Shown here: positions 1 through 38,938 of the stretch, one piece after another
Layout of the letters: every line of letters starts with the position of its first letter
Numbering within the stretch: position 1 is the stretch's first letter
Origin: Escherichia phage vB_EcoM-813R9
Sequence record: ON470620.1
DNA: 38,938 nucleotides
Reading direction: 5' to 3' (one strand)
Program-made: the position numbers and the translations under genes
The notes under the pieces: generated by a model
The model's database searches: none
What the model saw: only the letters and a program-made list of their open reading frames with translations
What the model was told of the DNA's origin: nothing

Positions 1-587
1 GTCACTTTGTCGCCCACCGCCGCCAGTTTCGGGTTATCTTTCAGCCACTCAGTGACCACTGCGGTGTCACCGAAGACGCCGTCGATACGCCCGTTTTGCA
101 GATCCAGTTTTGCGTTCTGGTAGCTGTCATACGGAACGGTAGTGATTTCCGGGTGCTTATCCATAATGAATTTCTGGTGTGTCGTCCCGTTCTGTACGCC
201 GACTTTTTTGCCTTTCAGCTGATCAACACTGGTGTATTTGCCTTGCTGACCCACAAACAGGGCAGAGTTGTCATAGTACGGGGTGGTAAACAGCACCTGC
301 TTTTCACGCTCCGGAGTGATATCCATGCCCGCCATCACGGCTTCTACGCGACGGAATTTCAGGCTTGGGATCAGGCTGTCAAACGCCTGGTTAGAGAAAG
401 TGCAGGTTGCATCAATCTCTTTACACAGCGCTTGTGCCAGGTCGACGTCAAAACCAACGATCTGGTTGTTTGCATCAATCGATTCAAACGGAGGATAGGA
501 GGCTTCGGTAGCAAAACGAATGGTTTCGGCAGCTGTGGCGGAAAGACTAAAACCTGCAATTAACGCGGCAATCAGAACTTTTTTCAT
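1..587 (-). CDS. artI: Arginine ABC transporter periplasmic binding protein ArtI; 3' end lies beyond the window start
   Basis: Reverse complement of 541-587 encodes MKKVLIAALIAGFSLS, the ArtI signal peptide; sits directly downstream of artP as in the E. coli art operon. Confidence 0.85.
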   Translation of the reverse strand, partial: MKKVLIAALIAGFSLSATAAETIRFATEASYPPFESIDANNQIVGFDVDLAQALCKEIDATCTFSNQAFDSLIPSLKFRRVEAVMAGMDITPEREKQVLFTTPYYDNSALFVGQQGKYTSVDQLKGKKVGVQNGTTHQKFIMDKHPEITTVPYDSYQNAKLDLQNGRIDGVFGDTAVVTEWLKDNPKLAAVGDKV

Positions 588-604
588 TGTTGTTATCCCG
601 AATC

Positions 605-1333
605 TTAGTGAGAGAGATAGTTTTTAAATGCTTCGGTTTGCGGCTCGGTAAAGCAGCTCGCGTCGCCTTGTTCTACGATATGACCATTTTCCATATACAC
701 CACTCGGCTGGCGGTTTTACGCGCCACTTCAACTTCGTGGGTGACGATCACCTGGGTAATATTCGTTTCTGCCAGCTCACGAATGATGCTGACGATTTGT
801 GCCGTAATTTCCGGGTCCAGTGCGGCGGTCGGTTCATCGAACAGCAGTACCTGCGGTTCCATCATCAACGCACGGGCAATAGCAACACGCTGCTGCTGAC
901 CACCAGAAAGATGCAGCGGGTAACGATCGCTATAAGGTTTGAGACGCAGACGTTCCAGCAGTTTTTCTGCACGGGCCAGCGCCTGATCTTTACTCAACCC
1001 CAGTACACGGCAGGGCGCTTCAATCAGGTTTTGCTGCACGGTCAGATGCGGCCACAGGTTGTATTGCTGAAACACCATGCCAACGTTACGACGCAAATCG
1101 CGAATCGCTTTGTCAGAGGGTGTTTTGGTGAAATCGAAATGGTTGCCTGCAATGTTGAGCGTACCGGAGCGCGGCATCTCAAGCAGATTGAGTACACGCA
1201 GCAGCGAGCTTTTACCCGCGCCGCTGGGGCCAAGTAACACCAGCGTTTCGCCCTGTGGGCAATCCAGCGTGATATCGAACAGCGCCTGATGCGCGCCGTA
1301 GAAGCAATTAATGCCGTTTAATTGAATACTCAT
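605..1333 (-). CDS. artP: Arginine ABC transporter ATP-binding protein ArtP
   Basis: ORF 605..1432 trimmed to the internal Met ([16 protein letters not shown]...); Walker [13 protein letters not shown] signature LSGGQQQR, Walker B LLFDEPT. Confidence 0.95.
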
Positions 1334-1550
1334 TGACACTCGTATACTGGCAGTCTGATAGCTATTGAGGTCGAAGATAGTACCTTTGACAGAATAATTA
1401 TGCAATATTTCTGCTTTAAAAGTTAAAAGCAAAGCGCATTATTCAATAAACATAGCACAAAATAACGGGGGCGGTGGTCGGCGAGCATAAATGTCGGCAT
1501 TCCTCACGAAATGCCGGACAATTTACGGGGTTTATTGGTTGATCAAGGCG

Positions 1551-2066
1551 TTAGCGATTCTCGATGGACTGACGGAGCGTACCCGCCGTGGCATGAACGC
1601 TACCGCCTAAGTAACGCACATCGTCGATGACCCAACACTGGCCTTCCTGAATCATTAACACTTCATCCTGCCAACCCTGGTCACCCTGTTTGAGATCCAC
1701 GCGCAATGGAATGTTACGGGCATCACGATTAGGGATAGTCGATGCACTGGCAACGTGGGCGCTATCTGGCAAGGTGGTTCGACTGGAGAATGGATCGTTG
1801 GTCAGTAGTTCCCGATGGTTATTATCCCGGGAGGCATCGCTAAGCAGTGTCGCCAGTTTGTCGCTCAGATAAGGGCGCAAGGCGGTGATGTCGTTGCTGC
1901 GGTGCAAAATGCGGTAGTCATAAAATTGCTGGGCCACGTTATCCGGGCCTCCTTCAACGCAAGGACCACTGCGTGTGCCGTTATCTTTATAAGCTGGAGT
2001 GACTGTGGTGCAGGCACTGAGGAGCAGTGCGCAGGGGATAAGCATTGTCAATTTGCTGTAGCGCAT
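1551..2066 (-). CDS. ybjP: Lipoprotein YbjP
   Basis: 171-aa ORF with lipoprotein signal peptide and lipobox (LLSAC); conserved position next to artP. Confidence 0.9.
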   Translation of the reverse strand: MRYSKLTMLIPCALLLSACTTVTPAYKDNGTRSGPCVEGGPDNVAQQFYDYRILHRSNDITALRPYLSDKLATLLSDASRDNNHRELLTNDPFSSRTTLPDSAHVASASTIPNRDARNIPLRVDLKQGDQGWQDEVLMIQEGQCWVIDDVRYLGGSVHATAGTLRQSIENR

Positions 2067-2191
2067 AATGATTTCCTTATAAGCGATCGCTCTGAAAGCG
2101 TTCTACGATAATAATGATATCCTTTCAATAATAGCGTATCAGTCTGATAATGCTTTTGAGATCGAAGGCTTAGCAAACAAGGAGATCGATC

Positions 2192-2515
2192 ATGCAATTT
2201 TCTACAACCCCAACTCTGGAAGGCCAGACCATCGTTGAATATTGCGGTGTGGTGACCGGCGAAGCGATTTTAGGTGCCAATATTTTCCGTGATTTCTTTG
2301 CCGGTATCCGCGATATCGTTGGCGGACGTTCCGGTGCGTATGAAAAAGAACTGCGTAAAGCACGGGAGATCGCCTTTGAGGAATTAGGCTCCCAGGCGCG
2401 GGCGCTGGGGGCCGATGCCGTCGTCGGTATTGATATCGACTACGAAACGGTCGGGCAAAACGGCAGTATGCTGATGGTTAGCGTCAGCGGTACGGCGGTG
2501 AAAACGCGTCGATGA
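2192..2515 (+). CDS. ybjQ: UPF0145-family protein YbjQ
   Basis: 107-aa [28 protein letters not shown]...; RBS ggag upstream; conserved synteny. Confidence 0.9.
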
Positions 2516-3342
2516 GAAGATTCTTCTGGCTGGTCGCTGCCGCTCTGTTATTGGCAGGGTGTGCAGGCGAAAAAGGCATTGTCGAGAAAGAGGGATATCA
2601 GCTTGATACCCGACGCCAGGCGCAGGCGGCGTATCCGCGCATTAAAGTGCTGGTGATCCACTACACCGCAGATGATTTTGATAGCTCGCTGGCGACACTG
2701 ACCGATAAGCAGGTCAGCTCGCATTATCTGGTCCCTGCGGTACCACCGCGATACAACGGTAAACCGCGCATCTGGCAACTGGTGCCGGAACAAGAACTGG
2801 CCTGGCATGCGGGGATTAGCGCCTGGCGCGGGGCAACGCGCCTTAACGACACCTCTATTGGCATTGAGCTGGAAAACCGTGGCTGGCAAAAATCGGCCGG
2901 AGTGAAATATTTTGCCCCGTTTGAACCGGCACAGATTCAGGCGCTTATTCCACTGGCGAAAGATATTATTGCCCGTTATCACATCAAGCCGGAAAACGTA
3001 GTGGCACATGCGGATATCGCACCGCAGCGCAAAGACGATCCGGGGCCATTATTTCCCTGGCAGCAACTGGCGCAGCAGGGGATTGGTGCCTGGCCGGATG
3101 CGCAGCGGGTTAACTTTTACCTTGCCGGGCGCGCGCCGCACACACCGGTAGATACCGCGTCATTGCTGGAGCTTTTGGCGCGCTACGGTTATGACGTTAA
3201 ACCTGATATGACACCGCGCGAGCAGCGGCGCGTGATTATGGCATTCCAGATGCATTTCCGCCCGACGTTATATAACGGCGAAGCGGATGCAGAAACTCAG
3301 GCGATTGCCGAAGCATTGCTGGAGAAATACGGGCAGGATTAG
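2512..3342 (+). CDS. amiD: N-acetylmuramoyl-L-alanine amidase AmiD (lipoprotein)
   Basis: 276-aa ORF with lipobox LLAGC; start overlaps ybjQ stop (ATGA); conserved synteny. Confidence 0.9.
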
Positions 3343-4352
3343 CGCGGCAGTTTTCCGTGGTCGCGTAGCCAGGCGGCAGTTTTCTCGATACCTTCATCCA
3401 GGGTGATGACCGGCTGATAACCTAACTCTTCCTGCGCACGCGTAATATCCAGCGTAAAGTCAAAATTCAACTTGGAGACGCCGTAGTGGGTCAGCGGCGG
3501 CTCTTTTGCTGACTTGCGGCCTAAACGCTCCATGCTGCGGGCGATCATATCCAGCATCGGGTAGGGGACGGAACGAATACGACAGTCAATATTCAACTCG
3601 TCGATCAGCTTCTGCACGATGCTGCGCAGTGTGCGATGCTCGCCGTTGGTGATGTTGTACACACGCCCGGAAGGTAGCTTATCGCAGGCTTCCTGGCTTG
3701 CCAGCCACATTGCGTGCACGGCATTTTCATAGTAGGTCATATCGACCAGCGCACTGCCGCCATGCGGTAACAGAATACTGCCGTAGTGGTGCATCATATG
3801 CGCCAGACGGGGAATAAAGACTTTATCGTGCGGTCCGAACAGACTTTGTGGGCGCAGAATAGTAAAGCGCGTTTGTGGATTCGCCTGCGAAAGCATATTG
3901 ATCACTTCTTCGCTGGCTGCTTTGCTGCGGGCAAACTCGTTGGCGAAGCGGTGAGGGCGAAAATCTTCTTTAATATCGCGATGGTGGTGATAATCGAAGT
4001 ACAGGGAGGGGGAAGAGATATGAATAAAGTTACGCACACCCCAGGCGACAGCCCATTCACCCAGGCGGCGAGTGGCGCGAACGTTAGCCAGATCGAAAGC
4101 CTGTTGTGTCCCCCAGGGTGAGGTAAAGCTGGAGCAGTGCCACAGCGTATCAATGCCCGCGAGCATCACTTTAGCTTGTGATGAAACCAGCTCGGTCAGA
4201 TCCGCCGGAACAAACTCTGCGCCCATTTTTTCCAGCAATTTGCCCATTGCCTCGTTGCGACCGGTCGCTCGCACGCTGATGCCTTTCTGGCATAAAAACT
4301 CTACCGCGTTTCGACCTAAGCCGCTGGTGGCGCCGGTAACCAGTACCTTCAT
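3339..4352 (-). CDS. ybjS: NAD-dependent epimerase/dehydratase family protein YbjS
   Basis: ORF 3339..4415 trimmed to Met22 ([15 protein letters not shown], Rossmann GxxGxxG motif), giving 337 aa. Confidence 0.85.
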
Positions 4353-4450
4353 ATCAATCCACTGTTGTTGAGAAAATAACGTGCGCATTCTTCCGTGATT
4401 TCCCCCATGATGCAATGGGAAACATGAAAGAATAACGCAGGTTTTGTCGA

Positions 4451-5203
4451 TTAATCTGTGCTTTGTTCTGCCAGTCTGGCGATTTGTTTTGCCATTCCGC
4501 GAAAAATAAACAGATGCGCGGGGATCATCAATAACCAGTAAAACAGCCCCGGCATACCGTGCGGATGCCAGAAAGCGCGGACATCGATAGTACGATAGTC
4601 GCCTTTATCTTCCAGGCTAAAACACAGTCGTCCCAGCCCCGGCGCTTTCATGCCAAATAACAACGTAAGTTGTTTTTCCGGTTCAACGACAATCACTTTC
4701 CAGCTATCCACCGCATCGCCAGTCTGTAAATATTCGCGCTCCGGGCGGCCTTTCGCCAGCTTATGACCGATCGCGCGGTCCATCAACGCCCGTGTCTGCC
4801 ACAAAATATTGCCAAAGAAATAACGCTCTTTACCGCCGATTTGGTTCACTACCTGCCATAAAGCAGCAAGGCTGGCGGACGTTTTAACGGTAAACCCCGC
4901 CTGTTTGGCAAAATAACCGTACTCCGGTCGCCAGCGGGCAAAGGCCTGAGCGTCGTAGCCCCAGTCGCTGGAGTTGACCAGTTTTTCCTCCTCTTTCAAC
5001 GTGCTACGTACCGCGTCATCGAAAGCGATCAGCCGTTGTGGGATGAGTGCACGTAGCGCGGTATCATCCGCCAGCAGATCGTGTTTCAGCCCCTGAATCA
5101 ACGCCCTGGCGGTGGTGGGCGGTACGGAAGTAATCACATTGAGAAACCACACCGAAATCCAGCGGGTGGGGAGGGGGATGGGGATCAACCAGCGGCGCTT
5201 ACC
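4451..5203 (-). CDS. ybjT: YbjT C-terminal portion; 5' part lost in the assembly gap
   Basis: Reading frame continues upstream of ORF 4451..5188 (..[15 protein letters not shown]..) until it hits the N-run. Confidence 0.75.
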
Positions 5204-5213
5204 NNNNNNNNNN
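5204..5213. other. Assembly gap of 10 N joining a chromosomal contig to a prophage contig
   Basis: Literal n characters in the sequence; an E. coli gene on one side and a phage tail-fibre gene on the other, both truncated. Confidence 0.95.
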
Positions 5214-6261
5214 GGTATGCGAGAAGACCAGCTACATCCTTTCCACTCAAATTAGTCAGCGTATTGTCCAGCGGTTGTTTACCTGCCAGCGCATTAAGCA
5301 TTGTCGTGGCAAAGTTCGGGTCATTCCCCAGCGCCGCAGCCAGTTCGTTCAGTGTATCCAGTGCAGCAGGTGCAGACCCCACCATTGCCGCAATTGCCGA
5401 TTTCACAAAAGCCGTGGTGGCAATCTGTGTATTGTTAACCGACTGTGCGGCAGTGGGGGCTGTTGGCGTTCCGGTGAGTGCCGGACTTAACAGCGGCGCT
5501 TTCAGTGCCAGCGCATTGTTAATGGTGGTACTGAATTTCGGGTCATTGTTTATGGCTGCGGCAATTTCTTTCAGCGTGTCCAGCGTGGCTGGCGCACCAT
5601 TAATAAGAGCCGTCAGTGCCACCTGAACAAACGCGGTGGTCGCAACCTGCGTGGTGTTATTCCCCGCCGCTGGCGTTGGCGCTTTGGGTGTCCCGGTAAA
5701 CATAGGACTTTCTTTGGGTGCATACTGTGAATGCGGGTCCGGTGCTGCAAGATGTTTTGCCATCTGATCATCCACGTACACCTTCAGCTCCAGTACCTTA
5801 TCATCCACATACTTGCGGGTTGCCAGCACGACGGCAGGGTCGATTTTCAGGGTGATATTGTCCGTGCTGCTGGTAATCAGCACCATGCGCACGGTCTGGG
5901 TGCGCCCGCTGCCTTCAGCCAGTTGCGGCTTATAGCTTTCCGGGCAGTTGCCCACGGCAATCAATGCCCCGGATTCATCAAACAGGCCCACTTCACGTAT
6001 CCACCAACCGCCCTCGTTTTCAGGGATCACCTGTTCAGCAATAATCTGGCTGCTGTTTTGCGGGTCGATATAGAGCATATTCAGCGCAGCCCGGCGTTTC
6101 TCATTTACCAGTGCAGTCTGCTTTGCGTCCGGCGTTGGTAATGTTCCGCCGCCATCGCCTACCGCCATATGGGTAATTTTTAACGGCACACCGAGCGCGG
6201 CGGCGCTGGCAAGTTTCGCCGCGCCAATATCCGTCAGCAGGGTATAAAATTTTGTGCTCAT
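5214..6261 (-). CDS. H: Tail fibre protein H, N-terminal ~350 aa; C-terminal receptor-binding part lost in the gap
   Basis: P2 gpH-like N-terminus MSTKFYTLLTDIGAAKLASAAALG..; start ATG overlaps the stop of gene I (ATGA). Confidence 0.85.
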
Positions 6262-6863
6262 GGATTCACTCTCATTGTGTCAATAACATGGACCGCCCCG
6301 CCTTCATGCGCGGTGCCGCCAGAAATAATTGTTTCGTTGATATACGGATAGATCGTGATTTCTTCACCAAGATAGCTGGCGGCCCCTACCCAGTGCGGGC
6401 CACTAGTTTGCAGATTGATGGACATGCCGATCATGTGACGGCTACATGGTTTGGCATCGCTTATCAGCCGCTCAAGTTCCAGATAGGTATCTTCAGTGAT
6501 GCCCTGGTCTTGCACGCCGATGTCCAGGCGAAACGTGCCCGGTGTTTCTCCAGTCTGCCACCACTCAATAATGCGTATCAGGAAGCCGAACGGCTCCACC
6601 ACCCGCCGCACGGCACTGGTGGTTCCTTTATGCTGATGAATATAAAAAGCATCCTTCACCACCTGGCGCTTGACGCTTTCTGTCCAGCCCTCGTCCCAGC
6701 GATCCACAGAGAACGCCCAGGCGAGATAAGGCAGGAAACTGACCGGACAGGTCGCCGGATCCCACAGGTCACGCAGCGGCACCTGCAAATCAGAAATCCC
6801 GCTGCACGCTTGCGCCAGTCGGCGCTCCAGTGGCGTTGAACCCGGTGGCAGCAGACTATTCAT
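6258..6863 (-). CDS. I: Baseplate assembly protein I
   Basis: 201-aa ORF with P2 gpI-like motifs (LLPPGSTPLE, LPYLAWAFSVDRWDE, GTFRLDIGV); RBS ggagga. Confidence 0.85.
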   Translation of the reverse strand: MNSLLPPGSTPLERRLAQACSGISDLQVPLRDLWDPATCPVSFLPYLAWAFSVDRWDEGWTESVKRQVVKDAFYIHQHKGTTSAVRRVVEPFGFLIRIIEWWQTGETPGTFRLDIGVQDQGITEDTYLELERLISDAKPCSRHMIGMSINLQTSGPHWVGAASYLGEEITIYPYINETIISGGTAHEGGAVHVIDTMRVNP

Positions 6864-7764
6864 CCGTTCCTCCGTTGGTTACGCTCCACTGCGTACATGA
6901 TGCCGCCTGTGTTTTGTTCAGGACCACATCCGCCAGAGGGGAAGCCAGCTCCACACGCTGCACACCCTCAACATGCAGGGCGGCAAAGATGGCGCTACGG
7001 CGAATATCCCGACCAAGACGCGTCTGACTGGCGATGTACTTCTGCAGGCTGGCTTTTGCCGCTGCCATTACCGGCTCTGCTTCCGGTCCCGGATAAAGAA
7101 AAATGGTGGCTTCCACTCGGTACGGGATGATTTCTGCGCTGCGAACCGTCAGACGGTCAGCCACCGGGCGGACGTTCTCACTGTTCAGGGCGTTCTCCAC
7201 CACATCCAGCAAGTCTTTTTCTGCAGTTCCGTCGCCTTCGCGGCTAAGGACAGTCAGCACCACCTCTGCAGGTGCCGGGCTGGTTGCACTGGCATCCGCC
7301 ACCCGACCGTCGGCGCTTCGGGCATGAAATTCATAAGCGGCAGTTGGCCCCGCAACCGAAAGCCCTTCAAAGGCTGCAGGCACACGCAGGCGTAACGCTT
7401 CATCGCTTTCCATCACAGCCGCAACGGGCGGCACAGCGTCATTATCAGCAGGCGTCACCGTCAGGCGTTTCACGTTGTAGTTGGCAGCGAGCTGGTCAAG
7501 ATCGCCGCCCATCGCGTAAGCCACCATCACCGCCTGCGCGGCTTCGTTAATGCGCTGGCGCAGAAGCAACTCACGGTAAGCGTTCTCCTGCAACAATTTG
7601 GTGACTGGTTCAGATTCCAGTTCCAGCGTGCGGATCACTGCTTCCTGCTCATCTTTCGGATGAAGCGCCACAAATTCTGCCTTGCGTTCGGCAAGCAGCG
7701 TCTCAAAGTCCGGCACATCCACAATCTGCGGTGCAGGCAACTGCGAAAGGTCAATCACTGCCAT
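6856..7764 (-). CDS. J: Baseplate assembly protein J
   Basis: ORF trimmed to MAVIDLSQLPAPQ (P2 gpJ-like N-terminus) with RBS aggag; overlaps W stop. Confidence 0.85.
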   Translation of the reverse strand: MAVIDLSQLPAPQIVDVPDFETLLAERKAEFVALHPKDEQEAVIRTLELESEPVTKLLQENAYRELLLRQRINEAAQAVMVAYAMGGDLDQLAANYNVKRLTVTPADNDAVPPVAAVMESDEALRLRVPAAFEGLSVAGPTAAYEFHARSADGRVADASATSPAPAEVVLTVLSREGDGTAEKDLLDVVENALNSENVRPVADRLTVRSAEIIPYRVEATIFLYPGPEAEPVMAAAKASLQKYIASQTRLGRDIRRSAIFAALHVEGVQRVELASPLADVVLNKTQAASCTQWSVTNGGTDE

Positions 7765-8110
7765 TCTCTGCTCCTGTTGATACGGAAAGGGACACAGGCA
7801 CACCGTTATTCCGCCGCCCGGTCAGCTCCACCACCATTGAACCGTCAAAATTGCTGTTAATAGTGATGGAATCCAGCGTCAGCCGTGGCTCCCAGCGACT
7901 CAGTGCCACATACACAGCCGACATGACCTGCAGGCGTAACGCCGGATTTTGTGGCTGGTCTATCAGTGCCGACAGCAGGGAACCATATTCCCGACGGGCA
8001 ATGCGGCTACCCTGCGGCGTCAGCAAAATGTCCCGCACCGACTGGCGCAGATGGTCAATATCAGTAATGGCTTTACCGCTGGTATTGTTCATCCCGCTAT
8101 AAAGCGTCAT
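7751..8110 (-). CDS. W: Baseplate wedge protein W (gp25-like)
   Basis: 119-aa ORF with P2 gpW-like motifs (GSRIARREYGSLL, IDQPQNPAL). Confidence 0.85.
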   Translation of the reverse strand: MTLYSGMNNTSGKAITDIDHLRQSVRDILLTPQGSRIARREYGSLLSALIDQPQNPALRLQVMSAVYVALSRWEPRLTLDSITINSNFDGSMVVELTGRRNNGVPVSLSVSTGAENGSD

Positions 8111-8685
8111 ACCGGGCCTCCGGTTGTGTCGCCGCCTTTCAGGACGCCAGTATGCTGATGTGCATCAACCACAATTCCGTTAGAACTCATTGCACCGCCG
8201 CCCTGGGTAACACCACCATTGATCACTACTTCGCTGTTAATGCGTGTGCGGTCAGCCTCCAGTACAAACTCACTGGTTTTCAGGGTGATGTTGTCGGCAG
8301 CTTCAATGACCATGGATTTGATTCCCCTGACATACCAGCGCCCGGTAGCGGGTTCGTATTCAAACCAGCCACCGTCAGGATGTTCTGTCACACAGGCGTC
8401 CACCGACGCCGACGGTGGTGCGAACTGATTCGAATATACAGCGGGCAGCGCAAAGGCGGTTTCCAGATTGCCGCCCAGACTCAGCAGCACCACCTGCTCA
8501 CCTTCCGATGGTCGCCACCATGTGCGGGCATTACCCGCGCGCAGCGTCAGCCAGTTAATCCAGTTGGTTTCAAGGTCGCCCGTTTTCACCCGACAAAGCC
8601 AGTGTTCCCGGTCCACTTCGGTGACTACACCAGTGCGGATCAGGTTGGTGATAAGGCGCATGATTTCGGTTAATTGTGCGTTCAT
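8107..8685 (-). CDS. V: Baseplate spike/hub protein V
   Basis: 192-aa ORF with P2 gpV-like motifs (WLTLRAGNARTWWRPSEGEQV, HQHTG...GGDTTGGP). Confidence 0.85.
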   Translation of the reverse strand: MNAQLTEIMRLITNLIRTGVVTEVDREHWLCRVKTGDLETNWINWLTLRAGNARTWWRPSEGEQVVLLSLGGNLETAFALPAVYSNQFAPPSASVDACVTEHPDGGWFEYEPATGRWYVRGIKSMVIEAADNITLKTSEFVLEADRTRINSEVVINGGVTQGGGAMSSNGIVVDAHQHTGVLKGGDTTGGPV

Positions 8686-8731
8686 AATTTAATCATGCCG
8701 AGATAAGATTGATAAAAAAACTCTTTAGTTT

Positions 8732-8749
8732 TGTGCCAGTTATGATACA
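8732..8749. promoter_or_regulatory. Candidate Ogr/Delta-type late-activator site (TGT-N12-ACA) of the V operon promoter
   Basis: tgtgccagttatgataca lies about 55 bp upstream of the V start codon; P2-type late promoters carry this dyad. Confidence 0.45.
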
Positions 8750-8785
8750 AAGTGCATTTACTCATGGACTAAATAAAGGATTCCT

Positions 8786-10045
8786 ATGTTTAGATTATCT
8801 AGTGTCAAGATTGAAGGTTTTTGGGGAAGACTAAATGCATCATGTTCATTTAATGAAGATGTAAATATTATTATTGGTCGAAATGGGACCGGTAAAACAA
8901 CCTTTATGAATATTCTTCACTCAGTTCTGGCATTAGAACTCGAATCACTAAATGAGAATAGTTTTGATAATGTAACAATAAAAATAAAAGAAGGAAGCAA
9001 AACTAAAACAATAAAAGTTGTGAGTAAATTTGACATAACTAAAGCTTTGCCTACGTTTGAATATACAATTTCTAGAAAGAAATATATTATCAGATCCTTT
9101 GAAGATCGTAGACTACCTATATATATGAGGAGAAAATATCAGGAAGACGTTGAAAAACTTAAGTTAGAGTTAGATAAATTAGTTGCTTTATCTTCTCTAT
9201 CAGTTTACCGACTTAGAAGCGGTGAAGATTTTGAAATCAGAGACAAATATGGCTCAAAATTAATCAACCCTGTTGATTACCGATTAGAACAATTATTGCA
9301 GAACCTAACAAAATATCAACTTTATTTATCACAAAGAGCTCGTGATGTTTCTGCAATATTACAGAAAGAGGTTCTTGCTTCTATTCTTTATAGTAAAGAA
9401 GATGGTATCGATGACACATTTAACTTTTCTTTTGATAAAGAAAAAGAACGTAGAAATTTAATAGCTGCATATTCTCAGCTTGGAGCTTTTGATAGTGATG
9501 TCAGAAAGAAGATTAACTTTCACGTTGAATCTATTGCCAAAACATTTGAAGAATTACGACTTGCAGAAAAAAATAACAGAAATATTTTAAATGTAGATTA
9601 CAGATCATTTGAGGCATTACGAAAGACGCAAAGAATTATAAAGATGTCTTTAAAATCCGAGGAGAAAATAAAAAACATATTTCTTCCTATAAATCTATTT
9701 TTAGAAACATTACATGAGTTCATAACCGATAAAAAATTTAATTTTATCTCCGGTGAGCTAGTAATAGAAAACGAGCATGGGCCGATTAGCCATAGTAATT
9801 TATCGTCTGGTGAAAAACAGCTATTAATTCTTTTTATTGAAACTTTGCTACAGCAAAACAAACCTTTCATCTATCTTACTGATGAACCAGAATTATCGCT
9901 ACATATTGCATGGCAACGAAAAATAATACCTGCAATCAAACAACTTAATCCTAATGCGCAAATTATCGCCGCTACGCATTCACCAGAAGTGGCTTCTAAA
10001 TATCGAAATGCAATCTTTGATATGGAGAAATTGGTTCATGGATGA
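8786..10045 (+). CDS. ariA: ABC/SMC-like ATPase (AAA15-type); candidate AriA of a PARIS-like defence module
   Basis: 419-aa ORF in AT-rich DNA; Walker A GRNGTGKTT, ABC signature LSSGEKQ, Walker B FIYLTDEPELSLH, H-loop ATHSPE; RBS aaagga. Confidence 0.6.
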   Translation: MFRLSSVKIEGFWGRLNASCSFNEDVNIIIGRNGTGKTTFMNILHSVLALELESLNENSFDNVTIKIKEGSKTKTIKVVSKFDITKALPTFEYTISRKKYIIRSFEDRRLPIYMRRKYQEDVEKLKLELDKLVALSSLSVYRLRSGEDFEIRDKYGSKLINPVDYRLEQLLQNLTKYQLYLSQRARDVSAILQKEVLASILYSKEDGIDDTFNFSFDKEKERRNLIAAYSQLGAFDSDVRKKINFHVESIAKTFEELRLAEKNNRNILNVDYRSFEALRKTQRIIKMSLKSEEKIKNIFLPINLFLETLHEFITDKKFNFISGELVIENEHGPISHSNLSSGEKQLLILFIETLLQQNKPFIYLTDEPELSLHIAWQRKIIPAIKQLNPNAQIIAATHSPEVASKYRNAIFDMEKLVHG

Positions 10046-10889
10046 TTTCCATTATTCTGCCGAAGCAGAAAATGTAATGAATTTATTTTACCAAGCTGAA
10101 GCCATGGTTTATGTTGAAGGCCCAGATGATATTTGCTTTTGGGAAATCATCTTTAATAAAGCTAGTTCATTAAAGGTTGAAATCAAAGATGTTGGCGGCT
10201 GTGAAGAATTAAAAAAATATATTGATAGAGTTACTGATGAAGATCTTCAAATTATAATTGCATGTGATGCAGACTTCACTACATTTGAAAATGAGGAAAA
10301 CGCTGATAGTCGCATTGTAAAAACTTATGGGCACTCCATCGAAAACACGTTTATTGACAAAACAGGCATATATAAGGCAATAAAAACTCTAGGAAAATTA
10401 CCTCAAAAGATAATGAACGATGTCAACGTCGATTCTTGGACAGAAGACTTTTATACCAAAATGGAACCCCTAATAAAACTTGATATATACAATCATATTT
10501 ATAGAAAAGGCATTTCAGTTATTGGTGACAGTGCAGATCGTTTCATGAAATCTAGAAAATCAAATGAAATTTGCGAGCAAAAAATCACGAGTTACAAAAA
10601 CACCATCATTGAAAAATTAGGTGTGGAACCAGATAACATCGATTCATCTTTCAAATCAAAATCGATAGAATACAGAAAGTGGCTTAGAGGTCATTTTCTT
10701 TTTTCTGCAGTACATAGGTACATTAGCACAACTGCAGAAAAAAATGGAAAAAAAGTATCCTTATCATATGAATCATTATATTCCAATTTAATGAATACAT
10801 TTGAATCCAATTTTACCAATACTCATATTGAGTTTAATCATTACCACGAAAAAATTAAAGCCATAAATATGCCACACGAAATGAAATAA
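10038..10889 (+). CDS. ariB: Toprim/DUF4435-like protein; candidate AriB effector of a PARIS-like module
   Basis: Start ATG overlaps the ariA stop (ATGGATGA); N-terminal VYVEGPDD with Glu27 and a downstream IIACDAD (DxD) motif as in Toprim/OLD-family nucleases; AT-rich. Confidence 0.55.
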   Translation: MDDFHYSAEAENVMNLFYQAEAMVYVEGPDDICFWEIIFNKASSLKVEIKDVGGCEELKKYIDRVTDEDLQIIIACDADFTTFENEENADSRIVKTYGHSIENTFIDKTGIYKAIKTLGKLPQKIMNDVNVDSWTEDFYTKMEPLIKLDIYNHIYRKGISVIGDSADRFMKSRKSNEICEQKITSYKNTIIEKLGVEPDNIDSSFKSKSIEYRKWLRGHFLFSAVHRYISTTAEKNGKKVSLSYESLYSNLMNTFESNFTNTHIEFNHYHEKIKAINMPHEMK

Positions 10890-10914
10890 GAAAAAATACA
10901 GATGTATTTTTATA

Positions 10915-11361
10915 TTATGTAGATAACCATTCAAATAGGGTATCCTTGATTTGATAATATTCTTTATCGTGGATACCCAATAGCTTACGCTCTGCGTAAC
11001 GGACCTCAGGTCCTTTGCGACTGACGCGATCACGCAGGCCGTAGTGATGAACGCGGGCAATGCGCTGCACCTTGCCTTCAAACTGCACGCTGGCAGAATC
11101 GGCGCTGGCGGCAGTTTTCAGGTATTTTGTGGTGCGCAGCTTCGCAAACATCTGACGTTTAATGCGGCCTTTTTTACTGCGTGCTGTTACCCGTCGCGGT
11201 TCATAGCTGCTGCCGTCAGGGTTGCGCTGCATCCTGATATTCTGCTGCTGTGTCCGGCGAAGTTCCTGCGCCAGTTGGCGCATCATACGGCTTCTTGCGG
11301 CTGGCTCCAGATTCGCCAGCAAGGCACTCAGCCAGTCGTCCACCTTCTGCAATTCAGCCAC
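10915..11361 (-). CDS. S: Tail completion protein S
   Basis: 148-aa ORF at the P2 gene S position after R; apparent GTG start; last ~25 codons lie in AT-rich DNA. Confidence 0.7.
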   Translation of the reverse strand: MAELQKVDDWLSALLANLEPAARSRMMRQLAQELRRTQQQNIRMQRNPDGSSYEPRRVTARSKKGRIKRQMFAKLRTTKYLKTAASADSASVQFEGKVQRIARVHHYGLRDRVSRKGPEVRYAERKLLGIHDKEYYQIKDTLFEWLST

Positions 11362-11785
11362 GTTTCACCGTCCACATTTCTTCAGGTTCATCGGGTTCCG
11401 CTACAGCTTCAACGCTGGACACTGTGCCGTCAGTGCTGACCAGCACACGTTCCGTCAGTTGCAGGTTAAGGCTGATATCACAGACATCGTTGCGCAGAAT
11501 ATCCACCTCAAAGGTGAATAACTTTTCCCGTAAAGCGGGATTATTGATGGCATCGGGCTGGTTATCACGCAGCCACAGCAAAACCGGGGCCATCAACAGA
11601 TTCTGGTCACCACTGAAATCCTCTATCACCACGTTCAGGGTGTAGCGGTACTCCCATGACATGGAGCTGGCCCCCGTGGCAACCAGCGAACCGTTATCCA
11701 CAAACAGATGCAGTTTGTCCGGGTTATTACGGACATAAGGCACTGCTTTATTAAGGGCGTGGCGCAGGGATTGTGGTTTGTTCAC
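11354..11785 (-). CDS. R: Tail completion protein R
   Basis: ORF 11354..11806 trimmed to a GTG start preceded by aggag; P2 gene R position. Confidence 0.7.
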   Translation of the reverse strand: MNKPQSLRHALNKAVPYVRNNPDKLHLFVDNGSLVATGASSMSWEYRYTLNVVIEDFSGDQNLLMAPVLLWLRDNQPDAINNPALREKLFTFEVDILRNDVCDISLNLQLTERVLVSTDGTVSSVEAVAEPDEPEEMWTVKRG

Positions 11786-12038
11786 TGTTTCGCTCCTGAC
11801 ACGCAATAATCATGTCCACTTTGTCTGCACAGACCGCCCAGGCGGCCTCCGTTTCATCCAGCAATGCGTTCAGATCACCGTTAGTGCGCGGCGCTGTCTG
11901 ATCCAGCCGACACGGCGTCACTCGCGGACAACCACTGACGGTAAGCTGCACCTCCGGTGAGTGCCGGACGTTCCCGCAGCCGGATAATGTCAACAGGCAA
12001 AGGAGTATCAGCCCAGCGGCGTAAATCCTCGTTCTCAC
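11751..12038 (-). CDS. lysC: Outer-membrane spanin lipoprotein (LysC/Rz1-like), embedded out of frame in lysB
   Basis: Signal peptide plus lipobox LTLSGC; embedded in and extending past lysB as in Rz/Rz1 pairs; start codon non-ATG and uncertain. Confidence 0.5.
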   Translation of the reverse strand: MRTRIYAAGLILLCLLTLSGCGNVRHSPEVQLTVSGCPRVTPCRLDQTAPRTNGDLNALLDETEAAWAVCADKVDMIIACQERNSEQTTIPAPRP

Positions 12039-12309
12039 GTTTCAGTTCTTCGATCCGGCGTTGTCGTTGTCTCAGCTGTGCGCTGGTCTGTTCTGCTTCG
12101 GCATAGAGCCGCGCCTGCTCCCGGTTATTAGTTTCAGTCAGAATGGACAGGCTGATAAGCTGGCTGTTGCTCTTTGCCAGTGCCTGACTTTTGCTCTGCA
12201 GCTCGTCTGCCTGCGTGCTGATGGTCTGGCTGGCATCAGCCAGCCGCCACGTCTGCCAGCCCAGCGCCGCCAGTAATAACGCCAGCACAACCAGCAGCAA
12301 CCGGTTCAT
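11881..12309 (-). CDS. lysB: Inner-membrane spanin (LysB/Rz-like)
   Basis: 142-aa ORF with N-terminal TM helix and coiled-coil, Arg/Glu-rich periplasmic domain. Confidence 0.75.
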   Translation of the reverse strand: MNRLLLVVLALLLAALGWQTWRLADASQTISTQADELQSKSQALAKSNSQLISLSILTETNNREQARLYAEAEQTSAQLRQRQRRIEELKRENEDLRRWADTPLPVDIIRLRERPALTGGAAYRQWLSASDAVSAGSDSAAH

Positions 12310-12683
12310 GCTGCTACCTGTTGCGCCATCTGATTACGGGTGATCCAGAAGGCAATAACGGTCAGTAGATAAAAGACCAGGGTAATAGCCCACCCCGTCC
12401 AGGCGAGACTTACGACAATCAGCAATCGCATCACCCAGCTGATAAATACGTTTTCTTTTCGGGTAATGGTCTTCAGCAAAGATGCCCTCAACTCCTGCCA
12501 GAGCGAGCCATTCTTAATTAACGCAGCCAGTGCTACCGGAATTACCGCCCATGTCAGTAAACAGGCTACCCAAACGCCGGACGCTGCCAGTACCGGAAAA
12601 ATCCCCTGCGGATACACCATTGCTGCAATTAACAGCGCCATCCATAACATCAGAAACAGCCCGCTGATTAATTTCTTTTTCAT
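12306..12683 (-). CDS. lysA: Lysis regulatory membrane protein LysA
   Basis: Multi-TM small protein MKKKLISGLFLMLWMALLIAAM.. between the endolysin and lysB. Confidence 0.7.
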   Translation of the reverse strand: MKKKLISGLFLMLWMALLIAAMVYPQGIFPVLAASGVWVACLLTWAVIPVALAALIKNGSLWQELRASLLKTITRKENVFISWVMRLLIVVSLAWTGWAITLVFYLLTVIAFWITRNQMAQQVAA

Positions 12684-12684
12684 T

Positions 12685-13197
12685 TCAGTTTGCTCCCTGT
12701 AAACACCAGGCCATCTCCCGCGCACGGCGGTTATCCAGCCCCTGATTAAACACACCTTTCACATAAACCCAGCGCGGTAACTGTCGGCACGCATCCGCCC
12801 AGCGCCGCTGATTGAGCAATTTCACCAGTGTGGAACTGCAGGCATTGCTAGTTCCCACGTTGAAGGCAAACGACACCGTAGCGTCATACACCTTCTGTGG
12901 TGGCTGTTGCTTCACACACCTTTCCAGTGCCCGCTCCACACGCAGCACGTTGGAGATCAGCCCTTCTGCTGCCTGTCGTTCCGTGATTGTTTTGCCGGGA
13001 ATGACGCCCGATGTATTACCAATGCCGTCAGTCCAGACACCCGCGCTGCACTGATACGGCTGCAGACGACAGCCTTCGTAATCGGCAATCAGTTTCAGCC
13101 CTTCCACGGACGTATGAAGCTGCTGAAAGCCCGGCAGCGTGGCAGCAATAGCCAGCACGGCCCCGACAAGGCAGCGTTTAACGACTGATGGATTCAT
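12685..13197 (-). CDS. K: Endolysin (P2 gpK-like lysozyme)
   Basis: 170-aa ORF with N-terminal hydrophobic segment and lysozyme-like core, in the lysis cassette. Confidence 0.8.
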   Translation of the reverse strand: MNPSVVKRCLVGAVLAIAATLPGFQQLHTSVEGLKLIADYEGCRLQPYQCSAGVWTDGIGNTSGVIPGKTITERQAAEGLISNVLRVERALERCVKQQPPQKVYDATVSFAFNVGTSNACSSTLVKLLNQRRWADACRQLPRWVYVKGVFNQGLDNRRAREMAWCLQGAN

Positions 13198-13393
13198 AGT
13201 CCTCCCGCGAGATCTGCCCGTCGCGCAGAAGCTGGTAGGCTTTGTGTTTGTAGTACCAGTTGATAGCCAGCATCAGCACACCAATCATCAGGCCGCCCAG
13301 CGTTGAGATATCCTTGATGGACAAATCGCCCAGCCAGGCCAGCACGACGGCGATGCAATACGTGATAAAGGCGCTGATTCGCTCAAGCGTCAT
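13178..13393 (-). CDS. Y: Holin (P2 gpY-like)
   Basis: 71-aa two-TM protein with charged C-terminus immediately upstream of the endolysin. Confidence 0.7.
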   Translation of the reverse strand: MTLERISAFITYCIAVVLAWLGDLSIKDISTLGGLMIGVLMLAINWYYKHKAYQLLRDGQISREDYESISR

Positions 13394-13396
13394 AAT

Positions 13397-13600
13397 TCAG
13401 TCCCATAGCTGGACGGTCTGCACGGTGGTGGTTGCCGGAATGTCCGGCAGCTCCACCTGCAGCCCGTGAGGTAAAAAGGGGCCGTATTCGGCAAGCCCCG
13501 GATTTGCCTTCAGTACCTGCTCCGTGACACCCTGCGTGCGCCCGTAATGACGCCAGCAAAGCGCGTCCACCGTGTCATACTGATGCGCACGCACTTTCAT
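13397..13600 (-). CDS. X: Tail protein X
   Basis: 67-aa ORF at the P2 gene X position and size. Confidence 0.75.
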   Translation of the reverse strand: MKVRAHQYDTVDALCWRHYGRTQGVTEQVLKANPGLAEYGPFLPHGLQVELPDIPATTTVQTVQLWD

Positions 13601-14064
13601 CAGATAAGCTCCACTGTGCAGTGCGGCGCATCCTGCACCCGGCTGATGGCCCAGCGGGCGTCACGCCACAAATCACCGCTTGCTTCCGCCAGTTCCTCGC
13701 CTCGCTTCACACCGGACGCCGTGGCGTCATAGTCCTGATAACGCTCGTTGAGCATGGCGCGTGCCCAGCAGTAAACCGCGTTGAAATAGTGCTGAATGCG
13801 CTCACTTTTGCCGTCCAACTGTTCCGCCGGAACCTCAGCCAGCGACGCATACCCCAGCATCTGCTGACGTCTGCGAAACTCATACAGCTCTGCGTTGACC
13901 TCCGAAATTGCCGACAGCGCAACCTGCTTTAAACGCGGCTGCGTCACCGTGCCGTCAGTGCGCATCACACTGCGAAACTCCGACAGGTCCACATCAGGCC
14001 AGAACGGCGTATTTCTGATGATTTCCGCCTGTTCCGGTGCCTGTTCTGGCGCAACAAACTTCAT
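13600..14064 (-). CDS. L: Head completion/stabilisation protein L
   Basis: ORF trimmed to MKFVAPEQ with RBS aggaga; P2 gpL position after M. Confidence 0.7.
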   Translation of the reverse strand: MKFVAPEQAPEQAEIIRNTPFWPDVDLSEFRSVMRTDGTVTQPRLKQVALSAISEVNAELYEFRRRQQMLGYASLAEVPAEQLDGKSERIQHYFNAVYCWARAMLNERYQDYDATASGVKRGEELAEASGDLWRDARWAISRVQDAPHCTVELI

Positions 14065-14159
14065 GCTGCTTTCTCCTGAAATAAAGGGCGGTGGACGGGG
14101 TTTTGATGTGGCAGAGCCTTTCGCCACCCCGTGCCGCCCGTGCGCGGGGGCACGTTCTG

Positions 14160-14810
14160 TCAGCGGCTGTCATTGCGCAGTCTGCGCTCCAGCTGCTGTT
14201 TGTCTTTTTTCACGCCACAGCGGGGATCGAGCTGTAACGCATGGTTGAGATGATTAAGGGCGGAAGCCGGATTGCTTTCACTCAGGACTGCGCCAATCGC
14301 TTTATGCAGACGCGCCCGTGACTGGTCCGGCATATCCAGATCGTCTGTCAGTTCCAGCGTCTGCAGCAACAGATCAGCATCAAAGCCGATGGCGGCAAGC
14401 ATTGCGCTCTGCGCTGCGTCTGCCATTTCCTCTGCCAGCACGGTCTGCACGTTGCGGTTACCCAGCGGCATCACCCAGCCATGACGCAGGGCATGACGCC
14501 CGATCTCCAGCGCCCCGGCATAATCTCCGGCATCAATGCGCCACAGCATCACGTACATCAGCACGTCATCCTGCTGTGCGCCTCCGGCAGCCAGGACACC
14601 CTCCGCCCAGGCGGCGTACTTCGGCAGCAGCTCCACTTTGATTTCCGCTTTTTTGACCGTGGACTGAACGCCCTTGAGACGGCGGCGGTCTTCCGCCAGT
14701 TGCAGTAGCATCAGGTCATAGCCCGACGCGTGGCGAACACTGCCGCCCTCGCGGGCGGCCTGTTCAGCCTGAACGCGCAGGCGATGCTGCCGTGCGGGAC
14801 TCAGGCTCAT
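14160..14810 (-). CDS. M: Terminase endonuclease (small) subunit M
   Basis: 216-aa ORF at the P2 gene M position between N and L. Confidence 0.8.
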   Translation of the reverse strand: MSLSPARQHRLRVQAEQAAREGGSVRHASGYDLMLLQLAEDRRRLKGVQSTVKKAEIKVELLPKYAAWAEGVLAAGGAQQDDVLMYVMLWRIDAGDYAGALEIGRHALRHGWVMPLGNRNVQTVLAEEMADAAQSAMLAAIGFDADLLLQTLELTDDLDMPDQSRARLHKAIGAVLSESNPASALNHLNHALQLDPRCGVKKDKQQLERRLRNDSR

Positions 14811-14813
14811 GGT

Positions 14814-15869
14814 TTATGCTCCGGCTTCTGCGGCGGTGCTGAAGTCGCCAATCTGGATGTTTTCCACCAGTGCTGCGCAGCGGTAGTCCTCAACCACATA
14901 GGCTTCGTTAACGGATTCAAAGTTTTCAATCCGGTCACGTTTCGGGTTGTCGATAACTGAACGGCGGCGGGTGTCTTCCTGCCAGTAGATGGACAGGTTA
15001 TCCAGACGGGTGATCAGCAGCGCATTCGGCGGGAAGAACGGCGCACGCACGGCCTGCAGGCCACCCATGCGTTTCTGGCTGATGATCATATCGGCAGCCA
15101 GTTTTTCACTGTTTTCCTGCTCTTTGTTGACCAGCGGGAAATACTTATCAGACAACAGTTCACGACCGCAAATCACCACCAGATCGTCATCGTCCTGGTA
15201 GACCACGTCGATAAGCTCATTAACGGCATCCATCACCACGGCGTCCAGGTTGGCATATTCGCCACCTTTACCGACTTTCACCGCGCCCGGTGTGGTTTCA
15301 CCGCCCGTGGTGGTGCTGCCCATGACGTGATCCGGTGCATCCTCACGGATTTTCTGCAGCCAGCCTTTATTCACATCCTGCAGCAGCGGGTTTTCGCTAC
15401 GGTTGGAGGTTTTCGCACGCTTCACGCCGTTAAAGCCGATCATGATGCGGTCCAGTGCCTGACGTTTCACGATGGCGTCACGGATACGCACCTGAAAATC
15501 CTGAAACTTCGCCCACAGGTCCAGCTTCGCGTAGGTCAGCACCGTGTCAAAGTTGGTCTGCTCGCATTTATATTCCACATCGACCATCAGCGTCGGATCG
15601 ACAGGTTCACGCTCTTTCGCGGTGGTATCAGTGGTTCCGGCAATGGTGCTGCCAACTCCCAACCCCAGCAGCTGACCGGACTGCTCAGTCACTGGCGTGA
15701 CGTTAATCAGCGTCAGGAAAGCGGCGGACTGCTGGATCTGGTCTTCCAATGTCTGCTGCACGGACGGCTCTACGGTGAACTTGCTGGACAGTTCTTCAAC
15801 TGCCACACCGTTCAGACGCGCCAGTTGCTGCAGGTAAGCGTTAAAAGCAAAGCGGGTATTCTTCTTCAT
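14814..15869 (-). CDS. N: Major capsid protein N
   Basis: 351-aa ORF strongly P2 gpN-like (TRFAFNAYLQQ.., KYFPLVNKEQENSE.., NLSIYWQED). Confidence 0.9.
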   Translation of the reverse strand: MKKNTRFAFNAYLQQLARLNGVAVEELSSKFTVEPSVQQTLEDQIQQSAAFLTLINVTPVTEQSGQLLGLGVGSTIAGTTDTTAKEREPVDPTLMVDVEYKCEQTNFDTVLTYAKLDLWAKFQDFQVRIRDAIVKRQALDRIMIGFNGVKRAKTSNRSENPLLQDVNKGWLQKIREDAPDHVMGSTTTGGETTPGAVKVGKGGEYANLDAVVMDAVNELIDVVYQDDDDLVVICGRELLSDKYFPLVNKEQENSEKLAADMIISQKRMGGLQAVRAPFFPPNALLITRLDNLSIYWQEDTRRRSVIDNPKRDRIENFESVNEAYVVEDYRCAALVENIQIGDFSTAAEAGA

Positions 15870-15885
15870 CAGGTTTTGTGCTCCA

Positions 15886-16719
15886 TCAGCAATTGGTCAG
15901 AGTGTCAGCGGGGGCGTTACCGCCTGTTGCACGCTGGCGGTAGTCCTGGCGGCTGTCTTCTTGGCTCAGCTTGTCCACCAGTTCGTTAAAGGCGGTCTGC
16001 TGTGCCTGCAGGGCTGTCTCCAGCTCAGACAGGCGCTCTTCCTGCTCAGACAGGGATTTTTCGGTGCGCGCACTCAGGTTCTGCTGCTCAGTGGCGACCA
16101 GTTCCACGGCCTTATGCACATCAGAGAACCGGGCGTCATCGGACTGCTCTTTTTTGGTGAACAGCGCCGTGACACGGGCAAACAGGGACGGCTTGTCCTC
16201 CTGGATTTCTTCCAGTTCGATCACCGTTTCCTCTGCGGCTGTAAAGAGATTGGCGGGATTCTGCTTGCGGTTTGCCAGCGGGTTATGGGCTGCACTGGCG
16301 CTGAATGTCAGCATTTCAGTGCCCAGACTGGCAGGGTCATCAGTGGCTGCCAGGCCGACCAGGTAGGCTTTGCCCGTATCAGCAAACTTCGGGCTGACTT
16401 CCATAGAGGTGAATAATTTCTGGCCTTTTTTCACCAGTTCCACCAGGGACTCCGTTGGCTCAACGTCGGCATACAGCGCCATCTTGCCTGCCAGCGGACC
16501 TTCCGTGATTTCTTCAGCAAACAGCGCCGTCACCTTACCGTAGCGGTTAAAGGTGCTGTCCGGCAGATAAGACTTGATGTGCTCAAGGTTAATCAGCGCG
16601 GTATACACCGCCGGGTTGTAGCTGGCTGCCATCTGTTCCAGCCATTCACGCTGGATTTCGCGTCCGTCGGTGGTGGCACCTTCCACCCCGATGCGAAAAC
16701 GCTTTGCTTTCACTGTCAT
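15886..16719 (-). CDS. O: Capsid scaffolding protein O
   Basis: 277-aa ORF P2 gpO-like (FRIGVEGATTDGR, YLVGLAATDDPASLGTE, C-terminal ..ATGG..TNC). Confidence 0.9.
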   Translation of the reverse strand: MTVKAKRFRIGVEGATTDGREIQREWLEQMAASYNPAVYTALINLEHIKSYLPDSTFNRYGKVTALFAEEITEGPLAGKMALYADVEPTESLVELVKKGQKLFTSMEVSPKFADTGKAYLVGLAATDDPASLGTEMLTFSASAAHNPLANRKQNPANLFTAAEETVIELEEIQEDKPSLFARVTALFTKKEQSDDARFSDVHKAVELVATEQQNLSARTEKSLSEQEERLSELETALQAQQTAFNELVDKLSQEDSRQDYRQRATGGNAPADTLTNC

Positions 16720-16797
16720 GAGCCGTGCTCCGTTAGAAAAAACTTACTGGAGCCTTATGGTTGCGGTGATGGGGGCAGTGAAACAATGCGCGGTATT

Positions 16798-16815
16798 TGT
16801 ACCGACAACCACACA
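16798..16815. promoter_or_regulatory. Candidate Ogr-type late-activator site (TGT-N12-ACA) in the divergent O/P promoter region
   Basis: tgtaccgacaaccacaca in the 142-bp intergenic region between divergently transcribed O and P. Confidence 0.45.
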
Positions 16816-16861
16816 AACCGCAGGCGGGGAAAGCCTTCATTCAAGGTTGTAGGTTTGTGCC

Positions 16862-18628
16862 ATGAACACCACACTGACACCCGCAGATCTCGATCCCCGT
16901 CGGCAGGCCATGCTGCTGTACTTTCAGGGATACCGCGTAGCCCGCATTGCTGAAATGCTGGGCGAGAAAGTTGCAACCGTTCACAGCTGGAAAAAACGCG
17001 ACAAGTGGGGTGACTATGGGCCGCTGGATCAGATGCAGCTCACCACCGCCGCACGCTACTGCCAGCTCATCATGAAGGAGCACAAAGAAGGGAAAGATTT
17101 CAAAGAGATTGACCTGCTGGCGCGCCAGTCGGAGCGCCACGCGCGGATCGGCAAGTTTAACAATGGCGGCAACGAAGCTGACTTAAACCCTAACGTCGCC
17201 AACCGCAACAAAGGCCCACGCCGTCAGCCTGAAAAGAATGTTTTCACCGATGAACAGATTGAGAAGCTGGAAGAAATTTTCCATTCCTCCATGTTCAACT
17301 ACCAGCGCCACTGGTGGGAAGCCGGAAAAACCAACCGCATCCGCAACCTGCTGAAGTCACGCCAGATCGGCGCGACCTTCTATTTTGCCCGTGAAGCCCT
17401 GATTGACGCCCTGCTTACCGGACGTAACCAGATTTTCCTTTCTGCCAGTAAGGCACAGGCCCACGTCTTTAAGCAGTACATCATCGACTTCGCCAAAGAA
17501 GTGGAGGTGGAGCTGAAAGGCGATCCGATGGTGCTTCCCAACGGGGCCACGCTTTACTTCCTCGGCACCAATGCCCGCACGGCCCAGAGTTACCACGGCA
17601 ACCTGTATCTGGATGAATATTTCTGGATACCGAAATTCCAGGAGCTGCGCAAAGTGGCTTCCGGTATGGCTATTCACAAAAAATGGCGACAAACCTATTT
17701 TTCCACGCCATCCAGCCTGACACACAGTGCTTATCCGTTCTGGTCCGGTGCGCTGTTCAACCGTGGGCGCAACAAAGCCGATAAGGTGGACATCGACCTG
17801 TCCCACAGCAATCTGGCCCCCGGCCTGCTGTGCGCAGACGGGCAATACCGCCAGATAGTCACCGTGGAAGATGCGGTGCGCGGCGGCTGTAACCTGTTCG
17901 ACCTTGACCAGTTGCGCATGGAGTACAGCCCGGACGAATACCAGAACCTGCTGATGTGCGAGTTTGTGGACGATCTCGCGTCCGTGTTCCCGCTCAGCGA
18001 GCTGCAGGCGTGCATGGTAGACAGCTGGGAAGTCTGGACTGACTTTCATGCACTGGCCCTGCGCCCGTTTGGCTGGCGCGAAGTATGGATCGGTTATGAC
18101 CCGGCGAAAGGTACGCAGAATGGCGACAGCGCCGGATGCGTGGTGGTGGCACCGCCAGCCGTGCCGGGCGGCAAGTTCCGCATTCTTGAGCGTCACCAGT
18201 GGCGCGGAATGGACTTTCGCGCCCAGGCTGACGCCATCAAAAAACTGACCGAACAGTACAACGTGACCTACATCGGCATCGACTCGACAGGTGTCGGCCA
18301 CGGGGTTTACGAGAACGTGAAAGCGTTTTTTCCAGCCGTCCGGGAGTTTGTCTACAACCCCAACGTTAAAAACGCCCTGGTACTCAAGGCCTACGACATT
18401 ATCAGTCACCGTCGTCTGGAGTTTGACGCCGGACACACCGACATAGCGCAGTCATTTATGGCAATCCGTCGCGCCACCACCGCCAGCGGCAACCGCCCAA
18501 CCTATGAAGCCAGCCGCAGCGAAGAAGCCAGCCATGCCGATCTGGCCTGGGCAACAATGCACGCACTGTTTAACGAACCGCTGCAGGGCGAATCCGCCAA
18601 TACCAGCAATATTGTGGAGATTTTTTGA
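16862..18628 (+). CDS. P: Terminase large (ATPase) subunit P
   Basis: 588-aa ORF P2 gpP-like; stop overlaps Q start (TGATG). Confidence 0.9.
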   Translation: MNTTLTPADLDPRRQAMLLYFQGYRVARIAEMLGEKVATVHSWKKRDKWGDYGPLDQMQLTTAARYCQLIMKEHKEGKDFKEIDLLARQSERHARIGKFNNGGNEADLNPNVANRNKGPRRQPEKNVFTDEQIEKLEEIFHSSMFNYQRHWWEAGKTNRIRNLLKSRQIGATFYFAREALIDALLTGRNQIFLSASKAQAHVFKQYIIDFAKEVEVELKGDPMVLPNGATLYFLGTNARTAQSYHGNLYLDEYFWIPKFQELRKVASGMAIHKKWRQTYFSTPSSLTHSAYPFWSGALFNRGRNKADKVDIDLSHSNLAPGLLCADGQYRQIVTVEDAVRGGCNLFDLDQLRMEYSPDEYQNLLMCEFVDDLASVFPLSELQACMVDSWEVWTDFHALALRPFGWREVWIGYDPAKGTQNGDSAGCVVVAPPAVPGGKFRILERHQWRGMDFRAQADAIKKLTEQYNVTYIGIDSTGVGHGVYENVKAFFPAVREFVYNPNVKNALVLKAYDIISHRRLEFDAGHTDIAQSFMAIRRATTASGNRPTYEASRSEEASHADLAWATMHALFNEPLQGESANTSNIVEIF

Positions 18629-19662
18629 TGGGAAAGAGTAAGAAGAACCGCGCTGCGGCGACGAAACAGATCCAGCTTAAAAGTCAAACTACAGCCGAAG
18701 CATTCAGCTTCGGCGATCCCGTTCCTGTTCTGGACCGCCGAGAACTGCTGGATTATGTGGAATGCGTACAGATGGACCGTTGGTATGAGCCGCCCGTCAG
18801 CTTTGACGGACTGGCGCGCACCTTCCGCGCTGCCGTGCATCACAGTTCCCCGATTGCAGTAAAGTGCAACATTCTGACCAGTACCTATATCCCTCACCCG
18901 CTGCTCAGCCAGCAGGCTTTTTCACGTTTTGTGCAGGACTACCTGGTATTTGGTAACGCCTACCTGGAGAAACGCACGAACCGCTTCGGTGAAGTTATCG
19001 CCCTTGAGCCTGCCCTGGCAAAATATACCCGACGCGGGTTAGACCTGGATACCTACTGGTTTGTGCAATACGGTATGACAACCCAGCCATATCAGTTCAC
19101 GAAAGGCAGCATTTTTCATCTGATGGAACCAGATATTAATCAGGAGATCTACGGCCTGCCCGGCTATCTTTCTGCCATCCCATCCGCTTTGCTCAACGAG
19201 TCCGCCACGCTGTTCCGCCGCAAATATTACATTAACGGTAGTCATGCAGGCTTCATCATGTACATGACCGATGCCGCGCAGAACCAGGAGGATGTGAACA
19301 ACCTCCGCAATGCGATGAAAAGCGCCAAAGGGCCGGGCAACTTCCGCAACTTGTTTATGTACTCACCCAACGGAAAGAAAGACGGGATTCAGATCATCCC
19401 GCTGTCAGAGGTGGCGGCAAAAGATGAGTTTCTTAACATCAAGAACGTGAGCCGGGATGACATGATGGCAGCGCACCGTGTACCGCCGCAGATGATGGGG
19501 ATTATGCCTAGTAATGTTGGCGGGTTTGGGGATGTTGAAAAGGCTAGTAAGGTTTTTGTCAGGAATGAGTTAATTCCGCTACAACACAGAATATCTGAAA
19601 TTAACTCATGGATTGGACTTAATGAAGAACTGGTTAAATTTACCTCATATGAATTAGATTAG
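18628..19662 (+). CDS. Q: Portal protein Q
   Basis: P2 gpQ-like (LDRRELLDYVEC, NESATLFRRKYY, GPGNFRNLF); ORF-track start 18625 is TTG, ATG at 18628; last ~40 codons AT-rich. Confidence 0.9.
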   Translation: MGKSKKNRAAATKQIQLKSQTTAEAFSFGDPVPVLDRRELLDYVECVQMDRWYEPPVSFDGLARTFRAAVHHSSPIAVKCNILTSTYIPHPLLSQQAFSRFVQDYLVFGNAYLEKRTNRFGEVIALEPALAKYTRRGLDLDTYWFVQYGMTTQPYQFTKGSIFHLMEPDINQEIYGLPGYLSAIPSALLNESATLFRRKYYINGSHAGFIMYMTDAAQNQEDVNNLRNAMKSAKGPGNFRNLFMYSPNGKKDGIQIIPLSEVAAKDEFLNIKNVSRDDMMAAHRVPPQMMGIMPSNVGGFGDVEKASKVFVRNELIPLQHRISEINSWIGLNEELVKFTSYELD

Positions 19663-19713
19663 GCATATAGAAATGCACCTAACATCGAAAGTGAGATTAG
19701 GTGCAAATAATAA

Positions 19714-20865
19714 TCAGCTTATTTGACCTAATAATTCTTCCGCATATTTTTTATCACTATCCATCCGTTGCTGAACAGCATCCCTAAGATGCTCTTTCAA
19801 CTTATCAGGATAATTTTTACATGCATCAATCAATTTTGTTCGTAAAAGCTTAGCACCATTTACAATGGTGGCATAAGCTAAAGCATCAGCTAACTCCTTA
19901 ACTTTCACATCATCAGTAATGATAGAAGGGATTGAAAAAACGTAATATTTCGCAACATAATTTTGCGTATACCAACTATCATATAACAATCCAATTAAAG
20001 CATCACCAAGATCACCTCTTCTTTTAAATTTGCTACCAAATGTATTACCCCATGTTCCTATAGCTCCTTTGGTCGCATCAGAATAGAAATCCAAATATCC
20101 TTTTTTGCACTCTTCGATGATTATATTTTCCATTCTAATTAAAACATCATCAGGAAGATTTCTCCATGCGCTCGGCTTAATTATTCTAAATACATTAGCA
20201 AACTCAACATTATTGCTAGCCTTGCGTAACTCATCACCTAGCAACCGCATTGCGGCTTTTTCTTCCTCTCCTGAAAAGCGTTGGTTTATTGCTTTGAATA
20301 TAGAATCAATTTCCTTGGTTGGCCTTTCATTAAAGCGAGAAATTAAACTTTGGAAAAAATCTAGTAGTTTTTTTTCTGGAATTTGTGATATTAAAGCTTC
20401 TGCATAATCAGAATTATTTACAAAGTGAACCTCATAAATTCTTTCAAGAATTGCTGTGTAATCGAACTCAGCAACATCTCTTTTTAAATACTTAATAAAA
20501 GTATCCAACATGATCAATATTCTCATGCAGGAATCTTCTGTATCAGGGAAATTGTCATGTGTCCTTGGATTTCTTATACACTGATAGTAGCCTCTTAATA
20601 GTGCTTCAAATCCGCGCTGTTCGTCCTGCTCTGATACAGATTGAAGACTATTAATTTGGATTCTAGGTGATTGTCCACCCAAAACAGTACCAACAAGCTG
20701 AGCCCCATCCCCTTCACATTGCCCTTTTTCACGCAGCAAAGTTGTTAGATATTTGGTTCCTGCAAGTATTGCATCCGAAAATTGGTTGTTTTCCAGCCTA
20801 TTACCAATCGCTTCAACTAATTCCGCATCGAAATTATTTGTATTAAAGTTATTTTTTACAAACAT
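19714..20865 (-). CDS. Accessory protein with N-terminal HEPN-like domain (TIGR02391/Hypoth_Ymh-type, Rx4H) and large uncharacterised C-terminal domain; candidate abortive-infection/defence effector
   Basis: 383 aa from the ATG after an aggggag RBS (ORF-track start is GTG at 20868); motif IRNPRTHD = R98-x4-H103 preceded by ..QRGFEALLRG..; AT-rich; occupies the Q-to-A accessory slot (old/tin position in P2). Confidence 0.6.
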   Translation of the reverse strand: MFVKNNFNTNNFDAELVEAIGNRLENNQFSDAILAGTKYLTTLLREKGQCEGDGAQLVGTVLGGQSPRIQINSLQSVSEQDEQRGFEALLRGYYQCIRNPRTHDNFPDTEDSCMRILIMLDTFIKYLKRDVAEFDYTAILERIYEVHFVNNSDYAEALISQIPEKKLLDFFQSLISRFNERPTKEIDSIFKAINQRFSGEEEKAAMRLLGDELRKASNNVEFANVFRIIKPSAWRNLPDDVLIRMENIIIEECKKGYLDFYSDATKGAIGTWGNTFGSKFKRRGDLGDALIGLLYDSWYTQNYVAKYYVFSIPSIITDDVKVKELADALAYATIVNGAKLLRTKLIDACKNYPDKLKEHLRDAVQQRMDSDKKYAEELLGQIS

Positions 20866-20950
20866 CACACTCCCCTTTTTTTGAAAGGGTATTGTATTGA
20901 ACCTTGTTAAGATTTCTCAGATAAGTATCACACTATCTCAAGTTGCGCGC

Positions 20951-20970
20951 GCTCGTATCCCCGCCACGCC
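20951..20970. other. Candidate cos (cohesive end) core
   Basis: Reverse complement reads ggcgtggcggggatacgagc, resembling the GC-rich 19-nt cohesive ends of P2/186-type phages (recalled, not aligned). Confidence 0.35.
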
Positions 20971-21019
20971 TGCCCGCTTTATGTAGTGGTTTTCATGCAC
21001 CTGCATGATCTACGCAAAA

Positions 21020-21039
21020 GCCCGCCAGTTCTGGCGGGC
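21020..21039 (-). terminator. Rho-independent terminator ending the early (A) operon
   Basis: Inverted repeat gcccgccag..ctggcgggc followed on the minus strand by a U-run (ttttgcgta). Confidence 0.5.
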
Positions 21040-21174
21040 CTTAGCAAAAACGATCCTCAAACGATCATGCGATCTCATGCGGCATAGACATGCACTACAG
21101 AGCTAACGCCTCGCAAGGGCTCGTTGTTCAACCTTGCTGACGCCAGAAGCAAGTTCAGACGCCAGCAACGTTTC

Positions 21175-21408
21175 TTAATGCAGCCAGCTGTCGTCTTCCC
21201 ACACCTTCTGCATAATTTTCATCACTTGTTTTCTTTCTTCGTCCAGTTGCAGTCCGGTTAGTTCCACACCGTTAGAGCTACCTTTGCGAATGCGAATTAC
21301 CGTTTTGGGATACAGGGGGCGCAGATTGCGGTAAAGCTCGGATTCAAGGGCGTCCAGGGTAGACTGGCTAATCTTCTGCTCTTTATCGATCATTATTTCA
21401 ATGCGCAT
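21175..21408 (-). CDS. DinI-family protein (Tum/antirepressor-like SOS module component)
   Basis: MRIEIMIDKEQ...ELTGLQLDEERKQVMKIMQKVWEDDSWL resembles E. coli DinI over its whole length; RBS gaggtg. Confidence 0.7.
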   Translation of the reverse strand: MRIEIMIDKEQKISQSTLDALESELYRNLRPLYPKTVIRIRKGSSNGVELTGLQLDEERKQVMKIMQKVWEDDSWLH

Positions 21409-21418
21409 AAAAGTCACC

Positions 21419-21607
21419 TCAGCTGATGACATCCATTGAGCGGTTGTATTCGTGGGTTCTGATTTTTGCCATGAGTTCATCAGTCAATTCAGAAACCCAC
21501 TGCAGAGCCAGCCCCTTCTCTTCATCACTACACTCACTAGCCGCTACAAGCTTAAGAAAAAAATCAATGCGCTGGAGCTTCAAAGACTCCAAAAAATAGT
21601 CCTGCAT
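21419..21607 (-). CDS. Hypothetical small protein, first gene of the LexA-box-controlled operon
   Basis: 62-aa ORF from an ATG with a strong aggagga RBS, directly downstream of a LexA box. Confidence 0.5.
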   Translation of the reverse strand: MQDYFLESLKLQRIDFFLKLVAASECSDEEKGLALQWVSELTDELMAKIRTHEYNRSMDVIS

Positions 21608-21650
21608 CTTTCCTCCTATGACACCACACGCAATACTGTACGCATAACCA

Positions 21651-21666
21651 CTGTTTATATTTACAG
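21651..21666. promoter_or_regulatory. LexA box (SOS operator)
   Basis: Perfect CTGT-N8-ACAG with AT-rich spacer (ctgtttatatttacag) upstream of the orf62/DinI-like operon. Confidence 0.6.
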
Positions 21667-21760
21667 TATATAATAATCTTACTGATGTAAAACGTTTTTT
21701 TACGTTCATCAGCCTGATATGCCTGGTATTATAAAGAGCACGAATTGTTAACCCGCGTAA

Positions 21761-24172
21761 TTAATACAGGTTCCGCCACTGATCATCTTCTTGCAAACGC
21801 TGGTTCCGATAGAAGATACGCAGGCCTGCTCCTGACGGAATACTGCCTCCGCGAAGGAGTAAATCGACCTCTTTCTCGCTGCCATCAAATCCTCTGGACT
21901 TCAGCTCATACACGAGCTGCAGTCGCTGATGGTCTGTAATTCGCTGTTTGTAGTCTTTACGCCGTTTCGGTTTCACCAGGCGTAACCTTGCAGCCAGTTC
22001 CCGGCGCTCTTTTTTGTTCATACTGTGCAGGTAATCGTGCAACTCCTTGTCATCCATGCTGGTAATGTCCGTTCTGGGGTCCCCATCAGCTGATTTATCT
22101 TTCTCCTGTTGGTTCAAATTTTCAGCAAGGGGACAGTTATTGCCACGAGTCCAAGGGGCGCAAGCGCCCTGGGCTGCCGCCTCCTGAACGTCAACGGCTT
22201 TACGAACCATTTTCCACTTCACTGCATGAGTGCAGATCTTGCCCTCTGCAATGGGTGACCAGATGCCATAAATACGAATGCCGTGATCGCCATAGGCGGT
22301 CGGCTCTTCGTTGATTTCATAAGCGGTTCTGATGAGGTGATATTTACGGGGAACCAGTACGCCGCCCTGCTTCATGATGTAGGTGGCAAAACAACCAGCA
22401 TCAGCAGCAGCCAGAATGGCATCAAGACGCGGGTTATCCAGTACCGGCGCACCTGCTTTTTTGTCACCCTGTTGCCTTGCCGCCTGACCAGCCAGCAAGC
22501 GAAGTTCACGGTAAGCCTGACGCCCCGGAATACCAAAGAAGCGGAATTGCTGAACACGATGCAGAGACGCCCAGGCATTCACGTATTCAGCGTTATCACG
22601 CAGAGATTTACCCGTTTCCTTGCTGATCTCGCCAGCCAGACCACGACCGTCAATGTTCTTACTGATATATTTCGCGATGTAGCTTGTCGGCGTTCCTTTG
22701 CGCGGGTTAATCAACTCAGACTTAAAGCGCGGCCCAGTGTTATTGCCCAGCTCCTCGCGGTCTTCACGGATGGCAAACTTACGCAGTAATGCAGTGATGG
22801 CACGGCGGTCTTTTTTGCGCATGAAACACAACAGGTGCCAGTGAACTGTGCCATCATGATGCGGCTCAGCCACCCGCACGCCATACCAGCGCAACCCGGC
22901 TTTGTGCATCGCCTTACGAAATGCAGCAAACATGCCGACCAGATAATCGCTGCTTTGTCTTACCGTCGCGTTTGTCCAGGTCGGGTTTGGTCTGCCGTTA
23001 TTTAGCGTGGAATGGAAACGCGACGGACAGGTGATAGTGTAGAAAACGGCGCAGTCACCGCGCATTTCCGCGATAAGCTCCAGACCTTTAACACAGGCCA
23101 TCATCTCATTGCGGCGATGCGCAGGGTTGCTGCTGCTGGCGTTTACCACATCCTCCATGTCCAGCGTGTCGCCGTCTTCGTTCACCAGTTCATGAGAACG
23201 GAAAAACTCCAGCGACTTACGGCGCTGCTCACGTTTATGCATCACGGCTTCATAGCTGACATAAGGAGATGCTTTTTTGCTGACCAGGCAAACAGCGCGC
23301 AACTGCTCTTCCCGCCATTCGCAACGCATCTTCCATAATTTCCGATACCACCAGTCGGCGCACAACATACGCGCCAGCGAACCCGGAATGAGTTCATAGG
23401 GCACGGGTTTACGGCGGTTTCTTTTCCGACGGAGTTGCTCAAACGCAGGTGGGATGACATCCAGACGCAGGGTTTCCGCTGCCACCTTTTCCCATGTCTT
23501 GCGGATTTCTTCTGGCTTAACGTCATCGGTGGCATACAAATCACCACAAGCTGCATCAAGGCACATACTCATATGCGCAGCTACCAGGGTGGACAGGCGT
23601 TTCACCTGATCCTGACTCATTTCAGGCAGGATCAGCAGGCCGTCCAGCCCTTCATGGCTTGCCATAAAGCGAAAAGATGCAGATAGCTGACTGTCGCGTA
23701 CATGCTCCAGTCGTTCCAGACATGGCTTAATCGTCTCACGTAAATAGCGGGAATAAGCCTTTGGCCTGCCCAGGCTGCTGAAGTATTCAATACGTTGCAT
23801 CAGCGGCTTGCTGATATTGGAAGGCTGGGCGTTGACGTCCGCCAGAATGACCATGTCTGAATTAAAACGCTGCTGCTCATGCGCCAGCTTTGCCCGGCTA
23901 ATGAGCTTATCCTGCTCCATTTCGCGCTGGACAGGATCACGTGATTCATTAAAGAAATAACGCTCCCAGACCTGATCACTCAGTGCCTCGCGGCGCAACT
24001 GTTCCTGCTCGTTATCGGCAGCGTACAGAGTGATCAGGTTTGAAAGCGTAGAAACCGGCGCAACTTCCGCCGGGTCCAGATAAGGGTTAATGGCCTTTTT
24101 CGGGCTGTTCCATGAGAATGCTGCGGCAGCCTCGTTAAAGCCGCAGCACTTGTTCATATCGGCATGACTCAT
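21761..24172 (-). CDS. A: Rolling-circle replication initiation protein A
   Basis: 803-aa ORF with HUH motif (TVHWHLLCF) and catalytic tyrosine region ([14 protein letters not shown]); P2/186 gene A position. Confidence 0.9.
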
Positions 24173-25026
24173 GCACGTACTCCGTACACGGCAGAACTAT
24201 CCACGCCACGCGAATAATCAAATCCCATCCAGCAGCGCGGCCCGGAAACAGCAATGATTTCTGTTGCTGATTTACCCTCGCCAGCTGCCACACCGATGCT
24301 GCGTTTTACCTTGATATAGTGGTGAGTAAAATTGCGATACAGCGAACGGATCAGGGATGTGTCACTGTTAGAAACAATGACCGGATGTCCTTCTGATGAC
24401 CGATGTTCAAGAACGGATGCCAGGTGATACTGGTCATCTTCAGTGAAACCATCAGTGTGATAGCCGGAAAACGTACCGTCATATGGCGGATCGCAATACA
24501 CCACATCTCCCGCCTTCAACATCGCCAGCGTTTCATCAAAGCTGGCGCAGATAAACGTTGCTCGCTGGGCTTTTTCTGCAAATGTGCGAAGTTCTTTTTC
24601 AGGGAAATACGGATTTTTATAATTACCGTAGGGAATGTTGAAATGCCCGCTCTTGTTATAGCGACATAAACCACGGTAACCGTGACGATTGAGATACAGG
24701 AAATATACCGCTTTCATGAAATCAGTAATTTCAGTTGAGCAGTTAAACTCCTGCCTTATGTTGTAATAAGCCACCTCCCTGTTTGCGATCTCAAATAAAA
24801 CTCTGGCGCGAGATATAAACGATTCACAATCAGCGGCAACCTTTTTATAGAGGTTGATTAAATCAGGATTAATATCCGCAACCAGATAGCTGGGATAATC
24901 CGTTTCCATCATCACAGCACAGGAACCCGCGAAAGGTTCAACCAGTCGCGGGCCAGCAGGAAGGTATTTTTTCAGTTCTGGCATAATGGCGGTTTTATTT
25001 CCCGCCCATTTCAGGATAGTGCTCAT
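24169..25026 (-). CDS. DNA adenine methyltransferase (Dam-like)
   Basis: [11 protein letters not shown].. N-terminus, AdoMet motif EPFAGS, catalytic DPPY; stop overlaps gene A start. Confidence 0.85.
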
Positions 25027-25250
25027 ACAGCACCTCCGTTGTAATGTTTGCCTTTCAGTTCTGCGATTTCCTGACAGGTAATGCAAAGCTGCACTCCCGG
25101 AATGGCGCGGCGTCGTGCTGGCGGAATTGGCGCTTCACATTCAATGCAAAGTACGCGTGACACGCCCGGTGATTTGGCACGGGCTGCACGGATATGGCGC
25201 TGGCGTTCTTCTTCAACGCGCTGCTGTACGAGATCCATTGCATCAGCCAT
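25023..25250 (-). CDS. TraR/DksA-family C4 zinc-finger protein
   Basis: 75 aa with CIECEA...CITCQ four-Cys finger typical of phage TraR-like proteins. Confidence 0.75.
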   Translation of the reverse strand: MADAMDLVQQRVEEERQRHIRAARAKSPGVSRVLCIECEAPIPPARRRAIPGVQLCITCQEIAELKGKHYNGGAV

Positions 25251-25483
25251 TAGTGGATCTCCTGCGCTTCGTTCTGGATTGCTTCAGCAGTCACGCGCAG
25301 CAGTTCTGCCGCTTCCACGTGGTTTAGCTGGCGGGATGAGATATGACACGCCAGGCTATCAAGGCGAGCAGCCATTGCTTCAGCCCTTGCCCGGCGTTCT
25401 TCCAGACGAGCCTCTGTCAGTAAAATATTAAGCCCTGCGTCATCCGGTCCGGTTTTAGTCGTGAGGGTTTCAATATTACGCAT
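25250..25483 (-). CDS. Hypothetical early protein
   Basis: 77 aa from ATG preceded by aggaga RBS (ORF-track start is TTG two codons upstream). Confidence 0.55.
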   Translation of the reverse strand: MRNIETLTTKTGPDDAGLNILLTEARLEERRARAEAMAARLDSLACHISSRQLNHVEAAELLRVTAEAIQNEAQEIH

Positions 25484-25550
25484 AATCAATTCTCCTGAAT
25501 TTAGATAAAGGGATGCCCGGCGGGTTTACGCCATTAATTTCATTAGTTGG

Positions 25551-25892
25551 TTAATTCGGCATGGTTAGCCGTCTGGGAAATAAGCTCACCACTGCACGAA
25601 AATGATTCATTGCTTTAATCAGCTCCCGCTTTTCGTCAGTGGTCAGCTCATTAATGCTGATGCTATGACGTTCAGCTGGAATTTTTGCCATAAAGAATAT
25701 GGCAGCCAGTGCCCGTTTATTTTGTTCATTATTGATATCCCGTGGATCACGCATATCTTTAATAAACCGCTCAAGCTCTGACTCAATATTCAGGCCAAAA
25801 ACTTTCGCCCTTAACTCCGCAATGTGATTAAGTCCATTCAGGCGTTCACCGGGGCTTAATGGAACAGTTGCTGCAGCGCCATTAATTGCCAT
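25551..25892 (-). CDS. Hypothetical early protein
   Basis: 113-aa ORF in the early operon between cII and A. Confidence 0.5.
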   Translation of the reverse strand: MAINGAAATVPLSPGERLNGLNHIAELRAKVFGLNIESELERFIKDMRDPRDINNEQNKRALAAIFFMAKIPAERHSISINELTTDEKRELIKAMNHFRAVVSLFPRRLTMPN

Positions 25893-25914
25893 ACTTCATA
25901 TCCCCCAAACGCAG

Positions 25915-26139
25915 CTATCGTTCTTTGTTCTTACGGTAACGCTCAAGAGGAGATACATTTTTTCGTATCGTCTCTTTAACCTGCTCTCCCCGTAAAAACG
26001 TCCCATCCTTTAACGTGAAAAAGTAACTGCCATCGCCCGACAATGACGGATAGCAACAGAGCAAATCATCTTCAGGTACTGAATAACTCTCCCCTCTGTA
26101 ACGAAACTGATAAACCACTTCACTTTCTGCCGCATACAT
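25915..26139 (-). CDS. Hypothetical small early protein
   Basis: 74-aa ORF with ggaga RBS. Confidence 0.5.
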   Translation of the reverse strand: MYAAESEVVYQFRYRGESYSVPEDDLLCCYPSLSGDGSYFFTLKDGTFLRGEQVKETIRKNVSPLERYRKNKER

Positions 26140-26306
26140 TTGGACTTTCTCCGTTTCCTCGTGGTCAATTCAGACAGCAATTCATCTTGTGAATGACATG
26201 GATGCCAGCGTTTTCCATCCTCACCCGTGATCCAGCCGTGACCGTAGTGCATTGCCGGGCTTTGTTTTACCAGCAGCGATGCAAATGATGGTTCTTTCGT
26301 CAGCAT
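26010..26306 (-). CDS. Hypothetical early protein; extent uncertain, overlaps next ORF out of frame
   Basis: Start with gaggtg RBS directly after cII; C-terminal third looks non-protein-like. Confidence 0.3.
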   Translation of the reverse strand: MLTKEPSFASLLVKQSPAMHYGHGWITGEDGKRWHPCHSQDELLSELTTRKRRKSKCMRQKVKWFISFVTEGRVIQYLKMICSVAIRHCRAMAVTFSR

Positions 26307-26313
26307 AAACACC

Positions 26314-26823
26314 TCACAGCAAACCGAATGAAGCACCAAGGCCAGTCATGGTATCAACTGCACTCGCCATCGCAGGATTAGCCTGTAAACGGGCTTGCAA
26401 TGAAACAGCAGCCAGCGCCATCAGTCGTGTTACAGAGTTAATGCTGCTGATAGCATCACGACGACCGGCACTAGTTTTTACATCACCAGATACCGCACCT
26501 GCTGCAACACGCCCGATCTCTGCAGTTGCGCTCATGACGTAATGCGGCAGTTTCTCTTTTGCTACCTCATTAATCGGTACACATGGCAGACAATGAATCT
26601 GTGCCAGAAAACCATCTACCAACGTTGAATCTTCAGTCAGATCGGTAAGCAGCCAGATTTCTGGTGCGGTTAATAAATGAGGTTGAGCTGGGTTCAGCTT
26701 GTTCCGCAGAATCTGCACATTCATGCCCGCACGTTCTGCCAGTTGCACCAGATTGTGGCGCAGTGCGAATGCACGACAGGCTTCATCAAAATGTGGATGT
26801 TTGGAAACTTGGTAATCAAACAT
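26314..26823 (-). CDS. cII: CII-like transcriptional activator (phage 186 type)
   Basis: [33 protein letters not shown]..; helix-turn-helix N-terminus; position after apl. Confidence 0.8.
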
Positions 26824-26855
26824 GGTCGACACCTCTGATGTATCCCAAAATGGAA

Positions 26856-27077
26856 CTAGTTGAATACAACATTGCAATCAGTAAGTGCATCAACGGTAAG
26901 AGCAGCAAGGTTGATCATTACCTTTTCTCTTTTCTTGTCTTTACGAAGACGATGCCGAGGAATGCGACCATCCGCCAACATATCGTTGATTGTGTCGATT
27001 GAAAGACCAGTAAGTTCGCTATAACGCTCGATTGTGACGTGTGGCGTATTCAGAGTTATTGAAATGTTAGGGGTCAT
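26856..27077 (-). CDS. apl: Apl-like excisionase/transcriptional regulator (Cox analogue)
   Basis: ORF 26856..27194 trimmed to [33 protein letters not shown]..; first gene of the lytic operon facing cI. Confidence 0.75.
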
Positions 27078-27127
27078 GATGCAACATCTCCTATTGGCTT
27101 GTGGTGAGCCTGTAGTAATCGTGACAA

Positions 27128-27143
27128 GTACCCAATTGGGTAC
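27128..27143. promoter_or_regulatory. Candidate repressor operator (perfect 16-bp palindrome) in the apl/cI switch region
   Basis: gtacccaattgggtac between the divergent apl and cI starts. Confidence 0.45.
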
Positions 27144-27172
27144 AAAACTGATACTAGGATCGCAAAAGAGAT

Positions 27173-27769
27173 ATGTCAACATCAAAGTACCCAAGTGAGA
27201 TCAAAATAAATCCCAATAAAGGTGGTAAGGCTGCGATTGAGCGATTAGTCGAAGCCTATGGCTTTACGACACGACAGGCTTTAGCTGATCACTTGGAAGT
27301 ATCAAAAAGCACACTAGCGAACAGGTATTTGCGGGATACATTTCCTGCTGACTGGATAATCCAATGTGCTCTTGAAACAGGAACCTCCCTCAAATGGTTA
27401 ACTACCGGACAAGGCCTTAAGCAAAGCTCGCTGACAGCAGCTACAGAAGAGCTTGTTAAGTTTCGCCTTGCCGCAGGCAAAATGATTGAAGACGGTTCAT
27501 ATGTCTTCGATTCATCATTTCTTCCTGCAAACCTTTCATCACCAATTGTTGTTCAGGATGGACTCGTCACATACATTTGTGATCAAAAATTTTCTGAAGT
27601 ACTTGATGGAAACTGGTTAATCAATATCGACGGAACCTATTCCATTCGAAAAATCACAAGGCTTCCTAAAGGAATGATTAAAATTACAACAGCAGAGAAT
27701 AGCTTTGAATGTGCATTTTCTGATATTGAAGTGGTTGCTTGTATAAGAAGTACAATAGTCTCGAATTAA
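27173..27769 (+). CDS. cI: CI immunity repressor (phage 186 type)
   Basis: 198-aa ORF with shared motifs ..AYGF.., ..LANRY.., ..CALETG..L.WL.TG.G; transcribed toward int. Confidence 0.8.
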   Translation: MSTSKYPSEIKINPNKGGKAAIERLVEAYGFTTRQALADHLEVSKSTLANRYLRDTFPADWIIQCALETGTSLKWLTTGQGLKQSSLTAATEELVKFRLAAGKMIEDGSYVFDSSFLPANLSSPIVVQDGLVTYICDQKFSEVLDGNWLINIDGTYSIRKITRLPKGMIKITTAENSFECAFSDIEVVACIRSTIVSN

Positions 27770-27789
27770 TATAGTAAAAGGATTTTAAA

Positions 27790-29466
27790 ATGAATTCATT
27801 TGCCATCGTTATACTCTTATTAGCATTTCTCGCCCCTGTTCTAGCTGTAATATTATTTAAACAAAGTAAAAAACACAAAGCGGCTATAGATAACCTGACA
27901 GCTAACAACATAGCCCTTTCTAACCAACTGATTGAAAATCAAGAAAAACTAGCACAGACCGTACGAGAATTATCAGAGCTTGAAGGGCGAGCAGCACCAT
28001 TGTGGCAATACGAAGAATTGCACAGCGCAGTAATGGATGCAGAGAATAAGATAAAAAATGCGGACTCAATAGCCAAGCAAAAAATAGATGAAGCCCAAAT
28101 TAAGGCGGCTAAAACAGTAAACGAAGCAAATTATCAAGCTCAGATGACAATAAGCAACGCTAATAGCGAAGCTATAGCAATCACCAAAGACGCTCGCGAT
28201 GCACGCCTGAAAGCCAAAGAACGTCTTGATAATGCTAATAATAAAGCAAATGAGCTAATCTCAAATGCTAATGACAATGCAGTAAAAATTATTTCTGATG
28301 CAGAAGAAAGAGCAAAGGAGATTGCTGGTTCAGCATATGAAGCTAAAGAGTTTGCAGAAAAATATGAAGCAGTTGCAAAATCAATGAAAAATAAAATTGA
28401 AGGTTATGGTGATGAATGGATCATCCCTAACCGTAGTGTACTTGATGAGCTGGCAGAAAATTATGAATTTACAGATGCAGGCAAGGAATTACAAAAAGCC
28501 AGAGAGTTAACCAAATCATTAATAAAAACTAATAAAGCTGCTTCGTGTGATTATGTTGAGCAAAACAGGCGTAATACTGCCATAAACTTTGTTTTGGATG
28601 CCTTCAATGGAAGAGTTGACAGTATTTTATCAAAAGTCAAACACAACAATTTTGGAAAACTTTCCCAAGAAATAAAAGATGCATTTCAACTAGTAAATTA
28701 CAATGGCTCTGCCTTTAGGTCCGCAAAAATAAGTGACATCTATCTTCAGGCAAGACTCAACGAGCTAAAATGGGGTGTAGCAGTTAATGAAATTATGCTC
28801 GAAGAAAAAGAAGAGCAAAGAAGGATTAAAGAACAGCTTCGTGAAGAGGAAAGAGCTCGTAGAGAATATGAAAAAGCGATAAAAGAAGCTGAAAAAGAAG
28901 AAAAAGCTATTCAGCAAGCTATAAATAAAGCAACGAAAGAACTTATGCTTGCAAATGAAGAACAACGCTTAGCTTTAGAGCAAAAAATAGCTGAACTACA
29001 GTTAAAATATGAAGAAGCTGAAGCTAAAAATCAACGAGCTATTTCTATGGCTCAACAAACCAGATCAGGCCACGTCTATATCATTAGTAATATTGGTTCA
29101 TTTGGCGAAGATGTATATAAAATTGGAATGACACGCCGCCTTGAACCACTTGATCGTGTTCGTGAACTCGGAGATGCTAGTGTTCCTTTTTCGTTCGATG
29201 TTCATGCGATGATTTATAGTGATGATGCACCATCATTAGAAAACCATCTGCATAAAGTTTTCAACGAAAAGCAGGTCAATAAAATTAACTCACGAAAAGA
29301 GTTTTTTAACGTAAATTTAAAAGAAATCAAATCAGTTATTGAAGACATGAACATCAACGCCCACTGGACAATGTTTGCAGAGGCGAAAGAATATAGAGAG
29401 TCTCTATCTATTGAGCAGGAGCGCAAAGCAGCCACTTCCGCCAACGATGAACTACATGTTGCTTAG
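27790..29466 (+). CDS. Membrane-anchored coiled-coil protein with C-terminal GIY-YIG-like (T5orf172/MUG113-type) domain; candidate defence/superinfection-exclusion cargo
   Basis: 558 aa; N-terminal TM helix FAIVILLLAFLAPVLAVILF; long Ala/Lys/Glu-rich coiled-coil; C-terminal GHVYIISN..VYKIGMTRR..PFSF..ENHLH..REFF; AT-rich; RBS aaagga right after the cI stop. Confidence 0.65.
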   Translation: MNSFAIVILLLAFLAPVLAVILFKQSKKHKAAIDNLTANNIALSNQLIENQEKLAQTVRELSELEGRAAPLWQYEELHSAVMDAENKIKNADSIAKQKIDEAQIKAAKTVNEANYQAQMTISNANSEAIAITKDARDARLKAKERLDNANNKANELISNANDNAVKIISDAEERAKEIAGSAYEAKEFAEKYEAVAKSMKNKIEGYGDEWIIPNRSVLDELAENYEFTDAGKELQKARELTKSLIKTNKAASCDYVEQNRRNTAINFVLDAFNGRVDSILSKVKHNNFGKLSQEIKDAFQLVNYNGSAFRSAKISDIYLQARLNELKWGVAVNEIMLEEKEEQRRIKEQLREEERARREYEKAIKEAEKEEKAIQQAINKATKELMLANEEQRLALEQKIAELQLKYEEAEAKNQRAISMAQQTRSGHVYIISNIGSFGEDVYKIGMTRRLEPLDRVRELGDASVPFSFDVHAMIYSDDAPSLENHLHKVFNEKQVNKINSRKEFFNVNLKEIKSVIEDMNINAHWTMFAEAKEYRESLSIEQERKAATSANDELHVA

Positions 29467-29524
29467 CAATGTATGTTTCATAGTAATCACACATTGATTA
29501 CTGGTTACATATACAGTTAAATTT

Positions 29525-29548
29525 AGCCCTCTGATATGAGGGCTTTTT
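29525..29548 (+). terminator. Rho-independent terminator after the cargo gene, abutting the int start codon
   Basis: agccctc-tgatat-gagggct hairpin followed by ttttt and then ATG of int. Confidence 0.6.
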
Positions 29549-30601
29549 ATGGCAGTACGAAAACTAACCACAGGGAAATGGCTTTGCGAATGTTACCCCG
29601 CCGGACGAAGTGGGCGTCGTGTGCGTAAACAATTCGCTACCAAAGGCGAAGCACTGGCTTTTGAGCGCCACACGATGGAAGAAACCGAAGCAAAGCCCTG
29701 GCTGGGTGAATCAGTGGATCGTCGAACACTGAAAGACGTGGTTGAGCTATGGTTCAAACTACATGGTAAATCTCTGACAGCTGGGCAGCATGTCTATGAC
29801 AAATTGCTGTTGATGGTTGACGCTCTGGGCAATCCTCTTGCAACCGATCTCACCTCTAAAATGTTTGCCCACTATCGAGATAAACGCCTGACAGGCGAGA
29901 TCTACTTCAGCGAGAAATGGAAGAAAGGAGCAAGCCCGGTCACCATTAACCTGGAGCAAAGCTATCTAAGTAGTGTTTTTAGCGAACTATCCCGTCTGGG
30001 CGAATGGTCGTATCCGAACCCACTGGAGAACATGCGAAAATTCACCATCGCAGAAAAAGAGATGGCATGGCTTACCCATGAGCAGATTGTTGAATTGCTG
30101 GCTGATTGCAAACGTCAGGACCCAATTCTGGCACTGGTAGTTAAGATATGCTTAAGCACAGGCGCACGCTGGCGTGAAGCCGTAAATCTTACCCGCTCAC
30201 AGGTGACCAAATACCGAATTACCTTTGTCAGAACGAAGGGGAAGAAAAACAGAAGCATCCCTATCAGTAAAGAGCTTTACGAAGAGATCATGGCGCTTGA
30301 TGGGTTCAATTTCTTCACAGACTGCTATTTTCAATTTTTATCCGTGATGGAAAAAACGTCTATCGTGCTCCCTCGCGGTCAACTCACACACGTTCTGCGC
30401 CATACGTTTGCGGCGCACTTCATGATGTCGGGTGGAAACATTCTGGCCTTACAAAAAATTCTCGGACACCACGATATAAAAATGACTATGCGTTACGCAC
30501 ATCTGGCACCGGATCATCTAGAAACGGCGCTCCGTTTCAATCCTCTGGCAACGCTGCCAAGTGGCGACAAAGTGGCGGCAGCGGTTGGCATTACCCCGTA
30601 A
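29549..30601 (+). CDS. int: Tyrosine integrase (P2/186 family)
   Basis: 350 aa; catalytic-domain motifs ..STGARWREA.., HVLRHTFAAHF, MRYAHLAPDHL; adjacent to the chromosome junction. Confidence 0.9.
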   Translation: MAVRKLTTGKWLCECYPAGRSGRRVRKQFATKGEALAFERHTMEETEAKPWLGESVDRRTLKDVVELWFKLHGKSLTAGQHVYDKLLLMVDALGNPLATDLTSKMFAHYRDKRLTGEIYFSEKWKKGASPVTINLEQSYLSSVFSELSRLGEWSYPNPLENMRKFTIAEKEMAWLTHEQIVELLADCKRQDPILALVVKICLSTGARWREAVNLTRSQVTKYRITFVRTKGKKNRSIPISKELYEEIMALDGFNFFTDCYFQFLSVMEKTSIVLPRGQLTHVLRHTFAAHFMMSGGNILALQKILGHHDIKMTMRYAHLAPDHLETALRFNPLATLPSGDKVAAAVGITP

Positions 30602-30619
30602 TAACCACCACTGACCACC

Positions 30620-30657
30620 AACCTAACTTATTGTTTTTAACCTAACTTATTGTTTTC
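30620..30657. repeat. Tandem 19-bp direct repeat (aacctaacttattgtttt[t/c] x2); candidate integrase arm-type sites or att-associated duplication
   Basis: Two adjacent near-identical 19-mers immediately after the int stop. Confidence 0.55.
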
Positions 30658-30662
30658 ATTAA

Positions 30663-30686
30663 CCCGTTTACATAAATGGGTTTTTT
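30663..30686 (+). terminator. Hairpin plus T-run, probable int / bidirectional terminator
   Basis: cccgttta..taaatggg stem followed by tttttt. Confidence 0.45.
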
Positions 30687-30705
30687 GTTATCTAAAACTT
30701 ATCTA

Positions 30706-31242
30706 CTACCCTGCAACCCTCTCAACCATCCTCAAAATCTCCTCGCGCGATAGCGGCTTACGGTCGGTGACAAAATGCAGCGTCATCCCCTCAATAAACG
30801 CATCAAGCGCGCGGGCGGTTCCGGGTTCAAACCATTGTTCGAGCGTTTGCTGACTGCGCTGCATCCAGTTTTGCATTACCGTTTTTAATAGCGGTTTTCG
30901 GCTAGCCAGCGCGTAGAGCTGGTACATCAGCTCCATGTTATCCGGCGTTGCAACCTGTGAGCTGTAGATCATATCGGTGATAGCCTGGCATGCGCCCGGA
31001 GCATCACTAACATCGCTAAAAAATGCCTGATATTGCCGGGACATGATCTCAGTAAAACTGCTGAACGCCTCCAGTAACAACTCATCAATTCCTGAAAAAT
31101 AGTAGGTCATCGATCCCAACGGTACCCCGGCAAGGGTAGCAATTTTGCGGTGCGTAACAGCATGTATTCCGTAAAGTTTCACCGCCTCCAGCGTGGCCTG
31201 GATAATTTTTTCTCGCCGTTGCGGATCGTTAGCGCGACGCAT
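30706..31242 (-). CDS. rcdA: TetR-family transcriptional regulator RcdA (YbjK)
   Basis: ORF trimmed to [21 protein letters not shown].. (178 aa); TetR HTH; conserved synteny with ybjJ. Confidence 0.9.
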
Positions 31243-31325
31243 GTCATTTCCTCTCTCTGCAATTGTGTACAAATGTACACAACCTTGCTAATGTTGTCTT
31301 CCCTCTTCTTATTTTGACGTGATCT

Positions 31326-32534
31326 ATGACCGTAAATTCTTCACGTAATGCATTGAAACGCCGAACCTGGGCGCTGTTTATGTTCTTCTTTTTGCCAGGC
31401 CTGTTAATGGCGTCCTGGGCAACCCGTACGCCTGCTATCCGCGATATTCTCTCTGTCTCGATCGCTGAAATGGGCGGTGTTCTCTTTGGTCTGTCGATCG
31501 GTTCGATGAGCGGTATTCTCTGCTCGGCGTGGTTAGTGAAACGCTTTGGGACACGTAATGTCATCCTGGTCACGATGTCCTGCGCATTGATCGGGATGAT
31601 GATATTAAGTCTGGCACTCTGGCTGACATCGCCCCTGCTCTTTGCCGTTGGTCTCGGCGTCTTTGGGGCAAGTTTTGGTTCTGCGGAAGTGGCGATAAAC
31701 GTTGAAGGTGCTGCCGTTGAGCGAGAAATGAATAAGACGGTTTTGCCGATGATGCACGGTTTTTATAGCCTGGGCACGCTGGCAGGCGCAGGTGTCGGGA
31801 TGGCACTGACGGCCTTTGGCGTTCCGGCAACGGTGCACATTTTATTGGCGGCGCTGGTAGGTATCGCACCTATTTATATCGCCATTCAGGCAATCCCTGA
31901 CGGTACGGGCAAAAATGCTGCCGATGGCACCCAGCATGGCGAAAAAGGCGTACCTTTTTATCGCGATATCCAGTTGCTGCTGATAGGTGTTGTGGTGCTG
32001 GCGATGGCCTTTGCCGAAGGTTCTGCCAACGACTGGTTACCCTTATTAATGGTTGACGGTCACGGTTTTAGCCCTACTTCCGGCTCGCTGATTTATGCCG
32101 GTTTTACCCTGGGGATGACCGTTGGACGCTTCACCGGCGGTTGGTTCATCGACCGTTACAGTCGCGTTGCCGTGGTTCGGGCCAGTGCACTAATGGGGGC
32201 GTTGGGTATTGGGCTGATTATTTTTGTCGATAGCGCCTGGGTCGCTGGGGTGTCTGTTGTACTCTGGGGACTGGGTGCCTCGCTGGGCTTCCCGCTGACC
32301 ATTTCTGCCGCCAGCGATACCGGCCCCGATGCACCAACCCGCGTCAGTGTGGTAGCAACGACCGGTTATCTGGCTTTCCTCGTCGGGCCGCCGCTGCTGG
32401 GCTATCTCGGCGAACATTATGGATTACGTAGTGCAATGCTGGTTGTACTGGCGCTGGTTATTCTCGCGGCTATTGTCGCGAAAGCCGTCGCCAAACCCGA
32501 TACCAAAACGCAGACGGCGATGGAGAATAGTTGA
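31326..32534 (+). CDS. ybjJ: MFS transporter YbjJ
   Basis: 402-aa 12-TM ORF; conserved synteny. Confidence 0.9.
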
Positions 32535-33349
32535 TGAGCATTAAATTAATTGCGGTAGACATGGATGGTACTTTCTTAAGCGATCAAAAAACCTATAACC
32601 GTGAGCGGTTTATGGCTCAGTATCAGCAAATGAAAGCACAAGGAATTCGCTTTGTAGTCGCCAGCGGGAATCAATATTATCAGTTGATCTCTTTCTTCCC
32701 TGAAATTGCTAATGAAATTGCCTTTGTGGCTGAAAACGGCGGCTGGGTAGTGAGCGAAGGCAAAGATGTTTTTAATGGCGAGCTATCGAAGGATGCGTTT
32801 GCTACTGTCGTGGAACATTTGCTGACGCGCCCGGAAGTGGAAATTATTGCCTGCGGAAAAAATAGTGCCTATACACTCAAAAAATATGACGATGCCATGA
32901 AAACGGTGGCGGAAATGTATTATCACCGTCTGGAATACGTCGATAACTTTGACAACTTAGAGGATATCTTCTTTAAGTTTGGCCTGAATCTTTCCGATGA
33001 ACTGATTCCACAAGTACAAAAAGCATTACATGAGGCCATCGGCGATATTATGGTGTCGGTCCACACCGGCAACGGCAGCATCGATCTGATTATCCCCGGC
33101 GTACATAAAGCCAATGGCCTTCGCCAACTGCAGAAATTATGGGGAATAGACGACAGCGAAGTGGTGGTCTTTGGCGATGGCGGTAACGATATTGAGATGC
33201 TGCGTCAGGCAGGCTTTAGTTTTGCAATGGAAAATGCCGGTAGCGCGGTCGTCGCAGCGGCAAAATACCGCGCAGGCTCCAATAACCGTGAAGGCGTACT
33301 GGATGTGATCGATAAAGTTCTTAAACACGAAGCGCCATTTGACCAATAA
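32534..33349 (+). CDS. ybjI: HAD-family (Cof-like) phosphatase YbjI
   Basis: [15 protein letters not shown] (HAD motif I DxDGT); start overlaps ybjJ stop (TGATG pattern). Confidence 0.9.
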   Translation: MSIKLIAVDMDGTFLSDQKTYNRERFMAQYQQMKAQGIRFVVASGNQYYQLISFFPEIANEIAFVAENGGWVVSEGKDVFNGELSKDAFATVVEHLLTRPEVEIIACGKNSAYTLKKYDDAMKTVAEMYYHRLEYVDNFDNLEDIFFKFGLNLSDELIPQVQKALHEAIGDIMVSVHTGNGSIDLIIPGVHKANGLRQLQKLWGIDDSEVVVFGDGGNDIEMLRQAGFSFAMENAGSAVVAAAKYRAGSNNREGVLDVIDKVLKHEAPFDQ

Positions 33350-33434
33350 AACCGGCAGCACGCCCGGCAACACAATGCCTGAATGAAGGCTGCATAATTC
33401 GCGGAAATTAACCCGCTGCATTATTTCAGGCGAA

Positions 33435-33719
33435 ATGATTATGAAAAATTGTCTACTGTTGGGCGCGCTTTTAATGGGCTTTACTGGTGTGGCGATGGCG
33501 CAAAGTGTCACCGTCGATGTGCCGAGTGGATACAAAGTGGTTGTGGTTCCTGATTCAGTCAGCGTTCCACAAGCGGTCAGCGTCGCGACTGTGCCGCAAA
33601 CCGTCTATGTGGCTCCTGCGCCAGCTCCGGCTTACCGCCCGCATCCTTATGTTCGCCATCTTGCCAGCGTAGGTGAAGGGATGGTTATCGAACACCAGAT
33701 TGACGACCATCACCATTAA
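33435..33719 (+). CDS. ybjH: Secreted small protein YbjH
   Basis: 94-aa ORF with signal peptide and C-terminal His-rich tail; conserved synteny. Confidence 0.8.
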   Translation: MIMKNCLLLGALLMGFTGVAMAQSVTVDVPSGYKVVVVPDSVSVPQAVSVATVPQTVYVAPAPAPAYRPHPYVRHLASVGEGMVIEHQIDDHHH

Positions 33720-33726
33720 TTCGAGA

Positions 33727-33762
33727 ATGCCTGATCGCACAAAGCAGTCAGGCATTTTTTTA
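33727..33762. terminator. Bidirectional rho-independent terminator between ybjH and mdfA
   Basis: atgcctga...tcaggcat hairpin followed by ttttttt; coordinates approximate. Confidence 0.5.
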
Positions 33763-34992
33763 CCCTTCGTGAGAATTTCCCATCTGTTTATCTTTTAAAA
33801 AGATAACCATCAGCGACAGCCACAAAATTCCGTTGACAAGGTTGAAGAGATTAAACAGTCCGTTGCCCCCGTTCAGCCAGGCATGTTTGCTGATTTCAAT
33901 ACCAACGGTAAAGATCAGCATTTGCAGCATTCCCATCGCGGCAGAAACCGTACCTTTACTCATATCGCTGGCAAACAGGGTTAATCGCACCAGTCCCGCA
34001 TTCGCCAGACCAATACCGAAAGCATAAATACTTAACCCGGCAGTCATCCATAAATACGCGTGCGATGAGATAACCGTTGCCGCAGCAGCGACCAATAGAC
34101 CAATCATAATCGGCCAGCCGCCCATAATAATCAGCGAACGTACGGTGCGGCGCGAGGTCAGACGCGCTAACAGCAAGTTACCCGCAATTAACGCCCCGAA
34201 AATAGGCACTTGCAGCAAGCCATATTCATAGCTGCTCAACTGCTCGCCGGTAATGATGATAATCGGCGACTGGGCGATCCACGCCAGCAACGGCAGACTA
34301 ACGAATCCCAGCGCCAGCGCCCCCGCCACAAAGCGGCCGTTCTTCAGCACCAGCTTATAGTCACGACCGAGTTCTTTCAGTGACAGTTTCTCGCCTATAC
34401 GCGTGGCGGTTTCAGGCATGGCTCGTTGCAGACCGAAAAAGGAGATCGCTGCCAATGCGGCAAACAAAACAAACATCCCCTCCCAGGGCAGCACATGGAT
34501 CCACGCCGCGCCCACCAGCGGACCAAGTAGCGGAGCAATCAGCGCCACGTTCGCCATCAGCGCGGTGATCTTGATACAAACCGCCTCTTCGAAGGATTCC
34601 TGAATTGCGGCGTATCCCACAGCGCCAATGAAACAGAGGCTTATGCCCTGCAAGAAGCGCAACAGGGTGAATTGTTCAATGTTTTGCGCCAGCAATATTG
34701 CCAGACAGGTGACGATAAACCACACCACTCCCGCCAGCATCACCGGACGGCGACCAATACGATCCGACAGCGGCCCCAGCAGCCATTGTAAAAACATCCC
34801 GCCCGCCAGATACGCGGTCATCGAAGTAGGAACCCAATCAATGCCCGCCTGATATTGTTCCACCACGGCCAACATACCGGGTTGAATCATATCGTTGCCG
34901 ATATAGGTTGAAAATTCGTAAAGCACCAGACAGAGAGGGAAAAGTAACGCCTGACGTCCAAGCCTGGCACCGGAAGCTAATTTATTTTGCAT
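33760..34992 (-). CDS. mdfA: Multidrug efflux MFS transporter MdfA (Cmr)
   Basis: 410-aa 12-[35 protein letters not shown].. Confidence 0.95.
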
Positions 34993-35276
34993 GCAATTTC
35001 TTCGCCAATAATAATCGCGCAGAGTTTAATAAAAGCGCAGCTAACGAGAAAGCGAATTTTGTAGCTGAAACCACGGTTAAGCACATTCTTACATTATTAC
35101 GAGTATAGCTACGCTTTCTTTAAGTTTTATTTAACCTATGCCCGTTACAATCACCCACCGTAAACAGGCCGCTTGAGGGAAATAAGACGATGCCGCTTTA
35201 CCCAGTTTAACCTGCACTTTATTCTCAACGACTTGCCTGTATTGGCTCCCTTTTAATCACTTTGCGTCGGGAAGTT

Positions 35277-35873
35277 ATGCTGGAAAATTTGAATCTCTCT
35301 CTATTCTCTCTTATTAACGCGACGCCAGACTCGGCTCCGTGGATGATCTCGTTGGCGATTTTTATTGCTAAAGATTTGATTACCGTGGTGCCGTTGCTGG
35401 CCGTGGTACTTTGGTTGTGGGGGCTTACAGCACAACGGCAACTGGTGATAAAAATCGCTATCGCGCTGGCGGTCAGCCTGTTTGTGTCCTGGACGATGGG
35501 ACATCTTTTTCCGCACGACCGACCCTTTGTCGAAAATATCGGCTATAACTTCCTGCATCATGCGGCGGATGACTCATTCCCAAGCGATCACGGTACGGTG
35601 ATTTTCACCTTTGCACTGGCATTTTTATGCTGGCATCGCCTGTGGTCCGGCTCACTTTTAATGGTGCTGGCCGTCGTCATTGCCTGGTCGCGCGTTTATC
35701 TTGGCGTCCACTGGCCGCTGGATATGCTCGGTGGATTGCTGGCAGGTATGATTGGCTGCCTTAGTGCCCAGATTATCTGGCAAGCGATGGGGCATAAACT
35801 CTATCAACGTCTGCAATCGTGGTATCGCGTCTGTTTTGCATTACCGATCCGCAAAGGCTGGGTGCGTGACTGA
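35277..35873 (+). CDS. ybjG: Undecaprenyl-diphosphate phosphatase YbjG (PAP2 family)
   Basis: ORF trimmed to MLENLNLSLFSLINATP..; PAP2 motifs (PSDH, SRVYLGVHWPLD). Confidence 0.9.
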   Translation: MLENLNLSLFSLINATPDSAPWMISLAIFIAKDLITVVPLLAVVLWLWGLTAQRQLVIKIAIALAVSLFVSWTMGHLFPHDRPFVENIGYNFLHHAADDSFPSDHGTVIFTFALAFLCWHRLWSGSLLMVLAVVIAWSRVYLGVHWPLDMLGGLLAGMIGCLSAQIIWQAMGHKLYQRLQSWYRVCFALPIRKGWVRD

Positions 35874-35930
35874 TCTCTGCTAAAAAGTGTAGTATTGAGC
35901 GGCTCGCTTCAATAACTATTCAGAGGGATT

Positions 35931-36689
35931 ATGGAAACACGTCGCGAAGAGCGTATCGGGCAGCTGCTGCAAGAATTAAAACGCAGCGATAAGTTACATC
36001 TTAAAGACGCCGCCGCCCTGCTTGGGGTTTCGGAGATGACGATTCGTCGCGATCTGAACAACCACAGTGCGCCCGTCGTTTTGCTCGGCGGCTATATTGT
36101 TCTGGAACCGCGCAGTGCCAGCCATTACCTGTTAAGCGATCAAAAATCCCGCCTGGTGGAAGAAAAACGCCGGGCGGCAAAACTGGCTGCGACGCTGGTA
36201 GAACCCGATCAGACCCTCTTTTTTGACTGTGGCACCACCACGCCGTGGATTATTGAAGCGATTGATAATGAAATCCCTTTTACCGCCGTTTGTTATTCGC
36301 TAAATACCTTTCTGGCGCTGAAAGAGAAACCCCATTGCCGCGCGTTTCTTTGCGGTGGTGAATTTCACGCCAGCAACGCCATTTTCAAACCCATCGATTT
36401 TCAGCAAACGCTGAATAATTTTTGCCCGGATATCGCTTTTTATTCTGCGGCGGGCGTGCATGTCAGTAAAGGCGCTACCTGTTTTAATCTTGAAGAGTTG
36501 CCGGTAAAACACTGGGCCATGTCGATGGCGCAAAAGCATGTGCTGGTTGTCGACCACAGTAAATTTGGCAAGGTGCGTCCGGCGCGCATGGGTGACCTGA
36601 AACGCTTTGATATTGTGGTGAGCGATTGTTGCCCGGAAGATGAGTATGTGAAGTACGCGCAGACGCAGCGCATTAAGTTGATGTATTAA
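35931..36689 (+). CDS. deoR: Deoxyribose operon repressor DeoR
   Basis: 252-aa ORF with N-terminal HTH (LLGVSEMTIRRDL) and DeoR C-terminal sugar-binding domain. Confidence 0.95.
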   Translation: METRREERIGQLLQELKRSDKLHLKDAAALLGVSEMTIRRDLNNHSAPVVLLGGYIVLEPRSASHYLLSDQKSRLVEEKRRAAKLAATLVEPDQTLFFDCGTTTPWIIEAIDNEIPFTAVCYSLNTFLALKEKPHCRAFLCGGEFHASNAIFKPIDFQQTLNNFCPDIAFYSAAGVHVSKGATCFNLEELPVKHWAMSMAQKHVLVVDHSKFGKVRPARMGDLKRFDIVVSDCCPEDEYVKYAQTQRIKLMY

Positions 36690-36696
36690 TGACGTA

Positions 36697-36727
36697 TAAC
36701 CGGATGACGTTTCGCGCCATCCGGTTA
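36697..36727. terminator. Inverted repeat (taaccggatg / catccggtta) between convergent deoR and dacC; probable bidirectional terminator
   Basis: 10-bp perfect inverted repeat with 11-nt loop. Confidence 0.4.
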
Positions 36728-36735
36728 TCAGAAGA

Positions 36736-37938
36736 TTAAGAGAACCAGCTGCCGAACCACTGATGGAATTTCATCATCACGAAATCCCACACCCGACCAA
36801 AGAATCCGCCCTCTTCCACATTTTCCATCACGATCAGCGGACGCTGCTCAATGGATTTACCGTTAAGCTGGAAATCAATGGTCCCGACAACCTGACCTTT
36901 TTTCAGCGGTGCGGTAAGCTGCGGTTCCGTTAACGTATAACTCGCTTTCAGGTTTTTCAGCTGCCCACGCGGTATGGTCACTGAGCCCGCTTCACCTGCC
37001 CCGAGATTCACTTCGCTCTTATCACCAAACCAGACGCGCTGAGTCACAAAGGTGGCATCAGGTTTAATTGGCGTCACGGTTTCAAAGAAGCGGAAACCCC
37101 AGGTCAATAATTTCTCAGACTCATTAAAACGGATACGGTCGGTTTTCGCTCCCAACACTACGGAGATTAAACGCATATCGCCCTGGGTAGCCGAAGCAAC
37201 CAGATTATATCCCGCGCCTGCCGTGGTTCCTGTCTTCATGCCATCAACATTCAGATTGCTGCTCCACAGCAGACGGTTACGGTTAGGCTGACGAATTTTG
37301 TTGAAGGTGAACTCTTTCTCTTTATGAATGGCGTACTCTTCCGGCACATCGTGGATCAATGCTTTACCCAGCAATGCCATATCGCGCGCGGTGCTGAACT
37401 GCCCCGGCGCATCCAGGCCGTGCACCGTCTGGAAGGTAGTGTTGGTCAGACCCAGTTTTTTGGCATAACCATTCATCAGACCAATAAATGACTCCTGGCT
37501 CCCGGCAACGTAATCAGCCAGCGCAATACAGGCGTCATTACCGGACTGGATAATCACACCTTTGTTCAAGTCTGCCACCGAAACCTGATCGCCCGGTTTG
37601 AGGAACATTACCGATGAACCACGCAGTGCCGGATTTCCCGTCGCCCAGGCATCTTTACCGACCGTCACCATATCGGTGAGTTTAATCTTATCGGCCTTAA
37701 GCGCCTGCCCAACCACATAGCTGGTCATGATTTTAGTCAGGCTCGCGGGATCCAGTTTCTCATCCGCATTGCCTTCTGCCAGCACTTTACCGCTGGCGTA
37801 ATCCATTAAAATCCATGCACGCGCATCCACGCTCGGCGCTTCAACGGTTTGTTCCGCCGCGAATGCCGTTGGGGCAAAAAGGAATAAAAATGCAGAACCC
37901 GCTGCAAGACCACGAAGGAGAGAGGAGTATTGCGTCAT
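36736..37938 (-). CDS. dacC: D-alanyl-D-alanine carboxypeptidase DacC (PBP6)
   Basis: ORF trimmed to [14 protein letters not shown].. (400 aa); SxxK active site (ASLTKIMT), SGN and KTG motifs. Confidence 0.95.
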
Positions 37939-38184
37939 AAATGCCACCCGAGTATCCATTCAAAAAAAATACGTTATATCGCCGTATGATAAGTTTGGTG
38001 ATTAATAACGCACACACAAACTTAAAGAAACCGTAAGTTGGTAAAGTTTTTAAAGTTTATGCAATATCCTGCCGCTTCGCTGCTTCTGGTGTCATTTTTT
38101 TGCCAGCTGTTGCTTAAAAGTTAACTTTACTTCACCATCGGAGTCCTGTTCAGCCTGTGGCTGCCTGTCGGAAAAGGGGTGAGT

Positions 38185-38811
38185 ATGATTACGCTGTGGG
38201 GTCGGAATAATTCAACTAACGTAAAAAAAGTATTGCTGACGCTCGAAGAACTGGAACTACCTTATGAGCAAATTCTCGCGGGCCGTGAGTTTGGGATAAA
38301 TCACGATGCTGATTTTCTGGCGATGAACCCTAACGGGCTGGTGCCGTTGTTGCGTGACGACGAAAGTGATCTCATTCTTTGGGAATCAAACGCCATTGTC
38401 CGCTATCTGGCGGCACAGTACGGGCAAAAACGCCTGTGGATCGACTCACCGGCACGTCGTGCGGAAGCGGAAAAATGGATGGACTGGGCAAACCAGACGC
38501 TCAGTAATGCTCATCGCGGGATCCTGATGGGATTAGTCAGAACACCACCGGAAGAGCGCGATCAGGCCGCCATTGATGCCAGTTGCAAAGAGTGCGACGC
38601 CCTGTTTGCCCTGCTCGATGCGGAACTGGCAAAAGTAAAATGGTTCTCTGGCGACGAGTTTGGTGTGGGCGATATCGCTATCGCACCGTTCATCTACAAT
38701 TTGTTTAACGTTGGCCTGACCTGGACACCGCGTCCAAATCTGCAACGCTGGTATCAGCAACTCACTGAACGCCCCGCAGTGCGCAAAGTGGTGATGATTC
38801 CCGTTAGCTAA
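38185..38811 (+). CDS. gstB: Glutathione S-transferase GstB (YliJ)
   Basis: ORF trimmed to [18 protein letters not shown].. (208 aa); GST N- and C-terminal domains. Confidence 0.9.
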
Positions 38812-38938
38812 TTGCGTGGGCTAACTTTAAGTAATTCCCCACTGGACTCGTCGGTGAGAACGTATAAATAACCGTCGGGTCCAGTGCGAACATCACGAAT
38901 TCGCTGCCCTCTGTCCGTTAAAATACGGCCATCTTCTG
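38808..38938 (-). CDS. yliI: 3' end of yliI-like soluble aldose sugar dehydrogenase gene
   Basis: Minus-strand frame encodes ..[31 protein letters not shown]-stop; identification from memory. Confidence 0.5.

Follow-up and report, generated by a model that had tools for sequence, protein, structure and literature searches.

The join between truncated ybjT and a truncated P2-type tail-fibre gene in draft record JAMBZV010000159.1 is very probably a scaffolding artefact with one contig attached in flipped orientation

We report here that the window, the whole stretch of 38,938 nucleotides that was analysed, contains a single run of N (10 N, positions 5204-5213), and that the join made at this run is very probably a scaffolding artefact of the NCBI draft assembly GCA_023473005.1, in which two ordinary contig ends were brought together and the left contig was attached flipped. 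Comparison with finished genomes makes it almost certain that the real chromosome has the gene order of EC11, an identical clone. The original prediction had noticed that the N run interrupts both ybjT and gene H of a P2-like prophage, and this is confirmed by our analysis. Positions 4451-6261 comprise exactly the two truncated genes and the gap, the latter being the 10-N scaffold gap of JAMBZV010000159.1. The ybjT part (4451-5203, minus strand) holds the C-terminal 250 codons plus the stop out of a full length of 476 codons, and the contig ends at 5203. The H part (5214-6261, minus strand) is that of a P2-type tail-fibre gene and holds the constant N-terminal 349 of 505 codons, ending in LLAY. 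The chimeric open reading frames at 5185-6261 and 4451-5188 had no exact record on protein look-up.

The two flanks could be placed base by base in finished genomes. Window positions 1-5203 are the exact reverse complement of EC11 (NZ_CP060938.1) 3722251-3727453, and the window from 5214 on is an exact forward match to EC11 from 3751416 over at least 22,000 bases; the right flank goes on for a further 24,939 bases at 100% identity to EC11. It had been suggested, from the K-12 gene order as remembered, that the flanks are mutually inverted, and these exact EC11 matches of opposite sense bear the suggestion out, the flanks running in opposite senses relative to both EC11 and K-12; none of these features is a chance effect. 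With coordinates transferred from the EC11 annotation, the left flank carries artI (1-587, minus strand, cut by the window start), artP (605-1333, minus), ybjP (1551-2066, minus), ybjQ (2192-2515, plus), amiD (2512-3342, plus) and ybjS (3339-4352, minus), followed by the ybjT part, which is 100% identical to K-12, as is a 2.2-kb test stretch at 3000-5203. The chromosomal part of the right flank (30706-38938) holds rcdA, ybjJ, ybjI, ybjH, mdfA, ybjG, deoR, dacC, gstB and yliI, the last of them cut. In EC11 the order is ltaE, ybjT, ybjS ... artI ... ybjL, prophage, rcdA ... yliI, and the prophage itself reads ogr, D, U, T, E, FII, FI, invertase, invertible segment, H, I, J ... CI, int. EC11 is collinear with K-12 except for the 35-kb prophage between ybjL and rcdA. 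The complete genomes XJW9B277, DETEC-E223 and DETEC-S560 match as well as EC11 does, are likewise collinear with K-12 and have the whole prophage. Relative to the EC11 order, the window has the appearance of an inversion of the 29,165 bp that separate the two break points. The limits of the window itself are not arbitrary: the sequence GTCACTTTGTCGCC at 1-14, in artI, recurs from the last window base, 38938, through the next 13 EC11 bases into yliI, so that in the frame of the scaffold the window is one period between two copies of this 14-nt direct repeat. The pair of GTCACTTTGTCGCC copies at the window edges looks like a spurious att pair of a prophage caller; chance 14-mer repeats are common in a 45-kb frame.

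The source record gives an indication of what was joined to what. Over 15,203 bases, N run included, an extract of JAMBZV010000159.1 and the window are reverse complements of each other; the record is 175,436 bp long and its base 23,760 corresponds to window base 1. Beyond the window, the left contig remains identical to EC11 up to potH, that is, for 10,753 bases from the break with 0 mismatches, and from there 18,209 more bases lead to the start of the record, which, when the lengths are added up, gives about 28,962 bases for the left part of the scaffold. Assuming that collinearity continues, record base 1 would fall at EC11 3751212, 203 nt short of the H crossover. In all likelihood, then, the left contig would be the genuine left neighbour of the right contig, attached backwards by the wrong end, and it would supply the 9.5 kb of tail genes, along with ybjL, the invertase and the greater part of the invertible segment. 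It is from these lengths that we infer the content of the first 18.2 kb of JAMBZV010000159.1 and, with it, the reading of the left contig as a flipped true neighbour. The tail genes beyond H and the second att site, which were said to be missing, are indeed absent from the window (they take up 9,550 bp in EC11), and to judge from the lengths the tail genes most probably sit upstream on the same record. By the same arithmetic the record would start inside the flipped interval, hence it would carry no reciprocal junction. C-terminal H partials of the size expected at the far side of the crossover (84-93 aa) are on record for 8 of the 10 lengths, none of them on a 175-kb record, a point against the reading as a flipped neighbour. 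As regards the earlier description of the join as possibly arbitrary, the scaffold join itself stands, but the contig on the left was apparently the actual neighbour of the right one, inserted backwards.

The end in ybjT is a recurrent product of short-read sequencing and assembly near a G/C run and is unconnected with the prophage. At 5164-5183 on the plus strand lies the G-run GGGTGGGGAGGGGGATGGGG, with four G tracts and PIPLPT on the other strand, which we propose as the cause of the recurrent contig break; it is the sole G-quadruplex-type motif in 76 kb and is located 20 nt from the contig end. Exact look-up of C-terminal YbjT fragments annotated as partial, counted as contigs per length, returned 156, 28, 58, 20, 16, 21, 11, 9, 5 and 43 contigs for the successive lengths of 245 to 254 aa, and 18 to 311 contigs for lengths of 214-225 aa. 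The control lengths of 150, 175, 200, 201, 290, 300, 301 and 330 aa gave 1, 3, 10, 7, 0, 3, 0 and 2 contigs, respectively. The 250-aa partial of the window itself is also on record in many other assemblies. The same ybjT base, give or take 1-2 nt, is where contigs begin in unrelated NCBI assemblies and in two Logan runs, and two other scaffolds are gapped at this base (100 N and 53 N) and resume beyond the gap with the N-terminal part of ybjT. The shared end position thus stands far above its neighbours, and other scaffolds bridge from it to normal ybjT. Since the same end recurs in unrelated assemblies, its position must have been set by sequencing and assembly and not by recombination. The known short-read coverage and error problems at G-quadruplex-type motifs are a close parallel, in that here too a hot spot seen in hundreds of assemblies is narrowly confined to the surroundings of a 20-nt run that contains four G tracts; the link between motif and break is here a statistical one, of position and recurrence among assemblies. 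Over the gene as a whole, hundreds of YbjT entries annotated as partial end within about 40 codons of the G-run, and almost none elsewhere in ybjT.

The other contig end lies on a crossover site for a DNA invertase. The right contig opens at GGTATG with the outer half-site GGTATGCGAGAA (5214-5225, plus strand), directly past the 2-bp core AA of the 26-bp crossover site in H, which in EC11 reads TTCGCCCAAACC AA GGTATGCGAGAA. Its partner site, TTTTCATAAACG TT CAATTGGGAGAA, is 1.53 kb away and adjoins a gene, outside the window, for a 188-aa invertase with Resolvase and HTH_7 domains (PF00239 and PF02796, from sister loci). With a matrix made from their own four half-sites, the two crossover sites are by far the two top scorers in 76 kb, and they are inverted relative to each other with matching AA/TT cores, as is the rule for Din-family invertible segments. 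Recombinases of the Hin/Gin/Cin family act on 26-bp sites, which they cut with a 2-bp stagger at the centre (PMC3798978; PMC1904230). Proteins with the identical 349-aa N-terminus of H have at least six different C-termini after LGLGE/LQLGE. The EC11 form of H, with 505 aa, is found on 203 contigs, and the form predicted for the flipped EC11 segment, with 494 aa and the junction AYLQLGEAAKRDVGTGNNQLP, on 56 contigs, including the finished genome EC26. Both orientations of the segment thus give in-frame fibre proteins and both are present in public genomes, again as in the Din family, and the occurrence of the 494-aa form alongside the 505-aa form indicates that the segment flips in this phage lineage. 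A contig end exactly on the crossover core would be the product expected of a culture of mixed orientation. The four 100%-identical complete genomes have the segment in the same orientation, so the mixed culture is a conjecture drawn from the position of the contig end.

In its general design the element resembles the Hin/Gin/Cin/Pin segments, such as the G segment of Mu, the C segment of P1 and the P segment of e14, with which it shares a small serine recombinase gene beside the segment, two inverted 26-bp sites made of imperfect 12-bp half-sites with matching AA/TT cores, and a constant fibre N-terminus fused in frame to alternative C-termini, both orientations of which occur in nature. It differs from them in that its host is a P2-like prophage, that one chaperone gene is reduced in EC11, and that the invertase and the segment lie beyond the window. 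To our knowledge, P2 itself has no invertase. The identical 349-residue part of H is joined to many receptor-binding C-termini in records named E. coli, Citrobacter, Salmonella, Shigella and E. albertii, and all of these C-termini switch right after the crossover-encoded LGLGE/LQLGE. The EC11 segment (18425-19528 of the extracted locus, outside the window) has two tail-fibre chaperone genes, of which one has shrunk to a 77-aa open reading frame, so that the flipped form with the 494-aa H may be without a full-length cognate chaperone.

How the left contig came to be flipped can be pictured from the properties of the two ends. In ybjT, the 20-nt G-run (a C-run on the other strand) 20 nt away would have acted as a weak spot for short-read assembly. 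In H, the Hin/Gin/Cin-type invertase would flip the 1.5-kb segment, so that both orientations were probably present and the assembler could not read through the crossover. Read pairs from cells with the flipped segment would tie H to the segment in reverse and would vote for the wrong contig orientation, and pairs from the other orientation would have to bridge the unassembled 203 nt, which may have favoured the wrong orientation further; the scaffolder would then have inserted a minimal 10-N spacer. Against this picture, a read-pair scaffolder normally needs real pairs between the ends that it joins. The identity of the record, the two break positions and their causes and the collinearity of the sister genomes are direct results, and the scaffolder's choice of orientation is what we infer. 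Other misoriented contigs of short-read assemblies likewise come with a minimal N spacer, known causes of breakage at both ends and collinear finished relatives. What sets this one apart from an ordinary misoriented contig is a probable biological trigger, the flipping tail-fibre segment. We found no extended similarity between the two contig ends in either orientation; they have one 11-mer, CAGCGGCGCTT, in common, its copies lying 300 nt apart, which we judge to be due to chance.

The structure of the window is also exactly what would be left by a real inversion of 29.2 kb (EC11 3722251-3751415), in which the prophage invertase would have recombined the H crossover with a secondary, or quasi, site in ybjT, either throughout the sequenced population or in some of its cells. 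We regard such an event as very unlikely. It would account for an H breakpoint exactly at the centre of the crossover, and the ybjT flank GGTAAGCG (the reverse complement of the left end) does share 7 of its 8 bases, in a fixed register, with the H half-site GGTATGCG, with p = 3.5e-4, or p = 2.8e-3 if either half may pair with any of the four phage half-sites. Seen from the join, this is a reverse-complement match of 7/8 between the last 8 bases of the left contig and the first 8 of the right (p of about 3e-4 to 3e-3), and we treat it as a coincidence. Rare use of secondary crossover sites has been reported for Cin in an interview remark by Arber (PMC4270481), which is the only mention of quasi-cix sites in the portion of the literature available to us. 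Recombination of that kind would likewise fuse the tail-fibre crossover to unrelated DNA and would superficially look like the window; the difference is that a recognisable site and a compatible core are missing here and that the ybjT end has a technical explanation. With the matrix from the phage's four half-sites, the full site in ybjT scores merely among the top 6.6% of random positions; it is without the conserved outer TTCTC, its other half is poor, and similarity to both half-sites is not recognisable. Moreover, the 2-bp cores, GC in ybjT and AA in H, differ at both positions, and in Hin-type recombination even one altered core position blocks religation once a single exchange has taken place (PMC1904230). 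Had the inversion been fixed, the assembly would have run across the junction uninterrupted, yet no contiguous sequence covers it, and the breakpoint in ybjT is not specific to this genome. The join of ybjT to H occurs in 0 of 5,426 complete E. coli genomes; it was also sought without success among GTDB representative genomes and JGI metagenome contigs, and IMG/VR gave no match for the stretch of ybjT at which the contig ends. We rejected the quasi-site inversion on the matrix score, the unlike cores and the G-run 20 nt away, and above all on the ybjT end itself, which many assemblies unrelated to the prophage share exactly or with a shift of 1-2 nt; this last point is decisive. Just as improbable is a version in which the scaffolder had genuine pair support and a sizeable subpopulation of the culture carried a 29-kb inversion, made by the tail-fibre invertase by way of a very poor ybjT site that happens to coincide with an assembly weak spot. 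The best non-cognate match to the matrix in 76 kb is TTCGCGCCACTC GC CGCCTGGGTGAA in ybjS (window ~4056-4081; EC11 3723373), 1.1 kb from the ybjT break; the contig is continuous through it, so it has no part here.

It is also conceivable, though in our judgement quite unlikely, that the join is arbitrary altogether, two unrelated contigs having been strung together in the order of the file, or by a script that uses no reference, with a 10-N spacer of fixed length, so that neither their adjacency nor their orientation would be informative. The spacer is compatible with simple concatenation, and a record that is number 159 and yet 175 kb long implies that the records of the assembly are not sorted by length. 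However, the left part, of about 28,962 bases, would in that case happen to end 203 nt from the EC11 start of the right part, and with at least 159 records the chance that true neighbours end up side by side is no more than a few percent; the N run, moreover, lies within a single public record. We give almost no credence to a real rearrangement by another route, whether homologous recombination between two P2-like prophages or recombination between IS copies hidden in the gap. The former had been raised in the original prediction, which left the choice between a scaffold join and a real inversion, possibly between prophage copies, and of these the scaffold join is supported and the inversion is not, three sister genomes being collinear and of a single copy. 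DETEC-S560 does have two places that match H-I-J, but EC11, XJW9B277 and DETEC-E223 carry one copy only. Both contig ends are native to the last base, without any foreign bases such as an IS or a second prophage would leave, and the lack of extended similarity between them in either orientation speaks against either type of recombination. That an IS should have inserted precisely at the centre of the crossover and, in addition, precisely at the assembly hot spot in ybjT is implausible. Recombination through an IS or between prophages was therefore rejected, on the lack of foreign bases at the ends and the single prophage copy in the three sisters. A flipped contig in a scaffold remains our preferred explanation.

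The prophage next to the join is of a familiar type. According to EC11 and Pfam tables it has the gene set and order of P2, with P2-family capsid, GPO scaffold, terminase, portal, gpX, L, R, S, V, W, J, I, H, FI, FII, E, T, U, D, ogr, CI and integrase, which places it among the P2-like (Peduoviridae-type) prophages. The tail-fibre assembly gene, the invertase, FI, FII, E, T, U, D, ogr and the attachment junction on the ybjL side are absent from the window. It had been stated that the completeness of the prophage cannot be judged; this is true of the window alone, but 100%-identical complete genomes carry the full 35-kb prophage. Next to H, the baseplate genes I, J, W and V occupy 6258-8685 (minus strand), and the rest of the prophage (10915-27769) comprises S, R, the lysis genes, X, L, M, N, O, P, Q, a cargo gene, the replication gene A, dam, a cII-like gene and CI. 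An AriA/AriB-like (PARIS-type) defence pair is carried as cargo at 8786-10889 on the plus strand, between baseplate gene V and tail gene S (PADLOC, E 6e-40 for AriA and 2e-24 for AriB). Between CI and the integrase lies a gene for a DUF4041 protein (27790-29466, plus strand) with a PD-Lambda-1 match (E 3e-120), which is likely defence cargo, and the same is likely of a TIGR02391-family protein near the portal gene (19714-20865, minus strand) with weak PD-Lambda-3_B/HEPN-like matches. The phage integrase is encoded at 29549-30601 (plus strand). A candidate att core, ATGGGTTTTTTGTT, is found at 30676-30689 (plus strand) and is repeated at the ybjL side of the EC11 prophage. A 19-nt unit (AACCTAACTTATTGTTTT plus 1 nt) is tandemly duplicated at 30620-30657, between the integrase gene and rcdA, with ATGGGTTTTTTGTT just beyond.

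The real elements behind the join are of kinds already known, namely a P2-like prophage and a Din-type invertible tail-fibre segment. The truncated ybjT, the truncated tail-fibre gene, the seemingly incomplete prophage and the apparent inversion are not to be read as biology of the strain, and in identical finished genomes ybjT is intact and the 35-kb P2-like prophage between ybjL and rcdA is complete. The G-rich 20-mer in ybjT is a reproducible point of contig breakage in short-read E. coli assemblies. Flipping tail-fibre segments can mislead scaffolders as to orientation, and a contig that stops precisely at the core of an invertase crossover offers an inexpensive marker of tail-fibre segments that are actively flipping.

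Follow-up and report, generated by a model that had tools for sequence, protein, structure and literature searches.

The window analysed here, 38,938 nucleotides of Escherichia phage vB_EcoM-813R9 (ON470620.1), contains the S–V interval of an E. coli P2-like prophage, in which two genes on the + strand lie between late genes on the − strand. The conserved left flank is formed by V (8107–8685, − strand), a 192-residue ORF that encodes the baseplate spike and opens the P_V late operon; its product shares 96% identity with the P2 gpV-like protein of Klebsiella phage 4LV2017 and is named 'phage baseplate assembly protein V' in the RefSeq annotation of an identical E. coli prophage. The right flank is S (10915–11361, − strand), a 148-residue tail-completion ORF and the last gene of the P_O late operon, which corresponds to the P2 gpS-like protein of 4LV2017 and whose counterpart in a homologous Cronobacter locus matches Pfam Phage_tail_S. 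Gene 1 (8786–10045, + strand) encodes a 419-residue AriA-like ABC/SMC-type ATPase, the presumed sensor and scaffold, and carries an SD-like AAAGGA (8775–8780, + strand, read from the sequence) 5 nt upstream of its ATG. Gene 2 (10038–10889, + strand, with an ATG start) encodes a 283-residue AriB-like DUF4435/TOPRIM protein, the presumed nuclease effector. Over the 8 bp ATGGATGA (10038–10045, + strand), gene 2 begins before gene 1 has ended, and the two genes are translationally coupled. The starts of both genes are annotated identically by RefSeq in the identical prophage, where the names are only generic ('AAA family ATPase' and 'DUF4435 domain-containing protein'), and the start of gene 2 at 10038 agrees with the N-termini of 33 aligned homologues.

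A preliminary description of this DNA had reported two overlapping genes between S and V, on the strand opposite to both and in AT-rich DNA, and each of these points is confirmed. The GC content is 0.30–0.33 over 9001–11000 against 0.55–0.60 on each side; for the block 8686–10914 as a whole it is ∼31%, compared with ∼56% in the flanks. The exchanged segment extends to the right beyond 10914, and similarity to relatives with an empty site returns only at ∼10975–10987. The 3′ end of S (10915–10986, − strand) is AT-rich and non-homologous in alignments with 4LV2017, whose site is empty, and with Kp4865-2, and the late return of similarity makes the last 20–24 codons of S part of the AT-rich variable block. 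A comparison of S–V loci showed that the C-terminal tails of S vary with the type of cargo.

Gene 1 encodes an ABC ATPase of the AriA type in which every catalytic motif is present. Its matches to Pfam AAA_21 (82.3 bits) and AAA_15 (64.6 bits), like the DUF4435 match of gene 2, score two to three times the gathering cut-offs and are therefore not due to chance. The complete ABC-ATPase motif set claimed previously could be located in full, with Walker A GRNGTGKTT at G31–T39, the signature LSSGEKQ at residues 339–345, the Walker B residues D366/E367 in FIYLTDEPE and the H-loop residue H398 in ATHSPE. Most of the motif residues are invariant among 36 homologues; these include the signature LSSGEKQ, the Walker A lysine K37, the Walker B pair D366/E367 and the H-loop residue H398. 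The best PADLOC match is AriA (5.7e-40), ahead of PtuA, MADS3 and MADS4, and a sequence search of the PDB recovers AriA (8ux9/8v45) with an E value of 6e-17. In the AF2 model (pLDDT 80), for which gene 1 and gene 2 were each modelled as a single chain, the top 14 matches found by Foldseek in the PDB are all AriA chains (E values of 6e-19 to 3e-16, TM scores of 0.56–0.65), which outscore retron PtuA by ∼6 orders of magnitude. PtuA is the second-best match of gene 1 in both structure and PADLOC searches, and Septu and retron PtuA–PtuB do share a related AAA_15/21 ATPase with the cassette. However, their partner is the HNH nuclease PtuB, whereas gene 2 is a DUF4435/TOPRIM protein with no HNH match in Pfam or PADLOC, and Septu was rejected.

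The product of gene 2 belongs to the AriB type of DUF4435 proteins, and its TOPRIM acidic cluster is intact. It matches Pfam DUF4435 with 91.3 bits (E value of 1.1e-25) over profile positions 4–234 of 238, and its best PADLOC match is AriB (2.3e-24). The AF2 model (pLDDT 91.4) has the AriB chains 8ux9_A and 8v46_D as its best PDB matches in Foldseek (E value of 1e-5, probability of 1.0, TM score of ∼0.5, 16% identity), followed by the C-terminal domains of OLD proteins. Over the TOPRIM half, hhalign aligns the protein to a canonical-type AriB with 89% probability and an E value of 2e-6. The solved AriB was recovered from the PDB neither by phmmer nor by a 34-sequence profile of gene 2; the relationship is visible only by the Pfam and PADLOC profiles, by hhalign against this canonical-type AriB and by comparison of folds. 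The TOPRIM acidic motif proposed for this protein (Glu27 and IIACDAD) was borne out by alignment: E27, D31, D77, D79, E102 and N103 are invariant among 34 homologues, and the five acidic residues correspond to E, D, D, E and E in the canonical-type AriB. The fourth acidic position is therefore Asp instead of Glu (D-A-D versus D-x-E).

The rule for detection of PARIS requires adjacent genes with at least 32 bits to AAA_15 or at least 27 bits to AAA_21 and at least 27 bits to DUF4435 (Rousset et al., 2022; PMC9122126). Both genes score well above these thresholds (64.6, 82.3 and 91.3 bits, respectively) and are adjacent. The proposal that they form a PARIS-like ATPase and Toprim/DUF4435 pair thus holds, with the profile searches and structure predictions suggested at the time both pointing the same way: the thresholds are exceeded, AriA and AriB rank first in PADLOC and among solved proteins both folds are closest to AriA and AriB, although with TM scores of only 0.5–0.65. 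No specific NCBIfam model was found for either protein. Judged from sequence profiles and models, the pair is best described as a distant clade of PARIS, a known family. PARIS is class 4 of the OLD-like systems that combine an ABC ATPase with TOPRIM. P2 Old (class 1) and GajA (class 2) resemble the cassette in being prophage-borne, in joining an ABC ATPase to a TOPRIM nuclease and in their association with abortive infection. They differ in carrying both parts on one polypeptide, where the cassette has two proteins, and GajA works with the helicase GajB, for which the cassette has no counterpart; Gabija and class 1 Old were rejected on this architecture, as the 2.2-kb insert holds two ORFs and no helicase gene.

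Pairing of an ABC ATPase with TOPRIM is also shared by AbiL and MADS3–4, which appear together with PARIS in a tree of AAA15/21 ATPases that have TOPRIM nuclease partners (PMC11464382), so that a different mode of action is conceivable: the pair might belong to another OLD-like lineage, AbiL-like or MADS3/MADS4-like, whose complex would cut invading DNA directly instead of setting free a tRNA nuclease. Gene 1 does match PADLOC mad3 (5.5e-21) and NCBIfam MADS3 (6e-9) and gene 2 weakly matches mad4 (0.034), and the residues of the B185 AriA–AriB interface are not kept in the cassette. These matches nevertheless fall far behind those to AriA (5.7e-40) and AriB (2.3e-24), and AriA and AriB are the best fold matches of both proteins. 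In NCBIfam, the MADS3 model gives 35.5 bits where its cut-off is 420, and MADS is a multi-gene, methylation-associated system, whereas no MADS genes neighbour the cassette; MADS was rejected on the score and the lack of a multi-gene locus. AbiL was likewise rejected, with no AbiL model among the PADLOC matches of gene 2. We regard such a lineage as improbable and retain the PARIS assignment.

The PARIS system of E. coli B185, for which structures are available (8UX9, 8V45–8V49), shares with the cassette an ABC ATPase gene (AAA_15/AAA_21) followed by an adjacent DUF4435/TOPRIM gene, the same ATPase motifs, the TOPRIM acidic cluster and a GHSIEN motif, and both systems occupy hotspots of P2/P4-group mobile elements. 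The two differ in that B185 PARIS lies in a P4-like satellite next to cos, whereas the present cassette lies in the S–V interval of a helper-type P2-like phage. Identity in the structural alignments is 16–20%, the proteins of the cassette are shorter (419 versus 464 and 283 versus ∼306 residues) and its genes overlap by 8 bp. In B185 AriB the metal-binding acidic residues are E26, D30, D88, E90 and E122, and R28 and R31 join AriB to AriA by salt bridges (PMC11464382). The TOPRIM motif is D-A-D in the cassette versus D-x-E in B185, and the positions of R28 and R31 are occupied by P29 and I32 in gene 2 and by K27 and R30 in the canonical-type AriB (IMG/VR); these arginines are a mechanistic detail of B185 PARIS that lies outside the detection rule.

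In B185 PARIS, a hexamer of AriA sequesters AriB monomers and lets them go when a trigger binds; activation is by a phage anti-restriction protein (Ocr and others), and tRNA-Lys is cleaved. By analogy with B185 PARIS (PMC11464382), the ATPase would oligomerize in the lysogen and keep the nuclease inactive. A protein of an infecting phage would bind the ATPase in an ATP-dependent manner and cause release of the nuclease, which would then dimerize and cut host tRNA or another RNA; translation would stop and the infection would be aborted. Since the clade is very distant from B185 PARIS, it probably differs from it in trigger, in RNA target and in the detailed interface of ATPase and nuclease. 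Identities between cognate pairs are 79/64, 74/54, 64/44, 64/42 and 48/37% for the ATPase and the nuclease, respectively, and the sequence comparisons indicate that the nuclease is evolving much faster than the ATPase in this clade. As a compact natural variant of PARIS that is very distant from the one studied structurally, the pair should be a useful comparison for establishing which parts of the AriA–AriB interface matter, how the trigger is recognized and what sets tRNA specificity.

Of 5426 complete E. coli genomes, 18 contain the cassette, at 99.8–100% identity; it was absent from the phage and plasmid collections that were also searched. Close relatives have an empty S–V junction of 68–74 bp, which answers the earlier question of whether the pair belongs to the core of P2-like genomes: the cassette was acquired and is not core. 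Diverged alleles occupy S–V in [Erwinia] mediterraneensis, a Klebsiella MAG, Cronobacter and another E. coli, a further one adjoins cI in a Yersinia P2-like prophage, and another lies in a Shewanella chromosome outside prophages. The pair is thus mobile as a unit, recurring in other prophage hotspots and at a chromosomal locus. The 8 bp overlap is kept in the Cronobacter, Yersinia and Shewanella pairs, that is, in every intact pair examined. At the distances between the homologues, synonymous sites are saturated.

The occurrence in Shewanella outside prophages bears on the reading of the pair as mainly a prophage addiction or stabilization module, in which a nuclease toxin would be held by an ATPase antitoxin and which might also target P4-type satellites or rival P2-like phages in place of unrelated lytic phages. 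This occurrence counts against such a module, as does the documentation of PARIS as a trigger-activated defence (PMC9122126, PMC11464382). The label 'antitoxin' given to AriA by the PDB depositors speaks for it, as do a HigBA toxin–antitoxin pair at S–V in another prophage and a P2 hotspot system that is able to act against P2 itself (Rousset et al., PMC9122126). No sequence feature separates addiction from an ordinary abortive-infection defence; on the evidence above we judge the addiction module to be highly improbable and a PARIS-type defence to be likely.

A TGT-N12-ACA dyad, TGTGCCAGTTATGATACA, is present at 8732–8749, between V and the cargo, and fits the consensus of the Ogr-dependent late promoters of P2, which drive the operons ONMLKRS and VWJIHG (PMC3931495). 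In 48 of 58 loci, both empty and occupied, a dyad of this form begins 63–66 nt 5′ of the start codon of V; it is a putative P_V element, and its surroundings are not conserved. As the dyad lies between V and the cargo, the cargo is upstream of P_V. Insertion thus takes place after S, the last gene of the P_O operon, and ahead of the P_V promoter that is kept beside V; cargo at S–V sits in the gap between the two late operons and breaks no late transcription unit, so that the transcription map explains the hotspot. We did not accept the −10-like TATGAT within the P_V dyad as evidence for shut-off of the cassette by Ogr, because TGATACA is part of an extended dyad found at many loci. Where gene 2 and S converge, their stops are separated by a short inverted repeat, AAAAATAC-AGAT-GTATTTTT (10892–10911), that contains A/T pairs only. 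It folds at −4.1 to −5.1 kcal/mol, with z scores of −1.6 (+ strand) and −3.3 (− strand), but the terminator scan did not detect it; having no G–C pairs, it makes only a weak candidate for a bidirectional terminator, a function that we do not claim.

A promoter scan found no convincing + strand sigma-70 promoter in the 100 bp 5′ of gene 1 (8686–8785), and promoter-like sites in the region are fewer than expected from shuffled sequence. The lack of an identified promoter upstream of gene 1 would be compatible with an inactive remnant or a non-defensive passenger. Such a fate is scarcely credible given that both ORFs are intact, that all catalytic residues are kept across homologues of 28–83% identity, that the gene overlap persists in every intact pair examined and that the cassette is 99.8–100% identical in 18 genomes. 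We continue to treat the cassette as a probable PARIS-family defence.

The preliminary description placed the S–V junction outside the classical cargo positions of P2 and suggested an additional hotspot. The first statement is not supported: S–V is the orf30 site of P2, and orf30, the TO region and the Z region are the three common regions of horizontal acquisition in P2-like phages (PMC3091744, citing Nilsson and Haggard-Ljungquist, 2007; PMC6823313). The second stands in part, in that S–V holds varied defence cargo although the site itself is classical. The P2 site and the present one agree in lying between the tail-completion gene S and the baseplate gene V, in containing AT-rich foreign DNA and in varying content; they differ in that P2 has just a 261-bp ORF of unknown function, compared with a two-gene defence system here. 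We consider it likely that the locus is a horizontally acquired PARIS-family antiphage cassette in the orf30 site of a P2/186-like E. coli prophage.

The comparison of the S–V interval among relatives, also proposed at the outset, revealed empty and occupied alleles and variable content. AT-rich cargo was present in 29 of 46 Enterobacterales loci and in 25 of 59 sampled E. coli loci, and includes Septu (PtuA, 1e-139; PtuB, 1e-72), EcoRII restriction–modification, SIR2 and FRG, together with DUF2971, HEPN/ApeA-like, HigBA and GmrSD genes. Septu was located at the very same S–V site in three other prophages. The papers on antiphage hotspots consulted here deal only with A–Q, Z/fun and the vicinity of cI/int, or group together everything 'downstream of GpL', and none of them singles out S–V (PMC9122126, PMC9519451, bioRxiv 10.1101/2024.10.15.618418, PMC13586616); the site is known to vary, but few studies have looked at it as a defence hotspot. 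While the cassette itself is a routine DefenseFinder/PADLOC-type call, the orf30 site emerges as a well-populated defence hotspot of Enterobacterales, in which ∼40–60% of loci hold cargo: known defence systems, families that are candidates for defence and many uncharacterized genes. This cargo is missed by surveys limited to A–Q and Z/fun, and the uncharacterized S–V proteins of 400–600 residues are reasonable candidates for new defence genes. It is possible, although on balance doubtful, that the cassette represents a mechanistically distinct PARIS branch, with a different interface and D-x-D, and that P2-like phages at the same time have in S–V a genuine third or fourth hotspot for defence. 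The trigger and RNA target of such a branch would differ from those of B185 PARIS, and the target or counter-defence, for example phage-encoded tRNAs or nuclease inhibitors, could drive its diversification; at such a hotspot, exchange of cassettes by recombination would also rewrite the C-terminus of S and leave the Ogr-dependent P_V promoter intact. PD-Lambda-1 (3e-120) is found at another hotspot of the same prophage.

In E. coli EC11, ybjL and rcdA flank an identical copy of this P2/186-like prophage. Its late genes are encoded on the minus strand, and V (8107–8685, −) and S (10915–11361, −) are separated by 2,229 bp with a GC content of 0.30–0.33, compared with 0.55–0.60 on both sides. The interval contains two plus-strand open reading frames, gene 1 (8786–10045, +; 419 residues) and gene 2 (10038–10889, +; 283 residues), which overlap in the sequence ATGGATGA. 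The preliminary description of a coupled ATPase and TOPRIM/DUF4435-like gene pair was borne out, with every motif that it named found in place.

Gene 1 matches the Pfam families AAA_21 (82.3 bits), AAA_15 (64.6 bits) and SMC_N. Its top PADLOC match is AriA (5.7e-40), and in a PDB sequence search its best matches are AriA chains from the solved PARIS structures (E = 6e-17). When its AlphaFold model (36 homologues as input; pLDDT 80) was compared with the PDB using Foldseek, AriA chains filled the first 14 places (E = 6e-19 to 3e-16, TM 0.56–0.65), followed by retron PtuA (5e-13). Gene 2 matches DUF4435 in Pfam (91.3 bits) and AriB as its top PADLOC match (2.3e-24). Neither sequence nor profile searches matched it to solved AriB in the PDB; its predicted structure (pLDDT 91.4) has the AriB chains 8ux9_A and 8v46_D as its best two PDB matches (E = 1e-5, probability 1.0, TM ∼0.5, 16% identity), followed by OLD nucleases, matched through their TOPRIM-containing C-terminal regions. 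A profile of 34 gene 2 homologues matches the TOPRIM half of a canonical-type AriB (IMG/VR locus L072) with 89% probability, aligning E27, D30/D31, CDAD and GHSIEN of the gene 2 clade with E25, D28/D29, CDRE and GHSIEN, respectively. Residues E27, D31, D77, D79 and E102 are all invariant in the gene 2 family, and their counterparts in B185 AriB are E26, D30, D88, E90 and E122 (PMC11464382). ATPase relatives of ∼420 residues number in the thousands, the best-scoring ones being 52–83% identical, and a word-based search for nuclease relatives returned only 51 clusters.

The published detection rule for PARIS calls adjacent AAA_15/AAA_21 and DUF4435 genes over set bit scores (PMC9122126), and it detects gene 1 and gene 2. 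Both products are nevertheless shorter than their solved B185 counterparts and only 16–20% identical to them; the second TOPRIM motif is D-A-D in gene 2 rather than D-x-E, and R28 and R31 of B185 AriB, which form salt bridges to AriA, align with P29 and I32. We consider it likely that the pair is a member of the PARIS family acting as a defence module. The cassette belongs to a known kind of system, of which it is a new and distant member; it is nothing categorically new, and a role in defence is predicted. As judged from sequence, the ABC ATPase and the TOPRIM protein are both intact and their translation is coupled; the cassette is mobile as a unit and has defence genes around it. By analogy with B185 PARIS (PMC11464382), an oligomer of the ATPase would keep the nuclease inactive, a protein of the infecting phage would bind the ATPase, and the nuclease would be let go, dimerize and cleave tRNA, halting translation. 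Because the interface residues are altered, we give this detailed mechanism of sequestration, release and tRNA cleavage only roughly even odds of applying to gene 1 and gene 2.

The cassette is cargo. The closest phage relatives (Klebsiella phage 4LV2017, Escherichia phage 500465-1 and many Klebsiella prophage records) match both flanks at 95–97% and have an S–V junction of 68–74 bp. Of 5,426 complete E. coli genomes, 18 have the cassette, at 99.8–100% identity; it was not found in the phage and plasmid collections searched. Diverged alleles of the pair, with unchanged orientation, occupy S–V in [Erwinia] mediterraneensis, a Klebsiella MAG, Cronobacter sakazakii and another E. coli; one adjoins cI in a Yersinia P2-like prophage and a further one is in a Shewanella chromosome. 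The pairs from Cronobacter, Yersinia and Shewanella all retain the 8-bp gene overlap. ATPase/nuclease identities of cognate pairs are 79/64, 74/54, 64/44, 64/42 and 48/37%; the nuclease diverges faster and is consistently less conserved, by 11–22 percentage points (loci L030, L064, L067, L069 and L071), the opposite of what a fastest-evolving sensor might lead one to expect.

S–V had initially been taken for a site outside the described cargo positions; this was wrong, as P2 orf30 sits there, and the orf30, TO and Z regions are three common sites of horizontally acquired genes in P2-like phages (PMC3091744; PMC6823313). It is not treated as a defence hotspot in PMC9122126, which analysed the A–Q hotspot (Rousset 2022), in PMC9519451, which added Z/fun (Vassallo 2022), in bioRxiv 10.1101/2024.10.15.618418, which added a site near cI (Egorov 2024), or in a 2026 survey that pools everything 'downstream of GpL' because its only markers are GpQ-L, integrase and primase (PMC13586616). 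Variation at S–V is known, but its part as a defence hotspot has been under-described. From 63 loci carrying a V homologue, 46 Enterobacterales loci had both S and V identified; of these, 17 are empty (74–82 bp) and 29 occupied by cargo of 576–3,816 bp, with a GC content of 0.32–0.44 versus 0.47–0.63 in the flanks and nearly always on the strand opposite the late genes. In E. coli, 34 of 59 informative rows, evenly drawn from 1,055 genomes carrying the V/S lineage of the window, are empty and 25 occupied.

Cargo at S–V elsewhere includes Septu (PtuA 1e-139, PtuB 1e-72), an EcoRII restriction-modification pair, a SIR2 protein, FRG proteins, DUF2971 plus DUF5677 proteins, HEPN/ApeA-like proteins, HigBA, an endonuclease/exonuclease/phosphatase-family protein, GmrSD, P-loop ATPases, DUF6216 membrane proteins and several proteins without any match. 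A DUF6216 membrane protein (∼250 residues) is the most frequent cargo in E. coli; strain BL21 (NZ_CP053601, hit H80) has it too, in its P2-like element. Several large proteins of 330–594 residues are encoded in AT-rich DNA at S–V in L002 (Klebsiella phage Kp4865-2, 2511–4022) and in the surveyed loci L013, L036, L040 and L043; none has a Pfam match and most have no PADLOC match. They include a 503-residue P-loop protein and a 594-residue protein with only a weak ApeA-like match, and are candidate uncharacterized defence genes.

The late genes of P2 are arranged in four operons that depend on Ogr and carry a TGT-N12-ACA element; of these operons, P_O ends with S and P_V starts with V (PMC3931495). 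In 48 of 58 loci this dyad begins 63–66 nt upstream of the first codon of V, whether cargo is present or absent, and the sequence around it is not conserved among loci; in the window it lies at 8732–8749, with its centre ∼55 nt upstream of that codon. Since S ends P_O and the dyad is kept upstream of V, cargo falls in the gap that separates one finished transcription unit from the next promoter. No obvious Shine–Dalgarno sequence precedes V. In P2 late promoters the dyad has its centre near position −55 relative to the transcription start; if this spacing holds here, the V transcript would start with a very short leader or none. At the other end, similarity to empty-site relatives resumes only ∼60–70 bp inside S, and the last 20–24 codons of S therefore travel with the cargo and vary with cargo type. 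The final ∼18 residues of this tail completion protein (10915–10986, −, in the window) are rewritten in cargo-bearing prophages (the window, L002, L010, L012, L026, L060, L067 and others), reading ...GIHDKEYYQIKDTLFEWLST in the window versus ...GVNDEVE.TRDTLLRWLAG at empty sites. Cargo exchange thus changes the C-terminus of a structural protein.

A second hotspot of the prophage also holds a defence gene, encoding a 558-residue DUF4041 and T5orf172/MUG113 protein (27790–29466, +; PADLOC PD-Lambda-1, 3e-120) in AT-rich DNA with the CI repressor on one side and the integrase on the other. A possible third defence cargo is a 383-residue Hypoth_Ymh/TIGR02391 protein (19714–20865, −) in the AT-rich A–Q (old/tin) hotspot, with partial PADLOC matches to PD-Lambda-3_B (2e-14) and an Argonaute-associated HEPN model. 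The Z/fun position holds a recombinase (invertase) gene (3044–3610, −) with its neighbouring genes, which suggests an invertible host-range switch and not defence cargo; partial tail-fibre and fibre-assembly genes accompany the invertase between the tail-fibre genes and the tail-sheath gene.

Follow-up and report, generated by a model that had tools for sequence, protein, structure and literature searches.

The window analyzed here, the whole stretch of 38,938 nucleotides from Escherichia phage vB_EcoM-813R9 (ON470620.1), contains a P2-like prophage whose late genes lie on the minus strand. The late region has an accessory site between its homologs of gpS (PF05069) and gpV (PF04717), confirmed by the cargo found there: an S-V interval of 2229 bp, with 27-35% G+C compared with 52-60% on either side, encodes two plus-strand genes. 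In relatives, the neighbors of the S/V site are the R, lysis, W and J genes. The features of the locus are as follows.

8107..8685, minus strand: V (baseplate spike), conserved flank; open reading frame with Pfam matches to Phage_base_V and Apex
8686..8785, minus strand: putative cassette-private late promoter P_V, an unalignable upstream stretch sharing its space with the upstream region of the divergent ariA
8732..8749: TGT-N12-ACA dyad (TGTGCCAGTTATGATACA) at -64..-47 relative to the V ATG; presumed Ogr-type activator site
8786..10045, plus strand: ariA, PARIS ABC-type ATPase, 419 aa; PADLOC AriA PDLC04164, 5.7e-40
10038..10889, plus strand: ariB, DUF4435/TOPRIM effector, 283 aa; Pfam DUF4435, 1.4e-25; PADLOC AriB, 2.8e-24
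10892..10911: weak AU hairpin between the convergent ariB and S stops; -4.1 to -5.1 kcal/mol, z -1.5 to -2.4
10915..11361, minus strand: S (tail completion; Phage_tail_S), 148-codon open reading frame with a GTG start overlapping R
10915..10987, minus strand: cassette-borne 3' end of S, codons 126-148 (KLLGIHDKEYYQIKDTLFEWLST) plus stop; 31% G+C
10988..11361, minus strand: S body, codons 1-125, conserved flank; 58% G+C, phage-typical composition

The island can be identified from its sequence as a PARIS system (AriA plus AriB) occupying the S/V site, because both proteins match their profiles and both carry readable motifs. AriA, which also matches the Pfam models AAA_21, AAA_15 and SMC_N, shows in translation the Walker A motif GRNGTGKT, the signature LSSGEKQ, the Walker B motif IYLTDEPE and the H-loop ATHS; AriB shows VEG and CDAD motifs. 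The ariB start is an ATG at 10038 that overlaps the ariA stop (ATGGATGA), within a longest open reading frame beginning at 9954, and AriB is 283 residues long in public gene calls for the same cassette. The genes for the ABC ATPase and the DUF4435/TOPRIM protein are thus adjacent, overlapping and co-oriented, with 31% G+C, and no unusual feature of the system was seen. The first description of PARIS came from hotspots of P4-like satellites, together with an abortive-infection phenotype triggered by anti-restriction proteins such as Ocr (Rousset et al. 2022, PMC9122126); the copy in the window sits instead in the S/V site of a P2-like prophage.

The hairpin at 10892-10911, with an AU-only stem (AAAAATACA-GA-TGTATTTTT) and a U-rich run after it on the S strand, may serve as a bidirectional terminator; a terminator scan that requires G+C missed it. 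Consensus promoter and terminator scans of the island returned sites no more common than those in shuffled sequence, and did not locate an ariA promoter. Downstream of the ariB stop, within the cassette-borne S tail, is a perfect 8-bp inverted repeat, GGGTATCC / GGATACCC, at 10938-10945 and 10971-10978. Taken as 16-nt arms it has 81% complementarity, and it could be a terminator stem for the ariAB transcript or a product of chance.

The prophage has two other AT-rich islands. One, at 19500-21000 with 33-41% G+C, sits in the classic old/tin hotspot position, flanked by the portal gene Q (18625..19662) and by gpA (21761..24172); the other, at 27500-29500 with 35-37% G+C, has the CI repressor (27173..27769) on one side and the integrase (29549..30601) on the other. 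Their principal open reading frames are these.

19714..20868, minus strand: Hypoth_Ymh / HEPN-like open reading frame, 384 aa; weak PADLOC match to PD-Lambda-3_B
27790..29466: open reading frame with DUF4041 and T5orf172, 558 aa; PADLOC PD-Lambda-1, 3e-120

With defense matches in all three AT-rich islands, the prophage therefore carries three separate defense cargos.

A break in composition and identity inside S

S matches Pfam model PF05069 with E=4.9e-41, its residues 3-146 aligning to profile positions 2-147, and by this alignment it is a full-length match to the family, C-terminal segment included. Base composition differs sharply between its two parts. G+C is 217/374 (58%) over nt 1-374 and 22/70 (31%) over the last 70 coding nt (Fisher p=4.5e-5), and GC3 is 0.63 in the body compared with 0.33 in the tail. 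The G+C profile steps from 0.55-0.58 to 0.27-0.33 at about 10990, then stays low through the island to 8686. The original prediction held that the last ~25 codons of S are AT-rich and continuous with the ATPase/Toprim island while the rest of the gene has phage-typical composition; both parts are borne out, the count being 23 codons. Within the span it named, 10890-10995, the part from 10890 to 10914 is intergenic and lies outside the S coding sequence.

In a megablast search against phage records, a 3-kb query shrinks to 840 bp in close relatives. Two relatives that lack the island, the E. coli prophage-plasmid p13P477T-2 and Klebsiella phage 4LV2017, have an S-V spacer of 68 bp, and up to codon 125 their S proteins differ from that of the window by no more than one residue. 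Beyond this point they have a GC-rich end, ..RRLLGVNDDVEAMTRDMILQWLAG, reading RLLGVNDDVEAMTRD[MI]ILQWLAG where the window has KLLGIHDKEYYQIKDTLFEWLST. A likelihood change point against these relatives falls at S nt 374, with identity of 94.4% before and 42.5% after, and the first differing base is window position 10987, the third base of codon 125, which places the break at 10988|10987. The 3' end of S had been predicted to mark one island boundary, recognizable as a collapse of identity to related phages, and that is where the collapse is found; the C-terminus of the relatives without the island, rather than being identical to that of the window, differs from it and is GC-rich.

A stretch of 73 nt is short, and an AT-rich gene end of this size could in principle be a local fluctuation of composition, or a sequencing or assembly artifact, with no junction behind it. 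We assign this reading a negligible probability. The difference in G+C within S is significant, the collapse of identity coincides with the step in composition, and the same sequence is found in 18 complete E. coli genomes and in IMG/VR contigs, as well as in one metagenome contig and in Logan/ENA/NCBI contigs. An exact-match search of metagenome contigs with the tail DNA returned the same prophage only.

The window tail equals the canonical tail, VNDDVEAMTRDMILQWLAG, in length and scores 27 against it in an in-register BLOSUM62 comparison, a value reached by 0 of 20000 shuffles; among tails from cassettes, 19/20 resemble the canonical tail at p<0.05. Synonymous AT-rich codons are used in the window tail even at the conserved positions L127, L128 and L146. 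By these comparisons, the window tail is a diverged but true S C-terminus written in AT-rich codons, not a peptide encoded by the cargo. A different origin would have the cargo inserted illegitimately into the 3' end of S, with the new C-terminus an unrelated peptide that the protein tolerates. The tail does have the same composition as the cargo, a few cassette tails barely resemble the canonical one (L031, p=0.10; L033, p=0.03), and in three loci a cargo open reading frame overlaps the S tail on the opposite strand. Such an origin is nevertheless very unlikely given the length and register of the window tail, the significant similarity of nearly all cassette tails, the semi-conserved D139, L141, W144 and L145 kept across tails, and an alignment to the Pfam model that continues through residue 146.

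An AlphaFold model of S has low overall confidence (pLDDT 65, pTM 0.30) and includes a C-terminal helix at residues 131-146 with local pLDDT of 85-88; the tail is accordingly predicted to be the C-terminal helix of the protein. Searches of the PDB with the S sequence and with a 60-sequence profile found no related chain, the only matches being chance ones to ribosomal protein eL38 (E about 0.1). Homologous exchange alone does not explain why the tail shares the composition of the cargo. Two origins of its AT-richness are conceivable: import from an AT-richer P2-like lineage, or drift toward A/T in DNA that homogenizing recombination does not reach.

S endings and V promoters that accompany the cargo

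Among complete E. coli genomes, 18 have the identical island, and about 1000 have S and V separated by other content, including SIR2, DUF6216, DUF2971, hypothetical proteins and another PARIS. In six E. coli loci and phage Cartapus, the S body is near-identical and each locus has its own AT-rich tail following a conserved ..RYAER-x-LLG; in the first loci compared, 10/10 had S tails distinct between cargo clusters. We extended the comparison to 75 loci from one genome per species and 80 IMG/VR loci, with S and V both present in 142, a sample to be read against some 1000 E. coli genomes that have a site of this kind. The S body is 94-100% identical to the S of relatives with other cargo or with none. 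The canonical tail belonged to empty 68-bp sites in 56/56 loci, and no tail was common to any two of the 28 cargo clusters represented by 47 cargo-bearing loci (S at least 70% identical). Between S body and tail, G+C falls by a median of 0.19 in cargo loci compared with 0.025 in empty ones (Mann-Whitney p=6e-10). The window tail, with the allele pattern IHDKEYYQIKDTL[FL]EWLS., belongs to a family seen only adjoining this PARIS cassette in the loci and public contigs compared.

A set of 120 database S proteins with 80% or more identity to that of the window contains 86 different tails, and entropy per column rises from 0.05-0.7 bits ahead of residue 128 to about 2.1 bits beyond it. The depth of the junction varies between cassettes, from S nt 353 to 409, with clustering at nt 372-375 (eight different cassettes) and others at 387-389, 398-401 and 409; some cargos in the window's lineage break only in the last one to three S codons (L017, L035, L075). 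In the DUF6216 cargo family, a cargo open reading frame overlaps the S tail antisense by 59 nt (L006, 1632-1690) or 83 nt (L021), so that the same bases encode the ends of both proteins.

The other edge of the block coincides with the start of V. From its first base onward, V is again highly identical to its counterparts in relatives, with the first 60 nt near-identical in all compared loci, whereas 8686..8785 cannot be aligned to the spacer of empty sites except at the activator box. The TGT-N12-ACA dyad is kept at -63..-66 in 32 of 33 mutually independent V-upstream alleles, and identity among these alleles outside the dyad is only 31%. In the window, a -10-like ATTAAAT adjoins the V ATG. 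The RefSeq annotation of P2 centers the activator binding site about 55 nt upstream of the V transcription start and, for P2 itself only, places the start of the V operon transcript at the first base of the V CDS; the P2 V mRNA is therefore leaderless. The V-upstream alleles of the window's lineage are consistent with leaderless translation of V throughout, as annotated for P2. No allele has a Shine-Dalgarno sequence (window 8686-8700; L001-L010), and a -10-like hexamer lies 5-11 nt before the V ATG.

Similarity resumes exactly at the V ATG presumably because everything upstream is promoter, in which only position-specific elements are constrained. Since this boundary of the block lies exactly at the V start codon, the block carries its own P_V, and this private promoter is presumably active. 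Where the site is empty, only 4 nt separate the S stop from the P_V dyad, so there is hardly any neutral DNA to receive an insertion of cargo. Each cargo at the site thus appears to come with its own S ending and its own promoter for the next gene.

At least four backbones carry this PARIS block together with its S tail. Tail and cargo of the window differ from those of IMG/VR L087 and L088/89 at 43 and 41 of 2302 positions (1.8-1.9%), compared with 76 and 45 of 953 positions (4.7-8%) over S 1-374 plus V, and the block is significantly less diverged than its flanks in both comparisons (Fisher p=2e-15 and 6e-6, respectively). The tail itself differs from those of L087-L089 at 1/73 positions. 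A fourth backbone is represented by six public contigs encoding the tail variant ..DTLLEWLSE, with divergence of 2.3% in the cargo, 7% in the S body, 14-16% in V and 19% in R/lysis; its tail differs at 4/73 positions (5.5%), too few sites to separate the cargo rate (2.3%) from the S-body rate (7%). Overall, on the three further backbones the block is 1.8-2.3% diverged compared with 4-19% for the flanks. The tract of low divergence relative to other carriers reaches to about S nt 355 and to V +57 to +81, beyond the block on both sides, so 10987/10988 is an old haplotype edge and not necessarily the latest crossover. The haplotype block that it bounds is portable and is shared by many cassettes.

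Two other PARIS variants occupy the same site. A diverged cassette in E. coli S56 (L010), with 67-72% nucleotide identity, has its own AT-rich tail; although the cargo aligns at that level, the tails of the window and L010 are too short and too diverged for DNA alignment. In L010 (NZ_CP010242, 4193-6239), PARIS is annotated as four CDS fragments, two AAA and two DUF4435, and is apparently frameshifted, and the S gene is intact, with 152 aa and its own variant tail. The third variant, in IMG/VR contig L173, has 74% (AriA) and 54% (AriB) amino-acid identity and yet another AT-rich tail. In L173 (IMGVR_UViG_2881135396_000001, 4491-5000), S appears to be broken by stops or frameshifts upstream of residue 87, which may indicate a decaying prophage or an assembly error. 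Judged by the divergence among these cassettes, PARIS appears to be a long-standing resident of the S/V site.

Probable exchange of the block between P2-like genomes

The probable explanation is a portable hotspot cassette, swapped by homologous recombination in its flanks, with the AT-rich end of S as its right-hand edge. In the window's lineage, with Elveevirus / Fels-2-like S genes, there is almost no free DNA between S, the last gene of the O operon, and V, the first gene of the V operon, and for this reason the variable block extends beyond intergenic DNA. Here it spans S codon 126 to V position -1 and has four components: its own allele of the S C-terminal helix, the hairpin, the cargo (ariA-ariB, running antisense to the late genes) and its own P_V, in which nothing is conserved but the activator box, the spacing of that box and a -10-like element. 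Such blocks would be swapped between co-resident or co-infecting P2-like genomes, with crossovers falling in the conserved S body and in V; tail and promoter would travel with the cargo, since their shortness and their divergence between blocks keep recombination from separating them from it. A comparable pattern is known for gnd, beside the E. coli O-antigen cluster, a core gene that is polymorphic where the adjoining cassette-like locus is exchanged by flanking recombination; the hitch-hiking segment in S differs in being only about 70 nt long, saturated with changes and shifted in base composition.

The conserved flanks, the lower divergence of the block relative to its flanks and the variable depth of the junction fit flanking exchange, and homologous recombination, inferred from this pattern, is the most likely route. 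The original prediction that the island was acquired by recombination inside the 3' end of S is supported to that extent, as is its proposal that the island brought a replacement C-terminus, since island and tail move together from one phage backbone to another. S function presumably tolerates replacement of its tail.

Elements such as e14 and phage 21 in icd, and many islands in tRNA genes, offer a precedent of another kind, in which incoming DNA supplies a divergent but functional 3' end to its target gene by means of an integrase and att repeats. A site-specific element with its attachment site in the 3' end of S, bearing a replacement end, would produce the same outcome here, leaving the target gene intact, and the recurrence of the junction at S nt 372-375 in eight different cassettes speaks for such a mechanism. 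The block in the window, unlike those elements, contains ariA and ariB only, with no integrase, transposase or other recombinase, and has neither att repeats nor any direct or inverted repeats at its two ends, which argues against both transposition and site-specific insertion. In addition, no remnant of a displaced S end is found at the V side, the junctions vary between cassettes from nt 353 to 409, and the boundary at V is a functional landmark (V +1) instead of a repeat. Site-specific insertion is, on balance, highly improbable.

Flanking exchange treats the tail as a passenger, but the linkage of tail to cargo might instead be adaptive, with the S tail hypervariable under diversifying or cargo-specific selection, as through escape from tail-targeting defenses, assembly incompatibility of co-resident P2-like phages or self-immunity to the cargo. 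The extreme diversity of tails on a near-invariant S body and the strictness of the linkage would both be expected under such selection. The three diverged PARIS cassettes (window, L010, L173), however, have three dissimilar tails, so there is no cargo-specific tail motif. Synonymous sites in the tail are also shifted toward A/T, which points to mutation and linkage and away from selection on amino acids, the promoter adjoining the cargo is equally diverged, and in the P2 genus cargo changes without a change of tail. We regard selected coupling as unlikely. Quite unlikely, too, is the idea that private tails are functionally matched rather than passive, each cassette bringing its own tail-completion interface; examples would be tail incompatibility of co-resident P2-like phages or of P4-hijacked assemblies, escape from defenses aimed at tail completion, or protection of the phage's own assembly from its cargo. 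If this were true, the hotspot would exchange units of defense plus private structural interface.

The orf30 locus of P2 resembles the locus in the window in its S/V site and in AT-rich cargo (35% G+C in P2) that runs antisense to the late genes, with orf30 itself non-essential. After this cargo, the P2 annotation places the P_V activator site and, at base 1 of V, the start of transcription. It differs in carrying the single gene orf30 rather than two-gene PARIS, and in that S is kept to its last two to three codons, compared with 10-24 codons included in the block in the window's lineage. P2 (with orf30) and Wphi (empty, with a 66-bp spacer) have identical S genes but for two bases in the last three codons; despite flanks of about 96% identity, no alignment of their P_V regions is possible. 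Because a full-length S query ranks identical tails first and so gives a biased sample, IMG/VR loci of the P2 genus were drawn with S residues 1-128. In this sample the P2 tail is kept at six cargo-bearing spacer lengths, and only the last one to eight S residues track cargo in the genus, with S ending ..HLDR at empty sites and ..HLER with orf30, and also as ..HLNR and ..EGIISNHLE. The penultimate S codon (L167, which is P2, 860-868; IMG/VR L255-L324) encodes Asp at empty sites, Glu with orf30 and Asn with cargo of 1257-1263 bp. Since that codon tracks the cargo, the junction in the P2 genus lies inside the last two to three S codons. Deep replacement of the tail is thus typical of the window's lineage and not of the site in general, and a junction at the extreme 3' end of S is common to both.

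Published hotspots of P2-like and P4-like elements similarly hold diverse defense cargo, including PARIS, swapped rapidly between core genes (PMC9122126; PMC13586616; bioRxiv 10.1101/2024.10.15.618418). PARIS and the gpA/gpQ hotspot were described by Rousset et al. 2022 (PMC9122126), sparser hotspots "within the tail genes" are mentioned by Moura de Sousa et al. 2026 (PMC13586616), and Egorov et al. 2024 treat old/tin, Z/fun and a third hotspot (10.1101/2024.10.15.618418). Flanking homologous recombination is discussed as a hotspot mechanism in general terms (PMC9122126; PMC13586616). Those hotspots occupy space between core genes, mainly at gpA/gpQ, at Z/fun and on the integrase side, whereas here the boundary falls inside a core gene and the block supplies replacement parts for the phage's own late functions. 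By text search, gpS, gpV and orf30 are absent from PMC9122126 and PMC13586616, and gpS and gpV from 10.1101/2024.10.15.618418; none of the three contains an analysis of S/V boundaries or of boundaries inside S. A paper on a tail-assembly blocker (PMC10884400), considered as a precedent, concerns another locus. Literature on orf30, leaderless V and S/V boundaries, a search whose scope excluded the older P2 papers of Nilsson and Haggard-Ljungquist, contained no description of replacement at the S 3' end. The cargo, the site and hotspot exchange are thus already known; an exchange unit that reaches into an essential gene, with a private helix and the promoter of a leaderless operon, appears to be undescribed.

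These results give base-pair boundaries for one defense hotspot of P2-like phages. Hotspot finders that rely on core-gene coordinates will misplace the ends of its cargo, and will take S for a uniformly conserved gene, although few segments of the phage vary more than its end. Tail alleles can be used as short tags for cassette identity and for transfer between backbones, and for the engineering of P2-like phages or tailocin-like particles the comparison indicates which part of S is replaceable and which promoter elements should be kept. The shift in composition within a coding segment that is still homologous offers a small natural test of import against drift under suppressed recombination. 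The unit of exchange, finally, reaches beyond intergenic DNA, taking in the last 23 codons of an essential tail gene together with the entire promoter of an operon that is leaderless in P2.

Follow-up and report, generated by a model that had tools for sequence, protein, structure and literature searches.

The AT-rich 3′ end of portal gene Q is linked to the adjoining cargo gene in the cos-proximal hotspot of a P2-like prophage

Why should the last codons of a conserved portal gene be as AT-rich as the accessory gene that lies next to them? The question is raised by a P2-like (Peduoviridae) E. coli prophage, represented here by a stretch of 38,938 nucleotides (the window); its relatives are likewise classed as Peduoviridae. 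Profile matches place terminase, scaffold and capsid genes next to Q, and a single cargo gene with a HEPN domain faces Q from the opposite strand (Table 1). Two segments of the window, 19300-20950 and 10500-11700, were searched: both match strain EC11 at 100% identity, and the former matches strain CFT073 at 99.8%. In phage P2, a mere 167 nt separate the Q stop codon from cos, beyond which the accessory genes old and tin are found. Unlike these two genes, the cargo gene of the window is inserted between the Q stop codon and cos.

The variable locus is reportedly that first described in 2006 by Odegrip as the old/tin 'TO region'. The gpA-gpQ hotspot of P2-like phages is established, as are its position next to cos and the very rapid replacement of its content (Rousset 2022, PMC9122126; Moura de Sousa 2026, PMC13586616). 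The window shows the same locus, in effect in the same prophage (CFT073): the cargo lies between portal gene Q and replication gene A, it is adjacent to the cos packaging site, its content varies among close relatives (52 cargo clusters among 88 loci), and it is rapidly swapped between near-identical phages. The hotspot papers treat Q as a conserved flanking gene (PMC9122126, PMC13586616), whereas here its last ~24 codons are linked to the cargo.

Table 1. Coordinates of the features of the Q-cos interval and its surroundings in the window
Feature	Position	Strand	Remarks
Terminase P	16862-18628	+	
Portal gene Q	18628-19662	+	344 aa; PF04860 and TIGR01540 matches
Q body, conserved and GC-normal	18628-19527	+	GC 0.53, GC3 about 0.65; diversity 0.04-0.13 among 83 relatives
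Transition zone, 20 codons GDVEKASKVFVRNELIPLQH	19528-19587	+	Amino acids conserved, synonymous sites AT-shifted; GC3 0.40
Cargo-linked Q tail allele RISEINSWIGLNEELVKFTSYELD and stop	19588-19662	+	GC 0.28, GC3 0.20
Recently exchanged tract	19315-20939	.	1 mismatch in 1625 bp versus Kp4865-2 and two IMG/VR contigs
Hairpin between convergent Q and HEPN genes	19674-19705	.	Folding energy -17 kcal/mol, z = -3.6 on both strands
Hypoth_Ymh/TIGR02391 (HEPN) cargo gene	19714-20868	-	383-384 aa, GC 0.35; convergent with Q
Cargo upstream/promoter region	20869-20945	-	Last variable stretch; in 51 alleles diversity is about 0.72 (random) until 13 nt ahead of CCCCGCC
Conserved cos island, about 150 bp	20946-21095	.	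Cohesive-end 19-mer CTCGTATCCCCGCCACGCC at about 20952-20970; aligns to P2 cos region
cos-like sequence	about 20952-20970		
DinI-like gene	21175-21480	-	
96-aa ORF	21419-21709	-	
Replication gene A	21761-24172	-	gpA matches PF05840 at 5.9e-128

First, the composition of the Q 3′ end was examined. The original prediction, made from the letters of the window, held that the final ~40 codons of Q are AT-rich over 19530-19713 and that this DNA continues into the convergent HEPN-like gene. Both statements are accurate: GC content over 19530-19713 is 0.332, as compared to 0.528 in the preceding part of Q (18628-19529) and 0.351 in the HEPN gene. A two-segment maximum-likelihood fit over 18628-20868 placed the change point at 19532 (2-lnL support 19490-19570), with GC falling there from 0.53 to 0.35. 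Across the 38.9-kb window, only 7% of all 184-nt windows are equally AT-rich. Measured per 20 codons, GC3 decreases from 0.55-0.80 to 0.40 over 19528-19587 and to 0.20 over 19588-19662. When 55 Q alleles were pooled, GC fell at the same place, from 0.53 through 0.43 and 0.39 to 0.28, and the drop was missing in relatives with an empty Q-cos interval. Because it recurs at one place in 55 independent alleles and is absent where the interval is empty, the GC drop is no chance fluctuation.

Averaged over the 55 alleles, the body has a GC3 of 0.66; the value is 0.61 for the 40 codons that precede the motif, 0.42 for the 20-codon transition zone and 0.33 for the tail. The codons of the transition zone are still alignable with those of relatives having other cargo. 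Their GC3 correlates with the GC of the tail (rho 0.54, p 2e-5) whereas GC3 further upstream does not. The divergence of the tail from the consensus rises with its AT content (rho 0.59), and tail GC is correlated with cargo GC (rho 0.48, p 2e-4). Between the two convergent genes, the hairpin has a U-rich tail on the - strand only and is therefore likely to be a terminator for the HEPN transcript; it was not called by a simple terminator scan.

The cargo itself is a candidate HEPN defence nuclease encoded by a single gene. Its N-terminal ~125 residues correspond to Hypoth_Ymh (HEPN), with matches to PF09509 (82.4 bits for a cut-off of 25, 2.9e-23) and to TIGR02391 (44.8 bits for a cut-off of 39.45); in profile searches the remaining ~250 residues matched nothing. 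The Rx4-6H catalytic motif is present as RNPRTH (Rx4H; R99-N-P-R-T-H104) and is invariant in 21 homologues down to 34% identity. Full-length homologues with about 50% identity occur under the source-database names Vibrio, Marinomonas, Aeromonas, Sulfurovum and Desulfovibrio, and a scan of species-representative genomes gave no match to the HEPN protein. In Aeromonas lambdoid-type prophages the homologues occupy a variable accessory-gene position, where the HEPN gene has a GC content of 0.36 between flanks of 0.49-0.56. Another homologue adjoins SIR2-HerA-like genes in a metagenomic defence island.

An identical protein was catalogued as system #31, 'Hypoth_Ymh', a 'putative nuclease' with 118 occurrences (Rousset 2022 Table S5B, PMC9122126), and CFT073 (NC_004431) is the first row of Table S5A, where it is listed with Hypoth_Ymh (PMC9122126). 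No report of an activity of this cargo was found in the tables of Rousset 2022 or in the literature searched. The 'putative HEPN' system pFR103 tested in that study (PMC9122126) is a different protein from the cargo of the window. Membership of the PD-Lambda-3 system was also considered and rejected: residues 9-126 of the cargo match only positions 138-258 of the 270 of the PD-Lambda-3_B profile, and the partner gene of this two-gene system is missing, the cargo being alone between Q and cos.

In order to follow the Q 3′ end among relatives, we used 80 IMG/VR loci with a Q gene 92-100% identical to that of the window, together with annotated phages; 88 loci could be scored. Already among the annotated relatives, the C-terminus of Q differs from one relative to the next beyond a conserved ...VFVRNELxPLQ. 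The gene downstream of Q encodes a DUF4145 protein in Cartapus, an AIPR abortive-infection protein in ST11-VIM1phi8.4, a reverse transcriptase in 4LV2017 and a TIR protein in both ST15-OXA48phi14.1 and 500465-1. Overall, the 88 loci (Q at least 92% identical) fell into 55 tail clusters and 52 downstream-cargo clusters, and the two partitions agreed with an adjusted Rand index of 0.93. The same cargo was shared by 52 of the 53 same-tail pairs, pair counts that are not independent events as the IMG/VR and RefSeq samples include related prophages. Aligning the Q 3′ regions of P2-like relatives, as the original prediction had proposed, thus showed the tail tracking the cargo.

Relatedness of the prophages is an insufficient reason for this agreement. 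Over the Q body (18700-19300), same-tail pairs are 0.948 identical and different-tail pairs 0.942. Because these values are equal, the linkage of tail and cargo does not reflect clonal relatedness. Towards the tail, identity climbs from 0.948 to 0.97 and 0.988 in same-tail pairs and drops from 0.942 to 0.905 and 0.788 in different-tail pairs. The body-identity control and a second sample with one genome per species lessen the problem of related prophages without removing it. In two pairs of loci (L008/L025 and L016/L036), the bodies are 100% identical while tails and cargo are unrelated; homology is lost 70-79 nt before the Q stop codon and comes back 12-14 nt before the CCCCGCC core of cos. 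Seven pairs were scored as having the same cargo and different tails. In these, the cargo itself is only 71-85% identical, and tail and cargo have diverged in parallel. The flank allele is tied to the locus allele independently of the background, as in a hitchhiking flank. Taken together, the alignments show that the last ~24 codons of Q behave as an allele inherited and diverging with the cargo, across phage backbones and host genera, and that the upstream Q body, as judged from the same alignments, is exchanged freely.

The tail allele of the window itself, HRISEINSWIGLNEELVKFTSYELD, is alone among the sampled alleles in having an insertion of two residues. It occurs in seven loci (the window, L004, L010, L011, L173, L174 and L175), and the HEPN gene adjoins it in all seven. 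In the loci examined, this tail was never found with other cargo or without cargo, either of which would have spoken against the original prediction. One of these loci is Klebsiella phage Kp4865-2 (L004), and four IMG/VR contigs carrying both the tail and the HEPN gene were recovered in an exact-match search with a 49-nt stretch of the tail. In a Klebsiella prophage (L175), a slightly diverged tail, HRISEINSWIGLDEELIKFTSYDLD, accompanies a 92%-identical HEPN protein on a backbone that is only 76-83% identical. Elsewhere the cargo is far from universal, being present in only 51 of 476 matching E. coli genomes.

Mismatch maps of these occurrences delineated the recently exchanged tract: 3-15 mismatches per 100 nt were counted in its flanks as compared to 0 inside. 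On the left, the joint with Kp4865-2 is at 19303-19315 and that with L010 at 18754-19088. These two positions place the recent crossovers in GC-normal Q, upstream of the AT-rich part, which is carried along. Exchange of cargo by recombination within the end of Q, as originally predicted, is thus supported (adjusted Rand index 0.93), with the refinement that the recent crossovers lie upstream of the AT-rich part. On the right, the joint with Kp4865-2 is inside cos (20941-20975), and right joints with L004, L011, L173 and L010 are at 20941-20980. With L174 as comparator, the right joint is at about 22170, in gene A and not in cos. Chi sites were considered as a cause of crossovers clustering near Q and rejected: there is none near Q, and the only two in the whole window are both distant and no more than expected by chance.

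A variable tail could also be a property of Q itself. If the Q C-terminus were simply unconstrained, fast-evolving and drifting towards AT irrespective of what lies downstream, one would expect a high pN/pS in the tail as compared to the body (0.23 versus 0.02), a variable length and a position outside the Pfam portal match, all of which are observed. Loci with an empty site contradict this explanation. In the first sample, only one locus, L027, is empty in the manner of P2, with 168 nt separating the Q stop codon from cos; its tail GC of 0.49 is the highest of all. Of 80 P2-clade loci, 79 could be scored; in 77 of these, Q and cos are separated by an empty interval of about 175 nt. The tails are near-invariant with a GC of 0.51-0.52. 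Of 1641 complete E. coli genomes with a match, 1536 (94%) have the Q tail, spacer and cos of the P2 type in a single contiguous match. Furthermore, Enterobacter, Citrobacter and Pantoea species with empty sites have an identical tail. Intrinsic hypervariability is highly improbable in view of these conserved, GC-normal tails.

Similar results were obtained with the species-level sample, made up of one genome per species (80 loci, Escherichia to Pseudomonas). Tail-minus-body GC correlated with downstream-minus-body GC (rho 0.82, p 3e-19). Its median was +0.02 at empty loci (n=10) versus -0.18 at cargo-bearing loci (n=49; p 3e-5). Tail amino-acid identity was 0.84 at empty loci versus 0.545 at cargo-bearing loci for a matched body identity of about 0.92. 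The effect on the flank is therefore absent when the locus is empty. Because tails at empty sites are conserved with normal GC, the Q tail is not intrinsically hypervariable; in the loci compared, it is variable and AT-rich only beside cargo.

What kind of sequence is the tail beside cargo? All 55 tails are homologous. They share the consensus KRLxELNxWLxxExIxFxxYxL, in which N, W, F and Y are near-invariant, and their length varies from 20 to 28 residues after PLQ-x. A sequence search of Q against solved structures returned nothing significant; a patterned, non-significant match at E = 1.3 was to an HK97-family portal (PDB 6TE8/6TBA) aligned to Q 254-328. The shared pattern contradicts the idea that insertion of cargo overwrote the end of Q with non-homologous DNA, which the abrupt change of composition and the loss of homology at a constant distance of about 73 nt from the stop codon might have suggested. 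Targeted mutation of the tail by a diversity-generating retroelement is no better placed: the cassette of the window has no reverse transcriptase, and the window contains no template-like repeat of the tail, no repeat of 19500-19713 being longer than 11 nt. The retroelement target was rejected on these grounds, and overwriting or targeted hypermutation, taken as one explanation, is extremely improbable.

For pairs sharing their cargo, pN/pS reaches 0.23 in the tail, as compared to 0.05 in the preceding 20 codons and 0.02 further upstream. These values point to relaxed purifying selection on the tail, with no sign of positive selection, and they bear on a functional reading of the linkage. Portals are known triggers of some defence systems. 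The portal C-terminus might then be sensed by defence or have to suit the neighbouring cargo, and diversifying selection could have produced a tail-cargo linkage that is almost perfect. The pN/pS of the tail argues against this, as do two features of the change: it is no weaker at synonymous sites (GC3 0.20-0.33), and it reaches amino-acid-invariant codons. Moreover, the same pattern is seen beside unrelated cargo (reverse transcriptase, TIR, AIPR, DUF4145 and HEPN) and at the 3′ end of the unrelated gene S beside another cargo island, and physical adjacency explains enough. Functional matching is very unlikely in this light. The proposal that the portal tail is a matched partner of the cargo, either as a self-marker preventing the prophage's portal from setting off its own defence gene or because its surface is selected to escape immunity that senses portals, is very unlikely as well; if it were true, cassette and tail would have to move jointly for functional reasons.

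We then located the borders of the variable segment. Across 83 distinct Q sequences, diversity is about 0.05 in mid-gene, 0.12 at 19391-19540, 0.28 at 19541-19570 and 0.36 at 19571-19600, and it reaches the random level of about 0.63 past the Q stop codon. Diversity thus decays with distance from the locus. The synonymous AT shift reaches about 60 nt upstream of the end of allele homology, itself 70-79 nt before the stop codon. The left border is graded, with a composition edge at about 19532, an allele-specific edge at about 19588 and recombination joints further upstream. The AT-rich end of Q had been proposed to delimit the left edge of the island; it does form the left flank of the cassette, with the refinement that this edge is graded and not single.

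The right border looks different. Among 51 alleles, diversity drops at 20945/6, where about 4 nt suffice to bring it from 0.72 to 0; this point is 6 nt before the cohesive-end 19-mer. Diversity stays near 0 over 20946-21095 and then returns to the random level in a second variable sub-locus on the A side. A promoter-like site is located at 20920-20891 on the - strand, in the upstream region of the cargo. By this diversity profile, the hotspot consists of two sub-loci split by the 150-bp cos island. The cassette is therefore located at the very end of the packaged linear chromosome. The sharp right border would fit cos as one of the exchange joints. Linkage combined with differing constraint would give both a graded border in a coding gene and a sharp border at a DNA-level site.

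The AT-richness has a further possible source. The tail, the AT-shifted codons and the cargo may have been imported together from P2-like phages of lower-GC hosts, a possible but somewhat doubtful origin; their composition would then go back to that ancestry and not to decay in place. This origin bears on nothing but the cause of the AT-richness and does not conflict with the linkage model. Such a donor would leave tail GC following cargo GC (rho 0.48, or 0.82 when both are taken relative to the body) and an AT shift at synonymous sites extending to amino-acid-conserved codons, as observed, and the HEPN family does occur in organisms with low-GC flanks (L179-L182, 0.37-0.40). However, no low-GC Q body with such tails was present among the 80 species-level loci, where all body GC values are at least 0.49. 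The HEPN gene has a GC of 0.36 in Aeromonas prophages too, so that the cargo is GC-poor whatever its surroundings. Finally, the gradients of divergence and GC are smooth and do not form one sharp foreign junction.

Overall, the explanation that we favour, and consider very probable, is that the last ~43 codons of Q, which are AT-rich, form the left flank of a terminal cassette that can be replaced, and hitchhike with the cargo in the cos-proximal hotspot. As delimited by the alignments, the cassette would extend from about 75 nt before the Q stop codon, through the cargo, to 6 nt before the cohesive-end sequence. It would be swapped by homologous recombination, with one crossover anywhere in the conserved Q body and the other joint at or in the cos island of about 150 bp, or further to the right. 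Cutting and annealing of the cohesive ends may supply the cos joint for free. We infer recombination from the sequence mosaics, and the case for a role of the cos ends in the exchange is circumstantial.

Protein constraint on the Q tail is about ten-fold weaker than on the body, and the tail adjoins non-homologous DNA; in this model, recombination could therefore not part it from the cargo, and it would hitchhike. Long-lived cargo alleles are probably maintained by frequency-dependent selection on defence, during which the tail and the nearby synonymous sites would have drifted to a cargo-like low GC. Hitchhiking alone does not predict low GC: the synonymous shift needs an additional mutational or recombinational bias or a low-GC ancestry. 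The low GC could result either from AT-biased mutation in the absence of homogenising recombination or from a history in lower-GC P2-like phages.

The hotspot and its HEPN cargo are already catalogued, and flank hitchhiking and in-gene mosaic junctions are well known. In E. coli, gnd lies beside the O-antigen rfb cluster and is a core-gene flank that hitchhikes with a hypervariable locus. The Q tail resembles it in that the diversity of a conserved gene is raised near a diversity-selected neighbour and decays with distance, and in that flank alleles cross lineages with the neighbour. It differs in that the effect covers tens of nucleotides and not kilobases, concerns only the weakly constrained 3′ end and comes with a strong AT shift. 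Mosaic junctions of temperate phages arise by homologous recombination in conserved genes flanking non-homologous modules. Here too, a non-homologous module is exchanged via flanking homology, and such junctions are sometimes inside genes; the difference is that at least 55 alleles have one junction in common here, the second one coinciding with the packaging site. In phage lambda, a cut cos site stimulates recombination. The likeness is that the exchanged tract ends at cos on one side (20941-20975), whereas for P2 such stimulation is not demonstrated, there is no Chi nearby, and the right joint with one comparator is in gene A.

A role of the cos ends in P2/P4 cargo exchange was raised as a speculation by Rousset 2022 (PMC9122126), and defence genes have been reported to show almost no linkage with core genes at whole-gene resolution (Spearman at most 0.2; PMC13586616). 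This near absence of linkage (PMC13586616) contrasts with the near-complete sub-gene linkage observed here. In the literature searched, there was no mention of the Q tail being linked to cargo at sub-gene scale, of two sub-loci or of asymmetric borders.

A PARIS-like island adjoins gene S, whose 3′ end displays the same pattern, in agreement with the comparison of Q to S in the original prediction. The pattern may therefore be more general for convergent core genes flanking phage cargo.

What these data add is the anatomy of the exchange unit: it includes ~24 portal codons, its border on the portal side is graded, as determined by homology and protein constraint, and its border at cos is razor-sharp. 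Whole-gene measures of linkage miss such tight sub-gene linkage, and automated delimitation of the hotspot at gene boundaries is off by about 75-130 nt. Portal-tail alleles might serve as a short tag of cargo type in fragmentary assemblies. The anatomy of the cassette provides testable support for the published speculation that cos ends together with one homologous crossover drive the swapping of defence genes.

The cos region (20946-21095), which contains the packaging site, forms an island of 150 bp with a diversity near zero, whereas both flanks are at random level. Therefore, the published gpA-gpQ hotspot of defence cargo consists of two sub-loci split by cos. On the Q (portal gene) side of the cohesive-end sequence, conservation is limited to about 6 nt. 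On the far side of the island, a variable stretch extends over about 21096-21176; Klebsiella phage Kp4865-2 is longer than the window by about 760 nt between window positions 21093 and 21177.

A second AT-rich island is flanked by the baseplate gene V and the tail gene S (see table). It carries an AAA_15/AAA_21 ATPase and a DUF4435 protein, a pair which we take to resemble the PARIS defence system. At the 3′ end of S, homology to other E. coli prophages starts 52-110 nt inside the gene, and the S end of the window is found together with the cargo in only 18 of the 1032 matching genomes. The S island repeats the pattern seen at Q, with the coding tail travelling with the cargo. A third cargo site is probably represented by the 558-aa DUF4041 gene, which is part of an AT-rich stretch between the CI-type repressor and the integrase.

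Coordinates of features in and around the cargo regions
Feature	Position	Strand
AAA_15/AAA_21 ATPase + DUF4435 protein	8786-10889	+
Tail gene S	10915-11361	-
DinI-like ORF (101 aa as listed)	21175-21480	-
96-aa ORF, upstream of DinI-like ORF	21419-21709	-
CI-type repressor	27173-27769	
DUF4041 + T5orf172/MUG113 protein (558 aa)	27790-29466	+
Integrase	29549-30601	

In the DinI-like ORF, the DinI domain is confined to residues 38-100, and 62 nt are shared with the upstream ORF. Because DinI proteins are annotated as 77 aa in relatives, the real start codon is probably internal.

Homologues of the HEPN cargo, the gene located between Q and cos, were found in comparator loci L176-L178 and L179-L182 with about 52-53% identity. 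In Aeromonas lambdoid-type prophages, the homologue adjoins NinB, Rha and Cro-like genes; its neighbours on metagenomic contigs are SIR2-HerA-like, SMEK_N and DUF2326 genes. Even in the Aeromonas prophages, where the flanks have a GC content of 0.49-0.56, the HEPN gene is AT-rich, with a GC content of 0.36.

Two further assemblies contain P2-like Q genes: one carries the label 'Bacillota bacterium' (4.5-kb contig, 92% identity), the other 'Chryseobacterium sp.' (65% identity). Contamination or mis-binning of contigs probably accounts for both. The window differs from all comparators at position 20940 and from four of five at position 19434, within an otherwise identical tract; at both sites, the window appears to carry a private SNP.

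Finally, the standard P2 tail (…SLDTDNG) is retained in one P2-clade locus (among L091-L170) in which 1446 nt nevertheless separate the Q stop from cos. This interval could correspond to a recent insertion 3′ of an unaltered tail. If so, this locus would be informative on the first origin of the cassettes.

Follow-up and report, generated by a model that had tools for sequence, protein, structure and literature searches.

Rousset et al. (2022, PMC9122126) defined the region between A and Q of P2-like prophages as a hotspot (gpA-gpQ) with 1,650 gene arrangements, and validated from it old/tin, a DUF4238 protein, a three-gene system, DprA-PRTase and a TIR system. In the stretch of DNA discussed here (hereafter the window, 38,938 nucleotides analysed as a whole), this region carries a gene for a 383-residue protein with a HEPN domain at its N-terminus. 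What does such a gene do for the prophage, and is it a defence system contained in a single chain?

The window represents an E. coli prophage of the P2/186-like type, with annotated terminase, portal, capsid, tail, CI/CII, integrase and replication endonuclease genes, and over the tested 2.2 kb it is 100% identical to strain EC11 and many others. Two further AT-rich islands hold PARIS (AriA/AriB, 8786-10889; PADLOC E 5.7e-40 and 2.3e-24) and a 558-aa PD-Lambda-1 protein (27790-29466; E 3e-120), so that of the three cargo slots only the HEPN cassette lacks a recognised system.

The gene and its reading frame

The gene lies between the portal gene Q (18625..19662, plus strand) and the replication gene A (21761..24172, minus strand), on the strand opposite to Q.

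19714..20865, minus strand: coding sequence of the 383-aa protein, Ymh-type HEPN plus predicted alpha-solenoid; stop codon at 19714-19716

The open reading frame itself spans 19714..20868 (minus strand) and counts 384 codons from a GTG or 383 from the ATG at 20865. The latter is the most likely start, since all 31 of 31 aligned homologues begin there with M-F/Y/L-x-K, and the RefSeq product (WP_000497736, labelled 'TIGR02391 family protein') also has 383 aa. GC content is 0.33-0.41 over 19501-21000, against 0.52-0.60 in the adjacent phage genes, and by our own estimate a 384-codon frame would stay open by chance in DNA of 34% GC with a probability of about 1e-13. Full-length homologues form 34 clusters (35-92% identity) from Klebsiella, Vibrio, Aeromonas, Marinomonas, Sulfurovum, Desulfovibrio and metagenomes, and their length is nearly constant at 382-400 aa. 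An earlier reading made from the sequence only had described a 383-aa protein in AT-rich DNA on the strand opposite to Q; the open frame, the dip in GC and the full-length conservation bear this out. Opposite-strand open reading frames also occur within the gene, for example one of 100 aa at 20105..20407 (plus strand), and we take these as by-products of the AT-rich composition.

A cargo slot between cos and Q

The position of the gene can be narrowed down with the help of the following features.

20952..20970, minus strand (reads 20970..20952): cos cohesive-end 19-mer GGCGTGGCGGGGATACGAG, a close match to the P2 cohesive-end sequence
20866..20941, minus strand: cassette-specific upstream region with a promoter-like site, a Shine-Dalgarno sequence and a small hairpin
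20920-20891, minus strand: promoter-like site CTGAGA-18-TACAAT, weak and sigma-70-like
19663..19713, no strand assigned: spacer of 51 bp that separates the convergent stop codons of Q and the HEPN gene, with a hairpin of -15.7 kcal/mol (z -4.15)

The cos 19-mer occurs only once in the window and lies upstream of the HEPN gene, so that the gene falls into the interval that separates cos from the 3' end of Q. This cos-Q interval measures only 167 bp in P2 and contains solely the terminator tQ there, and the old/tin genes of P2 are found on the A side of cos. The sequence-only reading, which had assigned the gene to the old and tin slot of P2, therefore needs correcting: the HEPN gene occupies the cos-Q interval, old/tin the A-cos interval.

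Alignment with two other prophages locates the junction. The window, CFT073 and phage 500465-1 have in common the A-side sequence, a terminator hairpin, cos and 'GCGCGCAAC'; beyond 'GCGCGCAAC', CFT073 equals the window bar one base, whereas phage 500465-1 diverges completely. Homology to sibling prophages stops 9 nt downstream of cos, which marks the cargo junction. In phage 500465-1, a TIR-domain gene of the same orientation begins about 70 nt past the point of divergence, at a distance from cos equal to that of the HEPN gene. In CFT073, the Q side is occupied by the same HEPN gene, and the A side has two extra hypothetical genes. The two sides of cos therefore exchange cargo independently.

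The cassette corresponds to 19663-20941 of the window and comprises one gene, flanked by cos and Q. Its GGGGAG Shine-Dalgarno sequence is partly within the small upstream hairpin (weak, z -1.9). The promoter assignment is tentative, as a promoter scan found no more sigma-70-like sites than expected from shuffled sequence. The spacer hairpin probably serves both genes as a terminator and lies where P2 has tQ. In short, the gene is stand-alone AT-rich cargo in the gpA-gpQ hotspot of P2-like phages, and its site is a validated defence hotspot on a mobile element.

The protein has been catalogued before at this very place: Table S5A of Rousset et al. lists WP_000497736 as 'Hypoth_Ymh', for instance in CFT073, and it is not among their tested systems (PMC9122126). 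The only HEPN protein that these authors cloned from P2 loci is the 'Putative HEPN' of pFR103, from E. coli S88 (PMC9122126). We considered whether it might be the same protein and rejected this, its sequence being different (MNDIFVLT...), so the pFR103 result says nothing about WP_000497736. Its listing under the additional tested systems rather than the validated ones (PMC9122126) does imply that a HEPN protein at gpA-gpQ is no guarantee of a phenotype on a small phage panel. Literature searches for TIGR02391, Hypoth_Ymh and PF09509 yielded, besides unrelated papers, nothing but the 2013 HEPN census. No main text among the searchable papers mentions WP_000497736, and we found no functional study of the protein there either. 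In the accessible part of the DefensePredictor supplements, 'TIGR02391 family protein' occurs only in a name-level table without WP_000497736, and the protein is not listed as tested.

Distribution and genomic surroundings

The gene is present in 52 of 5,426 complete E. coli genomes, always at an identity of at least 99%; it is full-length in 51 of these carriers and covers 78% in the remaining one. As the neighbouring DinI/A region is common to about 1,280 genomes, only a small minority of such prophages carry the HEPN cargo. Among 50,697 phage records a single one has the gene, namely Klebsiella phage Kp4865-2, with 100% amino-acid identity.

More distant homologues are found outside phages as well, in chromosomal islands and in metagenome-assembled genomes (MAGs) of many phyla, beside defence-type genes. 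A homologue from Aeromonas dhakensis (53% identical) resides in an unrelated, lambdoid prophage with NinB, Rha and Cro-like genes, where most neighbouring genes run in the opposite direction to it; another, in a Sulfurovum MAG, is near an OLD-like AAA_15/AAA_21 ATPase, and a third, on a metagenomic contig, sits among DUF4145-HEPN, GIY-YIG, ImmA/IrrE-HTH and BilD/ubiquitin-like genes. The upstream neighbours differ in each locus examined. We also looked at the small downstream open reading frames in Aeromonas and Sulfurovum as candidates for a conserved partner gene and rejected them, since they are unrelated; with neighbours that are never alike, there is no conserved partner gene in these loci.

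The N-terminal HEPN domain

The protein consists of two domains, the first of which belongs to a known family.

20491..20835, minus strand: N-terminal HEPN domain (Pfam Hypoth_Ymh), residues 11-125
20557-20574, minus strand: catalytic motif R98-N99-P-R-T-H103 within the HEPN domain

It matches PF09509 (Hypoth_Ymh) over profile positions 2-117 of 119 (E 2.9e-23; 82.5 bits, cut-off 25) and TIGR02391 of NCBIfam with E 1.2e-11 (44.8 bits, cut-off 39.45). Residues R98, N99, R101 and H103 are invariant in a 32-sequence alignment. Furthermore, R[N/D/S]xxxH is kept in 85 of 87 divergent representatives, selected for a mutual identity of at most 50% and each with a complete HEPN and C-terminal domain. 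Monomer structure prediction gives the all-alpha helical bundle of the HEPN fold. The N-terminal domain is thus a HEPN domain of the Ymh/TIGR02391 type that has retained its catalytic motif, R98-x4-H103, as had been proposed at the outset, and the conservation of this motif shows it to be under selection. Searches of the PDB by sequence gave no relatives of either domain at E <= 10.

Ymh/PF09509 was put in the HEPN superfamily, with a conserved R-x4-6-H, in the census of Anantharaman et al. (2013, PMC3710099). The Ymh architectures recorded there are solo domains or fusions to paraMORC ATPases, AbiJ-NTD1 and AbiTii, and Ymh HEPN proteins are often encoded beside restriction-modification genes (PMC3710099). 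According to its text, the HEPN domain is C-terminal in the pMORC and AbiTii fusions of Ymh (PMC3710099).

The C-terminal solenoid domain

The second domain makes up the remaining two thirds of the chain.

19717..20478, minus strand: C-terminal domain, residues 130-383, a predicted HEAT/ARM/PUF-like solenoid

Residues ~130-383 are all-helical save one small beta-hairpin at 257-266, and structure prediction arranges the helices as a solenoid of stacked helical hairpins. The domain is therefore best described as a predicted all-alpha solenoid of the HEAT/ARM/PUF-like kind. Its structural matches to PUF proteins do not outrank those to importins, condensin HEAT subunits or PP2A-A, and Foldseek against the PDB and BFVD gave zero matches at E <= 1e-3. 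By sequence it could be placed in no named repeat family: a Pfam search with 16 divergent C-terminal domains (E <= 1) returned scattered noise with no consistent family and no repeat family, and PADLOC 2.0 lacks models both of the full protein and of this domain. The earlier reading had recognised no match for the C-terminal domain; given its solenoid fold, the domain is not featureless. These C-terminal 250 aa represent a solenoid that is undescribed so far.

Conservation of the domain is strong and includes the motifs G270-T-W-G-N-T-F-G277, W298-Y-T-Q-N-Y303, R244-x-E246 and N351-Y-P353. Polar and aromatic motifs of this kind are unusual for a pure scaffold.

A constant module behind different effectors

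The occurrence of the solenoid in other proteins is of key importance for its interpretation. A profile of the C-terminal domain alone was searched against 1.84 billion cluster representatives and found 514 clusters at E <= 1e-3, 83 of them at E <= 1e-30. The family is spread over Pseudomonadota, Campylobacterota, Acidobacteriota, Bacillota, Planctomycetota and others. Head domains were sorted for the best 150 of the 514 clusters: a Ymh HEPN precedes the C-terminal domain in 98, little or no N-terminal extension is present in 34 (most of which we take to be gene fragments), and 18 have another N-terminal domain of at least 100 residues. Of the latter, 16 were scanned: 15 proved to be Ser/Thr protein kinases of ~450 aa and one a CHAT protease of 695 aa.

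Each of the three kinds of head belongs to a class that serves as effector in known defence systems, with matches to PD-T4-6 and mad6 for the kinases and to SAVED-CHAT for the CHAT protease. As it stands behind three unrelated enzymatic heads (HEPN, kinase and CHAT), the solenoid is a constant C-terminal module, on which the effector is swapped. The suggestion that the protein combines a sensor with an effector gains real support from these kinase and CHAT fusions, its strongest new evidence, the sensing half being what we infer. Among the kinase-solenoid relatives is a 448-aa protein of Pseudomonas azerbaijanoccidentalis. A Pseudomonas kinase-solenoid relative adjoins a DUF4145 HEPN protein and UmuC. 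Housekeeping genes predominate around the CHAT version and around one of the kinase versions, which tempers the defence argument. The kinases known from the P2 hotspot itself (pFR102 proteins 2 and 3) were considered as carriers of the solenoid and discarded, as hmmsearch gave no match at E <= 10.

A working model and its alternatives

With moderate confidence, we read the protein as a single-chain RNase for abortive infection (or superinfection exclusion) with a solenoid sensor, carried by the prophage as single-gene cargo (a 'moron'). The defence reading draws on the conservation of the motif, the HEPN kin in defence proteins, the swapping of effectors, the hotspot site, the company of PARIS and PD-Lambda-1, the defence-type neighbours of homologues and the integrity of the gene. 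HEPN dimerisation is the general activation rule for HEPN RNases. In our model, for which we infer expression, trigger, dimerisation, RNase activity, RNA target and defence phenotype alike, the protein would be made in the lysogen from its own promoter and held inactive, with the alpha-solenoid acting as the sensing or regulatory module. Upon infection by a competing phage, the solenoid would bind a phage-derived ligand, most likely a protein and less likely RNA or a small molecule, allowing two Ymh-type HEPN domains to build a composite R-x4-H active site. The active RNase would then cut cellular and/or phage RNA (tRNA, rRNA or mRNA), so that translation halts and the infection aborts.

Several other roles can be imagined for the same two domains. 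An improbable one, still defensive, is that the solenoid does not sense anything and instead forms a PUF/HEAT-like RNA-binding platform that selects the substrate (e.g., a tRNA or a phage transcript). The structural comparison does list PUF proteins, albeit no better than importins, condensin HEAT subunits and PP2A-A, and the repeated tripartite motif of the PUF type is not evident. Moreover, the same module stands behind kinases and a CHAT protease; these act on proteins, for which the selection of an RNA substrate is a poor fit.

Slightly less probable again is a fused toxin-antitoxin or addiction role, in which the C-terminal domain inhibits the HEPN domain in cis and the gene stabilises the prophage or island or takes part in a stress response. 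HEPN toxins are indeed common in toxin-antitoxin systems, as in HepT/MntA including fused forms (PMC13000451), and a single-gene cassette on mobile elements would suit this role. A fused inhibitor without differential stability cannot, however, give the usual post-segregational killing, and both effector swapping and the hotspot setting are typical of defence. The two roles are not exclusive either, as the CapRel-type fused toxin-antitoxin defence proteins illustrate.

Least probable of all is that the protein serves the phage itself, as a counter-defence RNase against host immune RNAs or signals, a transcript regulator or a silent MtlR-like HEPN: although the gene lies on a phage beside cos, hence at one end of the packaged DNA, and some HEPN families such as MtlR are regulatory (PMC3710099), the catalytic residues are almost universally retained, homologues exist outside phages in islands and MAGs beside defence-type genes, and the counts given above (1/50,697 phage records, 52/5,426 E. 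coli genomes) speak for dispensable cargo rather than a phage function.

Returning to the single-chain RNase with a solenoid sensor, a bolder version can be formulated, which we regard as possible yet rather doubtful. The solenoid may be an undescribed, widespread pattern-recognition module that senses a conserved phage component and drives a HEPN RNase, a Ser/Thr kinase or a CHAT protease, depending on the head.

Significance

HEPN RNases are recurrent in phage defence, and the present protein offers a compact system in which to ask how a single-chain HEPN protein is activated, with 383 aa, no partner gene or NTPase and a presumed regulatory half that is reused with kinases and a protease. 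Should this half recognise a phage component, it would constitute a new sensor family for bacterial immunity and account for one kind of 'unknown' gene carried in P2-like hotspots. Should it prove a true pattern-recognition module, it would mark out a new family of immune proteins, namely single-chain sensor-effectors that are non-STAND and ATPase-free, for which the CFT073 or P2-like E. coli copy would be a tractable model. Genetics are feasible at once, the gene being present in the well-studied uropathogen CFT073 and in Klebsiella P2-like phages. Finally, the cos-Q interval, which measures just 167 bp in P2, forms a separate cargo slot, and this matters for parsing the contents of the hotspot.

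Comparison with known systems

In PADLOC, the protein comes closest to PD-Lambda-3_B, matched in the C-terminal half of the model (E 2.4e-14), followed by Aga_HEPN, which is Argonaute-associated (E 2.1e-9). With PD-lambda-3 subunit B (PADLOC PDLC03987; from the E. coli functional selection of Vassallo et al. 2022), the protein shares the Ymh/PF09509 HEPN subfamily and the origin in the E. coli accessory genome, and PD-lambda-3 is used as an abortive-infection reference system in a preprint (bioRxiv 10.1101/2025.11.03.685801). The likeness is confined to the HEPN domain: the match to PD-Lambda-3_B is not full-length and aligns residues 9-125 only, with profile positions 139-258 of 270, and the accessible part of the DefensePredictor supplement places PF09509 at residues 142-261 of PD-Lambda-3_B. 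PD-lambda-3 has its HEPN domain C-terminal in a 270-aa protein without an alpha-solenoid, whereas here it is N-terminal and followed by a C-terminal domain of 250 aa. Furthermore, PD-lambda-3 consists of two genes and is listed with a PD-(D/E)XK nuclease domain, whereas the cassette (19663-20941) has a single gene and no PD-Lambda-3_A partner.

In general layout, the protein resembles AbiD/F/J/U2/V, ApeA and the CBS-HEPN protein DS-11, which likewise join in one polypeptide a HEPN RNase and a non-catalytic domain thought to be regulatory. They employ other HEPN subfamilies and other partner domains, whereas here a leading HEPN domain is joined to a new solenoid. DS-11, a one-protein system, is one of four other HEPN-containing systems validated in the DefensePredictor paper, and mutations of its HEPN catalytic residues or CBS Y157A abolished defence (PMC13092281). 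It is a close precedent in concept.

P2 old/tin occupy the same gpA-gpQ hotspot adjacent to cos, but on the A side, whereas the HEPN gene is on the Q side; neither Old (an ATPase-Toprim nuclease) nor Tin is homologous to the HEPN protein. The closest functional analogy for a defence protein built as effector and then solenoid is DSR2, which has an N-terminal SIR2 NADase effector followed by a helical-repeat (HEAT) region that binds a phage structural protein. DSR2 is far larger, its effector is a SIR2 NADase and not a HEPN domain, and it gave no sequence match and no specific structural match in our PDB searches; the analogy is a lead, not a result.

Set against these systems, the listing of WP_000497736 as hotspot cargo by Rousset et al. 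and the existence of HEPN-based single-gene defence candidates are already known. The HEPN-first domain order, the undescribed solenoid module and the swapping of effectors on it are new.

Cargo slots on either side of cos

The point at which the cargo of the sibling prophages diverges can be placed exactly, namely at the cos 19-mer plus 'GCGCGCAAC', as follows from the comparison of the siblings.

Window 20942-20970; sibling loci L009 4380-4640 and L008 5140-5400: cargo breakpoint

Past this breakpoint, the window and CFT073 carry the HEPN gene and phage 500465-1 a TIR-domain gene, and on the A side of cos CFT073 holds two further hypothetical genes. The gpA-gpQ "hotspot" (Rousset et al. 2022) is thus made of two independent slots, with cos dividing them.

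In the window, a hairpin lies at each end of the HEPN gene.

19663-19716, minus strand: stable hairpin (-15.7 kcal/mol, z -4.15) in the spacer that separates the stop codon of the HEPN gene from the convergent stop codon of Q
20856-20900, minus strand: weaker hairpin, CCCUUU/AAGGGG (z -1.9), overlapping the Shine-Dalgarno sequence of the HEPN gene

The former is likely a bidirectional terminator, and the latter might lower translation of the HEPN gene.

Relatives of the HEPN protein

Some members of the solenoid family are longer: P0040 (559 aa) has about 180 additional N-terminal residues ahead of HEPN, and P0037 (508 aa) and P0163 (460 aa) extend 80-125 residues beyond the C-terminal end of the solenoid, with no Pfam match in any of these extra regions. 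As a separate observation, UmuD/UmuC-type genes (Peptidase_S24 and IMS) repeatedly lie within a few kilobases of family members.

L002/L003 (Aeromonas) 574-2685; L004 (Sulfurovum) 3573-4838; L020 (Pseudomonas) 8850-10127: UmuD/UmuC-type genes

Chance hitch-hiking on mobile islands might account for this proximity.

Recognised defence systems elsewhere in the prophage

PADLOC finds two systems in the window.

8786-10889, plus strand: PARIS, two genes, AriA (ABC-type ATPase, 419 aa; E 5.7e-40) and AriB (DUF4435/Toprim, 283 aa; E 2.3e-24)
27790-29466, plus strand: PD-Lambda-1 protein (DUF4041, 558 aa; E 3e-120), covering the PADLOC model almost end to end

The PARIS island has a GC content of about 31% and is flanked by baseplate gene V and virion-morphogenesis genes, and the PD-Lambda-1 gene occupies an AT-rich slot with the CI repressor and integrase as neighbors. 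The prophage thus has two recognised defence systems in addition to the HEPN gene.

Genes around A

24169-25026 (approximate; 24570-25427 in compared locus L001), minus strand: DNA adenine methylase, directly downstream of A
21175-21709, minus strand: two genes between A and cos, one DinI-like (77 aa in RefSeq), the other small and hypothetical

The methylase could influence restriction or defence interactions. After the DinI-like and small hypothetical genes comes a terminator hairpin rich in GC (GGCCCGCCAGAACTGGCGGGCTTTT, approximately 21036-21012), and this arrangement presumably resembles the region of the DinI-like Tum antirepressor of phage 186.

Follow-up and report, generated by a model that had tools for sequence, protein, structure and literature searches.

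This locus raises the question of how DNA damage could induce a P2-like prophage whose CI repressor appears unable to cleave itself, and of how a nearly invariant antirepressor, TumA, copes with very different CI alleles. The window, by which we mean the whole 38,938-nucleotide stretch analysed here (Escherichia phage vB_EcoM-813R9, record ON470620.1), is a segment of the E. coli chromosome with a complete P2-like (Peduoviridae) prophage; the genes of its right flank (ybjH, ybjI, ybjJ, rcdA and mdfA) were found in 5423 of 5426 complete E. coli genomes. We found that the CI of the window consists of PF07022 and PF16452 only, with no peptidase S24 domain, and matches the 186 CI structures PDB 2fjr (E 6.7e-27) and 2fkd. 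The lack of an S24 domain excludes a self-cleaving repressor of the lambda type, and an antirepressor route is therefore to be expected. We consider it very probable that this route is provided by the module at 21691..21175 on the minus strand, as the SOS-induction operon tumA-tumB of a Fels-2/186-type P2-like prophage in which TumA would be the antirepressor trigger. The features on which the argument draws are as follows.

21668..21649, minus strand: LexA (SOS) box TACTGTAAATATAAACAGTG, identified by its match to the consensus, its uniqueness in the window and its conservation upstream of homologues.
21691..21686, minus strand: putative -35 hexamer TTTACA of a p95-like promoter, by analogy with the annotated p95 of 186.
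21668..21663, minus strand: putative -10 hexamer TACTGT, lying within the LexA box, by analogy with 186 p95.
21607..21419 (stop included), minus strand: tumA, a predicted 62-aa antirepressor gene equivalent to the N-terminal half of 186 Tum, from phrog_698 and hhalign against Tum.
21408..21175 (stop included), minus strand: tumB, encoding a 77-aa DinI-family protein equivalent to the C-terminal half of 186 Tum, from PF06183, phrog_189 and alignment with Tum.
21042..21012 (hairpin 21042..21017), minus strand: rho-independent terminator closing the operon, GGCCCGCCAG-AACU-CUGGCGGGCUUUUG.
24172..21761, minus strand: replication gene A (PF05840, E 5.9e-128), with the module directly downstream on the same strand.
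27173..27769, plus strand: cI, the 186-type immunity repressor (PF07022 and PF16452) and presumed target of TumA.

The tumA gene begins with an ATG at 21607, preceded by an AGGAGG ribosome-binding site at 21617..21612, and ends with a TGA at 21421..21419. A mechanical ORF list gives it as 96 aa (21419..21709, minus strand), from an upstream ATG that reads through the LexA box; however, family members all begin at the MQD/MxD position, and the 62-aa reading is therefore correct. Public records mostly name this gene 'hypothetical' or mis-extend it to 96 aa, and a few label it 'levan regulatory protein'. TumA belongs to phrog_698 (E 3.6e-38), and no family for it was found in Pfam, NCBIfam or PADLOC. 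Its homologues numbered 484 at E <= 0.01, and an HMMER scan of 1.84 billion representative proteins returned 66 relatives with the conserved motif (cluster representatives, E <= 0.001). Nearly all of these 66 were short, stand-alone proteins, with no fusion of the TumA subfamily to DinI among them; the handful of longer matches involved the C-terminal end only or repetitive and low-complexity sequences. An alignment of 27 diverse members gave the motif xDhhxEshxLQRIxLhxRLVAxxxCxxxDKELALxWhxELTxEL. The AlphaFold model is a two-helix hairpin (helices 2-23 and 28-61, pLDDT 85.8), for which Foldseek against the PDB recovered only generic helical hairpins, all with E > 1, and we found no solved structure related to TumA by sequence.

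We then considered the relationship of TumA to the Tum antirepressor of coliphage 186. BLASTP gave no alignment of TumA with 186 Tum, of TumA with PSP3 TumA, or of PSP3 TumA with Tum. A profile of the 27-sequence TumA family matched residues 3-45 of 186 Tum with an hhalign probability of 94.9% (E 4.7e-8), and the motif ...RhxhhxRLxAxxxCxxxD+ELALxhhxEh... is common to the family and to Tum. The same profile matched PSP3 TumA weakly (E 0.005, probability 7%), in register on the Cys...LAL motif. The similarity of TumA to Tum was thus seen in a single profile comparison and is invisible to BLASTP, and it suggests common descent of TumA and the N-terminal part of Tum.

Genetic evidence comes from a near-identical module. 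An in-frame Δtum was made in the P2-like prophage of E. coli HS, and Δtum and lexA(Ind-) each abolished mitomycin C-induced lysis and virion formation (Phollow preprint, PMC11195241). The primers used for this deletion, GTGGTGTCATAGGAGGAAAGATG and TGAGGTGACTTTTATGCGCATTG, have perfect matches in the window at 21605..21627 and 21399..21421, where the 62-aa ORF starts and stops; the DinI-like gene was left intact. The need for tumA and for cleavable LexA has thus been shown by others for the HS module, which is 98% identical. For Fels-2 the genetic support is indirect: the title of Bunny et al. 2002, as cited in PMC3121763, ascribes lexA-null lethality to the prophage. SOS-induction genetics therefore bears on two TumA/CI pairs, directly in HS and indirectly in Fels-2. 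Since the window CI differs from both of these alleles, we infer the inducibility of the window prophage by analogy with them, and the action of TumA on its CI is an extrapolation.

To see how far this extrapolation reaches, we compared the module with the repressors that accompany it. TumA is 97-100% and TumB 100% identical in the window, HS, Fels-2 and KP12, and the three CI alleles of these phages are 41-52% identical mutually. The window CI is 96.5% identical to that of KP12, 51.5% to HS, 41-44% to Fels-2 (by alignment), 34% to PSP3 and 31% to 186. Among 5426 complete E. coli genomes the module occurs in 1125 (~21%), and the window cI allele in 171. As judged from these distributions, the tumAB module and cI clearly reassort, which means either that TumA would be broadly active on a conserved CI surface or that some pairings would be mismatched. 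The latter possibility leads to the best surviving alternative, namely that the module is LexA-controlled but has been mismatched with the window CI by recombination, so that SOS would express TumA and TumB in a prophage that is non-inducible or induced only in trans. The reassortment itself speaks for such a mismatch, as does the finding that TumA remains 97-100% identical across phages with CIs only 39-52% identical to the window CI. However, the genetic support for near-identical TumA with two CI alleles (HS direct, Fels-2 indirect through the cited title) argues for tolerance of CI divergence. Furthermore, the pair of window cI and tumA recurs in KP12, a Klebsiella phage whose sequence was submitted as that of a phage, from sewage, and the allele itself is present in the 171 E. 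coli genomes. We consequently regard a mismatch as improbable.

We favour the matched reading, in which TumA acts on the CI of its own prophage, and the CI sequences offer a lead as to how this may occur. In a comparison of 13 phages, the identity of the CI N-terminal domain tracked that of TumA, and that of the C-terminal domain did not. The N-terminal domain was 68-79% identical where TumA was 84-100% identical, with the C-terminal domain at 31-38% in the same phages (KP12 aside). Where TumA was 41-49% identical the N-terminal domain was at 52-61%, and it was at 44-45% for 186 and PSP3. The C-terminal domain stayed at 20-38% throughout, with the exception of KP12, which shares the window CI allele (N-terminal domain 100%, C-terminal domain 95%). 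Shared ancestry confounds this trend, which we take as no more than a lead. It is conceivable, although we would put it somewhat short of an even chance, that TumA is a broad-spectrum antirepressor recognising a surface that 186-type CI proteins have conserved, for which the conserved FPA(D/E)W(I/V)IQC.LETG stretch may be a candidate. Such a surface would more likely lie in the N-terminal DNA-binding domain because of its 68-79% identity, compared with 31-38% for the C-terminal domain. If TumA were broad-spectrum, one SOS-induced prophage could bring about the induction of P2-like prophages with other CI types in the same cell, as in the Gifsy system.

The second gene of the module was examined in the same way. 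TumB matched all 63 profile positions of Pfam PF06183 (E 6.6e-23), scoring 81.3 bits where the gathering cut-off is 24.2, and positions 71-148 of 151 of phrog_189. It shares 41% identity with 186 Tum over Tum residues 71-145 (E 3e-24), 78% with PSP3 TumB, and 100% with the Fels-2, HS and KP12 proteins. DinI structures in the PDB (1ghh/7ywa) were matched with an E value of 2.7e-6. Against the chromosomal DinI equivalog model NCBIfam NF007893, TumB scored 42.7 bits, below the 111-bit cut-off, indicating that it is a phage DinI-like paralogue and not an orthologue of host DinI. By family alignments the true start of tumB is at 21408; ORF calls and many database entries lengthen the gene to 101-105 aa (21175..21480, minus strand), overlapping tumA. 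The two genes are separated by 10 nt, and the GAGGTG Shine-Dalgarno sequence of tumB overlaps the stop codon of tumA; a terminator-like hairpin over this junction, which might couple the translation of the two genes, was no better than shuffles (z = -1.1). Public records name the second gene of the module only 'DinI-like', and a literature search under the names TumA and TumB returned unrelated papers only. These results bear out the first-pass annotation, which had described a two-gene operon on the minus strand consisting of a 62-aa ORF with a strong ribosome-binding site followed by a DinI-family ORF, and had proposed that a Tum-type module is split here into two ORFs. The positions of both ORFs and the AGGAGG were recovered, PF06183 identified the second product, and comparison with 186 tum placed TumB on the DinI-like C-terminal part. 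The match of the TumA profile to Tum 3-45 supplied the N-terminal part, and the description of a split Tum is thus correct.

We next weighed the possibility that induction is driven by the DinI-like protein through RecA, or by a CI that cleaves itself in the manner of lambda, with the 62-aa ORF being incidental. DinI-family proteins do bind RecA filaments, as is known for relatives of PDB 1ghh/7ywa, and in 186 both parts of Tum reside in a single polypeptide. However, the CI has no S24 peptidase domain, and the HS deletion removes only the 62-aa ORF and still abolishes induction with the DinI gene intact (PMC11195241). In addition, deletions of dinI had no detected effect on Gifsy induction (PMC3121763), and several lineages combine a LexA box and TumA without a DinI gene. 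In three distant lineages TumA was found with a LexA box in this way, and TumA is thus the constant partner of gene A. In the distant P2-like loci L007-L012 (homologues P0147, P0172 and P0168), which have no DinI gene, the TumA homologue lies behind gene A and a LexA box, and the next genes are a convergent Ogr/Delta gene and the portal gene. The loci L007-L012 suggest that the DinI half is dispensable for the basic design of the module, and the three DinI-less lineages together with the HS Δtum mark TumA as the essential trigger and TumB as accessory. Induction through the DinI-like protein or through CI cleavage is thus very unlikely.

The LexA box was analysed in relation to both chance and conservation. 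The 16-mer CTGTTTATATTTACAG on the plus strand (21651..21666) is the sole CTGT-N8-ACAG in the 38.9-kb window. Such a core is expected 0.44 times per window and at least one was present in 37 of 100 shuffles, so that the core alone proves nothing. The 20-mer at 21649..21668 agrees with the LexA consensus TACTGTATATATATACAGTA at 17 of 20 positions, a score reached by none of 100 shuffles. Furthermore, each of 13 related loci, representing ~8 distinct sequence lineages, has a TACTG-N10-CAG box 33-59 nt 5' of the start codon; the comparison took in 186, PSP3, Fels-2, phage 500465-1 and eight loci of metagenomic or genomic origin reached through distant protein homologues. The sequence around the box is otherwise dissimilar between lineages, 186 and PSP3 included. 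This positional conservation is a stronger argument against chance than the match to the consensus. One could still suggest that an AT-rich sequence has produced the palindrome by chance and that the short ORF is not a gene, appealing to the expected frequency of the 16-mer and to the lack of a family for the 62-aa protein in Pfam, NCBIfam and PADLOC. This suggestion has next to no probability and is already refuted by the conservation of the box over ~8 lineages, with the 20-mer score, the 484 homologues and 66 cluster representatives of the ORF and its confident two-helix model pointing the same way.

In the window the box lies 59 nt before the tumA ATG; Fels-2, phage 500465-1 and E. coli HS have the identical box. 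The leader from box to start codon is 59 nt in the Fels-2-type lineage and 33-39 nt in the other lineages; the extra 20-25 nt of the Fels-2-type leader (21608..21648, minus strand) contain GTACAGTA, a sequence similar to a single LexA half-site. According to the annotation of 186, the LexA site begins with the six bases that form the -10 signal of p95, and the arrangement in the window is the same. The hexamers TTTACA and TACTGT are spaced by 17 nt, compared with TTGCCA, 18 nt and TACTGT in the annotated 186 p95, and the spacer between the end of gene A and the putative promoter is AT-rich. A generic promoter scan of the window called no promoter at the module, because TACTGT matches TATAAT at only 3 of 6 positions; the promoter is assigned by analogy with 186 p95 and is thus putative. 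Both the LexA box that the first-pass annotation had placed before the operon and its comparison with the Tum setting were confirmed: the box is the only one of its kind in the window, the CI is of the 186 type, and the position after gene A and the overlap of the box with the putative -10 mirror 186 p95.

Collectively, these data point to the following mechanism. In an undamaged lysogen, LexA would occupy the box at 21649..21668 and keep the tumA-tumB operon silent. Upon DNA damage RecA would become active, LexA would cleave itself and the operon would be transcribed. TumA would then bind the 186-type CI, predicted to be unable to self-cleave, and stop it from holding the lytic promoter, so that the early lytic operon (the Apl/Cox-like gene, CII and replication gene A) would be turned on. 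The same mRNA would also yield TumB, its translation probably being coupled to that of tumA, and TumB would most likely modulate RecA filaments and the SOS response and not CI.

The operon is closed by the terminator downstream of tumB. A 61-nt stretch containing it folds at -27.6 kcal/mol (z = -4.14), which was matched by none of 200 shuffles; a hairpin after gene A is weak (z = -1.4), similar to that at the tumA/tumB junction. Gene A is also directly followed by the module in 186, PSP3, Fels-2, HS and the distant loci L009-L014. Upstream, a Dam-type N6-adenine methyltransferase gene (24169..25086, minus strand; PF02086, E 3e-75) adjoins and overlaps gene A, and is placed likewise in Fels-2 and HS. 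The interval between tumB and the terminator is ~83 bp in the window (21094..21176), and likewise in phage 500465-1 and Kp4845-2-type Klebsiella phages. The same interval holds an extra gene of 225-243 aa in Fels-2 (L001 3624..4466), KP12 and E. coli HS. The ~83-bp stretch includes a hairpin (~21130..21172) that is GC-rich and lacks a U-tract, the 81-nt stretch tested giving z = -1.9.

Two low-GC genes lie nearby. A 384-aa gene (19714..20868, minus strand; 33-38% GC) is located between the tumB terminator and the portal gene. Its N-terminal Hypoth_Ymh/TIGR02391 domain gave weak PADLOC matches (PD-Lambda-3_B, E 2e-14; Aga_HEPN), and the gene probably has a defence or cargo function and a promoter of its own. 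The same slot holds cargo in other P2-like phages, including a TIR-domain gene in 500465-1 and GAPS4-like genes in L013. A 558-aa gene (27790..29466, plus strand; 35-37% GC) is inserted between cI and int; it matched the PADLOC anti-phage system PD-Lambda-1 (E 3e-120) and contains DUF4041 and T5orf172/MUG113 domains. Klebsiella phage KP12 carries this gene at the corresponding position, under the annotation 'chromosome segregation ATPase'.

The module is already known and common, the split tumA/tumB pair having been annotated in PSP3 and genetically tested in E. coli HS, and a LexA-controlled antirepressor is the textbook alternative to lambda-style repressor cleavage, so that the discovery value is small. 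Its value lies in annotation: the tumA/tumB pair marks P2-like prophages as SOS-inducible, and a prophage that is SOS-inducible is therefore inducible by genotoxic antibiotics.

Compared with known systems, the window shares with coliphage 186 a LexA-repressed promoter right after gene A and an antirepressor acting on 186-type CI; in 186, Tum inactivates CI by blocking operator binding (cited in PMC3121763 and PMC7708051). The 146-aa Tum has an N-terminal region homologous to TumA and a C-terminal region homologous to TumB, but it combines them in one polypeptide with internal starts, followed by orf97, whereas the window has two ORFs. No homologue of orf97, the third gene of the 186 SOS operon, was found in the window, and the STM2726 gene of Fels-2 showed no BLASTP similarity to it. 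Like the window, PSP3 has two genes with a LexA box after gene A, and their annotation equates them with the 5' and 3' parts of 186 tum; its record describes tumA as 'similar to 5' end 186 tum; UV induction of prophage' and annotates tumB too. PSP3 differs in its TumA, which has no BLASTP similarity to that of the window, and in its CI (34% identical). Lemire et al. 2011 (PMC3121763) described tum as split by a stop codon in Fels-2 and PSP3, for Fels-2 citing Bunny et al. 2002, and stated that in PSP3 the antirepressor activity is carried by the upstream gene.

The closest relatives are Fels-2 and the HS prophage. In the Salmonella phage Fels-2 (Felsduovirus), STM2728 is 98.4% identical to TumA and STM2726.1 is 100% identical to TumB, behind the same LexA box. 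Between the end of gene A and the tumB stop, a stretch that takes in the promoter, the window shares 96.6% DNA identity with Fels-2 and 98.7% with Escherichia phage 500465-1. Fels-2 differs in its Salmonella host, in its CI (41-44% identical) and in the 843 bp, containing gene STM2726, between tumB and the terminator, compared with 83 bp in the window. The HS prophage is likewise P2-like and, as in the window, integrated at rcdA | ybjL. Its 'tum' is ECHS_RS04495 (98.4% identical to TumA) with the adjacent DinI-like gene ECHS_RS04500 (100% identical to TumB), its LexA box and putative promoter hexamers are identical, and its gene A protein and Int are 98.8% and 96.6% identical. It differs in its CI (51.5% overall; N-terminal domain 76%, C-terminal domain 43%), in an extra gene after the DinI-like gene and in other cargo genes. 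The dinI-gfoA/gftA operons of Gifsy-1/2/3 also combine a DinI homologue with a small antirepressor under a LexA box, and their repressor is not cleaved (PMC3121763). These prophages are lambdoid, reside in Salmonella and place dinI first, so that the gene order is reversed, and their antirepressors act in trans on several repressors (PMC3121763).

Follow-up and report, generated by a model that had tools for sequence, protein, structure and literature searches.

The window analysed here is a stretch of 38,938 nt from Escherichia phage vB_EcoM-813R9 (ON470620.1), a 186/P2-like E. coli prophage. The cI repressor gene of this prophage is followed, only 20 nt after its TAA stop codon (27767-27769), by a 558-codon open reading frame, and then by the leader and the coding region of the integrase gene int (Table 1); in matching E. 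coli genomes, int is followed by rcdA-ybjJ-ybjI-ybjH-mdfA. An initial annotation had described an AT-rich open reading frame of this size between cI and int, with its ribosome-binding site just past the cI stop, and our reading agrees on each of these points: the GC content of the gene is 36.9% (GC3 27%), as compared with 49.7% in the window and 48.8% in int. The GC content of cI is 40%, and the two genes form a single AT-rich module. The premise that cI and int adjoin in 186-type phages also holds, as cI ends right where int begins in the phage 186 record (NC_001317), and this junction falls within the pL 'lysogenic operon' that includes both genes.

Table 1. Features of the cI to int region and of the encoded protein (positions in the window).
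Feature	Position	Strand	Basis or remark
Candidate pR-like sigma-70 promoter, TTGACA-17-TAGTAT, facing apl/cII	27151..27179	-	Consensus scan, 10/12 matches
cI repressor, 198 aa, directly 5' of the SNIPE gene	27173..27769	+	Pfam Phage_CI_repr 8e-32, Phage_CI_C 4e-27
Shine-Dalgarno-like AAGGA	27778..27782	+	7 nt 5' of the ATG; read from sequence
SNIPE / PD-lambda-1 family gene, 558 aa	27790..29466	+	ATG start, TAG stop (ORF read)
N-terminal single transmembrane helix, aa 4-23, FAIVILLLAFLAPVLAVILF	27799..27858	+	Kyte-Doolittle 19-mer maximum 3.16
Stalk, ~11 hendecad (11-residue) repeats, aa 80-200	28027..28389	+	ATP-synthase-b / V-ATPase-E-like; variable 'adapter' region
DUF4041 / 'SNIPE' domain, aa 267-322	28588..28755	+	Pfam PF13250 3.1e-12, 46.6 bits vs cut-off 27
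Glu/Lys/Arg-rich linker helix, aa 331-423	28780..29058	+	79% A/E/K/Q/L/R, without Pro or Gly
T5orf172/MUG113 (GIY-YIG-type) nuclease domain, aa 427-520	29068..29349	+	Pfam T5orf172 3e-17, aa 427-520
E484 codon, counterpart of reference SNIPE catalytic E414	29239..29241	+	Pairwise alignments
int leader, conserved, outside the cargo	29467..29548	+	Aligns across all compared prophages irrespective of cargo
Hairpin AGCCCTC-TGATAT-GAGGGCT in the int leader	29525..29544	+	Terminator-like match; T-run continues into the int ATG
Tyrosine integrase (int), 350 aa	29549..30601	+	Pfam Int_N, Phage_integrase; final prophage gene ahead of host rcdA

The encoded protein has one strongly hydrophobic stretch, at its N-terminus, and no other hydropathy window exceeds 1.6. 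It is followed by a Lys-rich flank (KQSKKHK), and a transmembrane helix with a positive cytoplasmic flank is the layout that is also seen in the reference SNIPE protein discussed below. The stalk is periodic, with a lag-11 self-identity of 0.28 (z = 6.2 against shuffles) and a hydrophobic period of 3.6, and its NCBIfam matches to V-ATPase E and F-ATPase b are weak. Of the families that the initial annotation had named for an HMM search, DUF4041, T5orf172 and MUG113 were all found with scores that exceed the Pfam gathering scores, MUG113 at residues 443-520 (4e-20); T5orf172 and MUG113 belong to the GIY-YIG clan of Pfam. The proposed order of an N-terminal transmembrane anchor, a long coiled coil and a T5orf172/MUG113-like C-terminus is thus confirmed by hydropathy, AlphaFold2 helices and Pfam. 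The motifs GHVYIISN (427), VYKIGMT (442), PFSF (466) and ENHLH (484) are present as had been quoted, whereas the supposed 'REFF' reads RKEFF (502).

Structure prediction was informative mainly for the helical parts. The full-length AlphaFold2 model, calculated from 31 homologues, none of them below 82% identity to the query, had a mean pLDDT of 52 and was confident only in the long helices (residues 2-64, 72-203, and 315-423, the latter as 315-387 and 390-423; pLDDT about 65-86), with the globular domains below 50, and it was left out of the fold search. With the nuclease domain alone as a single sequence, one of five models reached a pLDDT of 66, the only one above 45; Foldseek found no match to this model in the PDB below E = 0.2, and a sequence search of PDB chains gave no match at E up to 0.01. 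At a pLDDT below 50, the AlphaFold2 model of the nuclease domain runs beta-beta-alpha-beta-alpha and places E484 in its second helix, a secondary-structure order that would fit a GIY-YIG fold. The putative GIY-YIG fold is assigned via the profile matches and the homology to the reference; relatives carry the name 'GIY-YIG nuclease family protein' in RefSeq and UniRef.

The family assignment comes from full-length profiles. The PADLOC PD-Lambda-1 model PDLC03976 matches residues 106-550 with its positions 36-481 of 491 (3.1e-120, 400 bits), and together with the second PD-Lambda-1 model, PDLC03977 (4.9e-116), residues 105-551 are spanned; PHROG 1847 gives a match to the SNIPE gene product at 1e-132. 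With the 400-bit PADLOC score, and with 100% identical proteins in public E. coli records, the open reading frame is not a chance reading. We used as reference the PD-lambda-1-annotated protein of phage PhiR26_1, which has 500 aa, the same length as RCP76574.1 of E. coli ECOR26. Identity is 51% over residues 265-541, which cover DUF4041, linker and nuclease, and it is unevenly distributed, with 76% in the nuclease domain, 49% in the linker and 25% in DUF4041. E484 aligns with the catalytic E414 of the reference, and the first ~264 residues, including the stalk, did not align to it. The family as such is already known, and the gene is already recognised by PADLOC, Pfam and RefSeq: the precomputed Pfam label of the DUF4041 family is 'SNIPE', and near-identical copies are named 'SNIPE associated domain-containing protein' or 'DUF4041 domain-containing protein' in RefSeq. 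Likewise, a divergence of the N-terminal stalk and DUF4041 as seen here is a type of diversity that has already been described.

PD-lambda-1 of E. coli ECOR26 (RCP76574.1) has been studied by Vassallo et al. (2022; PMC9519451) and Saxton et al. (2026; PMC13190303), and it was renamed SNIPE in the latter study, published in Nature. [quoted passage not shown] The E414A substitution abolishes both the defence and the toxicity of the protein that lacks the transmembrane helix, and 59% of the SNIPE homologues have a single transmembrane helix within the first 70 residues (PMC13190303). Substitutions at W257 and E223 altered tape-measure-protein targeting, and W257R boosted the binding of the tape measure protein (PMC13190303). 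The initial annotation had envisaged a membrane-tethered nuclease that excludes superinfecting phages, and this idea matches the experiments with the founding member of the family (PMC13190303). The protein described here and ECOR26 SNIPE have the same order of parts, with transmembrane helix, helical stalk, DUF4041, long linker helix and T5orf172 (GIY-YIG-type) nuclease, and both are single-gene systems carried by a prophage. They differ in length (558 aa here), in the periodicity of the stalk, which is of the heptad type in the reference and of the hendecad type here, and in the two targeting positions, where K327 is found at the position of W257 and S292 at that of E223. In its lambdoid phage, the reference copy is flanked by ren and rha, whereas the copy described here is part of the cI-int operon in a 186-like myovirus prophage. 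Taken together, we put the probability at close to nine in ten that the gene between cI and int encodes a SNIPE (PD-lambda-1) defence protein and is accessory cargo of the lysogenic operon.

Other known systems are more distant. Zorya, Kiwa and the classical superinfection exclusion proteins also act at the inner membrane during DNA injection (PMC13190303), but they are unrelated in sequence and architecture, whereas SNIPE is one polypeptide that bears its own nuclease, and no Zorya or Kiwa model was among the five PADLOC matches of the protein. PADLOC PDC-S57 (4e-20) has the T5orf172 nuclease domain in common with it, and in E. coli phages, short T5orf172 or 'GIY-YIG nuclease family' proteins (ES18 gp19, phiP27) are 55-59% identical to it over residues 380-545; the match to these proteins is limited to approximately this part, the nuclease end.

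In the proposed mechanism, the protein would be made in the lysogen, most likely from the pL transcript together with cI. The N-terminal helix would insert into the inner membrane with the short N-terminus in the periplasm, and the stalk, DUF4041 and the GIY-YIG-type nuclease would be cytoplasmic, with the membrane tether holding the nuclease off the chromosome. When a siphovirus injects its DNA, the stalk and DUF4041 may engage the injection machinery, i.e., the tape measure protein, a host protein of the inner membrane or both, and the nuclease would then cut the entering DNA, with survival of the cell. The resident prophage would be unaffected upon induction, as its DNA is present in the cell from the outset. 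In this proposal, the localisation, the cutting of DNA as it is injected, the direct mode of defence and the specificity for siphoviruses are carried over from a homologue to which the similarity is the partial one given above; the genomic placement, the accessory status, the domain architecture, the membership in the family and the conservation of the catalytic Glu are results for the gene itself. The initial annotation had also raised the option of abortive infection, in which the nuclease would be released or activated upon infection and degrade host and phage DNA, so that the infected cell dies, and it is true that the reference protein without its transmembrane helix is highly toxic and cuts the chromosome (PMC13190303). 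However, reference SNIPE cleaves DNA during injection only, and infected cells survive and grow at high MOI, unlike with the abortive-infection control PD-lambda-3 (PMC13190303). As the characterised homologue thus gives direct defence, an abortive toxin is disfavoured, and we consider it very improbable.

The gene was found in 165 of 5,426 complete E. coli genomes, in all but one of them (164/165) with the same cII-to-int arrangement. The cI-SNIPE-int module recurs in E. coli, Klebsiella, Citrobacter, Salmonella and Enterobacter with proteins that are 82-85% identical, and the exact arrangement of a 198-aa cI, a 20-nt gap and a 558-aa SNIPE is found again in Klebsiella and Salmonella loci; the SNIPE gene hence travels with a particular cI allele as a single module across genera, with identical spacing. 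A comparison of the cI-to-int interval, as had been suggested, indicated that the gene is accessory and not core, as the slot is occupied by other genes in close relatives of this prophage that share its rcdA attachment site. Among the E. coli prophages integrated there, the interval behind cI contains either SNIPE, a 63-aa YdcA-family open reading frame, or a KAP NTPase (PADLOC PDC-S20, 1e-173), and other occupants are a 325-aa hypothetical protein behind a 314-aa cI as well as further small open reading frames. Variable anti-phage cargo at fixed positions of conserved P2-like prophages has been described (Rousset et al., 2022, PMC9122126; NAR 2026, PMC13586616), including a position 'between integrase and primase' that accounts for 8% of the P2 systems, and a 'cI repressor-integrase' slot in K139-like Vibrio phages (PMC9122126; PMC13586616). 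The cI-int slot has been published before as one of the minor defence hotspots of the P2 type, and PD-Lambda-1, SNIPE and DUF4041 are absent from the main text of both papers. The locus shares with these hotspots the variable defence cargo between conserved flanking genes; it differs in that the cargo lies 3' of cI within the lysogenic operon and moves with a particular cI allele.

A simple promoter scan detected no promoter-like site on the plus strand from 26800 to the SNIPE gene, and the sole terminator-like match ahead of the gene is weak and lies within cI (27484..27512). Together with the 20-nt gap, this is in line with the earlier suggestion that the placement suits co-transcription with cI, and spacing and scan suggest a common pL transcript. 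The promoter predicted on the minus strand is probably pR-like, as this would match the face-to-face pR/pL layout of the 186 record. It is conceivable that a true SNIPE-family gene is nevertheless silent or non-functional in the lysogen, for example due to silencing or to a lack of transcription past cI. AT-rich foreign genes can undergo silencing in E. coli, and the gene is foreign DNA and very AT-rich. However, the reading frame is intact, many genomes have identical or almost identical copies, and the module recurs in five genera as described, which indicates purifying selection; we consider a silent gene to be as improbable as an abortive toxin.

A further idea, namely that a selfish homing-type endonuclease of the GIY-YIG/T5orf172 kind inserted itself between cI and int and has no role in defence, appears slightly less probable still. 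GIY-YIG-type domains are found in phage homing endonucleases, the gene has a higher AT content than its surroundings, and the Pfam matches to T5orf172 and MUG113 would fit, but the complete SNIPE architecture including transmembrane anchor and DUF4041, the joint movement with one cI allele at identical spacing across genera, and the unrelated cargo in the slot of relatives, which is expected for a recombinational hotspot and not for homing, all speak against it. The labels 'chromosome segregation ATPase' (orthologue of phage KP12) and 'vacuolar-type H+-ATPase subunit H' (JGI) and weak matches to SMC, DivIVA and V-ATPase E would suggest a coiled-coil protein with a structural or cytoskeletal role, but this reading is for practical purposes refuted by the domain searches, since these matches reach 14-22 bits against curated cut-offs of 131-729 (SMC_prok_A: 15.7 bits, cut-off 729), are confined to coiled-coil stretches, and come without any ATPase family in Pfam; like a weak LmuB match, they are due to coiled-coil composition or periodicity and not to membership.

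The presumed target range and the membrane partner of the 558-aa SNIPE variant may differ from those of the reference, because its first ~264 residues fall outside the alignment and DUF4041 is so divergent. Given these differences, the hendecad stalk and the Lys at the W257 position, we tentatively raise the idea, which we regard as possible but rather doubtful, that the cI-linked variant is a functionally distinct SNIPE subtype with an inner-membrane partner other than ManYZ and another set of target phages, and that it constitutes, together with the repressor allele, a mobile 'immunity plus entry-exclusion' module that passes as one piece between P2/186-like prophages in several genera of enterobacteria. 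The value of the assignment is mainly one of annotation: by analogy to the characterised homologue, the prophage would constitutively, and in a non-suicidal manner, block the entry of siphovirus DNA into its host, and, with the gene in ~3% of the complete E. coli genomes, this is relevant to the prediction of phage host ranges and to the outcome of phage therapy. The question that it raises is that of the 2026 SNIPE paper, i.e., the recognition targets of the variable N-terminal region and of DUF4041.

Some observations concern the surroundings of the locus. The conserved int leader has a predicted fold of -30.3 kcal/mol (z = -5.0), and an Rfam match to RyhB on it (28.5 bits, gathering score 55) was taken as chance or terminator-driven. 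The int-rcdA spacer was found to share no repeat of at least 12 bp that could represent an att site with any other part of the window, and the other prophage end lies outside the window. At ~5200, the host genes artP-ybjT abut a truncated tail-fibre gene, and no place in the complete E. coli genomes covered at least 80% of the stretch across this junction; a chromosomal inversion, possibly made by an invertase, was rejected as an explanation because the two sides are joined by 10 N (5204..5213), which makes this a scaffold join. The other two P2-type hotspots of the same prophage are occupied as well, one by a PARIS-like pair and one by a HEPN-like gene, and with SNIPE the prophage would be a compact defence carrier with three loci.

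The gene between cI and int is, judged by its sequence, a recognisable and already annotated member of the SNIPE/PD-lambda-1 family. The initial annotation had described an AT-rich 558-codon gene with a ribosome-binding site close behind the cI stop, and both points hold: the ORF, the only long one of the interval, begins 20 nt after the cI stop, carries AAGGA 7 nt ahead of its ATG, and has a GC content of 36.9% (GC3 27%) against 49.7% for the whole window; cI is likewise AT-rich (GC 40%), but int is not (49%). The protein matches the PADLOC PD-Lambda-1 model over nearly the full model length (E = 3e-120, 400 bits) and PHROG 1847 at 1e-132, and all of the defining SNIPE sequence features that were tested are present in it. 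The HMM search that had been suggested as a check recovered DUF4041, T5orf172 and MUG113 from Pfam, and the C-terminal motifs quoted at that stage are found in the protein, apart from 'REFF', which reads RKEFF. Public E. coli records already hold proteins 99-100% identical to it, and copies with 82-85% identity occur in Citrobacter, Salmonella, Klebsiella, Enterobacter and relatives. RefSeq names the gene 'DUF4041 domain-containing protein', its recent annotations use 'SNIPE associated domain-containing protein', and the precomputed Pfam label of PF13250 is now 'SNIPE'.

Features of the window and of its SNIPE-family protein
Feature	Position	Strand	Remarks
gpV-like tail gene	8107..8685	-	flanks PARIS-like pair
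PARIS-like pair	8786..10889	+	strand opposite to flanking tail genes
gpS-like tail gene	10915..11361	-	flanks PARIS-like pair
384-aa protein gene	19714..20868	-	gpA-gpQ classic hotspot
DinI/Tum-like gene	21175..21480	-	adjoins 384-aa protein gene
Promoter-like site	27179..27151	-	fits 186 pR position
cI-type repressor gene	27173..27769	+	Pfam Phage_CI_repr + Phage_CI_C
cI-int interval	27770..29548		from cI stop to int start
SNIPE-family ORF	27790..29466	+	558 codons, ATG to TAG
Hendecad repeats	28027..28389 (aa 80-200)		about eleven 11-residue repeats
DUF4041	aa 267-322		Pfam, above curated threshold
T5orf172	aa 427-520		Pfam, above curated threshold
MUG113	aa 443-520		Pfam, above curated threshold
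int leader	29467..29548	+	about 80 nt, conserved irrespective of upstream cargo in every prophage compared
Second leader hairpin	29525..29544		G+C-rich
Tyrosine integrase gene int	29549..30601	+	Pfam Int_N + Phage_integrase
Equivalent of int-rcdA slot	30602..30705		empty

PD-lambda-1 was obtained by functional selection in E. coli ECOR26 (RCP76574.1, 500 aa, DUF4041 + T5orf172; Vassallo et al., 2022; PMC9519451). Identities were calculated against a 500-aa protein annotated 'PD-lambda-1' in the lambdoid phage PhiR26_1, with which the window protein shares 51% over aa 265-541 (76% in the nuclease domain, 49% in the linker helix, 25% in DUF4041), and to which its first ~264 residues show no significant similarity. 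E484 aligns with the catalytic E414 of reference SNIPE, whose exchange to alanine abolishes defence (Saxton et al., 2026; PMC13190303). In both proteins the transmembrane helix begins after 3-4 residues, and the N-terminal region of the window protein is about 70 residues longer. Within DUF4041, K327 and S292 stand where the reference has W257 and E223, the positions at which W257R and E223K, both frequent in homologues, enhanced targeting of Bas14 (PMC13190303); the target range of the variant may therefore differ, although this is speculation.

The membrane anchor and long helices that the initial annotation had seen ahead of the nuclease domain are borne out by the sole strongly hydrophobic stretch (aa 4-23, followed by KQSKKHK) and by helices 2-64, 72-203 and 315-423, predicted by AF2 with usable confidence. 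Confident structure was confined to these helices, as prediction of the globular domains failed because the accessible homologues are too similar to one another; a fold search was uninformative, and sequence searches detected no PDB relative. Over aa 80-200 the lag-11 self-identity reaches 0.28 (z = 6.2 vs shuffles) and the hydrophobic period is 3.6; for reference SNIPE the period is 3.5, and a lag-11 signal is absent. Such hendecad periodicity is characteristic of ATP-synthase-b and V-ATPase peripheral stalks and explains weak NCBIfam matches to V-ATPase subunit E and F-ATPase subunit b; 'SMC/ATPase' labels were rejected as coiled-coil noise far under the cut-offs. The stalk is not new for the family, since SNIPE N-terminal regions are known as hypervariable 'adapters' and 'ATP synthase subunit b'-like N-termini are already listed for 66+4 TM-containing homologues (Supplementary Table 3 of PMC13190303).

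The window is E. coli DNA with rcdA-ybjJ-ybjI-ybjH-mdfA downstream of int, and its prophage is 186-like, with CII (CP76), a DinI/Tum-like gene, the gpA replication protein and P2-type morphogenesis genes; Fil is present in the matching prophage of E. coli strain N61. As had been stated, cI abuts int in the 186 record (NC_001317), both belonging to the pL 'lysogenic operon'. Among 5,426 complete E. coli genomes, 165 have the window gene at full length and 164 of these the whole cII-to-int arrangement; SNIPE was found in 7 of 50 rows sampled at regular intervals from the ranked list of 1,331 matching records. At the same att site, and with near-identical cII and int, related prophages carry other cargo behind cI: a 63-aa YdcA-family ORF, a 443-aa KAP NTPase (PADLOC candidate system PDC-S20, 1e-173), a 325-aa hypothetical protein behind a 314-aa double-HTH cI (an organisation shared by Klebsiella phage 4LV2017), or other small ORFs. 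The window gene thus belongs to the accessory set and not to the core, the outcome on which the initial annotation had made its own proposal depend. As megablast coverage of 44-46% in the other-cargo records comprises cII/apl plus int only, the cI allele and the cargo change jointly, as one exchanged unit of 'cI plus cargo'. Comparison of 27173..29466 with loci L006-L011 from relatives gave a cargo of its own for each cI type seen: a 198-aa cI with SNIPE, a 189-aa cI with a 63-71-aa ORF (the 63-aa ones YdcA-like), a 191-aa cI with the KAP NTPase, and the 314-aa cI, which has two repressor HTH matches, with the 325-aa protein, for which Pfam and PADLOC gave no match. The location itself is not new, because a cI-integrase hotspot was already described in K139-like P2-related Vibrio phages (Rousset et al., 2022; PMC9122126).

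The module cI(198 aa)-20 nt-SNIPE(558 aa)-int also occurs in Klebsiella and Salmonella diarizonae, beside rcdA-like TetR and MFS genes, and in Klebsiella phage KP12. In the latter (OM835953.1, 3691..5367) the orthologue bears the label 'chromosome segregation ATPase', and the record is assigned to Vequintavirinae despite P2/186-like genes; both look like annotation errors. That the gene is a silent passenger is conceivable, but the recurrence of the module in E. coli, Klebsiella and Salmonella and the 82-85% identity kept across several enterobacterial genera argue for selection. The complete SNIPE architecture and the linkage of the module to a cI allele speak against a selfish homing endonuclease.

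The account of SNIPE action comes from the reference protein and is carried over on similarity alone. Reference SNIPE is an inner-membrane protein with all but a tiny periplasmic N-terminus on the cytoplasmic side; without its transmembrane helix it moves to the nucleoid and causes double-strand breaks and toxicity unless E414 is mutated (PMC13190303). Through DUF4041 it binds DNA and touches the tape measure protein of the phage, and it is found in association with ManYZ, a requirement of lambda for DNA entry. Cleavage of phage DNA takes place during injection, not after, and induction of a resident prophage is unaffected (PMC13190303). Infected cells survive, which makes this a direct defence, and within the BASEL collection it acts on siphoviruses only, sparing myoviruses and podoviruses (PMC13190303). 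Because reference SNIPE acts in this way, the best-supported reading is that the window protein would likewise be a membrane-tethered nuclease that cuts siphovirus DNA on entry. Since P2/186-like phages are myoviruses and reference SNIPE targets siphoviruses, we infer that a 186-like prophage with SNIPE would hit competitors and not its own kind. Of the two roles first suggested for a membrane nuclease here, superinfection exclusion would thus fit the behaviour of the reference protein, which disfavours abortive infection. Of interest still is what this cI-linked subtype recognises through its divergent stalk and DUF4041.

A scan from 26800 gave no sigma-70-like site on the + strand ahead of the window gene, and the only terminator-like match there is weak and lies within cI, so co-transcription with cI from pL is likely, if only by inference. 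The int leader folds at -30.3 kcal/mol (z = -5.0); its second hairpin has GAGG in the 3' arm, and a T-run behind this hairpin extends to the int ATG. The leader probably serves as a terminator or translational attenuator limiting int expression from the lysogenic transcript, and it is part of the phage backbone, not of the SNIPE cassette; phage 186, with cI abutting int, lacks it. A sub-threshold Rfam RyhB match (28.5 bits vs 55) overlaps the leader.

A run of 10 N at 5204..5213 joins two contigs, with host artP-ybjP-ybjQ-amiD-ybjS and a cut ybjT on the left, and on the right a tail-fibre gene cut where the N61 prophage has an invertible tail-fibre segment and a recombinase gene; the ybjT/tail-fibre junction stems from scaffolding and does not reflect a rearrangement. 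Outside the window lie the tail-sheath-to-ogr end and the second att site, and as the window joins two contigs, prophage intactness is not to be judged from it.

In the PARIS-like pair, a 419-aa protein matches AriA (PADLOC 6e-40; Pfam AAA_21/AAA_15) and the overlapping 311-aa ORF matches AriB (PADLOC 3e-24; Pfam DUF4435); strain N61 has a DUF2971 gene in this slot instead. The 384-aa protein of the gpA-gpQ hotspot has a Hypoth_Ymh/HEPN-like N-terminus (Pfam 3e-23; PADLOC PD-Lambda-3_B 2e-14, Aga_HEPN 2e-9), the domain matches leaving out its remaining ~250 residues. With SNIPE included, all three P2-type hotspots of this prophage are thus occupied by defence cargo, known or candidate. In relatives, a second slot of variable content lies between int and host rcdA (L009:3372-4124, L010:3340-4568, L012:6910-7770), with a DUF2971 protein (PADLOC candidate system PDC-S31, 4e-23), a Panacea-domain protein with a hypothetical one, an 89-aa ORF or, in Klebsiella, a pentapeptide-repeat protein; it corresponds to the minor hotspot that the 2026 NAR survey calls 'integrase-att' (PMC13586616).
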